From contig NW_027362772.1 of NCBI RefSeq assembly GCF_046119375.1, positions 14,136,001 through 14,200,000 on the forward strand: 64,000 nt of DNA. Reading direction: 5' to 3'. Positions 1-64,000 of the stretch are shown piece after piece. Position 1 is the stretch's first letter; each line of letters starts with the position of its first letter. The translations under genes and the position numbers were made by a program. Source of the stretch: Phyllobates terribilis. Its lineage: Eukaryota. A model generated the notes under the pieces. The model did no database searches. It had not been told where the DNA came from and saw only the letters and a list, made by a program, of their open reading frames with translations.

Positions 1-3000
1 TTTGCTGAGGATAGCCTATCAGTTTCTGGTCTCCCATGAGGACCTCAGCTGAGGATAGTCTGTCAGTGTGAGGGTCTCCTATCATTGCCTCAGTTGAAGA
101 TAGCCCATCAGTTTGAGGGTCTTATATCAAAACCTCAGCTGAGGATAGCCCATCAGTGTGAGGGTCTCCTTTCATCACCTCAGGTGACGATAGGCCATCA
201 GTGTGGGGTCTCCTATCAAGACCTCAGCTGAGGATAGCCCATGAGTGTGAGGGTCTCCTATCATTGCCTCAGCTGAAGATAGCCCATCAGTTTGAGGGTC
301 TTATATCAAAACCTCAGCTGAGGATAGCCCATCAGTGTGAGGGTCTCCTTTCATCACCTCAGGTGAGGATAGGCCATCAGTGTGGGGTCTCCTATCAAGA
401 CCTCAGAAGAGGATAGCTCATCAATGTGGGGTCTTCTATCAAGGGCTTGACTGAGAAAAGATCACTAGTGTCGGGTGTCCTATCAAGTCCTCAACTGAGG
501 ATAGCCCATCAGTGTGAGGGTCTCCTATCAAGATCTCAGCTGAGGATAGCCCATCAGTGTGGGGTCTCACAATAAAGCCTCTTCTGAGGATAGGCCACCA
601 ACGTGAAGTCTCCTATCAAGGCCTTGGCTGAGGATAGCCCATCAGTGTGGGGTCTCCTATGAAGACCTCAGCTGATTATAGCGCATAAATGTGGGGTCAC
701 CTATCAAGACCTCAGCTGAGGATAGCCCGTCAGTATGAGGGTCTCCTATCAAGACCTCGGCTGAGGATAAGCCAACAGTGTGAGGGTCTCTTATCAAGTT
801 CTCATATGAGGATAGACCATCTGTGTGAGGTCTCATACTGAAGCTTCTTTTGAGGTTAGGCCATCAGTTTGGGGTTTCCTATCAAGACCTCTTCTGAGGA
901 TAGCCCATCAGTATGGGGTCTCCTATCAAGACCTCAGCTGAGCATAGCCCATCAGTGTGGGGTCTCATACTGAAGCCTTTTCTGAGTATAGGCCATCAGT
1001 GTGGGGTCTCCTATCAAGGACTCAGCTGAGGATAGCCCATCAGTGTGAGGGTATCCTACCAAGAGCTCGGCTGAGGATAGCCCATCAGTGTGTGGTCTCC
1101 TATCAAGACCGCAGCTGAGGATAGCCCATCAGTTTGGGGTCTCCTATCAAGATCTCAGATGAGGATTGCCTGTCAGTGTGAGGGTCTCCTATCAAGACCT
1201 CAGCTGAGGAAAGCCCACCAGTGTTGGGTCTCCTATCAAGACCTCAACAGAGGATAGCTCATCAGTTTGACAATCTCTTATCAAGATCTCAGCTGAGGAT
1301 AGCCCATGAGTGTGGGGTCTCATACTGAAGCCTTTTCTGAGTATAGGCCATCAGTGTGGGGTCTCCTATCAAGGACTCAGCTGAGGATAGCCCATCAGTG
1401 TGAGGGTATCCTATCAAGAGCTCGGCTGAGGATAGCCTATCAGTGTGGGGTCTCCTATCAAGAGCTCAGCTGAGGATAGTCCATCAGTGTGGGGTCTCCT
1501 ATCAAGACCTCAGCTGAGTATAGCCTGTCAGTGTGAGGGTCTCCTATCAAGGCCTCAGCTGAGGATAAGCCATCAGTGTGAGGGTCTCTTATCAAGATCT
1601 CAGTTGACGATAGACCATCAGTGTGGAGTCTCATACTGAAGCCTCTTTTGAGGTTAGGCCATCAGTTTGGGGTTTCCTATCAAGGCCTCAGCTGAGGATA
1701 GCCCATCAGTGTGGGGTCTCCTATCAAGACCTCAGCTGAGGATAGCCCATCAGTGTAATGATCTCCTATCAAGAACTCGTCTGAAGATAGCCCATCAATG
1801 TGGGTTCTTCTATCAAGACCTCAGCTGAGTATAGCCAATCAGTATGGGGTCTCCTATCAAGACTTCATCTGAGGATAGTTCATCACTTTGACGTTCTCCT
1901 ATCAAAATCTCAAATGATGATAGCCCATTAGTGTGAGTGTCTTCTATCAAGGCCTCGGCTGAGAAAAGGTCACCAGTGTGGGGTCTCCTATCAAGACCTC
2001 AGCTGAAGATAGCCCATCAGTGTGAGGATCTCGCATCAAGATCTCAGCTGAGGATAGTCCGTCAGTGTAAGGTCTCCTGTCAAGACCTCAGCTGAGGATA
2101 GCCTGTCAGTGTGAGGGTCTCCTATCATGACCTTAGATGAGGATAGGCCAGCAGTGTGGGGTCTCCTATCAAGACCTCAGCAGAGGATAGCCCATCAGTG
2201 TGGGGTCTCCTATCAAGATCTTACCTGGGGATAGACAATCAGTGTGGGGTCTCATACTAAAGCCTCTTCTAAGAATAGGCCATCAGTGTGAGGGTCTCCT
2301 ATCAAGACCTCAGCTGAGGATAGCCCATCAGTATGGGGTCTCATACTGAAGCCTGTTCTGAGGATAGGCCATCAGTGTGGGTCTCCTATCAAGGACTCAG
2401 GTGAGGATAGCCCATCAGTGTGAGGGTATCCTATCAAGACCTCAGCTGAGGATAGCCCATCAGTGTAGGGTCACCTATCAAGACCTCAGCTGAGGATAGT
2501 CTGTCAGTGTGAGGGTCTCCTATCATGACCTTAGCTGAGGATAGGCCACCAGTGTGGGGTCTACTATCAAGACCTCAGCTGAGGACAGCCCATCAGTGTG
2601 GGGACTCGTATCAAAACCTCATCGGAGGATAGCCGATCAGTTTGACGGTTTCCTATCAAGATCTCAGCTGAGGATAGCCCATCAGTGTGACGATCTCCTA
2701 TCAAGACTTCAGCTGAGGATAGCCCATCAGTGTGGGGTCTCATACTGAAGCCTTTTCTGAGTATAGGCCATCAGTGTGGGGTCTCCTATCAAGACCCCAG
2801 CTGAGGATAGCCCATCAGTGTGAGGGTCTCCTATCAAGACCTATCAGTGTGAGGGTCTCCTATCAAGATCTCAGCTGAGGATAGTCCATCAGTGTGGTGT
2901 CTCATACTGAAGCCTCTTTTGAGGTTATGCCATCAGTTTGGGGTCTCCTATCAAGGCCTCAGCTGAGGATAGCCCATCAGTGTGGGGTCTCCTATCAAGA

Positions 3001-6000
3001 CCTCTGCTGAGGATAGCCCATCAGTGTGGGTTCTTCTATCAAGACCTCAGTTGAGCATAGCCCTCAGAGTGGGGTCTCCTATCACATTGACGGTCTCCTA
3101 TGAAAATCTCAGCTGAGGATAGCCCATCAGTGTGAGTGACTTCTATCTTGGCCTCGGCTGAGAAAAGGTCACCAGTGTGGGGTCTCCTATCAAGACCTCA
3201 GCTGAGGATAGACCATTAGTGTGAGGATCTCGCATCAAGATCTCAGCTGAGGATAGCCCATAAGAGTGGGGTCTCATACTAAAGCCTCTTCTGAGAATAG
3301 GCCATCAGTGTGGGTTCTCCTATCAAGACCTCAGCTGAGGACAGTCCCTCAGTGTGGGGTTTCTTTCAAGATCTCAACTGAGGATAGCCCATCAATGTGA
3401 GAGCCTCCTCTCAAGATCTCAGCTGAAGATTGCATAGCAGTGTGGGGTCTCATGTGAAGACCTCAGCTGAGGATAGCCTGTCAGTGTGGTGTCTCCTATC
3501 AAGACCTCAGCTGAGGATAGCCTGTCAGTGTGAGGGTCTCCTATCATGACCTTAGATGAGGATAGGCCACCAGTGTGGGGTCTCCAATCAAGACCTCAAC
3601 TGAAGATAGTCCATCAATATGAGGCTCTCGTATCAAGATCTCAACTGAGGATAACCCATCAGTGTGAGGATCTCCTTTCATCACCTCAGCTGAGGATAGG
3701 CCATCAGTGTGGGTTCTCCTATCAAGACCTCAGCTGAGGATAGCCCATCAGTTTGAGGGTCTCATATCAAGACCTCAGCTAGGATAGCCCATCAGTGTGA
3801 GGGTCTCATATCAAGACCTCAGTTGAGGATAGCCCATCAGTATGAGGTCTCCTATCAAGACCTCAGATGAGGATAGGCCACCAGTGTGGGGTCTCCTATC
3901 TGGACCTCAGCTGAGGATAGCCCATCAGTTTGACGGTCTCCTATTAAGATCTCAGCTGAGGATAGTCCATCAGTGTGAGGGTTTTCTATCAATGCCTCGG
4001 CTGAGAAAAGTTCCCCAGTGTGGGGTCTTCTATCAATAACTCAGCTGAGAATAGCCCACCAATGTGAGGGTCTCCTATCAAGATCTTATCTGAGGATAGC
4101 CCATCAGTGTGGGGTCTCATACTAAAGCCTCTTCTGAGGATAGGCCATCATTGTGGGGTCTCCTATCAAGGCCTCAGCTGAGGATAGTCCATCAATTTGA
4201 GGGTCTCCAATCAAGATCTCAGCTGAGGACAGCCCATAAGTTTGGGGTTTTCTATCAAGACCTCAGCTGCTGATAGCCCATCAGTGTGGAGTCTCATACT
4301 GAAGTCTCTTCTGAGGATAGACCATCAGTGTCGGATCTCCTATCAAGGCCTCAGCTGAGGATAGCCTGTCAGTGTGAGTGTCTGCTATCAAGACCTCGGC
4401 TGAGGATAGCCCACCAATGTGGGGTCTCTTGTCAAGATCTCAGCTGAGGATAGAACATCAGTGTGTGGTCTCCGATCAAGACCTCAGCTGAGGATAGCCC
4501 ATCAGTTTTGGTCTCCTATGACGACTTCAGCTGAGGATAGCCTGTCAGTATGAGGGTCTCCTATCAAGACCTCAGGTGAGGATAGCCCATCAGTGTGGAA
4601 TCTCCTATCAAGACCTCAACTGAGGATAGCCCATCAATTTGGGGTCTCCTATCAAGCCCTCAGATAAAGATTACCTGTCAGTGTGAAGGTCTCCTATCAA
4701 GACCTCGGCTGAGGATAGCCCAACAGCGTGATGGTCTCCTATCAAGACCTCGGCTGAGGATAGGCCACCAGTGTGGGGTCTCTTGTCAAGATCTCAGCTG
4801 ATGATAGCCCATCAGTGTGGGGTGTCCTATCAAGACCTCAGCTGAGGAAAGCCCATCAGTGTGGGGTCTCCTATCAAGACCTCGGCTGAGGATAAGTCAT
4901 CAGTGTGAGGGTCTCCTATCAAGACATCGGCTGAGGATAAGTCATCAGTGTGAGGGTCTCCTATCAAGATCTCAGCTGAGGATAGTTCATCAGTGTGGGG
5001 TCTCATACTGAAGCCTCTTTTGAAGTTATGCCATCAGTTTGGGGTCTTCTATCAAGGCCTCAGCTGAGTATAGCCCATCAGTGTGGGGTCTCATATTAAG
5101 ATCTCAGCTGAGGATAGTTCATCAGTATGATGATCTCCTATCAAGACCTCTGCTAAGGATAGCCCATCAGTGTGGGTTCTTCTATCAAGACCTCAGCTGA
5201 GCATAGCCCATCAGTGAGGGGGCTCCTATCAAGACCTCAGCTGAGGATAGCCCATCACATTGACGGTTTCCTATCATAATCTCAGCTGAGGATAGCCCAT
5301 TAGTGTGAGTGACTACTATCAAGCCCTCGGCTGAGAAAAGGTCACCAATGTGAGGATCTCGCATCAAGATCTGAGCTGAGGAGAGCCCATCAGAGTGGGG
5401 TCTCATATTAAAGCCTCTTCTGAGAATAGGCCATCAGTGTGGGGTCTCCTATCAAGACCTCAGCTGAGGACAGTCCCTCAGTGTGGGGTCTCCTTTCAAG
5501 ACCTCAACTGAGGATAGCCCATCAGATTGAGGGTCTCCTCTAAAGATCTCAGCTGAGGATAGCCCATCAGAGTGAGGTCTCATACTAAAGCCTCTTCTGA
5601 GAATAAGCCATCAGTGTGAGGATCTCCTATCAAGACCTCAGCTGAGGATAACCCATCAGTATGAGGGTCTCCTAATAAAATCTCAGCTGAGGATAGCTCT
5701 TCAGTGTGGGGTCACACACTGAATCCTCTTCTGAGGATAGGCCATCAGTGTGGGTCTCCTATCAAGGCCTCAGCTGAGGATAGCCCATCAGTGTGAGGAT
5801 CTCCTTTCTAGAGCTCGGCTGTGGATAGCTCAACAGTGTAGCGTCTATCAAGACCTCAGCTGAGGATAGCCCATCAGTGTGGGGTCTCCTGTCAAGACCT
5901 AGGCTAAGGTTAGCCCATCAATGTGAGGGTCTCCTATCAAGACCTCGGCTGAGGATAGCCCAACAGTGTGATGGTCTCCTATCAATACCTCGGCAAAGGA

Positions 6001-9000
6001 TAGGCCACCAATGTGGGGTGTATTGTCAAGATCTTAGATGAGGATAGCCCATCAGTGTGATTTCTCCTACCAAGACCTCAGCTGAGGATAGCCCATCAGT
6101 TTGGGGTCTCCTATCAAGACCTCAGCTGAGAATAGTCCATCAGTGTGAGGGACTCCTTTCATCACCTCAGCTGAGGACAGGCCATCAGTGTGGGGTCTCC
6201 TATCGAGACCTCAACTGAGGTTAGTCCATCAATTTGAGGGTCTCATATCAAGACCTCAGCTGAGGATAGCCCATCAGTTTGAGGGTCTCATATCAAGTCC
6301 TCAGCTGAGGATAGGCCACCAGTGTGAACTCTCCTTTCAGGACCTCAGCTGAGCATAGCCCATCAGTTTGATGGTCTCCTAATAAGATCTCAGCTGAGGA
6401 TAGTCCATCAGTGTGAGGGTTTTCTATGAATTCTTCGGCTGAGAAAAGTTCACCAGTGTGGGGTCCCCTATCAATTTTCAGCTGAGGATAGCCCATCAAT
6501 GTGAAGGTCTCCTATCAAGATCTCATCTGAAGATAGCCCATCAGTGTGGGGTCTCATACTAAAGCCTCTTCTGAAGAAAGGCCATCAGTGTGGGGGTCTC
6601 CTATCAAGGCCTCAGCTCAAGATAGCCCATCAGTGTGAGGGTCACCTATCAAGACCTCAGCTGAGGATAGCCCAGCAGTGTGGAATATCCTTTCAAGACT
6701 TCAGCTGAGGATAGCCCATCAGTTTGAGAGTCTCATATCAATACCTCGGCTGAGGATAGCCAATCAGTGTGGGTTCTTCTATCAATACCTCAGCTGAGAA
6801 TAGCCCATCAGTGTGTGGTCTCCTATCAAAACCTCAGCTGAGGATAGCCCATCAGTGTGAGTGTCTTCTATCAAGGCCTCGGCTGAGAAAAGATCACCAG
6901 TGTGTGTTCTCCTATCAAGACCTCAGCTGAGGACAGTATATCAGTGTGGGGTCTCCTTTCAAGATCTCAACTGAGGATAGCCCATCAGTTTGAGTGTCCC
7001 ATATCATGACCTCAGCTGAGGATAGCCCATCAGTGTGAGGGTCTCCTCTCAAGATCTCAGCTGAATATAGCCTATCAGTGTGGGGTCTCCTATCATGACT
7101 TCAACTGAGGATAGCCCATCAGTGTGGAGTCTCCTATCAAGATCTCAGCTGAGGATAGACAATCAGTGTGGGCACTCATACTAAAGCCTCTTCTGAGAGT
7201 AGGCCATCAATGTGAGGGTCTCCTAATAAGACTTCAGCTGAGGCTAACCCATCAGTTTTAGGGTCTCCTATCAAGACCTCAGCTGAGGATAGCCCATCAG
7301 TGTGGGGTCTTATACTGAAGCCTCTTCTGAGGATAGGCCATCAGTGTGGGTCTCCTATCAAGGCCTCAGCTGAGGATAGCCCATCAGCGTGAGGGTCTCC
7401 TATCAAGAGCTCGGCTGTGGATAGCCCACCAGTGTGGGGTCTATCAAGACCTCAGCTGAGGATAGCTCATCAGTGTGGGTTCTCCTATCAAGACCTCAGC
7501 TGAGGATAGTTCGTCAGTGTGAGGGTCTCCTATCAAGACCTCGGCTGAGGATAGCCCAACAGTGTGATGGTCTCCTATCAATACCTTTGCTAAGGATAGG
7601 CCACCAATGTGGGGTCTCTTGTCAAGATCTCAGCTGAGGATAGCCCATCAGTGTGTTTTCTCCTATCAAGACCTCAGCTGAGGATAGCCCATCAGTTTGG
7701 GGTCTCCTATCAAGACCTCAGCTGAGGATAGCCCATCAGTTTGGGGTCTCCTCTTAAGACCTCAGCTGAGGATAGCCCATCAGTTTAGTGTCTCCTTTCA
7801 TCACCTCAGCTTAGGATAGACCATCAGTGTGGGGTCTCTTATCAAGACCTCAGCTAGGATAGTCCATCAGTGTGAGGGTCTCCTTTAATCACCTCAGCTG
7901 AGGATAGGCCTTCACTGTGGGGTCTCCTATCAAGACCTCAGATGAGGATAGCCCATCAGTTTGGGGTCTCCTATCAAGACCTCAGCTGAGGATAGGCCAT
8001 CAGTGTGGGGTCTCCTATCAGGACCTCAGCTGAGGATAGCCCATCAGTTTGACGGTCTGTTATCAAGATCTCAGCCGAGGATAGTCCATCAGTGTGAGGG
8101 TTTTCTATCAAGGCCTCGGCTGAGGAAAGGTCATCAGTGTGGGGTCTCCTTTCAAGATCTGAGCTGAGGATAGCTAATCAATATGAGGGTCTCCAATCAA
8201 GATCTCAGCTGAGGATAGCCCATCAGTGAGGGGTCTCATACTATAGCCTCTTCTGAGGCTAGCCCAACAGTGTGGAATCTCCTTTAAAGACCTCAACTGA
8301 GGATAGCACATCAGTGTGAGAGTCTCCTTTCAACACCTCTGCTGAGGAGTTTGACGGTCTGTTATCAAGACCTCAACTGAGGATAGTCCATCAATTTGAG
8401 GGTCTCATATCAAGACCACAGCTGAGGATAGCCCATCAGTGGGGGCTCTCCTATCAAGACCTCAGCTGAGGATAGTCCATCAGTTTGAGGGTCTCATATC
8501 AAGACCTCAGCTAAGGATAGCCCATCCGTTTGGGGTCTCCTATCAAGACCTCTGCTGAGGATAGCCTGTCAGTGTGAGGTTCTCCTATTATTACCTCACT
8601 TGAGGACAGGCCACAAGTGTGGGTTCTCCTATCAAGACCTCAGCTGAGGATAGCCCTTCAGTGTGGGGTCTCCTATCAAGACCTCAGCTGAGGATAGCCC
8701 ATCAGTGTGGGGTCTTCTATCAAGACCTCAGCTGAGGTTAGCCCATCAGTTTGACGGTCTCCTATCAAGATCTCAGCTGAGGATAGCCCATCAGTGTAGT
8801 GTCTCATACTGAAGCCTTTTCTGAGGATCGGCCCTCAGTGAGGGATCTCTTATCAAGGCCTCAGCTGAGGATAGCCCATCAGTGTGAGGGTCTACTATCA
8901 AGAGCTCGGCTGAGGATAGCCCACCAGTGTGGGGTCTCCTATCAAGACCTCAGCTCAGGATATCCCATCAGTGTGCGGTCTCATTTCAAGACCTCGGCTG

Positions 9001-11982
9001 AGGATAGCCCGTCAGTGTAAGGGTCTCCTATCAAGACCTCAGCTGAGGTTAACCCATCAGTATGAGGTCACCTATCAAGATTTCAGTTGAGGTTAGCCTA
9101 TCAGTGCGGGGTCTCAAACTGAAGCCTCTTCTGAGGATAGGCCATCAGTGTGAGGGACTCCTATCAAGAGCTCGGCTGAGGATAGCCCATTAGTGTGGGG
9201 TCTCCTATCAAGACCTCGGCTGAGGATAGGCCACCAATGTGGGGTCTCCTATCAAGGTCTCAGCTGAGGATAGCCCATCAGTGTGGGTTCTTCTATCAAG
9301 ACCTTAGCTGAGGATAGCACATCGGTGTGGGGTCTTCTATCAAGACCTCAGCTGAGGATAGCCCATCAGTGTGAGGGTCTTCTATCAAGGCTTCGGCTGA
9401 GAAAAGGTCAACAGTGTCTGGTCTCCTATCAAGACCTCAGCTGAGGATAGCCCATCAGTGTGGGGTCTCCTATCAAGACCTCGGCTGAGGATAGGCCACC
9501 AACGTGGGGTCTCCTATCAACGCCTCAGCTGATGATAGCCCATCACTGTGGGGTCTCATATCAAGACCTCAGCTGAGGATAGCCCAGCGGTTTGATGGTC
9601 TCCTATCAAGATCTCAGCTGAAGATAGCCCATCAGTGTGAGGGTCTCCTTTCAAGATCTCAGCTGAGGATAGCCCATCAGTGTGGCGTTTTGTACTGAAG
9701 CCTCTTCTGAGGATCAGCCATCAGTGTGGAGTCTCCTATTAAGGCCTGAGCTGATAGGCCACCAATGTGAGGGTCTCCCATCAAGACCTCAGCTGAGGTT
9801 AGCCCATCAGTGTGAGGTCTCCTATCATGAATTCAGTTGAGGTTAGCCCATCAGTGCGGGGTCTCAAACTGAAGCCTCTTCTGAGGATAGGCCACCAATG
9901 TGGGGTCTCCTATCAAGGCCTCAGCTGAGGATAGCCCATCAGTGTGGGTTCTTCTATCAAGACCTCAGCTGAGGATAGCCCATCAGTGTGGGGTCTTCTA
10001 TCAAGACCTCAGTTGAGGATAGCAAATCAGTGTGAGGGTCTTCTATCAAGGCTTCGGCTGAGAAAAGGTCAACAGTGTGGGATCTCCTATCAAGTTCTCA
10101 GCTGAGGATAGCACATCAGTGTGGGGTCTCATACTAAAGCCTTTTCTAAGGATACACCATCAGTGTGGGGTTTCCTATCAATACCTCAGCTGAGGATAGT
10201 CCATCAGTGTGGGGTCTCCTTTCAAGACCTCAACTGAGGATAGCTCATCAGATTGAGGGTCTCATATCACGACCTCAGCTGAGGATATCCCATCAGTGTG
10301 AGGGTCTCCTATCAAGAGCTCTGCTGAGGATAGCCCACCAGTGTGGGGTTTCCTATTAAGACCTCTGTTGAGGATAGTTCATTAGTGTGGGGTCTCCTAT
10401 CAAGACCTCGGCTGAGGATAAGCCACCAGTGTGAGGGTCTCCTATCAAGATCTCAGCTGCGGATAGTCCATCAGTGTTTGGGCCTCATACTGAAGCCTCT
10501 TCTGAGTTTGGGCTATCAGTGTGGGTTCTCCTATCAAGACCTCAGCTGAGGTTAGCCCATCAGTGTGGGTTCTCCTATCAAGATCTCAGCTGAAGATAGC
10601 CCATCAGTGTGGGGTTTTATGCTAAAGCCTCTTCTGAGGATAGGTCATCTGTGTGGAGTCTCCTATCAAGGCCACAGCTGAGAATAGGCCACCAATGTGA
10701 GGGTCTCCCATCAAGATCTCAGCTGAGGTTAGCCCATCAGTGTGAGGTCTCCTATCAAGATCTTAGTTGAGGTTAGCCAATCAGTGCGGGGTCTCATACT
10801 GAAACCTCTTCTGAGGATAGGCCATCAGTGTGAGGTCTCCTATCAAGACCTCAGCTGTGGATAGACCTTTAGTGTGAGGGTTTCCTATCTCAAGGCCTCA
10901 GCTGAGGATAGCCAATCAGTGTGGGGTCTCATATTGCATCCTTTGCTGACGATAACTTATCAGATTGTCATCTCATCGAGGCCTCAGCTGAGTATACCCT
11001 ATCAGTGTTGGTCTCGTATGGAGGCCTTGACTGAGGACAGCCTTCCCGTGTGGGATCTCATATCGCAGACTTGGCTAAGGATATCTCATTAGTGTGGTGT
11101 CTTGCATCAAGGCCTCTGCTGAGGATTGCACAACAGTCAGGGGTCTTGCATCCAGGCCTGGGCTGATGATAGCCCATTGGTGTGAGGGGCCTAGCTGAGG
11201 AAAGCCCATAAATGTAGGTATCTTTTATGTAGGGTCTTATATTAAGACTTTAGCTGAAGATAGCCCATCACTGTAGGGTCTTATATTGAGGCCTCGGCTG
11301 AGGATAGCCCATCAGTTTGGGGTCTCACTTCGAAGCCTCTTCTGAGGATAGCCCATCAGTGAAGGGTCTTATATTGAGGCTTCAGCTGAGAATAGCCCAT
11401 CAGTATGAGGTCTCACAAAGAGGCCTCGGCTTTAGATAGCCTATCAATCTGAATTCTTATAACGAGTCCTATTCTGAGGATAGCCCATCAGTGTAGGGTC
11501 TTATATTGAGGCCTCCTCTGAGGATAGCCCATCAGTGTGGTGTCTCATATCTCAAGTGAGGATAGCCCATCAGTGTAGGGTCTTATATTGAGACCTTGGC
11601 TGAGCATAGCCTATCATTGTGGTGTTTCACGTTGAGTACTCTTCTGAGGATAGCCCATCAGTGTAGTTTCTCACATTGAGACCTCTTCTGAGGATAGCCC
11701 ATCAGTGTAGGGTCTTAAATTGAGGCCTTGGCTGAGGATAGCCCATTGGTGTGGTGTCTCATATCGAGTCCCCTTCTACGCATAGCCCATCATCGGTGTA
11801 GGGTCTTATATTGAGGCCTTGGCTGAGGATAGCCCATTGGTGTGGGGTCTCACGTCGAGTCCTCTTCTGAGGATAGCCCATCGGTGTAGGGTCTTATATT
11901 GAGGCCATGGCTGAGGATAGTCCATTGGTGTGGGGTCTCACGTCGAGTCCTCTTCTGAGGATAACCCATCGGTGTAGGGTCT
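1..11982. repeat. 44-45 bp tandem satellite (about 270 units, truncated by the window start)
   Basis: Consensus CTCCTATCAAGACCTCAGCTGAGGATAGCCCATCAGTGTGGGGT; period 44 (cagtgtgggg at 1441 and 1485). Each unit has the 12-bp palindrome CCTCAGCTGAGG. Variant units are interspersed, and units diverge after about 10900. Confidence 0.97.
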
Positions 11983-12221
11983 GTACACACATATGAGGAT
12001 AGTGGCCTCGACCTGTGAATCTTGCACTTTCCGCACATCTGTCCCGGTCTCGGCTCTCCCACCCGCTCCGTCACACAAGGTAAACACGTTCTTATCTCGT
12101 CCATGAATAATGACTTGTTGGAGCAGATTCTGCGTCCTCGGAGAGCAATGTGGAGGGGTCTCATTGGCTGGGTCTATCTCCCTGGTGCAGCTCATTATGG
12201 CAGAGAGTCAGATCCGCTCTC

Positions 12222-12228
12222 TATATAA
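12222..12228 (+). promoter_or_regulatory. TATA box of the CTRC-like gene
   Basis: TATATAA starting 44 bp upstream of the ATG at 12266. Confidence 0.7.
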
Positions 12229-12265
12229 TCAGTGCCTGGGGTCCAGGGGGATCTGACACATCACG

Positions 12266-15200
12266 ATGATGAAGCTTGTGGTTCTTGCTCTCTGCCTGGC
12301 TTACGGTAGGTCACAACTCCTCCAGCTTCGCTTTGCTCCCCAGTCCCCCACGACTGGCGCTCGCTGACCCCTCTTGTGTCTTCCAGCCTACAGCTGCGGC
12401 GTTCCGGCCGTGCAGCCCATCCTGTCCAGAGTGGTGAACGGCCATGATGTGCGAGAGCACAGCTGGCCATGGCAGGTGTGGACCGTAGAACTATAGTCAT
12501 GAGATGTCCCACGCCTCGTCCTGAAGACTCCTCTTACCAGGTTCTTTCCTTTCTCTAGATTTCCCTGCAGTACCAAGGCAGCAGCGGAGCCTGGGGCCAC
12601 ACCTGCGGCGGCACCCTGATTTCTGACCGCTGGGTCCTGACTGCCGCCCACTGTATCAGGTACAGGAAAAACAAGCAATTGAAGGCTGAACTGTATTGCG
12701 CTATGATCGATTGTCCGGTGTCATTTTTTATCGGAATTGCTTGTTTTAACACTTCGGTGACTACAGATTGCTAAGCGCTGTCCGGAGGTGTACAGGATAC
12801 AGGCGGGTGGTCCGCCTCTCTACAGGGCAATATTCTGACACCCTTATACCGGGACTAATAATAATCCCCCCCTTCCTCCAGCTCCGGCCGCGTCTACAGA
12901 GTCCTGGTTGGAAAGCACAACCTGAAGGAAGATGAGGAAGGATCCGCCGCCATCGGTACCGAGAAGATCTTTGTCCACGAGAAATTCAGCTCCTTCCTGA
13001 TCATCGCGTAAGTAACATCTCGGGGCCCCACCATGTTCAGGGGCCAACCAGGACTGCACTAATGCTCCACGTCTTATCTGAATCTCAGTAACGACATCGC
13101 CATCATCAAGCTGGCCGAGCCCGCCCCGCTCAGCGACACTGTGCAGCCCGCCTGCATTCCTGCTGACGGCGCCATCCTGGCACACGACTTCCCCTGCTAT
13201 GTCACCGGGTGGGGACGTCTGTACAGTAAGTAATGACATCAATATGCCTCACATATACCATCACGTGTCCACTAGTGTCCATTACTGATACTTTGTTCTG
13301 CAGCCAATGGACCCATCGCTGACAATCTCCAGCAGGCTCTGCTTCCCGTGGTCGAACACGCCGTCTGCAGCAGGTCCGACTGGTGGAGCTTCCAAGTAAA
13401 CAATAACATGGTCTGCGCCGGAGGGGACGGAATCGTGTCTGGATGCAACGTACGAAAATATCAGTTACATTACTGAGCCTGTATTATACTCCAGAGCTGC
13501 ACTCACTATTCTGCTGGTGCAGTCACTATGTACATACATTACATTACTGATCCTGAGTTACATCCTGTATTATACTCCAGAGCTGCACTCACTATTCTGC
13601 TGGTGCAGTCACTATGTACATACATTACATTACTGATCCTGAGTTACATCCTGTATTATACTCCAGAGCTGCACTCACTATTCTACTGGTGCAGTCACTG
13701 TGTACATACATTACGTTACTGATCCTGAGTTACATCCTGTATTATACTCCAGAGCTGCACTCACTATTCTGCTGGTGCAGTCACTGTGTACATACATTAC
13801 ATTACTGATCCTGAGTTACATCCTGTATTATACTCCAGAGCTGCACTCACTATTCTGCTGGTGCAGTCACTGTGTACATACATTACATTACTGATCCTGA
13901 GTTACATCCTGTATCATACTCCAGAGCTGCACTCACTATTCTGCTGGTGCAGTTACTGTGTACATACATTACATTACTGATCCTGAGTTACCTCCTGTAT
14001 TATACTCCAGAGCTGCACTCACTATTTTGCTGGTGCAGTCACTATGTACATACATTACATTACTGATCCTGAGTTACATCCTGTATTATACTCCAGAGCT
14101 GCACTCACTATTCTACTGGTGCAGTCACTGTGTACATACATTACATTACTGATCCTGAGTTACATCCTGTATTATACTCCAGAGCTGCACTCACTATTCT
14201 GCTGGTGCAGTCACTATGTACATACATTACATTACTGATCCTGAGTTACATCCTGTATTATACTCCAGAGCTGCACTTACTATTCTGCTGGTGCAGTCAT
14301 TGTGCACATACATTACATTACTGATCCTGAGTTACCTCCTGTATTATACTCCAGAGCTGCACTCACTATTCTGCTGGTGCAGTCACTGTGTACACACATT
14401 ACATTACTGATCCTGAGTTACATCCTGTATTATACTCCAGAGCTGCACTCACTATTCTGCTGGTGCAGTCACTGTGTACATACATTACATTACTGATCCT
14501 GAGTTACCTCCTGTATTATACTCCAGAGCTGCACTCACTATTCTGCTGGTGCAGTCCCTGTGTACATACATTACATTACTGATCCTGAGTTACATCCTGT
14601 ATTATACTCCAGAGCTGCACTCACTATTCTGCTGGTGCAGTCACTGTGTACATACATTACATTACTGATCCTGAGTTACATCCTGTATTATACTCCAGAG
14701 CTGCACTCACTATTCTGCTGGTGCAGTCACTGTGTACATACATTACATTACTGATCCTGAGTTACATCCTGTATTATACTCCAGAGCTGCACTCACTATT
14801 CTGCTGGTGCAGTCACTGTGTACATACATTACATTACTGATCCTGAGTTACATCCTGTATTATACTCCAGAGCTGCACTCACTATTCTGCTGGTGCAGTC
14901 ACTGTGTACATACATTACATTACTGATCCTGAGTTACACCCTGTATTATACTCCAGAGCTGCACTCACTATTCTGCTGGTGCAGTCACTGTGTACATACA
15001 TTACATTACTGATCCTGAGTTACATGCTGTATTATACTCCAGAGCTGCACTCACTATTCTGCTGGTGCAGTCACTGTGTACATACATTACATTACTGATC
15101 CTGAGTTACCTCCTGTATTATACTCCAGAGCTGCACTCACTATTCTGCTGGTGCAGTCATTGTGTACATACATTACATTACTGATCCTGAGTTACATCTT

Positions 15201-15687
15201 GTATTATACTCCAGAGCTGCACTCACTATTCTTCTTACATTAGGCATTGTAGAGTCATCTGTACTTCAGTAAAAGCTAAATTTTTATTCTTCACCAGCTT
15301 GCTGATGGTTTCCATTAACAAGCAGCTGATTTGTGTCTTCATCATATAATGAGCACTGCTCTTTCACAGGGAGACTCCGGCGGACCCCTGAACTGTCAGG
15401 CTCCTAATGGATCCTGGGAAGTCCACGGCATCGTCAGCTTTGGCTCCGGAATCAGCTGCAACTATGAGAAGAAGCCGACCGTCTTCACCCGCGTCTCCGC
15501 CTTTCTGGACTGGATGAACGATGTGAGTGCCGGGGGGGAAGCGGCGCCATCTCTGGGGGGTTTGGGTAACGCTTACTTGTCAGTAGGGCGTTTCTCGTCA
15601 GACTCCGCCCTAGTTGTATCTGCAGGACATTGTTGTTACATTGTTTCTCTTGTGATTGTTTATTTACAGAAAATCGTCAACAACTAA
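12266..15687 (+). CDS. CTRC: Chymotrypsin-C (caldecrin)-like pancreatic serine protease preproenzyme, 8 exons, 269 aa
   Basis: Exons 12266-12305, 12387-12475, 12559-12659, 12882-13007, 13089-13225, 13304-13449, 15370-15522, 15670-15687; all GT-AG; total 810 nt, in frame. Signal peptide [14 protein letters not shown], propeptide Cys, R|VVNG activation site, triad TAAHC / NDIA / GDSGGP. CTRC-like motifs ISLQY, EDEEGS, TNGPIAD and [14 protein letters not shown] (compared from memory). The orthology label is inference. Confidence 0.9.
13465..15231. repeat. 86-bp tandem satellite in CTRC intron 6 (about 20 units)
   Basis: Unit TACATTACTGATCCTGAGTTACATCCTGTATTATACTCCAGAGCTGCACTCACTATTCTGCTGGTGCAGTCACTGTGTACATACAT; near-identical ORFs recur every 86 bp. 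Confidence 0.97.
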
Positions 15688-15756
15688 GAAGATTCCAGAG
15701 AGACGACATCTGATCATCGTCCTATAACTGCCTGTACAATGTAATCAGTGCCGAGC

Positions 15757-15762
15757 AATAAA
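15757..15762 (+). terminator. Polyadenylation signal of the CTRC-like gene
   Basis: AATAAA 70 bp after the stop codon. Confidence 0.75.
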
Positions 15763-15800
15763 GACACCTAGAACCTGAGCCGCCTAGTGAGCCTCTATCT

Positions 15801-18540
15801 GCTGTATCTAATCCTAGCCTGTGTGATACTGTCTGCTGAGCTGTGTATCTAATCCTATCCTGTGTGATACTGTCTGCTGAGCCGTGTATCTAATCCTATC
15901 CTGTGTGATACCATCTGCTGACCTGTGTATCTAATCCTGTCCAGTGTGATACTGTCTGCTGAGCTGTGTATCTAATCCTCTCCTGTGTGATACCGTCTGC
16001 TGAGCCGTGTATCTAATCCTCTCCTGTATGATACTGTCTGCTGAACCGTGTATCTAATCCTCTCCTGTGTGATACTGTCTGCTGAGCCGTGTATCTAATC
16101 CTCTCCTGTGTGATACTGTCTGCTGAGCCGTGTATCTAATCCTATCCTGTGTGACACTGTCTGCTGAGCCGTGTATCTAATCCTCTCCTGTGTGATACTG
16201 TCTGCTGAGCCGTGTATCTAATCCTATCCTGTGTGATACTGTCTGATGAGCAGTGTATCTAATCCTATCCTGTGTGATACTGTCTGCTGAGCTGTGTATC
16301 TAATCCTCTCCTGTGTGATACTGTCTGCTGAGCTGTGTATCTAATCCTATCCTGTGTGACACTGTCTGATGAGCAGTGTATCTAATCCTATCCTGTGTGA
16401 TACCATCTGCTGACCTGTGTATCTAATCCTCTCCTGTGTGATACTGTCTGCTGAGCCGTGTATCTAATCCTCTCCTGTATGATACTGTCTGCTGAGCCGT
16501 GTATCTAATCCTCTCCTGTGTGATACTGTCTGCTGAGCCGTGTATCTAATCCTATCCTGTGTGATACTGTCTGCTGAGCTGTGTATCTAATCCTCTCCTG
16601 TGTGATACTCTCTGCTGAGCTGTGTATCTAATCCTCTCCTGTGTGATACTGTCTGCTGAGCCGTGTATCTAATCCTCTCCTGTGTGATACTGACTGCTGA
16701 GCAGTGTATCTAATCCTATCCTGTGTGTTACTGTCTGCTGAGCTGTGTATCTAATCCTATCCTGTGTGACACTGTCTGATGAGCAGTGTATCTAATCCCA
16801 TCCTGTGTGATACTGTCCGCTGAGATGTGTATGTAATCCTATCCTGTGTGATACTGTCTGCTGAGCTGTGTATCTAATCCTCTCCTGTGTGATACTGACT
16901 GCTGAGCTGTGTATCTAATCCTCTCCTGTGTGATACTGTCTGCTGAGCTGTGTATTTAATCCTCTCCTGTGTGACACTGTCTGATGAGCCGTGTATCTAA
17001 TCCTATCCTGTGTGATACTGTCTGCTGAGCTGTGTATCTAATCCCATCCTGTGTGATACTGTCTGCTGAGCCGTGTATCTAATCCTCTCCTGTGTGATAC
17101 TGTCTGATGAGCAGTGTATCTAATCCCATCCTGTGTGATACTGTCCGCTGAGATGTGTATGTAATCCTATCCTGTGTGATACTGTCTGCTGAGCTGTGTA
17201 TCTAATCCTCTCCTGTGTGATACTGACTGCTGAGCTGTGTATCTAATCCTCTCCTGTGTGATACTGTCTGCTGAGCTGTGTATTTAATCCTCTCCTGTGT
17301 GACACTGTCTGATGAGCCGTGTATCTAATCCTATCCTGTGTGATACTGTCTGCTGAGCTGTGTATCTAATCCTATCCTGTGTGACACTGTCTGATGAGCC
17401 GTGTATCTAATCCTATCCTGTGTGATACTGTCTGCTGAGCGGTGTATCTAATCCTCTCCTGTGTGACACTGTCTGATGAGCCGTGTATCTAATCCTATCC
17501 TGTGTGATACTGTCTGCTGAGCCATGTATCTAATCCTCTCCTGTGTGATACTGTCTGCTGAGCTGTGTATCTAATCCTCTCCTGTGTGATACTGTCTGCT
17601 GAGCTGTGTATCTAATCCCATCCTGTGTGATACTGTCTGCTGAGCTGTGTATCTAATCCTCTCCTGTGTGACACTGTCTGATGAGCCGTGTATCTAATCC
17701 TATCCTGTGTGATACTGTCCGCTGAGATGTGTATCTAATCCTCTCCTGTGTGATGCTGTCTGCTGAGCCGTGTATCTAATCATATCCTGTGTGATACTGC
17801 CTGCTGAGCCGAGTATCTAATCCTCTCCTGTGTGATACTGTCTGCTGAGCTATGTATCTAATCCTCTCCTGTGTGATACTGCCTGCTGAGCCGAGTATCT
17901 AATCCTCTCCTGTGTGATACTGTCTGCTGAGCTGTGTATCTAATCCTCTCCTGTGTGATACTGTCTGCTGAGCCGTGTATCTAATCCTATCCTGTGTGAT
18001 AATGTCTGCTGAGCCGTGTATCTAATCCTATCCTGTGTGACACTGTCTGATGAGCAGTGTATCTAATCCTATCCTGTGTGATACTGTCTGCTGAGCTGTG
18101 TATCTAATCCTCTCCTGTGTGATACTGACTGCTGAGCTGTGTATTTAATCCTATCCTGTGTGACACTGTCTGATGAGCAGTGTATCTAATCCCATCCTGT
18201 GTGATACTGTCCGCTGAGATGTGTATCTAATCCTCTCCTGTGTGATGCTGTCTGCTGAGCCGTGTATCTAATCCTATCCTGTGTGATACTGCCTGCTGAG
18301 CCGAGTATCTAATCCTATCCTGTGTGATACTGTCTGCTGAGCCGTGTATCTAATTCTATCCTGTGTGATACCATCTGCTGAGCCGTGTATCTAATCCTAT
18401 CCTGTGTGATACCATCTGCTGAGCGTGTATCTAATCCTATCTTGTGTGATACCATCGGCTGAGCAGTGTATCTAATCCTATCCTGTGTGATACTGTCTGC
18501 TGAGCTGTGTATCTAATCCTATCCTGTGTGATACTGACTG
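15801..18540. repeat. 41-bp tandem satellite (about 66 units)
   Basis: Unit GTGTATCTAATCCTCTCCTGTGTGATACTGTCTGCTGAGCC; period 41 (gctgagcc at 16081 and 16122). Confidence 0.96.
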
Positions 18541-19008
18541 TTGAACTACTGTAGCTCAGCCTACATTGTCTGGTGTCATTTGGGGAGTTCAAGTATCTAA
18601 GGTTGTGATACTTATCTGAACCCCTGGTCACTATTTTCCCCATCATTACAGTCTCCAGGTTAAATATAATAGAAATTCCATAACATATATAATACACCCC
18701 ATATTGTGTATGGAGAAAAGTATGTGCCCCCTCCACCTCCATGGGCTTTACACCACTCCATCCAACGATTGGCATTGTGCTTGGTGATGTACGGCTGCAT
18801 GCAGTTGCTCAGCCATGAAGCTCCCGGTGGGGGCTCAGAGTTTGTGCTGATACCAGCAGAGGTCTGGACTCTTCAGTTACGGGGTCAGCAGAGCAGTGGT
18901 CACTTTTCTGTCCTCTGCTCCTCAGCACTCGGTCCCCAGATCAGTAACATTACGGGGTCTCCACTTTGTGGCTGAGTTGCTGCGGTTCCTTTCACTTCTC
19001 AGTAATAT

Positions 19009-20071
19009 TGTAAGGACCGGTACGCCGGTAGAATGTGTATGAGGAATACGGCGCTGCTATGAATGACTCCGACCTTGTATAGTGACAAATAACTTTCTTT
19101 ATACTGGTCACAAAAATTGACAGGGTTAAACAATTCTACAAAATATGGGCCACGACAGCCACTAACACAAAATACAAGTTATGCTGCCCGAGAGAGCCCA
19201 AGTGCCAATCTCGCGGGAATGAGCCAAATTACCCCTGGGCTATGCCGCTCCCACCCTTATTCAGTACAGGGCCTACCCAAGACGTTACCGCGGTCGTGGC
19301 ACGTGGTCCTCCCAGGAATATAATCTTACACCCCCCTCCCACACTAATACAATGAGATCTGGGTACCCTTGTTTTCCCCTTAGAGAACACTCATATATAT
19401 TTAACCAAAGCGTTACCTATACAGTGTACAGTTTCTCTTCTTACAAGGGCAAAGAGAAATCTCTCAGACTTAATCCATATACAAACAGTTAACAAACTAA
19501 ACCTTTAACTAGACCCTGATCTCCGGCCACAGGGTTTGATCAGCTTCTCCTTCTCACCAAGCTCTCCCGCACATCCAGGTGTCAGCAGGAATTAGAATCA
19601 ATCTCAGTCTCAAAGTGTAGTTCACAACAGGGCTCCTTTGTAGTATCCACGTGCACAGTCTTAGTATACCAGATCCTTCACAATTTCTGGATCAAGCCTG
19701 CTCAGTCCATCAGCAGTGATATACACCAGGCAGTTCTCAGCACTACTGGAATCACTAACTAGCTTTCCCTGACTACACAGTTGGTGACCGTTTACATATC
19801 TCAGTTACTCACAAGTCACAGCTTCTTCTTGGACACACCGTCTGGCTGCAGTCTGTACAAGCTCTCTAACGTCACTCAGCATTCAGACGCATGTCGCCTT
19901 CTCAGAGGACTTCCTGGATCTCTCTTTCCCGGGCTTTTTTTTACAGATCCCTGGGCTTTTTCTTTACTTGTTTCTTGCTGACCCCTAATGGCCGGACTAA
20001 GTCATTGCAGGAGAAATTTACACTGTCATAAATATGAGCTCATTACTAGAAAGACATGTCAACATGTTACA
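19009..20071. mobile_element. Solo LTR (1063 bp), Gypsy/ERV type
   Basis: Termini TGTAA...TTACA; 4-bp TSD ATAT at 19005-19008 and 20072-20075; no internal coding sequence. Confidence 0.75.
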
Positions 20072-20491
20072 ATATCACTCACAGGTGATGGGGGAAGAAA
20101 TATCATGGACGGACTTGTTACCCCGGTGGCTCCTATTACAGGACTGCGCTGGTATCAGGGTGCTCTGCACCACTGGCCGCGCTGTCACATTTTAGTAAAG
20201 GCAGATGGTAATGAGGGGCTGAAGGTTATATATTTTTGGCGGGCAGAGGTTATACACTGGGGGGCAATGGAACCGAAGGAAAAAGCGAGATCCCGTGATT
20301 GAGGCGATATCCAATACTTTTCTCCCTGCACTATATGAGGACGAGCGGATGCTTCATCATCACAATGAATATTCAGGAATCCACATTTCAGGACAGGTGA
20401 CCCCCATGATATCTGCGCCCCTGGTCCTTGGTGCTGGGTGACAGGTGGAGATGGAGCTCGAGTGCAGCATTAATCAGTGATGGATCGTTAC

Positions 20492-23400
20492 TAGTGATGA
20501 GCGAGCATGCCCGAGATGCTCGGCGGGAGCTCGGGTCCCCTCCCTGCATGTTTGGCGCTCTTTACAGAGCCAATGAACATGCAGGGATTGCCTGCCACTC
20601 ATTGTAATGCCATAGCCATGTTGGTTGTGGGCATTACAGTGATTGGCTGGCCGCACAGCGTCATCAGGTCTATATCAGACCTGGCGCCGCCATGCTCGTC
20701 ACAGTCACTCCGGAATCAGACAGGAGAGGTACTGCTGAGCTAGGGAGAGATTTGCTTGTTTCTAGTTAGTGTAGGTATACCAGACTATATTAGAGACACA
20801 TATCCATCTCAACAAACAGTCCTTCTGAGGACTAATCCATCTGCAGAGATATCAGGCAGGCAGGGTATATAGGCAGGCAGGCAGTGTATATAGCAGACTG
20901 CAGTGCACATAGGACAAGAGGCTCCATTCCAATTCTGCCTTCTGCTGCTGTTAGATATTTCTATACAAAGGCCCAGGTCTCAGGGGCCAGGAATACTTTT
21001 CTTTGGATCTTAATCCTCATTATTTGCTAAAAAAGCAATGAAGAGAACAGCGTTGTTCGGCGCCATTTGCTTGTTGGCACCGCAGAATACAGCCAGGTCC
21101 TTTCCATATTACAGTGCTAGAAATCCAGCTATTTAAAACTGTGTTTTCTCCGTCACACGGATCACATATAAGTTCGCTCCAAATTCAGCCATTTGTAGTG
21201 AGCGTGGAAGATACTGTCCTCCATTTAAAATGGGCAAGGCACGTGGCAAGGGACGGGGAACTGGATGTGATGGTGATGGTGCATGCGGAGGCCAAGGACA
21301 AGGCCGTGGGCAAGCTGAAATTGTGCCACAACAAACACCCACATTTTCTTGCTCGACCTTCCTGTCCCAATTAATAGGGGACCGCAGAACACCACTATTG
21401 AACACAGAAAAGGTTGTTGGTTGGATAGTGGATAATGCTTCCAGTCACTTAGCTTCCACCACCACCCTGTCTTCCACACCGTCAAGTCTCAGTAGCTGTG
21501 AGTGTGGACCGCATATTCCTCACCCTGAACCTCCTTCCTCCCACCATGCAGAGTGCTCGGAGACAACTGATCCCACACTTGGACACTCTGAAGAGCTGTT
21601 CACTGTTCCATCTATAGATTCGGGCCTCTCGCCCGGTCCACTTGAAGCGGGGAAGAGGAGATCGCGTGTAGCGATGCCCAAATATTTGAGCAGCCACGGT
21701 CACACGAAGGTGTCGGTGGGAAAGTGTCACAAGAGGTGGACGAAGATGAGACACAATTGCCCGAAAGTCAGGAGGAGGACCAGGGTGCGGAAGTGGAAGA
21801 CGAGGTGGTGGATGATATAGTAACCGACCCAACCTGGCAGGAGGACATGCAGAGTGAGGACAGCAGCACACAGGGGGAGGGAGGCAGAGCACCCCAACAG
21901 GCAGGAAGAAGCAGTGTGGTGGCCGCAGATAGAAGGCAGGCAACCGTTCCCCGTAACACCAACACGAAGGAAGTTGCCTGTACAACTTTTAGGTCTTCCC
22001 GAGTCTGGTTGTTTTTTAAAGACTCTGCTGATAACCCCAAAAAGGCCATTTGCACCACCTGACAGGCCAGCATCAGCAGGGGTGGTAAAACGACCAGCCT
22101 GACCACCACCAGCATGATCAGGCACATGGCTGCAAAGCACCCGACTTTGTGGGCCGAACCCCAGGGTCCAGGAACAGTGTCTGCAGGTGGCACCATTGCT
22201 TCTTCCACTGTTGTGCATGCAAGCCAATCCCTGTTCATGGTGCATGCAAAGATGCCTCCTGCCCTGCACCTGTCGTTGCACACTCTCAAGTAGCAGCATC
22301 AGGAAGCACGTCCATGTCCATGTCCCAGCGCAGCGTTCAGTTGTCCTTGGAACGCAAGCGCAAATATGCAGCCAACGCCCCACAGGCCACAGTACTAAAT
22401 TCTCTCATTTCACAACTGCTTGCGTTGGAAATGCAGCCTTTTAGGCTCGTGGAGACGGAAGCATTCCGCAACCTGATGGCGGCGAGCCGTCCCTCGGTAC
22501 TCGGTCCTCAGGCGCCACTATTTCTCCCGGTGTGCCGTCCCTGCATTACACAAGCACGTGTCCCAAAACATTAGCCGTGCCCTCAACAACGCAGTTACCG
22601 GGAAAGTCCACCTGACCACGGACACGTGGCCAAGTGCTTGTGGCCATTGACGGTACATCTCGCTGACGGCACACTGGGTTAACATAGTGGAAGCCGGGAC
22701 CCAGTCGGACCTTAGGACGGAGCACGTCCTCCCGACACCGGGGATTGCGGGCCCTAGGTCAATCAGGGTTGCCCCCACAGTCTACAGCTCCAGCACCTCA
22801 TCCTCCTCAGCCTCGTCCTCCTCTTCAGCCTCCATATCCGAAACATGTTACTGTGGGGCAGTGCTAATACCATGGCGTTGTACTATAGTTTACTGGAAAT
22901 ATTCCAGGCTGGTAGGAGGCAAGCAAATTCCCACAGAAAAGTACCAGCAGTAGGGTTCAGGGACCTGCGCTTGTAGAAAGCGGAGACAACACCGGGAGAA
23001 ATAATGACAGCTGGGGACCGAGTATGGACACAAGGCATGAGGTATGAGGCATGAGGTTGTGAAAAGCTTCCGCCCCCAAGAGTCTAAAAGGCCACCTTTC
23101 AAGTGCAAGCAGATGTCAAAAATTTGGCAGTATAGTGTTGCAGCCTGTCGGTGGGTGGGTGGCTGGCTGCATACTTGCACTTGCATTCCAAGGAATGGGG
23201 TAGGGATGAATGAACGCTGCACTGGGACAACGACGTGGACAGTGATTGTTGCAAGTCTGCAGCGACAGGTGCATGGCGGGAGGCATCTTTGCATGCGCCA
23301 AGGATCACTTATGATGGGCACACTTTTAGGCAGTGACCTGGGTGTCAGAAATGCTTCCAGAGGTCTTCCCCATGCTGTTCCCATGTCTTTTCAGGACGGT

Positions 23401-23980
23401 ATGCATGTGTCTGATGATGTGTCACACACCTCATGGCCAGATAAGGTTGTAAAATGTTAAAATGACATTTCCTGGTGAATGCATTTGTCACGGTTGAAAG
23501 CAATGCAAAAGTGCAAAAACGCATCAAAAATGCTATGTGTGAACATAGCCCGAGGTGTGGAGTAGTAATTTAGTTTTTGGTTATTTATTTTGCCTTACAT
23601 ACAAGTCATTACCCTGGAAAGGATGTTCCTTAATATATTTCCCAGGAAAATCCATTTTGTTTTTGTTTTTGTATGTTTTATTGTGAGTCCGTAAAAGTGG
23701 CGTAAAATCTCTGACCATGTTGTTGACAGCAGTGACCTGGGAGTCAGAGATGCTTCCAGGGGTCTTCCCCATGCTGTTCCCATGTCATTTGAGCCTTGTT
23801 CCCATCAATTTGGGCAATTTTTAGGCCTCTGCAGACCACCGGGGGGGGAGCCACCTGAAAAATGCTCGAGTTTCCCATAGACTTACATTGGGCTTGTTGC
23901 TTGGGTCGAGCACCCGAGTATTCCAATGTGCTCACCCCGAGCAACGAGTACCCGAGCATTTTATTGCTCGCCCATCACTA
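20492..23980 (+). mobile_element. Defective hAT DNA transposon (3.5 kb, internally deleted)
   Basis: TIRs TAGTGATGAGCGAGCA / TGCTCGCCCATCACTA; 8-bp TSD ATCGTTAC / ATCATTAC (one mismatch); internal transposase remnant. Confidence 0.9.
21230..22700 (+). pseudogene. hAT transposase remnant (BED zinc finger to first catalytic Asp)
   Basis: BED finger VWLFF...ICTT*...MIRHMAAKH (second Cys replaced by TGA at 22060-22062); LLALEMQPFRLVE; KVHLTTDTW..*RYISLTAHWV. Contains frameshifts; no C-terminal half is recognisable. Confidence 0.85.
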
Positions 23981-24204
23981 ATCATTACATAAACAACAAC
24001 CAAGATAACGAGAGTTATCTAATTATATTAATATAGTATATGTAAGTATTTACCTATGGAATATATGAACAACAACAAAAGTGAATGAACACCAAAATAA
24101 TCAATAAAAAATATTTGTATTAGTACATGTAAAAAATACATATTAGCAAAAAGATAAAATTACATAAAAGGGGAACAAGCAGAACACAGGGAAATGCGTA
24201 TAGG

Positions 24205-24350
24205 CAGTGGGGGAAATAAGTATTTGATCCCTTGCGGTTTTTGTAAGTTTGCCCACTGACAAAGACATGAACATGTCTATAATTTTAAGGTCTCTAGACC
24301 TTAATCCCATAGAAAACTTATGAAGGGAGTTGAAGCTCCGAGTTGCCAAG
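24205..24350 (+). mobile_element. Short deleted Tc1/mariner fragment (TIR fused to a DDE fragment)
   Basis: CAGTGGGGGAAATAAGTATTTGATCCC resembles a Tc1 TIR; followed by SLDLNPIENL*RELKLRVAK (motif SPDLNPIE). Confidence 0.6.
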
Positions 24351-24706
24351 TTGCCACTGTATATAGGCTGTACATAGTGAGAATAGCAGCAGAGTTGTAA
24401 AATAAATATTATGTTGTCATATGCATCCAAGTGGATTTAAAAGACAAATCATTTTATATATAAAATAAATAAAGGGAACACTGAAATACCCCATCCTAGA
24501 TCTGAATGAATGAAATCTTCTCATTGAATCCTTTGTTCTGTACAAAGCTGAATGTGCTGACAACAAAATCACACAAAAGTCATCAATGGAAATCAGATTT
24601 ATTAACCAATGGAGGCCTGGATTTGGAGTCACCCCCAAAATTAAAGTGGAAAAACACACTACAGGCTGATCCAACTTTGATGTAATGTCCTTAAAACAAG
24701 TCAAAC

Positions 24707-25492
24707 TGAGGCTCAGTATTGTGTGTGGCCTCCACGTGCCTGTATGACCTCCCTACAACGCCTGGTCATGCTCCTGATGAGGCTGAGTATTGTGTGTGGC
24801 CTCCACGTGCCTGTATGACCTCCCTACAACGCCTGGGCATGCTCCTGATGAGGCTGGGTATTGTGTGTGGCCTCCACGTGCCTGTATGACCTCCCTACAA
24901 CGCCTGGGCATGCTCCTGATGAGGCTGAGTATTGTGTGTGGCCTCCACGTGCCTGTATGATCTCCCTACAATGCCTGGGCATGCTCCTGATGAGGCTGAG
25001 TATTGTGTGTGGCCTCCACGTGCCTGTATGACCTCCCTACAACGCCTGGGCATGCTCCTGATGAGGCTCAGTATTGTGTGTGGCCTCCACGTGCCTGTAT
25101 GACCTCCCTACAACGCCTGGGCATGCTCCTGATGAGGCTGAGTATTGTGTGTGGCCTCCACGTGCCTGTATGACCTCCCTACAACGCCTGGGCATGCTCC
25201 TGATGAGGCTCAGTATTGTGTGTGGCCTCCACGTGCCTGTATGACCTCCCTACAACGCCTGGGCATGCTCCTGATGAGGCTCAGTATTGTGTGTGGCCTC
25301 CACGTGCCTGTATGACCTCCCTACAATGCCTGGGCATGCTCCTGATGAGGCTGAGTATTGTGTGTGGCCTCCACATGCCTGTATGACCTCCCTACAACGC
25401 CTGGGCATGCTCCTGATAAGGCTGAGTATTGTGTGTGGCCTCCACGTGTCTGTATGACCTCCCTACAATGCCTGGGCATGCTCCTGATGAGG
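24707..25492. repeat. 71-bp minisatellite (11 copies) inside the Tc1 3' end
   Basis: agtattgtgtgtggcctccacgtgcc... recurs at 24715, 24786, 24857 ... 25425. Confidence 0.95.
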
Positions 25493-25588
25493 TTGCGGAT
25501 GGTCTCCTGTGAGATCTCCTCCCAGACCTGGACTAAAGCATCCGCCAACTCCTGGACAGTCTGTGGTGCAACGTGACGTTGGTGGATG

Positions 25589-26917
25589 TGTAGCGCCCCG
25601 AGGGCTCGGCTGCTACAGGGGTATTGCACCTCTGCCAGAGGTGTGATATTCCACTCCCGGGTAAGGATGGAGTATGGACCAGGGCTCAGGTAGCTGCACA
25701 CAGCACACACACCCCATTTCCGGGGTGACAGCTCAACAGTGCTCCCATTAGACAGTAATGCAGGCACGACAGACCATGTCCCTGGCTGGAGTGGGGAGGG
25801 GGAGGAAAACCCAGTGATGTAGGAGCAGGAGGGGACGGTTCCTGAGCGTAGGTAGGAGCTCATTGGTTGCTGGTCACCTGGGCTCATGTTCTAGAGGGAA
25901 GTATAAAAGGTGGGCACCATCTTAGAGTCAGTGCAGTCTGTGGAGTCTGTTCAGTCTGTTCGGTGGAGAACGCAGAGGGGAAGACAGGGGGCCCAGGCTC
26001 TGTAGGAGCTCTGCTCAGAGGCAGGCCTAGAGAAAAGGCCGGGGCCTGAGAGGAGAAGGAACAGAGGAGAAGAGAAGGAACAGAGGAGAAGAGAAGGAAC
26101 AGAGGAGACGAGAAGGAACAGGAAAGGGAAAGAAGTGGCCGAGAAACAGAAGGGCTCAGGAACAAGAAGGTGGAAGGGACCCTAAGAGCCCATGAGAATA
26201 CCAGGGGGAAGGGTCAGGCAGATTAAGGGTGCCGGATCCCAAGTTGGTGGAGGAGAAACTACCCTCAGCCAAAGACCGGAGGTCGTGATCATTTATTGGT
26301 GCGACACCTCACCAAACCTGCTAGGAAGGCACCATACAGGACAGCGGGGAACGGGGCCCACGTTTACCCGCGCAGATCCGCGGCAGCTGGACAGAAGTTG
26401 GTCACTGGTGGGGAAGGCCAGAGAAAGGATAGAAGGGGGTCCTGTGCCATATTCCTGAACTGCCTGGGGGTTGACCGAGCCCCTCACCTGGCGGACACAG
26501 CACGGCTCGGGCAGTCACTACCGGTACCGAAGTGGCTTGGAGTATACGAACAGTGAGTAAAAGACCCTGGACTGCAACATGTTGTCTTTGTGCTTTTTAC
26601 TTCGCCAGCACTAACGGTACTGGGACGCCCCGCACTACAATCCCCACCATCCACGCTCACTGCCCTGGGGCTGCACTCTTCCCGTGGGGAGTCACACTAC
26701 CTCAGCTGCACGCACCATCAGCCTCAGAGGACTGCCTTGCAGCGGCGGTTCATAATAGCCGCAATCCACGGGTGGCGTAGTCGGACATTACCTAAAACAT
26801 ATAAAAGACTGCCACTGGTCTGACCACCCTGAGCCACGGGACCAGGTCGCCACTACTACTCCCAGCATTGCCCTGAAGCCCGGTCCCGAGTGCCCCACGG
26901 CCCAAGGGGGCGAGTCA
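25589..26917 (+). mobile_element. Solo LTR (1329 bp) inserted in the Tc1 transposase
   Basis: Termini TGTAGCGCCCC...GGGGCGAGTCA; 4-bp TSD GATG at 25585-25588 and 26918-26921; TATAAAA at 25902; AGTAAA near 26556. Removing it restores the Tc1 reading frame. Confidence 0.85.
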
Positions 26918-27765
26918 GATGGAGCGAGACATGATGTCCCATATGTGCTCAATCGGATTCAGGTCTGGGGAACGGGCGGGCCAGTCCATAGCTTCAATGC
27001 ATTCATCTTGCAGGAACTGCTGACACACTCCAGCCACATGAGGTCTGGCATTGTCCTGCATTAGGAGGAACCCAGGGCCAACCGCACCAGCATATGGGCT
27101 CACAAGGGGTCTGAGGATCTCATCTCGGTACCTAATGGCAGTCAGGCTACCTCTGGCGAGCACATGGAGGGCTGTGCGGCCCTCCAAAGAAATGCCACCC
27201 CACACCATTACTGACCCACTGCCAAACCGGTCATGCTGAAGGATGTTGCAGGCAGCAGATCGCTCTCCACGGTGTCTCCAGACTCTGTCACGTCTGTCAC
27301 ATGTGCTCAGTGTGAACCTGCTTTCATATGTGAAGAGCACAGGGCGCCAGTCGCGACTTTGCCAATCCTGGTGTTCTGTGGCAAATGCCAAGCGTCCTGC
27401 ACGGTGTTGCGCTGTGAGCACAACCCTCATCTGTGGACGTCGGACCCTCATACCACCTGCATGCAGTCGGTTTCTAACCGTTTGTGCAGACACATGCACA
27501 TTTATGGCCTGCTGGAGGTCATTTTGCAGGGCTCTGGCAGTGCTCCTCCTGTTCCTCCTTGCACAAAGGTGGAGGTAGCGGTCCTGCTGCTGGGTTGTTG
27601 CCCTCCTACGGCCCCCTCCACATCTCCTGGTGTACTGGCCTGTCTCCTGGTAGCGCCTCCAGCCTCTGGACACTACGCTGACAGACACAGCAAACCTTCT
27701 TGCCACAGCTCGCATTGATGTGCCATCCTGGATGAGCTGCACTACCTGAGCAACTTCTGTGGGTT
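26918..27765 (-). pseudogene. Tc1 transposase central segment (HTH and DD34E)
   Basis: ORF 26915-27742: [10 protein letters not shown] (first catalytic D changed to Y), [18 protein letters not shown]. Confidence 0.92.
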
Positions 27766-27836
27766 AGTAAATAATCTACAACATGGAAAAATGACTTATT
27801 AATCCACATAATAGGGACTACCGAAGTAATATATAA

Positions 27837-29011
27837 TTAAAGACCAAAAGAGCACAAAAAACTTCGAAAAACGTCCCAGATTATGGAAGTACAAACTCTT
27901 TATTGAAGGAAAATTGGATGGAAACAATACGGATCACTCAGAGACAAAAAATTAAAAAACAATGGAAGAGCAAGTAGACGAGGACCAAATTGAATATATT
28001 GCCCCATGAAAATCAATTATATATAAATACAATGAGGGCACTCACAAAACAAATCATGAAATGGTGGCTCACATATCTATCCCATTGGATAGGCCCCACA
28101 ATGGGAGCAAGTTAAATACACTGCCCCATAAGTATCAGCTATATAGAAGTACAATAAGGTCACTAACAAAAACAATCATGAGGAAGTGGCTAACGTGTCT
28201 GTCACATTGAATAAACCCCACGATGGGAGACTGTGTATAACATGACGAGATCCCATACTTACAACAGCTGTAATGAAGACACAGCGCCTCGCTCCTGCTC
28301 TGCCCTACGCGCGTTTCGGCTTAGCTTGCCTTCGTCATGGGGTGGTGAGCAGAGGGGGTGAGAGGGTTTAAAAGGCCAAGACGGCCAATGATATGTGAGG
28401 GTGTGTGCGTCGTCAGCCAATCAATGCGGGGAGGGCGTGGCGCAACGCATGTCCATCACCACCCTACCGCCACATCCACGGCAACCGCGTCATGCGATCC
28501 CCGACATCACGGTCACGTGGGTAACACGTGACCGTGCGTCAAAGACCACATAATGATACGGCCAGCGAGGAAGCGACGGCAGGCAGCGAGGACATGCGTA
28601 CCGCCTGCCCCACATCTATGGACACAACAAGTAACCAATAATAATGAGAAAAAGGCGTTCCTATCTGGTAGCCTGAAATAACTCTCTTGCTATGCTATGT
28701 TATGAAAGGCACGATAAAAAGTAAAAATACAATGTAATTAGCTGGAGAGGGATAGACCTTACATAGCAATATTAAATCAATACTGGACACAAATGGTGTA
28801 ATTATAACAAAGAATTACATCATAGCCCCAAGGTGGATCACAAAAATAAATCAGTCAACTGATATCCATCAGTTCCATAGATCGCCTATGTGTAAAAATC
28901 TAGACATCTACAATATAGCCCAATTATTATAATTAGGCAGAATTTTACACATCAGGCAGCAAGTTTATTATAAAGAGAAAATGTCCATTGTGTCTGAAAA
29001 GGCTAAAAAAT
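27837..29011 (-). repeat. Left inverted pseudo-LTR of the PLE
   Basis: Reverse complement of 32989-34162; 8 mismatches counted in the outer ~320 bp. Confidence 0.93.
28303..28341 (-). ncRNA. Minimal type I hammerhead ribozyme with a core mutation (C3A)
   Basis: Minus strand reads CCC ATGACGA A GGC AAGCTAA GCC GAAA CGCGC GTA GGG. Identical to the right copy except C>A at 28338. Confidence 0.7.
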
Positions 29012-29037
29012 TATCCGGTTGTGGCAACTATCTAGAG

Positions 29038-31026
29038 CAGGGGTCTCAAACACGCGGCCCGCGGGCACAGACCCCTTGATGATCCCGACCTGGTCCAGGA
29101 GGAGCCGCCGACAGCAGCGCTGCATTGCCGCACAGAGACCGTCTCCCAGCACTGCATTTCCAATGTCAGCTGCCGGCCAATCAGAGGCCAGCAGCTGATA
29201 TCTGCGTGTCGGCGCAGCGAGTATGACGTCATTGCCATACGCAGATGTCAGCTGCTGGCCTCTGATTGGCCGGCGGCTGGCATTGGAAATGCTGTGCTGG
29301 GAAACAGTCTCTGTGCGGCAATGCAGCGCTGCTATCGGCGGCTCCTCCTGGACCAGGTCGGGATCGTCAAGGGGTCGGACTCTGTGGTGCCTGCGGGCCA
29401 CATCTGCAGGAAGGACGCCGAGGGAACGGAGGACAGGTGAGAATCATCTTTTTTTTTCTATTTTATGTGTGTGAAGAACAGGGGGCACATAGCCACAAGA
29501 GGGGACCTGGATGGGGCACATAGCCACAAGATGGGGACCTGGATGGGGCACATAGCCACAAGAGGGGACCTGGATGGGGCACATAGCCACAAGATGGGGA
29601 CCTGGATGGGGCACATAGCCACAAGATGGGGACCTGGATGGGGCACATAGCCTCAAGATGGGGACCTGGATGGGGAACATAGCCACAAGATGGGGATCTG
29701 GATGGGGCACATAGCCACAAGAGGGGACCTGGATGGGGCACATAGCCACAAGATGGGGATCTGGATGGGGCAGAATGGGATCTGGATGGGGCACATAGCC
29801 ACAAGAGGGGACCTGGATGGGGCACATAGCCACAAGATGGGGATCTGGATGGGGCACATAGCCACAAGAGGGGGACCTGGATGGGGCACATAGCCACAAG
29901 ATGGGGACCTGGATGGGGCACATAGCCACAAGATGGGGACCTGGATGGGGCACATAGCCCCAAGATGGGGACCTGGATGGGGCACATAGCCACAAGATGG
30001 GGACCTGGATGGGGCACATAGCCACAAGATGGGGATCTGGATGGGGCACATAGCCACAAGATGGGGATCTGGATGGGGCACATAGCCACAAGAGGGGACC
30101 TGGATGGGGCACATAGCCACAAGATGGGGATCTGGATGGGGCACATAGCCACAAGAGGGGACCTGGATGGGGCACATAGCCACAAGATGGGGATCTGGAT
30201 GGGGCACATAGCCACAAGATGGGGACCTGGATGAGGCACATTAGTACAAGATGGGGGCCAGGATGGGGAACATTGCCACAAGATGGGGACCTGGATGGGG
30301 CACATAGCCACAAGATGGGGACCTGGATGGGGAACATTGCCACAGGATGGGGACCTGGATGGGACACATAGCCACAAGATGGGGATCTGGATGGGGCAAA
30401 TAGCCACAGGATGGGGACCTGGATGGGGTACATAGCCACAAGATGGGGACCTGGGTGGGGCACATAGCCACAAGATGGGGATGTGGATGGGGCAAATAGC
30501 CACAGGATGGGGACCTGGATGGGGTACATAGCCACAAGATGGAGACCTGGATGGGGCACATAGCCACAAGATGGAGACCTGGATGGGGCACATAGCCACA
30601 AGATGGGGACCTGGATGAGGCACATTAGTACAAGATGGGGACTTGGATGGGGAACATTACTACAAGATGTTTGCCATTATTACTATATGATGCTAATTGT
30701 AAGACAATATTACTGAATGTGGCCAATTGGGGGAAACAAAATTGTAAAAATCAAAAAAATAAAAATAAAGCATGAAAAAATATTGGCCACTAAAAATGCT
30801 GTTTTATATGTAAACTAAAGTAAACACAAAAAAGTGCACATTTATTATCGTCACATCCATAACGACCCAAGCCATAAAAAAATAAACACGGAAAAAATGA
30901 TCAAAAGGTGTAGTCAAAAAAAAAATGGTATCACTAAAAATGTCACATTGAACAAAGAATGCGGCCCCCCAAATTCAAATTTTTTCCATGTGCGGCCCAT
31001 ATACCCAGCCGAGTTTGAGACCCCTG
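29038..31026. mobile_element. Non-autonomous hAT (Charlie-type) element inserted in the PLE RT
   Basis: TIRs CAGGGGTCTCAAAC / GTTTGAGACCCCTG; perfect 8-bp TSD ATCTAGAG at 29030-29037 and 31027-31034. Confidence 0.93.
29482..30662. repeat. 31-32 bp minisatellite inside the hAT element
   Basis: Unit GGGCACATAGCCACAAGATGGGGACCTGGATG; tagccacaag at 29490, 29521 and 29553. Confidence 0.95.
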
Positions 31027-32988
31027 ATCTAGAGAATACTGGTAAATTCATTGACACCAAATTACAGCCACTTGTCGAATGCCTCCCATCCTTCATTAAA
31101 GATACGGGGGATTTCCTTAGGAAAATTGATGAACTCTACATAGGGCTGGATACATTATTAGTCACTTGTGACGTCGAGTCGCTCTATACTAATATGCGTC
31201 ATGTTGACGGGGTTGGAGCTACTCGCTTTTTTCTGCAATCAGCTAACCATTCAAATAATATGATCTCTTTCATCTTGGATCTGTTGGAATTTAGCCTTTC
31301 TCATAACTTTTTTGTGTTCAAAGGGTCGTATTTCCTGCAGCTCCAGGGAACAGCAATGGAGGCACCTTTCGCCCCGTCCTACGCCAACCTGTTCCTGGGG
31401 CTGTGGGAAAGAGACCTTTTCCAGTCAGATCGGTTGTCATCGATGGACCGCGTCCTCTTCTGGACGCGGTACATTGATGACATCTTTCTGATCTGTCAGG
31501 GCTCCCCAGAAACTTTGAAATCCTTCATGTGGGAACAATTATAACATTCATTTGACCTATCAGGCCAACTCCTCAAGCATTGAGTTCCTTGATGTAAGAA
31601 TCATGCGGGATGAGAGAGATACGCTCCAGAGTACGGTTTATCGCAAACCATCCGCGGTAAATTCTCTCTTACATGCATCATCTGCACATCCCAGACATAT
31701 GATAAACGCTGTCCCCATAGGGCAATTCTTACGATTAAGACGACTATGTTCATCTGAAACTGAATTCCTGACACAGTCACAAAATCTTGTGACTAGATTC
31801 AGGGAAAGAGGTTATAGTCACCGCGCTTTAAAGAGGGCCTTCCATCGTGCTAAAAATACTAAGCGCCATGATTCCCTATACACGGTTAAACCAGTTAAGG
31901 ACAGCAACATCATACGTTTCATTACTACATTAATTCGGGGGCATCAAAAGTCCGTGATAGCCATACTAAATCATGGCCAATTCTGTTGGCAGATCCTGTC
32001 TTGTCCAATTATTTACCACCTAAACCACAAATCACCTTTAGGAAGGCCAAAAACCTTCGTGATCATCTCACGAGAAGTCATTATCAATATAATATCCCTC
32101 CTAATTTTTTGAGCAGGTCTACACCAGTTAATGGCTGTTCACCATGTGGTAAATGTTTAGCCTGTCCAAATGTTGAACACACTGATTCATTTGTAGACTC
32201 AAAAGGATCTAAGACCTACTCTATTACTAAATCAATTACCTGTGCTTCCAAAGGAGTAGTGTATTATGCAACATGACCTTGTCCAAAAATTTACATTGGA
32301 CTTACTACTAGACAACTGAAAATTAGAGTACGTGAACACGTACTGGGTGGCAGAGACTGACATCTCTTTATTAAAAACATTGCCGAAACACTTTAAACTG
32401 CATCATGGATGCGACGCATCAAAATTTAAAGTTCGCGGCATAGATATGATCACCAATAATATTAGGGGGGGTAATGTGAGTCAAAGGTTGGCCCAAAAGG
32501 AGAGCCGATGGATCTGGGTACTTAAGACCCTACATCCATCAGGCCTAAATGAGAATATTAGCTATGTGCCATTGCTCTGATCGCTTTTCTACCATTTTAA
32601 ATACGATTTTATGTGGTGTTCTGGGTTTCTTTTTCTAATATTTGTTTTTCCGTTTTAGTTTTCTTCGGCTGAGGTAACCTTTTCCTATTCTTCATCGACA
32701 TTATCTGAAGATATACCTACGGTGGAGTGTGGATTTCATCATACATGCATGTTGATGGTTACATATATATGTACTGGAGTTGTATTTTTCTACATATATG
32801 TGTATAGGCTTTTCTGCCATATGATGCTATGTGACTCTTGTCCCCTGGGATGTGACTTTAATTACTTTAATTACATCTATATTTGATCTATTTATATATT
32901 TTTTTATCCATCAGTTCCATTTATTTTCTATTGATTTTACTATATTAATGATCAATGTCCTTGTGTTGCAGTATAATTTAACATGCTC

Positions 32989-34162
32989 ATTTTTTAGCCT
33001 TTTCAGACACAATGGAGATTTTCTCTTTATAATAAACTTGCTGCCTGATGTGTTAAATTCTGCCTAATTATAATAATGGGGCTATATTGTAGATGTCTAG
33101 ATTTTTACACATAGGCGATCTATGGAACTGATGGATATCAGTTGACTGATTTATTTTTGTGATCCACCTTGGGGCTATGATGTAATTCTTTGTTATAATT
33201 ACACCATTTGTGTCCAGTATTGATTTAATATTGCTATGTAAGGTCTATCCCTCTCCAGCTAATTACATTGTATTTTTACTTTTTATCGTGCCTTTCATAA
33301 CATAGCATAGCAAGAGAGTTATTTCAGGCTACCAGATAGGAACGCCTTTTTCTCATTATTATTGGTTACTTGTTGTGTCCATAGATGTGGGGCGGGTGGT
33401 ACGCATGTCCTCGCTGCCTGCCGTCGCTTCCTCGCTGACCGTATCTTTATGTGGTCTTTGACGCGCGGTCACGTGTTACCCACGTGACCGTGATGTCGGG
33501 GATCGCATGACGCGGTTGCCGTGGATGCGGCGGTAGGGCGGTGATGGACATGCGTCGCGCCACGCCCTCCCCGCATTGATTGGCTGACGACGCACACACC
33601 CTCACATATCATTGGCCGTCTTGGCCTTTTAAACCCTCTCACCCCCTCTGCTCACCACCCCCTGACGAAGGCAAGCTAAGCCGAAACGCGCGTAGGGCAG
33701 AGCAGGAGCGAGGCGCTGTGTCTTCATTACAGCTGTTGTAAGTTTGGGATCTCGTCATATTATACACAGTCTCCCATCGTGGGGTTTATTCAATGTGACA
33801 GACACGTTAGCCACTTCCTCATGATTGTTTTTGTTAGTGACCTTATTGTACTTCTATATAACTGATACTTATGGGGCAGTGTATTTAACTTTCTCCCATT
33901 GTGGGGCCTATCCAATGGGATAGATATGTGAGCCACCATTTCATGATTTGTTTTGTGAGTGCCCTCATTGTATTTATATATAATTGATTTTCATGGGGCA
34001 ATATATTCAATTTTGTCCTCGTCTCCTTGTTCTTCCATTGTTTTTAATTTTTTGTCTCTGAGTGATCCATATTGTTTCCATCCAATTTTCCTTCAATAAA
34101 GAGTTTGCACTTCCATAATCTGGGACGTTTTTCAAAGTTTTTTGTGCTCTTTTGGTCTTTAA
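32989..34162 (+). repeat. Right pseudo-LTR of the PLE
   Basis: Follows the ORF stop (32580) and a unique 3' segment; contains a CpG-rich promoter-like region and a hammerhead. Confidence 0.93.
33659..33697 (+). ncRNA. Minimal type I hammerhead ribozyme with intact core
   Basis: CCC-CTGACGA-A-GGC(AAGCTAA)GCC-GAAA-CGCGC-GTA-GGG: stem I CCC/GGG, core CUGACGA, stem II GGC/GCC, GAAA, palindrome ACGCGCGT (33686-33693). Predicted cleavage after A33694. Confidence 0.85.
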
Positions 34163-34510
34163 CTTCTGTGGGTTGTAGAGTCTGTCTCATGCTACCACGA
34201 GTGTGAAAGCACAACCAACATTCAAAAGTGACCAAAACATCAGCCAGAAAGCATTGGTACTGAGATGTGGTCTGTGGTCCCCACCTGCAGAACCACTCCT
34301 TTATTGAGGGGTTCTTGATAATTGCCAATAATTTCCATCTATTGTCTGTTCCATTTGCACAACAGCATGTGACATTGATTGTCAATCAGTGTTGCTTCCT
34401 AAGTGGACAGTTTGATTTCACAGAAGTTTGATTTACTTGGAGTTATAGACATCATAATACAAATCAGTAAATAAATAGGGAGGATTTTAGCAGATATAAA
34501 TACCCTGAAG

Positions 34511-34548
34511 CTCCAACGTATGTTTCGCCATGTGGCTTTCTCAAGGAG
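34511..34548 (-). ncRNA. Degenerate hammerhead ribozyme relic
   Basis: Minus strand reads CTCC TTGAGAAA GCC ACAT GGC GAAA CATACG TT GGAG. Stems I and II and GAAA are intact; the core has two changes. Confidence 0.55.
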
Positions 34549-35602
34549 TTATACACCGGAGGCAAGGGGGCAGGATGTTATATATTGGGGTGAGGTAGCT
34601 GGAGGTTATACATAGGAAGGAGGGTGGACCCGGGGCCGGAGGTTATACACTAGGGGTGAGGGGGCTGAATGTTATATACTGGGGAGATGGGGGACCAGGG
34701 GCTGAAGGTTACATACCAGGGGTGAGGGGGCTGGATGTTATATACTGGGGGGGAGGGGACCAGAGTTCATATAGCCGAGGGCAATGGAACTGAAGGAAAA
34801 AGCGAGATCCCGTGATTGAGGCGGTGTCCAGTACTTTTCTCCCTGCATTATATGAGGACGAGCAGATGCTTCATCATCATCACAATGAATATTCAGGAAT
34901 CGACATTTCAGGGCAGGTGACCCCCATGATATCTGCGCTCCTGGTCCTCAATGCTGAGTGACGGGTGGAGATGGAGCTCGAGTTCAGCTTTAATCAGTGA
35001 TGAATTGTCACACACATTTCCATATAATTTCTGCGCTGCCATCATCTACCATAGCAGAAACAGAAGAGCTTGCAATCTATCCACAAATATCACACAGTTG
35101 GTAAATGGGATAGTTGTGAGCTCCGTATTAGTGAGGCAGCTCAATTTCAGGCAGCTGCTGCAAAAGCCAAATCACAAGTTATACTGCAACTTAAATATAA
35201 GGCACAGTGAGGACACCCAGGGTGGGCTGCGGGGTCAGTGCAGCCCTGAGGAAGCGTTTAGGGTCCAGGATACCCTCTGTCTCCCCCAGACATCAGTGAA
35301 TGAGATATTCAATTATGACGTATCCTTCATCTATGGTCGAATATTGTAGTCACCGCAATGTAAATCCCCTGCGCCCCTGTGTCCTCTGTAGGACACCATT
35401 ACCAGGTTGACCTTAGCCTCCCTTCTAGTATCTATCCGATGGTAATAAAAGCGGTGGATATTTTCAGAGCTTAACGTCCACTTGGAAACTTATTATAACT
35501 CAAGGTCTGTTATAATCTGGTCTGTGAATATTCTGGATGGTGGGAACGACCCCAGATACAGGGCGCAGGTCGGCTGTGCAAACACGAGATAATACACCTC
35601 CA

Positions 35603-35610
35603 TATATATA
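35603..35610 (+). promoter_or_regulatory. TATA box of the CELA2A-like gene
   Basis: TATATATA starting 41 bp upstream of the ATG at 35644. Confidence 0.65.
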
Positions 35611-35643
35611 CGAGCTGCAAGACTGAACGTATCACTCTCCAAG

Positions 35644-38600
35644 ATGATTCCCCTGGTACTAGCAGTGCTCCTGGTGGCTGGGGGTAAGTAGTGTCAGTGC
35701 CCCTAGTGGCTGAGGATGAGCAGTGTCAGTGTTCCTGGTGGCTGTGGATGAGCAGTGTCAGTGTTCCTAGTGGCTGAGGATGAGGAGTGTCAGTGGTCCT
35801 GGTGGCTGTGGATGAGCAGTGTCAGTGTTCCTGGTGGCAGGGGGTAAGTAGTGTCAGTGCCCCTAGTGGCTGAGGATGAGGAGTGTCAGTGGTCCTGGTG
35901 GCTGGGGGTGAGCAGTGTCAGTGTTCCTGGTGGCTGAGGATGAGGAGTGTCAGTGATCCTGGTTGCTGTGGATGGGCAGTGTCAGTGTTCCTAGTGGCTG
36001 TGGATGAGCAGTGTCAGTGTTCCTGGTGGCAGGGGGTAAGTAGTGTCAGTGTTCCTGGTGGCTGGGGGTGAGCAGTGTCAGTGCCCCTAGTGGCTGAGGA
36101 TGAGGAGTGTTAGTGTTCCTGGTGGCTGTGGATGAGCAATGTCAGTGTTCCTGGTGGCTGGGGGTGAGCAGTGTCAGTGTTCCTGGTGGTTGGGGGTGAG
36201 CAGTGTCAGTGTTCCTGGTGGTTGGGGGTGAGCAGTGTCAGTGTTCCTGGTGGCTGGGAGTGAGCAGTGTCAGTGTTCCTGGTGGCTGGGGGTGAGCAGC
36301 GTCAGTGTTCCTGGTGGCTGGGGGTGAGCAGTGTCAGTGTTCCTGGTGGCTGGGGATGAGCAGTGTTAGTGTTCCTGGTGGCTGTGGATGAGTAGTGTCA
36401 GTGTTCCTGGTGGCTGTGGATGAGCAGTGTCAGTGTTCCTGGTGGCAGGGGGTAAGTAGTGTCAGTGTTCCTGGTGGCTGTGGATGAGCAGTGTCAGTGT
36501 TCCTGGTGGCTGTGGATGGCAGTATCAGTGTTCCTGGTGGCTGTGGATGAGCAGTGTCAGTGTTCCTGGTGGCTGTGGATGAGCAGTGTCAGTGTTCCTG
36601 GTGGCTGTGGATGAGCAGTATCAGTGTTACTGGTGGCAGGGAGTAAGTAGTGTCAGTGTTCCTGGTGGCTGTGGATGAGCAGTGTCAGTGTTCCTGGTGG
36701 CTGTGGATGAGCAGTGTCAGTGTTCCTGGTGGCTGTGGATGAGCAGTGTCAGTGTTCCTGGTGGCAGGGGGTAAGTAGTGTCAGTGTTCCTGGTGGCTGT
36801 GGATGAGCAGTGTCAGTGTTCCTGGTGGCTGGGGGTGAGCAGTGTCAGTGTTCCTGGTGGCTGGGGGTGAACAGTGTCAATGTTCCTGGTGGCTGGGGGT
36901 GAGCAGTGTCAATGTTCCTGGTGGCTGGGAGTGAGCAGTGTCAGTGTTCCTGGTGGCTGGGGGTGAGCAGTGTCAGTGTTCCTGGTGGCTGTGGATGAGC
37001 AGTGTCAGTGTTCCTGGTGGCTGGGGGTGAGCAGTGTCAGTGTTCCTGGTGGCTGGGGGTGAACAGTGTCAATGTTCCTGGTGGCTGGGGGTGAGCAGTG
37101 TCAATGTTCCTGGTGGCTGGGAGTGAGCAGTGTCAGTGTTCCTGGTGGCTGGGGGTGAGCAGTGTCAGTGTTCCTGGTGGCTGGGGGTGAGCAGTGTCAG
37201 TGTTACTGGTGGTTGGGGGTGAGCAGTGTCAGTGTTCCTGGTGGCTGGGGGTGAGCAGTGTCAATGTTCCTGGTGGCTGGGAGTGAGCAGTGTCAGTGTT
37301 CCTGGTGGCTGGGGGTGAGCAGTGTCAGTGTTCCTGGTGGCTGGGGGTGAGCAGTGTCAGTGTTCCTGGTGGCTGGGGGTGAGCAGTGTCAGTGTTCCTG
37401 GTGGCTGGGGGTGAGCAGTGTCAGTGTTCCTGGTGGCTGGGAGTGAGCAGTGTCAGTGTTCCTGGTGGCTGGGGGTGAGCAGTGTCAGTGTTCCTGGTGG
37501 CTGTGGATGAGCAGTGTCAGTGTTCCTGGTGGCTGGGGGTGAGCAGTGTCAGTGTTCCTGGTGGCTGGGAGTGAGCAGTGTCAGTGTTCCTGGTGGCTGG
37601 GGGTGAGCAGTGTCAGTGTTCCTGGTGGCTGGGGGTGAGCAGTGTCAGTGTTCCTGGTGGTTGGGGGTGAGCAGTGTCAGTGTTCCTGGTGGCTGGGGGT
37701 GAGCAGTGTCAGTGTTCCTGGTGGCTGGGGGTGAGCAGTGTCAGTGTTCCTGGTGGCTGGGGGTGAGCAGTGTCAGTGTTCCTGGTGGCTGGGGGTGAGC
37801 AGTGTCAGTGTTCCTGGTGGCTGGGGGTGAGCAGTGTCAGTGTTCCTGGTGGCTGGGAGTGAGCAGTGTCAGTGTTCCTGGTGGCTGGGGGTGAGCAGTG
37901 TCAGTGTTCCTGGTGGCTGGGGGTGAGCAGTGTCAGTGTTCCTGGTGGCTGGGGGTGAGCAGTGTCAGTGTTCCTGGTGGCTGGGGGTGAGCAGTGTCAG
38001 TGTTCCTGGTGGCTGGGGGTGAGCAGTGTCAGTGTTCCTGGTGGCTGGGAGTGAGCAGTGTCAGTGTTCCTGGTGGCTGGGGGTGAGCAGTGTCAGTGTT
38101 CCTGGTGGCTGTGGATGAGCAGTGTCAGTGTTCCTGGTGGCTGGGGGTGAGCAGTGTCAGTGTTCCTGGTGGCTGGGAGTGAGCAGTGTCAGTGTTCCTG
38201 GTGGCTGGGGGTGAGCAGTGTCAGTGTTCCTGGTGGCTGGGGGTGAGCAGTGTCAATGTTCCTGGTGGCTGGGGGTGAGCAGTGTCAGTGTTCCTGGTGG
38301 CAGGGGGTAAGTAGTGGTAGTGCCCCTAGTGGCTTGGGTTAGCAGTGTAAAACACGTCTATACATTCTACTTACTGGGTGTGAGTCGGGTTTTATAAGGG
38401 TAATGAAGGGCACGTTGTTGGTGCTGATCTATATTTGTCTATGGCCGCCCTTGTTTCTGTGAATTCATCTTTTCCTCTTGCCTTGAGCAGCGTCCGGCTG
38501 CGGAGTCTCCACTATTAAGCCCTCGCTGTCACGAGTGGTGAACGGCGATGAGGTTGTGCCCCACAGCTGGCCCTGGCAGGTGAGCGAGCGCCGTCCACAC

Positions 38601-40818
38601 ATATCTAATGGAGGTCACTGTCCTTAATGTGGAGTCTCTTCAGTCACTGGAAGACTGGGAATTACCAACTATCCAGTAATTATTGGAATTTCTACCCGCT
38701 CTGCAGGTGTCGCTCCAGTACATCTATGGTGGATACTGGTATCACACGTGCGGGGCAAGCCTCATCTCATCCACCTGGGTGCTGACCGCTGCTCACTGCA
38801 TCAGGTAAGAAGGAACCATGAAGTATTTGGTTTGGGGTCTATACTGGGAGGGGATTTCTGAATTTTGCCCCAATTTATGTGACTTTCTTAAAGAAGTATA
38901 TTGTTTTCAATCTCTTTTTTTCTTTCAGTTCCTCCAACACCTACCGCGTCATGTTGGGCAAACACAACTTTCGGGTATCTGAGGCCGGTCAGAAGACCAT
39001 CAGTGTTGTCAAACTGATCAACCATTCAAAATGGAACCCAAACAGACTCTCCGCAGGGTAACGGTTTCACGAAATCCATCCGTATGAGTTGAAATATCAT
39101 GTTCTATGGGTGGAAATGAGTCCTCGTGTGATTTGTATCGCTAGCATAGGGGCAACAAGGCCCAATTTGGATCACTGACCAAATTCATAAAAGGTGTGAA
39201 CTTTTTATTTGGCTTCTCATTGGCCTAAGTCAAGTTCACAATCAACCAAGGGAAAAGGAAACCAGGTTGAGAGCTTGGCAGGAGTCCTCTGTCCTACAAG
39301 GAAGACTCATGGTATTTGTACTATTTTCCTCCAGATACGACATTTCTCTGTTGAAGCTGGAACAGCCTGTAGAATTTAGTGAAACAATCCAGCCTGCATG
39401 CCTGCCCCCTGCTGGTTACATCCTTAATCACAATTTAAGCTGCTATGTCACTGGATGGGGTAACCTCCAAAGTAAGTGACATGTAGCGTTTTTAAAACTG
39501 CATCCATTTATTAATGTGTGTTGGGGCATGTGATGGCCCCATGGCGGTTCCATAGGATTGCATAAAAAAAGTATCTGGGAACCCTGAAATTATATAGTTT
39601 TATAATGAGACTTAAGTTTTTTTTTATTGTTTAGTATCACAAAGAATTTAGGAATTTTCTTGATGAGTGGACACAGGGGTGTAATGTGAAGGCTCTATGC
39701 CTTAATGCAAAATATGTAACATGTCTAGCTACCATGTGTTATTCAAAATACTAATGTCTTCTTATATGTAAGAACGCCCTTGGGCTACAGGTTCTGGGAG
39801 CTACTGTTCCCTGTCTACTCTTCATAGTTATCTCCATGAGAGGCATCATGTCTGACCCCATGGCGGTTCCACATGAAGAGATAGTTCTATGTTTAGTTGT
39901 CACATTGAATCATCTGCTTCACTTTTATGATTCATATTTTTTACAGCTAACGGTCCTTCTCCTGATGCATTGCAACAAGGTGTCCTGCTGGTTGTGGACC
40001 ACGCCACCTGCTCTCAATCTGACTGGTGGGGTAGATCCGTGCAGACTAACATGATTTGCGCCGGTGGAGATGGAATCATTTCGAGCTGCTACGTAATTTA
40101 CTTTTTTGTATCTCATTACTACAGCTACCCATAGTACTGGAATCTTATTAATGTCGTTGGTGACATTACGCATCCACAGCTGCATTCAAAATTCTGCTGG
40201 ACAAGTTATAATAATGAAGATTAATAATACACTTGTGGCAACTTGACATCAGGCCTCCCACAACATACCGAAGCAAGAGAATGACGATGATGTGGCAGCT
40301 CCAGCATCCTGAGTGCTAACAAAAATCCAGCAGAATTATGAATGCAGCTCTGGATGTGCCTTAAGTCATTACAAGTAACAGAACACAATAAGCGATCTAC
40401 AACTTATCAGGACACGTTGGGTGTTGTAGTGCTGCAGCAACTGGAGAGTCACAGGTTGAAGACCATTGACCTATCACGTGAATCTGGTCTTTTAGGGGGA
40501 TTCTGGTGGACCCCTCAACTGCTTGAATGACCAGGGTGCCTGGGAAGTCCACGGTGTGGTCAGTTTTGGTTCCTCTCTCGGATGTAACTACTACAAGAAG
40601 CCGTCCGTCTTCACACGCGTCTCCGAATTTAACAGCTGGATCAGTTCGGTAAGTGTCACAGGAGGGGCATCGCCCCAAAGCAACCAATCACAACGCCTCC
40701 TTCAACCCGTACGCAGTCAGCGATAATCTGATTGGTTGCATCCGGTCTACATTGATTGTTGTTACAATGTATTAACCCCTCGTTCTCTGTTTGGCATCAG
40801 ACAATCGCAGCGAACTAA
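35644..40818 (+). CDS. CELA2A: Chymotrypsin-like elastase 2 (CELA2A-like) preproenzyme, 8 exons, 269 aa
   Basis: Exons 35644-35683, 38491-38579, 38707-38804, 38929-39057, 39335-39471, 39947-40092, 40496-40648, 40801-40818; total 810 nt. R|VVNG, TAAHC, YDISL, GDSGGP; [21 protein letters not shown] (G216/S226) is CELA2-like. Intron phases match the CTRC-like gene. The family label is inference; 2A versus 2B cannot be resolved. Confidence 0.9.
35668..38348. repeat. 32-bp minisatellite filling CELA2A intron 1 (about 84 units)
   Basis: Unit AGTGTCAGTGTTCCTGGTGGCTGGGGGTGAGC; period 32 (37321 and 37353); begins inside exon 1. Confidence 0.96.
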
Positions 40819-40935
40819 AGTCCGTGACCCCCGATCTCCCGGGAATCAGCGATTACAATGAATAGAAAATATCCTGAAAACGTCATGATATTTTTTTTGT
40901 TTTGCATTTGTTTCGCAAAATCCTGTAAAATTAAA

Positions 40936-40941
40936 AATAAA
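40936..40941 (+). terminator. Polyadenylation signal of the CELA2A-like gene
   Basis: AATAAA about 118 bp after the stop codon. Confidence 0.7.
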
Positions 40942-41516
40942 GTGAATATTGAAATGATTGTGGTTGTGAGTTGTAATGGGGGGGGGGGGTAATAAAAGAC
41001 AAGTAATCAGCATTGATCTGTGGGTAAAGCTGGCAGTGAGTGCTCGACATCCCTGCAGCGCCCCCAGAGGAGAAATGAAGCATTACACAGAAGTCACTGA
41101 CTGTTCATGAAAATCCCCCAGAGAGAAGACAGATGAGGGGTAAGGGGGTCCCGCCTCCATTAACACTGAATTCACTAGCAGGGTCCTGACCCCTTTAAGA
41201 ATTTAAAGGGATAGGTGCGTAAGAAAAAAAAATGATAGAAGGGATGATATGATCCGATATGAATACAAAGGGGCCCGGACAGAGGGTAAAATAACAGGTG
41301 GGCAGTTAAAGGGATAAGGGGGAGGGGACTTAAAGGGTGTGATTGGCATCATGTGAAACTGGAGACTGTCCCAGGGTTATGCAACAGGAGGACACCGATC
41401 CTCTATTAACCCTTCACTTCTCATAACACAACCAGACAGCAGCTGAGCGGTGCCTGACAGCCACATACATTCACCGCACATGCTCCAAGACAGGACAGCC
41501 CCGCCCACTGTTACCT

Positions 41517-41662
41517 ACTGCGCATGCTCAGCGCTTACTAACCGCACTAAGTTATGTTAGGACTAAAACCCGCTGAGCGGTCACTGACAGCTCACACGTT
41601 CACTGCGCATGCTCAGAGAAAAGACAGCCCCCGTCGCCTTCTGTCACATACTGCGCATGCTC
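41517..41662. promoter_or_regulatory. TMEM147 promoter with three NRF1-like motifs
   Basis: ACTGCGCATGCTC at 41517, 41602 and 41650, in a CpG-rich region upstream of the ATG at 41746. Confidence 0.6.
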
Positions 41663-41745
41663 TGATACACGAGTCTGCACTACGCAGGCGCGGAGCGCTA
41701 GTTCTGAGTGGCCGCTCGCTGTGTGGTGACCGGGCCGTGGTCGCC

Positions 41746-44700
41746 ATGACGCTCTTTCATTTCGGTAACTGCTTCGCTTTGGCTTATTTCCCGTATTTCA
41801 TCACTTACAAATGCAGCGGCCTGTGAGTACCGAGCACCGGGGACGGGAGGAGGAGGGTGCGGGGCCCCCGGGGGAGCCGTGAGGAGGGTGCTGGGAACCA
41901 TAAGGAGGGTGCTGGGCCCGCGGGAGGGGCTGTATGGAGGGCCTGAGCGGGCCGTGAGGAGGGTGCTGGGCCCCCGGGGGGGAGCCGTGAGGAGGGTGCT
42001 GGGAACCATAAGGAGGGTGCTGGGCCCGCGGGAGGGGCTGTATGGAGGGCCTGAGCGGGCCGTGAGGAGGGTGCTGGGCCCCCGGGGGGGAGCCGTGAAG
42101 AGGGTGCTGGGCCCCCGGGGGGGAGCCGTGAAGAGGGTGCTGGGCCCCCGGGGGGGGAGCCGTGAAGAGGGTGCTGGGCCCCCGGGGGGGGGGAGCCGTG
42201 AAGAGGGTGCTGGGCCCCCGGGGGGGGGAGCCGTGAAGAGGGTGCTGGGCCCCCGGGGGGGGGGAGCCGTGAAGAGGGTGCTGGGCCCCCGGGGGGGGGG
42301 GGAGTCGTGAAGAGGGTGCTGGGCCCCCGGGGGGGGAGTCGTGAAGAGGGTGCTGGGCCCCCGGGGGGGGAGCCGTGAAGAGGGTGCTGGGCCCCCGGGG
42401 GGGGAGCCGTGAAGAGGGTGCTGGGCCCCCGGGGGGGGAGCCGTGAAGAGGGTGCTGGGCCCCCCGGGGAGAGCCGTGAAGAGGGTGCTGGGCCCCAGGG
42501 GGGGAGCCATGAAGAGGGTGCGGGGCCCCCGGGGGGGAGCCGTGAGGAGGGTGCTGGGAACTGTGAGGAGGGTGCGGGGCCCCCGGGGGGGAGTCGTGAG
42601 GAGGGTGCTGGGAGCCGTGAGGAGGGTGCGGGGCCCCCGGGGGGGAGCCGTGAGGAGGGTGCTGGGCCTGCGGGAGGGGCTGTATGGAGGGCCTGAGCGG
42701 GTCGTGAGGAGGGTGCTGGGCCCCGGGGGAGCCGTGAGGAGGGTGCGGGGCCCCCGGGGGAGAGCCGTGAGGAGGGTGCTGGGAACCGTGAGGAGGGTGC
42801 GGGGCCCCGGGGGAGCCGTGAGGAGGGTGCTGGGCCCCCGGGGAGGAGCCGTGAGGAGGGTGCTGGGAACCGTGAGGAGGCTGCTGGGCCCCCGGGGGGG
42901 AGCCGTGAGGAGGTTGCTGCCCCCCCCTAGGGGGAGCCGTGAGGAGGGTGCTGGGCCCGCGGGAGGGGCTGTATGGAGGGCCTGAGCGGGCCGTGAGGAG
43001 GGTGCGGGGCCCTGGGGGAGCCGTGAGGAGGGTGCGGGGCCCTGGGGGAGCCGTGAGGAGGGTGCGGGGCCCTGGGGGAGCCGTGAGGAGGGTGCGGGGC
43101 CCTGGGCCGTGGCTCACTATGTGTTTGTCCTGCAGGTCGGAGTACAGTGCCTTCTGGAGATGTGTCCAGGCCGGAGCCACCTACCTGTGTGTGCAGCTCT
43201 GCAAGGTGAGAGAGCGGGGGAGGAGGGCACTGACAGGGGGTGGGCATCGTGGGGAGTTGCATAGGAGACAGAATGGTATCACTGATTGGGGGCATTGCAG
43301 TAAGTTAGGCTGGTACCATGGGTGAGTTGTAGTAGTGCCGGAGTCGGCACAGTGGGCTGTATGGTACCAGATGTAAGAGGTGGATTTTGGGGCGGTGGTT
43401 GCATAGGAGGCAGACTGCCATCACTGGTGGGGGGTAGAAGTGTGTGGGGGCTGCACAGTGGGCAGTAGAGGAGCAGTGCAGAATGGCACAAGCTCTTGGG
43501 GGCAGTGCAGTAAGTTACGCTGGCACCAGGGATAGAAATAATGTGCTTGGCAGAATGAGCTGCAATGTACCAGAGGTAGAAATAATGGCAGAGTGGCGCA
43601 GCAGGATACTGGGGGGAGGGGATCTGGGGGCCGGGTTGTATAGGTTGGCACTGTACGTTACACAGTAACAGGGCTTGACCCAGTGGTAGAAGTAGTGGTG
43701 ATGGATGGGGCTGGCAAAGCAAGCTGCAGTGTAGCAGAGGGTAATGGCAGCACAGGAGGTGGATTGTGGGCAGGGAGGCAGAATTTCACCATTGCTTGAT
43801 GTAGTGTAGTAAGTATAAATAGTAAGAGGGCAGCACTGGAGAAGGAGCAGGGACTAAGTCTGGTACCAGGGCTAGAAATAATACGGATGGCACAGTAGGT
43901 TGCATGGTGTCAGCGGCTGCAGTAACAGTGGTGGCACAGCTGGGGGTAGGGAACCAGAGGCAGTAATATGTAGCACAGGAGGCAGATAGGCGTAAGTGTA
44001 GGTGGTCCTAGCGGCAGAGGTAATGTGTGGGGGGCACAGTGGGCAGCATGACTCCGGGAAGAGCATTCAGAACAGTGCAAGGATTGCAGTTAGCGAGCAG
44101 GGTAACCCTGTGGGTTTGTGGCATAGCCTGGCAGAGTGACAGGGCAGGTACGATGATGGGGGGATTGTAGCCGCATTCCTGGTATCCCTGTAATAAGCTC
44201 CTGGCATTGTCGGGCTGTGCGTGGCGCATTGTGACAACTGTGACTGATGGCGGGCAGCAGACGGGGCTTCCCAGTCATCATTCCATGGACAGCCAGCACA
44301 GTGCCGGTCATGTCTGATGGCGGGGGGCACAGATTCCGCCGGGTCCACTTTCCGATCAGTGCTGATATCTCTCTCCGTTTGCAGATGCTTTTCCTGGCGA
44401 CGTTTTTCCCGACCTGGGAGGGAGCGGTCGGCGCTTACGACTTCATTGGGGTGAGAAGCTTCAGGCTCCTTATCTTATGGGGTCACTCCGCCCGTTCTGA
44501 TGATCAGTGCATTATAGGTTCCGATTGTGTGTGTGTGGTAAACTGTTCCTCCAGTCACATCCAGAGCTGCGCTCTGGCTTTCAGGTTCTTGTATGTTACA
44601 TCTGACTGCCCGTTGCTCTCCGCTTCGGTGCATTGTGGGAGATGACAATCCAAGCAATTGACGTCTCTTTAATCCTAGTGATGCAGCTTTATGTGTGACT

Positions 44701-46317
44701 GAAGGATACAAATGACACAAGTACAGAATTATGATTGCAGCTCTGTTTGTGACTGGTTTGTAGGACATGACATAAAATAATTAAGAAAGCAGCTCTGGAT
44801 GTGACTAGGAGATGAAATGTGTTATAATGGAATAATTGTGAATGCCGTGTGGTATTTCACTGCAAAGTAAATGACATAACTGCAGAATTGTGAATGCAGC
44901 TCTGGATGTGATTAGAGAATAATACATTAAATAGGAGCAGAATTGTGAATGCAGCTCTGGATAGATGTGACTGGAAGATAAGATGTGCTATAATAGCAGG
45001 AGTGTGAATGTAGTTTGGTATTTGACTGGGGTAAATTGCATAACTGATGAATTGTGAATGCAGCTCTGAATGTGACTGGAGAATAAAACACGATATACCA
45101 GAATTGTGAATGCAGCTCTCGATATGACTGGAGAATAAAACACGATATACCAGAATTGTGAATGCAGCTCTTGATATGACTGGAGAATAAAACACGATAT
45201 ACCAGAATTGTGAATGCAGCTCTGGATGTGACTGGAGAGTAAAACACGATATACCAGAATTGTGAATGCAGCTGTGGAGGTGACTGGAGAATAAAACACG
45301 ATATAACAGGATTGTGAATGCAGCTCTGGAGGTGACTGGAGAATAAAACACGATATAACAGGATTGTGAATGCTGCTCTGGAGGTGACTGGAGAATAAAA
45401 CATGACACAACAGAATTGTGAATGCAGCTCTGGAGGTGACTGGAGAATAAAACATGACATAACAGTATTGTGAATGCAGCTCTGGAGGTGCTTGCGGTAT
45501 AACATAGTGATGTGTGTGATTGCCCTGTATGTGACGGTACGTTGCCGTTTCTCAGGAATTTATGAAGGCCACGGTGGACCTGGCGGACCTGTTGGGTTTG
45601 CATCTGGTGATGTCTCGTAACGCAGGGAAGGGCGAGTACAAGATAATGGTGGCCGCGATGGGCTGGGCGACCGCGGAGCTCGTCATGTCCAGGTAATGGT
45701 CTGCGAAAACCAGTATTTAAAGGGGCAGTGCACCCCAAACATCCCCTCTGCAGTTGGCACACGTTTGGCCGCACCGTCAGATGTAACCTCGTGATTGGTG
45801 CTGACATAAACTGATGCCGTCTTGTTTGGTCTCAGGTGTCTCCCCCTCTGGGTCGGCGCCCGCGGCATTGAATTCGACTGGAAATACATCCAGATGAGCA
45901 TCGATTCCAACATCAGCCTGGTACGACGCTCTCCCCGAGTCTTGCGTTACTCGCCTCGTGCCCGCTGTATTTTCTGAACTCCTTGTTGTTGTCAGGTGCA
46001 CTACATGGCGGTGGCGGCCCTGGTCTGGATGTGGACGCGCTACGATCTGCCCGCGCACTTCCGTCTTCCGGTCACAGTCCTGCTCGGGCTCAGCATGTAC
46101 AAGGCCTTCCTCCTGGAGTGAGTATGGGGCGATGTTCTGCAGCAGCTCAGTGAGGGAGATTGGTGCAGAGGTAGTGACTAGTCTCCTCTCTTCCAGCTGC
46201 TTCGTGCACATCTTCCTGCTGGGGAGCTGGACGGCGCTGCTCCTGAAGGCGGTGACCACCGGCGTCCTGTCCCTCAGCTGCCTCACGCTCTTCATCAGCC
46301 TCGTTCACGGTAACTGA
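41746..46317 (+). CDS. TMEM147: Transmembrane protein 147, 7 exons, 225 aa
   Basis: Exons 41746-41822, 43136-43205, 44385-44450, 45556-45692, 45836-45920, 45996-46117, 46197-46317; total 678 nt. [62 protein letters not shown]. Confidence 0.97.
41840..43105. repeat. GC-rich ~30-bp minisatellite in TMEM147 intron 1
   Basis: Recurrent GGGAGCCGTGA(G/A)GAGGGTGCTGGGCCCCCGGG with variable G-tract length. Confidence 0.93.
44789..45492. repeat. 52-bp tandem array related to the 86-bp satellite, in TMEM147 intron 3
   Basis: Unit GAATTGTGAATGCAGCTCTGGATGTGACTGGAGAATAAAACACGATATACCA; period 52 (45061 and 45113). Its reverse complement shares CCAGAGCTGCAYTCACWATTCTG with the 86-bp unit. Confidence 0.9.
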
Positions 46318-46385
46318 TCGCCGCCGACTCAAGGAGATGTTCAATAACGGGAGAACTTTATAAGTATTATTACATAAAGCTTTAT

Positions 46386-46391
46386 AATAAA
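46386..46391 (+). terminator. Polyadenylation signal of TMEM147
   Basis: AATAAA about 69 bp after the stop codon. Confidence 0.65.
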
Positions 46392-46656
46392 TCCGACTCT
46401 GCCCAGTCACTGCGCGGGGGAAAGGAGGAGCAGCGTCTTACTCCAGTCACAGAGCTGCACTCGCTCCTCTACTCTGAATATTCTGTGCATCAGAAGACGC
46501 GTAGTCAATAGGAAGGAACTACATCTCCCATCATGCAGCACAGTATGGGGGTCTCAGCTGGCTAGGGTGCAGGCAGCCATTGCTTCACTCAAGGCCAGGG
46601 TCCGTTCTCAACCAGACGCAATTGTAACAAACCTTCAGCTGTCACTTGTGTAATAA

Positions 46657-46662
46657 TTTATT
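46657..46662 (-). terminator. Candidate polyadenylation signal of ATP4A
   Basis: TTTATT on + (AATAAA on -), about 277 bp after the ATP4A stop. Confidence 0.55.
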
Positions 46663-46938
46663 TTCATCACATGAGATCTTACAGTCACATCGGCGCCACT
46701 CGCAGGGCGCGATAAGCAGAATCACAGCACAAAGAGAGGGTACCCCCCGGGTCCAGGTCTCATCCCCTGACACAAGGGGGCGACACTGCAGCTCTATCCC
46801 AGGATCCAGATTTCTTATATACAGCAGATTCTCTGATTCGTGAGTGGAGAAAATCCAGAACGAGCTCCTCGTCAGTGAGGGGTCCGGCCTCCTGTGTCTT
46901 CAGCGGAGGAAGCCGACGTGTGACGGGGTCCAGGGCGG

Positions 46939-48560
<1,622 letters not shown>

Positions 48561-48631
48561 TTATAATGTTCTCTACTACATATATGTGAAAACTATACGT
48601 CTGCCCAAAGGGGTAAATGTGTCTATATTAT

Positions 48632-49022
48632 CTCCTTCTCTACTCCCCTCTTATCTCCTCTTCCCACAATCGCATACTAGATTTCTCCCGTGATTCCCCC
48701 CTACTCAGGAACTCTACCCCAACACATCAGACTCTCGCCTACCATGGAAGCCTTCAAAAGAAACCTGAAGACCCACCTCTTCCAACAAGCCTACAACCTG
48801 CAGTAACCACCGCTCCACCATACCGCTGCACGACCAGCTCTACCCTCACCTACTGTACCCTCACCCATCCCCTGTAGACTGTGAGCCCTCGCGGGCAGGG
48901 ACCTCGCTCCTCCTGTACCAGTCGCTGCTTCTTTTTGTTCAAGATTAGTGTAATTGTTCTTGTATGTATACCCCTTTTTCACATGTACAGCGCCATGGAA
49001 TAAATGGTGCTATAATAATAAT
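48632..49022 (+). mobile_element. 5'-truncated L2/CR1-clade LINE 3' end, antisense in an ATP4A intron
   Basis: ORF2-like C-terminus (SHNRILDFSR...PQHIRLSPTMEAFKRNLKTHLFQQAYNLQ*, with a frameshift), then a 3' UTR ending TGTACAGCGCCATGGAATAAATGGTGCTATAATAATAAT with an (AAT)n tail. Confidence 0.8.
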
Positions 49023-52000
49023 ATTATACTCCAGAGCTGCACTCACTATTCTGCTGGTGCTGTCACTATGTACATACATTACATTACTGATCCTGAGTTA
49101 CATCCTGTATTATACTCCTGAGCTGCACTCACTATTCTGCTGGTGCAGTCACTGTGTACATACATCACATTACTGATCCTGAGTTACATCCTGTATTATA
49201 CTCCAGAGCTGCACTCACTATTCTGCTGGTGCAGTCACTGTGTACATACATTACATTATTTATCCTGAGTTACATCCTGTATTATACTCCAGAGCTGTAC
49301 TCACTATTCTGCTGGTGCAGTCACTGTGTACATACATTACATTACTGATCCTGAGTTACATCCTGTATTATACTCCAGAGCTGCGCTCACTATTCTGCTG
49401 GTGCAGTTGCTGTCTACATACGTTACATCCTGTATTATACTCCAGATCTGCACTCACTATTCTGCTGGTGCAGTCACTGTGTACGTACATGACATTACTG
49501 ATCCTGTACTGATCCTGAGTTGCATCCTGTATTATACCCCAGAGCTGCACTCACTATTCTGCTGGTGCAGTCACTGTGTACATACATTACATTACTGATC
49601 CTGAGTTACATCCTGTATTATACCCCAGAGCTGCACTCACTTTTCTGCTGGTGCAGTCATTGTGAACATACATTACATTACTGATCCTGAGTTACATCCT
49701 GTATTATACTCCAGAGCTGCACTCACTATTCTGCTGGTGCAGTTACTGTGTACATACATTACATTACTGATCCAGAGTTTCATCCTGTATCATACTCCAG
49801 AGCTGAACTCACTGTTCTGCTGGTGCAGTCACTGTGTACAAACATTACATTACTGATCCTGAGTTACATTATGTATTATTCTCCAGAGCTGCACTCACTA
49901 TTCTGCTAGTGCAGTCACTGTGTACATACATTACATTACTGATCGTGAGTTACATCCTGTATTATACTCCAGAGCTGCACTCACTATTCTGGTGGTGCAG
50001 TCACTGTGTACATACATTACATTACTGATCGTGAGTTACATCCTGTATTATACCCCAGAGCTGCACTCACTATTCTGCTGGTGCAGTCACTGTGTACATA
50101 CATTACATTACTGATCCTGAGTTACATCCTGTATTATACTCCAGAGCTGCACTCACTATTCTGCTGGTGCAGTCACTGTGTACATACATTACATTAGTGA
50201 TCCTGAGTTACATCCTGTATTATACTCCAGAGCTCCACTCACTATTCTGCTGGTGCAGTCACTGTGTACAAACATTACATTACTGATCCTGAGTTACATC
50301 ATGTATTATTCTCCAGAGCTGCACTCACTATTCTGCTAGTGCAGTCACTGTGTACATACATTACATTACTGATCCTGAGTTACATCCTGTATTATACTCC
50401 AGAGCTGCACTCTCTATTCTGGTGGTGCAGTCACTGTGTACATACATTACATTACTGATCGTGAGTTACATCCTGTATTATACCCCAGAGCTGCACTCAC
50501 TATTCTGCTGGTGCAGTCACTGTGTACATACATTACATTACTGATCCTGAGTTACATCCTGTATTATACTCCAGAGCTGCACTCACTATTCTGCTGGTGC
50601 AGTCACTGTGTACATACATTACATTACTGATCCTGAGTTACATCCTGTATTATACTCCAGAGCTGCACTCACTATTCTGCTGGTGGAGTCACTGTGTACA
50701 TTACATTACTGATCCTGTACTGATCCTGTATTATACTCCAGAGCTGCACTCACTATTCTGCTGGTGCAGTCACTGTGTACATACATTACATTACTGATCC
50801 TGTACTGATCCTGAGTTACCTCCTGTATTACACTCCAGAGCTGCACTCACTATTCTGCTGGTGCAGTCACTGTTTACATACATTACATTACTGATCCTGA
50901 GTTACATCCTGTATTATACTCCAGAGCTGCACTCACTATTCTGCTGGTGCAGTCACTGTGTACATACATTACATTACTGATCCTGAGTTTCATCCTGTAT
51001 TATACTCCAGAGCTGCACTCACTATTCTGCTAGTGCAGTCACTGTGTACATACATTACATTACTGATCCTGAGTTACATCCTGTATTATCCTCCAGAGCT
51101 GCACTCACTATTCTGCTGGTGCAGTCACTGTGTACATACATCACATTACTGATCCTGAGTTACATCCTGTATTATACTCCAGAGCTGTACTCACTATTCT
51201 GCTGGTGCAGTCACTGTGCACATACATTACATTACTGATCCTGAGTTACATCCTGTATTATACTCCGGAGCTGCGCTCACTATTCTGCTGGTGCAGTTGC
51301 TGTCTACATACGTTACATCCTGTATTATACTCCAGATCTGCACTCACTATTCTGCTGGTGCAGTCACTGTGTACATACATTACATTACTGATCCTGAGTT
51401 ACATCCTGTATTATACTCCAGAGCTGCGCTCACTATTCTGCTGGTGCAGTTGCTGTCTACATACGTTACATCCTGTATTATACTCCAGATCTGCACTCAC
51501 TATTCTGCTGGTGCAGTCACTGTGTACATACATTACATTCCTGATCCTGTACTGATCCTGAGTTGCATCCTGTATTATACTCCAGAGCTGCGCTCACTAT
51601 TCTGCTGGTGCAGTTGCTGTCTACATACGTTACATCCTGTATTATACTCCAGATCTGCACTCACTATTCTGCTGGTGCAGTCACTGTGTATGTACATGAC
51701 ATTACTGATCCTGTACTGATCCTGAGTTGCATCCTGTATTATACCCCAGAGCTGCACTCACTATTCTGCTGGTGCAGTCACTGTGTACATACATTACATT
51801 ACTGATCCTGAGTTACATCCTGTATTATACCCCAGAGCTGCACTCACTTTTCTGCTGGTGCAGTCATTGTGAACATACATTACATTACTGATCCTGAGTT
51901 ACATCCTGTATTATACTCCAGAGCTGCACTCACTATTCTGCTGGTGCAGTTACTGTGTACATACATTACATTACTGATCCCGAGTTTCATCCTGTATCAT

Positions 52001-55000
52001 ACTCCAGAGCTGAACTCACTGTTCTGCTGGTGCAGTCACTGTGTACAAACATTACATTACTGATCCTGAGTTACATCATGTATTATTCTCCAGAGCTGCA
52101 CTCACTATTCTGCTAGTGCAGTCACTGTGTACATACATTACATTACTGATCGTGAGTTACATCCTGTATTATACTCCAGAGCTGCACTCACTATTCTGGT
52201 GGTGCAGTCACTGTGTACATACATTACATTACTGATCGTGAGTTACATCCTGTATTATACCCCAGAGCTGCACTCACTATTCTGCTGGTGCAGTCACTGT
52301 GTACATACATTACATTACTGATCCTGAGTTACATCCTGTATTATACTCCAGAGCTGCACTCACTATTCTGCTGGTGCAGTCACTGTGTACATACATTACA
52401 TTAGTGATCCTGAGTTACATCCTGTATTATACTCCAGAGCTCCACTCACTATTCTGCTGGTGCAGTCACTGTGTACAAACATTACATTACTGATCCTGAG
52501 TTACATCATGTATTATTCTCCAGAGCTGCACTCACTATTCTGCTAGTGCAGTCACTGTGTACATACATTACATTACTGATCCTGAGTTACATCCTGTATT
52601 ATACTCCAGAGCTGCACTCTCTGTTCTGGTGGTGCAGTCACTGTGTACATACATTACATTACTGATCGTGAGTTACATCCTGTATTATACCCCAGAGCTG
52701 CACTCACTATTCTGCTGGTGCAGTCACTGTGTACATACATTACATTACTGATCCTGAGTTACATCCTGTATTATACTCCAGAGCTGCACTCACTATTCTG
52801 CTGGTGCAGTCACTGTGTACATACATTACATTACTGATCCTGAGTTACATCCTGTATTATACTCCAGAGCTGCACTCACTATTCTGCTGGTGGAGTCACT
52901 GTGTACATTACATTACTGATCCTGTACTGATCCTGTATTATACTCCAGAGCTGCACTCACTATTCTGCTGGTGCAGTCACTGTGTACATACATTACATTA
53001 CTGATCCTGTACTGATCCTGAGTTACCTCCTGTATTACACTCAAGAGCTGCACTCACTATTCTGCTGGTGCAGTCACTGTTTACATACATTACATTACTG
53101 ATCCTGAGTTACATCCTGTATTATACTCCAGAGCTGCACTCACTATTCTGCTGGTGCAGTCACTGTGTACATACATTACATTACTGATCCTGAGTTTCAT
53201 CCTGTATTATACTCCAGAGCTGCACTCACTATTCTGCTAGTGCAGTCACTGTGTACATACATTACATTACTGATCCTGAGTTACATCCTGTATTATCCTC
53301 CAGAGCTGCACTCACTATTCTGCTGGTGCAGTCACTGTGTACATACATCACATTACTGATCCTGAGTTACATCCTGTATTATACTCCAGAGCTGTACTCA
53401 CTATTCTGCTGGTGCAGTCACTGTGCACATACATTACATTACTGATCCTGAGTTACATCCTGTATTATACTCCGGAGCTGCGCTCACTATTCTGCTGGTG
53501 CAGTTGCTGTCTACATACGTTACATCCTGTATTATACTCCAGATCTGCACTCACTATTCTGCTGGTGCAGTCACTGTGTACATACATTACATTACTGATC
53601 CTGAGTTACATCCTGTATTATACTCCAGAGCTGCGCTCACTATTCTGCTGGTGCAGTTGCTGTCTACATACGTTACATCCTGTATTATACTCCAGATCTG
53701 CACTCACTATTCTGCTGGTGCAGTCACTGTGTACATACATTACATTACTGATCCTGAGTTACATCCTGTATTATACTCCAGAGCTGCACTCACTATTCTG
53801 CTGGTGCAGTCACTGTCTACATACATTACATTACTGATCCTGTACTGATCCTGAGTTGCATCCTGTATTATACCCCAGAGCTGCACTCACTATTCTGCTG
53901 GTGCAGTCACTGTGTACATACATTACATTACTGATCCTGAGTTACATCCTGTATTATACCCCAGAGCTGCACTCACTATTCTGCTGGTGCAGTCATTGTG
54001 AACATACATTACATTACTGATCCTGAGTTACATCCTGTATTATACTCCAGAGCTGCACTCACTATTCTGCTGGTGCAGTCACTGTGTACATACATTACAT
54101 TACTGATCCTGAGTTTCATCCTGTATCATACTCCAGAGCTGAACTCACTATTCTGCTGGTGCAGTCACTGTGTACATACATTACATTACTGATCCTGAGT
54201 TACATCATGTATTATTCTCCAGAGCTGCACTCACTATTCTGCTAGTGCAGTCACTGTGTACATACATTACATTACTGATCCTGAGTTACATCCTGTATTA
54301 TACTCCAGAGCTGCACTCACTATTCTGCTGGTGCAGTCACTGTGTACATACATTACATTACTGATCGAGAGTTACATCCTGTATTATACCCCAGAGCTGC
54401 ACTCACTATTCTGCTGGTGCAGTCACTGTGTACATACATTACATTACTGATCCTGAATTACATCCTGTATTATACTCCAGAGCTGCACTCACTATTCTGC
54501 TGGTGCAGTCACTGTGTACATACATCACATTACTGATCCCGAGTTATATCCTGTAATATACTCCAGAGCTGCACTCACTAGTCTGCAGGTGGAGTCACTG
54601 TGTACATACATTACATTACTGATCCTGAGTTACATCATATATTATTCTCCAGAGCTGCACTCACTATTCTGCTAGTGCAGTCACTGTGTACATACATTAC
54701 ATTACTGATCCTGAGTTACATCCTGTATTATACTCCAGAGCTGCACTCACTATTCTGCTGGTGCAGTCACTGTGTACATACATTACATTACTGATCGAGA
54801 GTTACATCCTGTATTATACCCCAGAGCTGCACTCACTATTCTGCTGGTGCAGTCACTGTGTACATACATTACATTACTGATCCTGAGTTACATCCTGTAT
54901 TATACTCCAGAGCTGCACTCACTATTCTGCTGGTGCAGTCACTGTGTACATACATCACATTACTGATCCCGAGTTATATCCTGTATTATACTCCAGAGCT

Positions 55001-58000
55001 GCACTCACTAGTCTGCAGGTGGAGTCACTGTGTACATACATTACATTACTAATCCTGAGTTACATCCTGTATTATACTCCAGAGCTGCACTCACTATTCT
55101 GCTGATGGAGTCACTGTGTACATTACATTACTGATCCTGTACTGATCCTGTATTATACTCCAGAGCTGCACTCACTATTCTGCTGGTGCAGTCACTGTGT
55201 ACATACATTACATTATTGATCCTGTACTGATCCTGAGTTACCTCCTGTATTATACTCCAGAGCTGCACTCTCTATTCTGCTGGTGCAGTCACTGTGCACA
55301 TACATTACATTACTGATCCTGAGTTACGTCCAGTATTATACTCCAGAGCTGCACTCACTATTCTGCTGGTGCAGTCACTGTGTACATACATTACATTACT
55401 GATCCTGAGTTACATCCTGTATTATACTCCAGAGCTGCACTCACTATTCTGCTGGTGCAGTCACTGTGTACTTACATTACATTACTAATCCTGAGTTACA
55501 TCCTGTATTATCCTCCAGAGCTGCACTCACTATTCTGCAGGTGCAGTCACTGTGTACATACATTACATTACTGATCCTCAGTTACATCCTGTATTATACT
55601 CCAGAGCTCCACTCACTATTCTGCTGGTTGAGTCACTGTGTACATATATTACATTACTGATCCTGAGTTACATCATGTATTATACTCCAGAGCTGCACTC
55701 ACTATTCTGCTGGTGCAGTCACTGTGTACATACATTACATTACTGATCCTGAGTTACATCCTGTATTATTCTCCAGAGCTGCACTCACTATTCTGCTGGT
55801 GCAGTCACTGTGCACATACATTACATTACTGATCCTGAGTTACATACTGTATTACACTCCAGAGCTGCACTCACTATTCTGCTGGTGCAGTCACTGTGTA
55901 CATACTTTACATTACTGATCCTCAGTTACCTCCTGTATTATACTCCAGAGCTGCACTCACTATTCTGCTGGTGCAGTCACTGTGTACATACATTACATTA
56001 CTGATCCTCAGTTACCTCCTGTATTATACTCCAGAGCTGCACTCACTATTCTGCTGGTGCAGTCACTGTGTACATACATTACATTACTGATCCTCAGTTA
56101 CATCCTGTATTATACTCCAGAGCTGCACTCACTATTCTGCTGGTGCAGTCACTGTGTACATACATTACATTACTGATCCTGAGTTACATCCTGTATTAAT
56201 CTCCAGAGCTGCACTCACTATTCTGCTGGTGCAGTCACTGTGTACATACATTACATTACTGATCCTGAGTTACATCCTGTATTATACTCCTGAGCTGCAC
56301 TCACTATTCTGCTGGTGCAGTCACTGTGTACATACATCACATTACTGATCCTGAGTTACATCCTGTATTATACTCCAGAGCTGTACTCACTATTCTGCTG
56401 GTGCAGTCACTGTGCACATACATTACATTACTGATCCTGAGTTACATCCTGTATTATACTCCAGCTGCGCTCACTATTCTGCTGGTGCAGTTGCTGTCTA
56501 CATACGTTACATCCTGTATTGTACTCCAGATCTGCACTCACTATTCTGCTGGTGCAGTCACTGTGTACATACATTACATTACTGATCCTGAGTTACATCC
56601 TGTATTATACTCCAGAGCTGCTCTCACTATTCTGCTGGTGCAGTTGCTGTCTACATACGTTACATCCTGTATTATACTCCAGATCTGCACTCACTATTCT
56701 GCTGGTGCAGTCACTGTGAACAAACATTACATTACTGATACTGAGTTACATCCTGTATTATACTCCAGAGCTGCACTCACTATTCTGCTGGTGCAGTCAC
56801 TGTGTACATACATTACATTACTGATCCTGAGTTTCATCCTGTATCATACTCCAGAGCTGAACTCACTATTCTGCTGGTGCAGTCACTGTGTACATACATT
56901 ACATTACTGATCCTGAGTTACATCATATATTATTCTCCAGAGCTGCACTCACTATTCTGCTAGTGCAGTCACTGTGTACATACATTACATTACTGATCCT
57001 GAGTTACATCCTGTATTATACTCCAGAGCTGCACTCACTATTCTGCTGGTGCAGTCACTGTGTACATACATTACATTACTGATCGTGAGTTACATCCTGT
57101 ATTATACTCCAGAGCTGCACTCACTATTCTGCTGGTGCAGTCACTGTGTACATACATCACATTACTGATCCCGAGTTACATCCTGTATTATACTCCAGAG
57201 CTGCACTCACTAGTCTGCAGGTGGAGTCACTGTGTACATACATTACATTACTAATCCTGAGTTACATCCTGTATTATACTCCAGAGCTGCACTCACTATT
57301 CTGCTGGTGGAGTCACTGTGTACATTACATTACTGATCCTGTACTGATCCTGTATTATACTCCAGAGCTGCACTCACTATTCTGCTGGTGCAGTCACTGT
57401 GTACATACATTACATTCTTGATCCTGTACTGATCCTGAGTTACCTCCTGTATTATACTCCAGAGCTGCACTCTCTATTCTGCTGGTGCAGTCACTGTGCA
57501 CATACATTACATTACTGATCCTGAGTTACATCCAGTATTATACTCCAGAGCTGCACTCACTATTCTGCTGGTGCAGTCACTGTGTATATACATTACATTA
57601 CTGATCCTGAGTTACATCCTGTATTATACTCCAGAGCTGCACTCACTATTCTGCTGGTGCAGTCACTGTGTACATACATTACATTACTAATCCTGAGTTA
57701 CATCCTGTATTATCCTCCAGAGCTGCACTCACTATTCTGCTGGTGCAGTCACTGTGTACATACATTACATTACTGATCCTCAGTTACATCCTGTATTATA
57801 CTCCAGAGCTGCACTCACTATTCTGCTGGTGCAGTCACTGTGTACATACATTACATTACTGATCCTGAGTTACATCCTGTATTAATCTCCAGAGCTGCAC
57901 TCACTATTCTGCTGGTGCAGTCACTGTGTACATACATTACATTACTGATCCTGAGTTACATCCTGTATTATACTCCTGAGCTGCACTCACTATTCTGCTG

Positions 58001-61000
58001 GTGCAGTCACTGTGTACATACATCACATTACTGATCCTGAGTTACATCCTGTATTATACTCCAGAGCTGTACTCACTATTCTGCTGGTGCAGTCACTGTG
58101 CACATACATTACATTACTGATCCTGAGTTACATCCTGTATTATACTCCAGAGCTGCTCTCACTATTCTGCTGGTGCAGTTGCTGTCTACATACGTTACAT
58201 CCTGTATTATACTCCAGATCTGCACTCACTATTCTGCTGGTGCAGTCACTGTGAACAAACATTACATTACTGATACTGAGTTACATCCTGTATTATACTC
58301 CAGAGCTGCACTCACTATTCTGCTGGTGCAGTCACTGTGTACATACATTACATTACTGATCCTGAGTTTCATCCTGTATCATACTCCAGAGCTGAACTCA
58401 CTATTCTGCTGGTGCAGTCACTGTGTACATACATTACATTACTGATCCTGAGTTACATCATATATTATTCTCCAGAGCTGCACTCACTATTCTGCTAGTG
58501 CAGTCACTGTGTACATACATTACATTACTGATCCTGAGTTACATCCTGTATTATACTCCAGAGCTGCACTCACTATTCTGCTGGTGCAGTCACTGTGTAC
58601 ATACATTACATTACTGATCGTGAGTTACATCCTGTATTATACTCCAGAGCTGCACTCACTATTCTGCTGGTGCAGTCACTGTGTACATACATCACATTAC
58701 TGATCCCGAGTTACATCCTGTATTATACTCCAGAGCTGCACTCACTAGTCTGCAGGTGGAGTCACTGTGTACATACATTACATTACTAATCCTGAGTTAC
58801 ATCCTGTATTATACTCCAGAGCTGCACTCACTATTCTGCTGGTGGAGTCACTGTGTACATTACATTACTGATCCTGTACTGATCCTGTATTATACTCCAG
58901 AGCTGCACTCACTATTCTGCTGGTGCAGTCACTGTGTACATACATTACATTCTTGATCCTGTACTGATCCTGAGTTACCTCCTGTATTATACTCCAGAGC
59001 TGCACTCTCTATTCTGCTGGTGCAGTCACTGTGCACATACATTACATTACTGATCCTGAGTTACATCCAGTATTATACTCCAGAGCTGCACTCACTATTC
59101 TGCTGGTGCAGTCACTGTGTATATACATTACATTACTGATCCTGAGTTACATCCTGTATTATACTCCAGAGCTGCACTCACTATTCTGCTGGTGCAGTCA
59201 CTGTGTACATACATTACATTACTAATCCTGAGTTACATCCTGTATTATCCTCCAGAGCTGCACTCACTATTCTGCTGGTGCAGTCACTGTGTACATACAT
59301 TACATTACTGATCCTCAGTTACATCCTGTATTATACTCCAGAGCTGCACTCACTATTCTGCTGGTGCAGTCACTGTGTACATACATTACATTACTGATCC
59401 TGAGTTACATCCTGTATTAATCTCCAGAGCTGCACTCACTATTCTGCTGGTGCAGTCACTGTGTACATACATTACATTACTGATCCTGAGTTACATCCTG
59501 TATTATACTCCTGAGCTGCACTCACTATTCTGCTGGTGCAGTCACTGTGTACATACATCACATTACTGATCCTGAGTTACATCCTGTATTATACTCCAGA
59601 GCTGTACTCACTATTCTGCTGGTGCAGTCACTGTGCACATACATTACATTACTGATCCTGAGTTACATCCTGTATTATACTCCAGAGCTGCGCTCACTAT
59701 TCTGCTGGTGCAGTTGCTGTCTACATACGTTACATCCTGTATTGTACTCCAGATCTGCACTCACTATTCTGCTGGTGCAGTCACTGTGTACATACATTAC
59801 ATTACTGATCCTGAGTTACATCCTGTATTATACTCCAGAGCTGCTCTCACTATTCTGCTGGTGCAGTTGCTGTCTACATACGTTACATCCTGTATTATAC
59901 TCCAGATCTGCACTCACTATTCTGCTGGTGCAGTCACTGTGAACAAACATTACATTACTGATACTGAGTTACATCCTGTATTATACTCCAGAGCTGCACT
60001 CACTATTCTGCTGGTGCAGTCACTGTGTACATACATTACATTACTGATCCTGAGTTTCATCCTGTATCATACTCCAGAGCTGAACTCACTATTCTGCTGG
60101 TGCAGTCACTGTGTACATACATTACATTACTGATCCTGAGTTACATCATATATTATTCTCCAGAGCTGCACTCACTATTCTGCTAGTGCAGTCACTGTGT
60201 ACATACATTACATTACTGATCCTGAGTTACATCCTGTATTATACTCCAGAGCTGCACTCACTATTCTGCTGGTGCAGTCACTGTGTACATACATTACATT
60301 ACTGATCGTGAGTTACATCCTGTATTATACCCCAGAGCTGCACTCACTATTCTGCTGGTGCAGTCACTGTGTACATACATTACATTACTGATCCTGAGTT
60401 ACATCCTGTATTATACTCCAGAGCTGCACTCACTAGTCTGCAGGTGGAGTCACTGTGTACATACATTACATTACTAATCCTGAGTTACATCCTGTATTAT
60501 ACTCCAGAGCTGCACTCACTATTCTGCTGGTGGAGTCACTGTGTACATTACATTACTGATCCTGTACTGATCCTGTATTATACTCCAGAGCTGCACTCAC
60601 TATTCTGCTGGTGCAGTCACTGTGTACATACATTACATTCTTGATCCTGTACTGATCCTGAGTTACCTCCTGTATTATACTCCAGAGCTGCACTCTCTAT
60701 TCTGCTGGTGCAGTCACTGTGCACATACATTACATTACTGATCCTGAGTTACATCCAGTATTATACTCCAGAGCTGCACTCACTATTCTGCTGGTGCAGT
60801 CACTGTGTATATACATTACATTACTGATCCTGAGTTACATCCTGTATTATACTCCAGAGCTGCACTCACTATTCTGCTGGTGCAGTCACTGTGTACATAC
60901 ATTACATTACTAATCCTGAGTTACATCCTGTATTATCCTCCAGAGCTGCACTCACTATTCTGCTGGTGCAGTCACTGTGTACATACATTACATTACTGAT

Positions 61001-64000
61001 CCTCAGTTACATCCTGTATTATACTCCAGAGCAGCACTCACTATTCTGCTGGTTGAGTCACTGTGTACATATATTACATTACTGATCCTGAGTTACATCC
61101 TGTATTATACTCCAGAGCTGCACTCACTATTCTGCTGGTGCAGTCACTGTGTACATACATTACATTACTGATCCTGAGTTACATCCTGTATTATACTCCA
61201 GAGCTGAACTCACTATTCTGCTGGTGCAGTCACTGTGTACATACATTACATTACTGATCCTGAGTTACATCCTGTATTATACTCCAGAGCTACACTCACT
61301 ATTCTGCTGGTGCAGTCACTGTGTACATACATTACATTACTGATCCTGAGTTACATCCTGTATTATACTCCAGAGCTGTACTCACTATTCTGCTGGTGCA
61401 GTCACTGTGCACATACATTACATTACTGATCCTGAGTTACATCCTGTATTATACTCCAGAGCTGCGCTCACTATTCTGCTGGTGCAGTTGCTGTCTACAT
61501 ACGTTACATCCTGTATTGTACTCCAGATCTGCACTCACTATTCTGCTGGTGCAGTCACTGTGTACATACATTACATTACTGATCCTGAGTTACATCCTGT
61601 ATTATACTCCAGAGCTGCTCTCACTATTCTGCTGGTGCAGTTGCTGTCTACATACGTTACATCCTGTATTATACTCCAGATCTGCACTCACTATTCTGCT
61701 GGTGCAGTCACTGTGAACAAACATTACATTACTGATCCTGAGTTACATCCTGTTTTATACTCCAGAGCTGCACTCACTATTCTGCTGGTGCAGTCACTGT
61801 GTACATACATTACATTACTGATCGTGAGTTACATCCTGTATTATACCCCAGAGCTGCACTCACTATTCTGCTGGTGCAGTCACTGTGTACATACATTACA
61901 TTACTGATCCTGAGTTACATCCTGTATTATACTCCAGAGCTGCACTCACTAGTCTGCAGGTGGAGTCACTGTGTACATACATTACATTACTAATCCTGAG
62001 TTACATCCTGTATTATACTCCAGAGCTGCACTCACTATTCTGCTGGTGGAGTCACTGTGTACATTACATTACTGATCCTGTACTGATCCTGTATTATACT
62101 CCAGAGCTGCACTCACTATTCTGCTGGTGCAGTCACTGTGTACATACATTACATTCTTGATCCTGTACTGATCCTGAGTTACCTCCTGTATTATACTCCA
62201 GAGCTGCACTCTCTATTCTGCTGGTGCAGTCACTGTGCACATACATTACATTACTGATCCTGAGTTACATCCAGTATTATACTCCAGAGCTGCACTCACT
62301 ATTCTGCTGGTGCAGTCACTGTGTATATACATTACATTACTGATCCTGAGTTACATCCTGTATTATACTCCAGAGCTGCACTCACTATTCTGCTGGTGCA
62401 GTCACTGTGTACATACATTACATTACTAATCCTGAGTTACATCCTGTATTATCCTCCAGAGCTGCACTCACTATTCTGCTGGTGCAGTCACTGTGTACAT
62501 ACATTACATTACTGATCCTCAGTTACATCCTGTATTATACTCCAGAGCAGCACTCACTATTCTGCTGGTTGAGTCACTGTGTACATATATTACATTACTG
62601 ATCCTGAGTTACATCCTGTATTATACTCCAGAGCTGCACTCACTATTCTGCTGGTGCAGTCACTGTGTACATACATTACATTACTGATCCTGAGTTACAT
62701 CCTGTATTATACTCCAGAGCTGAACTCACTATTCTGCTGGTGCAGTCACTGTGTACATACATTACATTACTGATCCTGAGTTACATCCTGTATTATACTC
62801 CAGAGCTACACTCACTATTCTGCTGGTGCAGTCACTGTGTACATACATTACATTACTGATCCTGAGTTACATCCTGTATTATACTCCAGAGCTACACTCA
62901 CTATTCTGCTGGTGCAGTCACTGTGTACATACATTACATTACTGATCCTGAGTTACATCCTGTATTATACTCCAGAGCTACACTCACTATTCTGCTGGTG
63001 CAGTCACTGTGCACATACATTACATTACTGATCCTGAGTTACATACTGTATTATACTCCAGAGCTGCACTCACTATTCTGCTGGTGCAGTCACTGTGCAC
63101 ATACATTACATTACTGATCCTGAGTTACATACTGTATTACACTCCAGAGCTGCACTCACTATTCTGCTGGTGCAGTCACTGTGTACATACTTTACATTAC
63201 TGATCCTCAGTTACCTCCTGTATTATACTCCAGAGCTGCACTCACTATTCTGCTGGTGCAGTCACTGTGTACATACATTACATTACTGATCCTCAGTTAC
63301 CTCCTGTATTATACTCCAGAGCTGCACTCACTATTCTGCTGGTGCAGTCACTGTGTACATACATTACATTACTGATCCTCAGTTACATCCTGTATTATAC
63401 TCCAGAGCTGCACTCACTATTCTGCTGGTGCAGTCACTGTGTATATACATTACATTACTGATCCTGAGTTACATCCTGTATTATACTCCAGAGCTGCACT
63501 CACTATTCTGCTGGTGCAGTCACTGTGTACATACATTACATTACTGATCCTGAGTTTCATCCTATATTATACTCCAGAGCTGCACTCACTATTCTGCTGG
63601 TGCAGTCACTGTGTACATACATTACATTACTGATCCTGAGTTACATCCTGTATTATACTCCAGAGCTGCACTCACTATTCTGCTGGTGCAGTCACTGTGT
63701 ACATACATTACATTACTGATCCTGAGTTACATCCTGTATTATTCTCCAGAGCTGCACTCACTATTCTGCTGGTGCAGTCACTGTGTACATACATTACATT
63801 ACTGATCCTCAGTTACCTCCTGTATTATACTCCAGAGCTGCACTCACTATTCTGCTGGTGCAGTCACTGTGTACATACATTACATTACTGATCCTGAGTT
63901 ACATCCTGTATTATACTCCGGAGCTGCACTCACTATTCTGCTGGTACAGTCACTGTGTGCATACATTACTGATCCTGAGTTACATCCTGTATTATACCCC
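49022..64000. repeat. 86-bp satellite array (at least 15 kb, about 174 units) in an ATP4A intron, with higher-order structure
   Basis: Same unit as 13465-15231. Diagnostic variant units recur at offsets of 2207, 1535, 1688 and 1516 bp. Confidence 0.97.

Follow-up and report, generated by a model that had tools for sequence, protein, structure and literature searches.

Upstream of an elastase-like gene in a 64-kb window of Phyllobates terribilis DNA (the window being the whole stretch analysed, 64,000 nucleotides), 39 nucleotides at 33659-33697 resemble a hammerhead ribozyme. We asked whether the resemblance is more than accidental, to which element the motif belongs, and whether it may still cleave RNA at this locus. 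The features of the motif itself are as follows.

33659-33697, plus strand: type I hammerhead motif with an intact core (from the sequence, Rfam RF00163, a descriptor search, and the spike and break points in contig depth).

33647-33706, plus strand: extended motif including distal helix I (from the RNAfold minimum free energy (MFE) structure and structure evaluation).

28303-28341, minus strand: second, inverted hammerhead copy (from a 1-mismatch search; 16.6 bits in Rfam).

All conserved positions of the type I core (C3 U4 G5 A6 N7 G8 A9, G12 A13 A14, A15.1-U16.1, and H17) were present in the sequence and in the Rfam alignment. The strand from C3 to A9 reads CUGACGA at 33662-33668, and GAAA at 33683-33686 provides G12-A14 and A15.1. 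U16.1 is located at 33693 and H17 is A17 at 33694; the scissile bond is predicted at 33694/33695. Proximal helix I consists of 3 bp (CCC at 33659-61 with GGG at 33695-97). Helix II is likewise 3 bp long (GGC at 33670-72 with GCC at 33680-82) and carries a 7-nt loop, AAGCUAA; its G10.1-C11.1 pair is G33670-C33682, and A33669 is an extra unpaired base between A9 and G10.1. For helix III, 33686-33693 forms a perfect 8-nt palindrome, ACGCGCGU, identical letter for letter to helix III of the Rfam Hammerhead_1 consensus. The sequence agrees in these respects with the original prediction, which had described a hammerhead with a full core, a CCC/GGG stem I, a 3-bp stem II, an extra A, and a palindrome.

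Other parts of that description need adjustment. Stem I had been proposed to continue as CUCUG/CAGAG; the extension was recovered but in a different register, since the MFE fold picks a longer distal helix I, 33647-53 with 33700-06, composed of six Watson-Crick pairs and one G-U pair and separated from the proximal part by a 5x2 internal loop. Both helix I (3 bp plus the distal 6-7 bp) and the 3-bp helix II form in the MFE fold, and for helix III there are only two forms, 2 bp with a tetraloop within one molecule or 8 bp between the palindromes of two molecules. The claim that stem III is unable to close in one molecule was correct in treating the palindrome as a dimer interface, but the helix can also be drawn as 2 bp closed by a GCGC tetraloop, which is the 'canonical metazoan type I' layout. 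The label 'minimal' suits helix II, whose bulged nucleotide is of the minimal hammerhead (min-HHR) type, but not helix III, which is of the canonical short-palindromic type. RF00163 (Hammerhead_1) was the sole family matching the site in E-value mode, at 33656-33700 with 19.9 bits, but this score is 14 bits short of the RF00163 gathering threshold of 34, and at gathering thresholds no Rfam match was obtained in the whole 64-kb window. The E-value was 0.019 on the 241 nt searched and 5 on the whole window. By itself the Rfam score is not significant, and the claim of a hammerhead could not rest on the covariance model alone; the RF00163 model is not built from short PLE-type motifs, PLE denoting Penelope-like elements.

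The specificity of the motif was assessed by pattern searches. Loose core patterns gave approximately four chance occurrences per window. A full descriptor, composed after the site had been seen, matched this site alone in the window. It combined the core, an optional extra nucleotide, the G10.1-C11.1 pair, H17, and a palindromic helix III, and helices I and II each had to have 3 bp or more. The same descriptor gave 0 matches in 300 Markov-shuffled 64-kb sequences searched on both strands.

The surroundings of the motif were analyzed to identify the element that carries it, and the following features were obtained.

27752-27765: left target-site duplication, 14 bp, AACTTCTGTGGGTT (direct repeat).

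27766-29020, minus strand: left arm, which repeats the right-arm 3' region in inverted and 5'-truncated form (from the inverted-repeat alignment).

31029-32577, plus strand: broken PLE coding remnant, comprising the reverse transcriptase (RT) from motif A/B/C onward, a CxxCxxCxxC linker, and a putative GIY-YIG-type endonuclease (EN) (from ORF translations, phmmer, tblastn, and a profile).

32980-34161, plus strand: right arm, which is the pLTR-type 3' terminal part of the PLE copy and is non-coding (from the inverted repeat and the insertion boundary).

34162-34175: right target-site duplication, 14 bp, AACTTCTGTGGGTT (direct repeat).

ORF pieces on the plus strand between 30834 and 32580 contain RT motifs including YIDD, and pieces on the same strand of this region also carry a CxxCxxCxxC stretch followed by an endonuclease-like end, GVVYYAT...SRWIWVLKTLHPSGLNE. 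When a 236-aa piece was compared by phmmer with 1.84 billion representatives, 10,893 relatives were found, the best at 65% identity. The best relatives were anuran 'uncharacterized proteins' from Anomaloglossus, Ranitomeya, Dendrobates, Rhinoderma, Engystomops, and Hyperolius. tblastn aligned 31029-32577 with the best frog homologue over its residues 498-1024, at 51-66% identity and with frame breaks near 31527-33, 31927-43, 32274-76, and 32349-58. Because this map begins at residue ~498 and contains frame breaks, the coding copy was judged to be 5'-truncated and broken. The truncation also accounts for the absence of the DKG motif, which was visible solely in the full-length homologues.

Domain searches gave weaker signals. 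The Pfam family RVT_1 matched weakly here (E = 0.028) and at 2e-5 to 6e-8 in the homologues; the Pfam search of the ORF pieces between the arms returned no GIY-YIG match and nothing beyond this weak RVT_1. In the consensus of a 30-protein alignment, the RT part contains ADKGG, LVTxDVxSLYT, GTAMG..APSYANLFMG, and RYIDDIF, and the C-terminal part contains the CxxCxxC linker followed by VIYxLxCxC..YVGxTxRxL..R..EH ... E..WI..L....P.GLN. A phmmer search of the best homologue against PDB yielded nothing useful. The top PDB match of a profile of the 30 homologues was T4 endonuclease II (chain 2wsh_A), in the endonuclease region and weak (E = 0.024); this protein, a GIY-YIG nuclease, points weakly toward the expected endonuclease type. 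A Cys-rich linker between RT and EN is a trait of Neptune/Nematis elements (PMC8557442); therefore, the element was tentatively called Neptune-like, and not Poseidon.

An inverted copy of the right arm (32980-34161) occupies 27837-29020; the two align over 1,175 nt with 98.04% identity, 22 mismatches, and one 1-nt gap. The outer end of the left arm holds 71 extra nt (27766-27836), which we read as a PLE 'tail'. The composite insertion thus delimited extends over 27766-34161, with its boundary at 34161/34162, and is flanked by the AACTTCTGTGGGTT direct repeats. From 34162 onward the sequence belongs to a very high-copy Tc1/mariner-like repeat, and a Tc1/mariner transposase remnant is found at 26915-27742. 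According to the consensus of loose-end contigs, the sequence ending at 27751 directly adjoins 34162 in most genomic copies of this host repeat. The target duplication together with these uninterrupted copies indicates that the PLE inserted into the very high-copy Tc1/mariner-like repeat. Published PLE insertions are 5'-truncated, have a truncated copy next to them in inverse orientation and a 'tail', and carry hammerheads in their terminal repeats (PMC8557442). The features of a complex PLE insertion, namely 5' truncation, the inverted truncated copy, the tail, and the target duplication, were all found here. The element would have entered the Tc1/mariner-like repeat as the usual composite, that is, a 5'-truncated sense copy joined to an inverted and more truncated copy with a 14-bp duplication. 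An assembly artefact as the source of the inverted repeat was ruled out by the 2% difference between the arms and by the clean 14-bp target duplication inside a high-copy repeat. Two 32-bp minisatellites in the region, at 29482-30669 and from 35528 onward, showed no mutual similarity.

Within this insertion, the hammerhead lies in the right arm on the plus strand, 465 nt before the insertion end and 1,082 nt downstream of the end of the EN remnant (32577). The motif had been assigned to a PLE terminal repeat, and this location was confirmed: it occupies the non-coding 3' repeated arm, on the strand of the RT/EN remnant. Between the motif and the insertion end, 465 nt further on, neither a credible tblastn match to coding sequence nor an open frame was found.

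The inverted arm carries the second copy of the motif. Its 39 nt differ from the right motif at a single position, where C3 (opposite 33662) is changed to A to give AUGACGA, and the C3-G8 core pair is lost; in their stems the two copies do not differ. In Anolis Poseidon, C3G or G8C abolishes cleavage (PMC11167929). Since the same pair is lost here, the left copy is presumably inactive, by analogy with these mutants. Both arms would have carried the motif at insertion, and over ~2% divergence the right motif would have stayed unchanged while the left one lost C3. Over a 45-nt motif, one difference between the arms was observed and 0.9 was expected from the 2% divergence; the arm sequences give no indication that the motif has been under selection here after the insertion.

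We then compared the locus with other genomic copies of the same frog. Logan contigs of this species from four runs, none of them on record as RNA, were aligned to 32900-34250 at 80% likeness. Over 33636-33727 the summed contig depth was 1,682-1,791 in run X1 and 969-1,096 in run X5, both DNA runs and from two studies, against 67-82 and 122-149, respectively, in the neighbouring bins. The depth therefore rises about 8- to 25-fold over the motif, although contig depth is not equal to copy number. The similarity of the contigs ends at 33658 before the motif and at 33697 behind it, with low consensus agreement in the flanks (0.5-0.6). Indels of 1-3 nt were concentrated at 33673-78, which corresponds to loop 2, and among the substitutions listed for these contigs no linked changes in helices I and II were seen. 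From the divergence of the contigs at 33658 and 33697 and the depth spike, it follows that the 40-nt motif is common to many otherwise unalignable repeats; the sequence of distal helix I is not conserved among these copies. Judging from the contig alignments, conservation limited to the motif, with a hairpin loop of variable length, has the look of a conserved structured module. The depth spike may derive partly from other PLE families or from hammerhead-bearing repeats such as retrozymes, and not from this PLE family.

Taken together, the stretch is very probably the hammerhead module of a Penelope-like retrotransposon, probably of the Neptune type, which a dead copy has kept letter-perfect in its non-coding 3' terminal part. 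As an example, it is ordinary: one more anuran case of a published class, the hammerheads in PLE terminal repeats. PLE hammerheads have been described in fish, coelacanth, Xenopus, turtles, and snakes (PMC4209133).

The motif shares with the PLE min-HHRs of Cervera and De la Pena 2014 (PMC4209133) the type I topology, the terminal-repeat location on the ORF strand, the unpaired nucleotide between A9 and G10.1, and the G10.1-C11.1 pair. A further likeness to that class is the palindromic 15.x-16.x, implying a dimeric active form. The class forms large, heterogeneous families of single copies dispersed over a genome; in this frog the same is suggested by the contig depth, which is not a copy count, and by the heterogeneous flanks. 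Unlike many PLE min-HHRs, whose helix II is often 6-8 bp in published families, e.g. in Schistosoma, helix II here has 3 bp and a 7-nt loop; proximal helix I (3 bp) and helix II (3 bp) are both shorter than in most published PLE min-HHRs. Helix III also departs from the bare A-U plus one pair of min-HHRs, being an 8-nt palindrome as in D. virilis and canonical types.

With the canonical metazoan type I hammerheads (newt satellite 2, Schistosoma Sm-alpha, and non-LTR retrozymes; RF00163; PMC7229834; bioRxiv 10.64898/2026.07.22.740005), the motif has in common the same core and the consensus helix III ACGCGCGU. In contrast to the canonical retrozyme type I hammerheads, it lies outside any ~330-nt tandem unit, and unlike canonical type I it has a helix II of 3 bp plus a bulge rather than 4 bp and displays no recognisable loop1-loop2 tertiary contact pattern. 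Retrozymes have been reported as related to PLE terminal repeats (PMC7229834; bioRxiv 10.64898/2026.07.22.740005). Poseidon of Anolis carolinensis (PAc, PMC11167929) likewise carries a vertebrate PLE hammerhead; however, the ORF start codon is located inside the PAc hammerhead, whereas no coding sequence was found in the 465 nt 3' of the present motif.

As to how such a module may work, helices I and II of a PLE hammerhead would, according to the literature, fold around the CUGANGA/GAAA core while helix III is too short within one molecule. Metazoan PLE hammerheads, whose helix III is too short for closure in one molecule, have been read as dimeric ('double') hammerheads (PMC4209133). The palindrome would pair with that of a second copy to form the double hammerhead, in which each core would cut after H17. 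In vitro, cleavage by PLE hammerheads is weak and takes place in dimers or after helix III has been lengthened artificially (PMC4209133), and in Anolis the cut needs the protein of the element but is dispensable for insertion in vitro (PMC11167929). Activity is described as weak when unaided and as promoted by the element's protein. No read ends were detectable at the cut site in Anolis RNA-seq (PMC11167929), and the role of PLE hammerheads is still called unclear (PMC8557442).

The folding energies of the present motif were calculated for one and two molecules. The monomeric hammerhead fold was estimated at -12.9 to -13.8 kcal/mol, and the monomer MFE structure, in which core bases are mispaired, at -18.7 kcal/mol. 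A nested double hammerhead, in which both helix I and the 8-bp helix III form between the two molecules, reached -43.9 kcal/mol, as compared with -37.4 kcal/mol for two separate monomers. The dimer MFE was -50.5 kcal/mol, and the intermolecular 8-bp helix III was retained in it. By these calculations, double-hammerhead pairing is thermodynamically feasible.

At this locus, the window contains no second sense copy in cis: the other copy is inverted and mutated in the core. A transcript that crosses the two arms would enclose the motif in a duplex of ~1.2 kb. Because there is no sense copy in cis, because of this duplex, and because the ORF is broken, cleavage would be possible only in trans with RNA of other copies. 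The motif here is most likely a silent, neutrally drifting relic.

Two tandem chymotrypsin/elastase-like genes are encoded on the plus strand of the window, with TAAHC/GDSGGP motifs at 12640/15370 in the first and at 38785/40496 in the second. The second gene has a TATA-like run at 35603 and an ATG at 35645, followed 14 protein letters on by a GT donor. The original prediction had placed the motif about 1.9 kb upstream of the start of this gene on the same strand, and this holds: the predicted cut site is 1,950 nt upstream of the ATG at 35645. Any effect of the hammerhead on the elastase-like gene is speculation, and cutting of read-through transcripts by the motif at this locus is unlikely.

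Among the alternatives to a silent relic, the one that survives best is that the motif is active here, yet it appears very improbable. Transcripts starting in the terminal repeat of the right arm, or reading through to the elastase-like gene, would be cut after A33694 with a dimer partner supplied in trans by other PLE or retrozyme copies, which would yield processed RNAs or trim upstream read-through. The intact core, the thermodynamic feasibility of the double-hammerhead pairing, and the 40-nt motif common to many other genomic copies are compatible with such activity, as is the position on the strand of the elastase-like gene, 1,950 nt upstream of it. CCAAT-like motifs (33579, 33612) and a TATA-like motif (33628) were also noted just 5' of the hammerhead, by eye only, and are likewise compatible. 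Further, a 501-nt contig, from a run that is guessed to be RNA, reaches from 33646-53 to 33753 across a related copy of the motif. This contig is uncut, however, and comes from another copy; it is evidence neither for expression of this locus nor for cleavage. In the unique parts of the locus, no RNA contig matched at 99% or more, no run being on record as RNA. The divergence of the arms without sign of constraint argues against activity as well, as do the published min-HHRs, whose cleavage is weak and depends on dimers or on protein, and the Anolis reads, none of which end at the site.

A related proposal, somewhat less probable again, is that solo hammerheads are not inert: if ACGCGCGU were common to hundreds of dispersed PLE and retrozyme copies, their transcripts would form double hammerheads in trans, so that even a single-copy motif would be cut in vivo and would shape read-through or repeat-promoted transcripts into the elastase-like gene. 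Least probable of all is that the resemblance is accidental, or that a decayed motif looks like a hammerhead and never functioned as a ribozyme; a GC-rich palindrome could stand beside CUGANGA/GAAA by coincidence. The sub-threshold Rfam score with its whole-window E-value of 5, the very short stems, and the roughly four loose core patterns per window would fit this reading, but it is opposed by the absence of full-descriptor matches in the 300 shuffles, by a location and strand as expected of a PLE hammerhead, by the joint presence of the class-specific extra nucleotide, the G10.1-C11.1 pair, and the palindrome, and by the conservation of the 40-nt block across otherwise unalignable copies.

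A PLE module of this kind has little significance alone and adds one well-documented anuran example. Its use may lie in the natural pair that the insertion provides, since the intact motif and its C3-to-A twin constitute a ready wild-type and mutant control. The pair could show whether PLE hammerheads with such short helices act as dimers in cleavage or depend on the protein of the element.

Sequences combining the core with the same helix III were also collected from metagenomes as a control. These matches were mostly due to chance and lay in environmental contigs; both stems were present in only 4 of the 119, a count from which one contig labelled human-gut metagenome was excluded.

The Penelope-like element (PLE) composite (27766-34161) occupies the intergenic space between two serine-protease genes. 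The features of the region, of which the three sequence elements upstream of the hammerhead motif (33468-33491; 33579 and 33612; 33628) were recognized by eye, were as follows.

12640-15370 and 35645-40496 (+): tandem pair of genes for elastase/chymotrypsin-like serine proteases
29070-29376: 138-nt inverted repeat, 94% complementary, with a 31-nt spacer, just inside the left arm
29482-30669: 32-bp minisatellite of about 37 units, 91% match, between the inverted arms and the reverse transcriptase remnant
33468-33491: inverted repeat containing CACGTG
33579 and 33612: two CCAAT-like ATTGG boxes, just 5' of the hammerhead motif
33628: TTTTAAA run, just 5' of the hammerhead motif
33770-34018: 122-bp unit in two tandem copies, 77% match, inside the terminal repeat and mirrored in the left arm

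Contigs assembled from sequencing runs of the same frog were compared with 32900-34250 at 80% likeness. Their summed depth, which is not a copy number, also peaked at 33406-33543, reaching up to 2,373-4,180. Considering this peak together with the ATTGG boxes, the TTTTAAA run, and the CACGTG inverted repeat, the hammerhead motif (33659-33697) may be located where a conserved promoter-like module of the terminal repeat begins. Within the 122-bp tandem region, some genomic contigs from two DNA runs skipped 152 nt, joining 33722 to 33875. Therefore, copies of the terminal repeat with a single 122-bp unit exist.

The PLE composite splits a Tc1/mariner-like element (HTH_Tnp_Tc3_2 + DDE_3 remnant), which was found at 26915-27751 and from 34162 onward. 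Summed contig depths to the right of 34161 were 6e5-1.5e6 in the DNA runs, indicating that this host repeat ranks among the genome's most abundant.

On the minus strand of the minisatellite at 29482-30669, long fake ORFs arise from the repeat, and comparison of this minisatellite with the 32-bp minisatellite at about 35528-38300 indicated that their sequences are unrelated. The inverted repeat just inside the left arm gave a sub-threshold Rfam mir-210 match (24.7 bits vs 50), for which the likeliest explanation is a hairpin formed by chance.

In X10, a putative RNA run, A>G was the most frequent difference across 32900-34250 (24 of 68 places); it accounted for 18 of 276 places in the DNA run X1. 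The pattern in X10 could reflect A-to-I editing of duplex RNA that derives from repeats, or just different copies.

Scanning for the hammerhead core with the same helix III yielded convincing hammerheads in two metagenome contigs, L052 (2453-2482, +) and L048 (145-177, +), both with ACGCGCGU as helix III, as in the window motif. In the L052 hammerhead, A9 is followed by an extra A of the PLE type, and helix II is 3 bp long; the L048 hammerhead is of the canonical form with a 4-bp helix II. Both contigs probably represent eukaryotic DNA present in samples from the environment.
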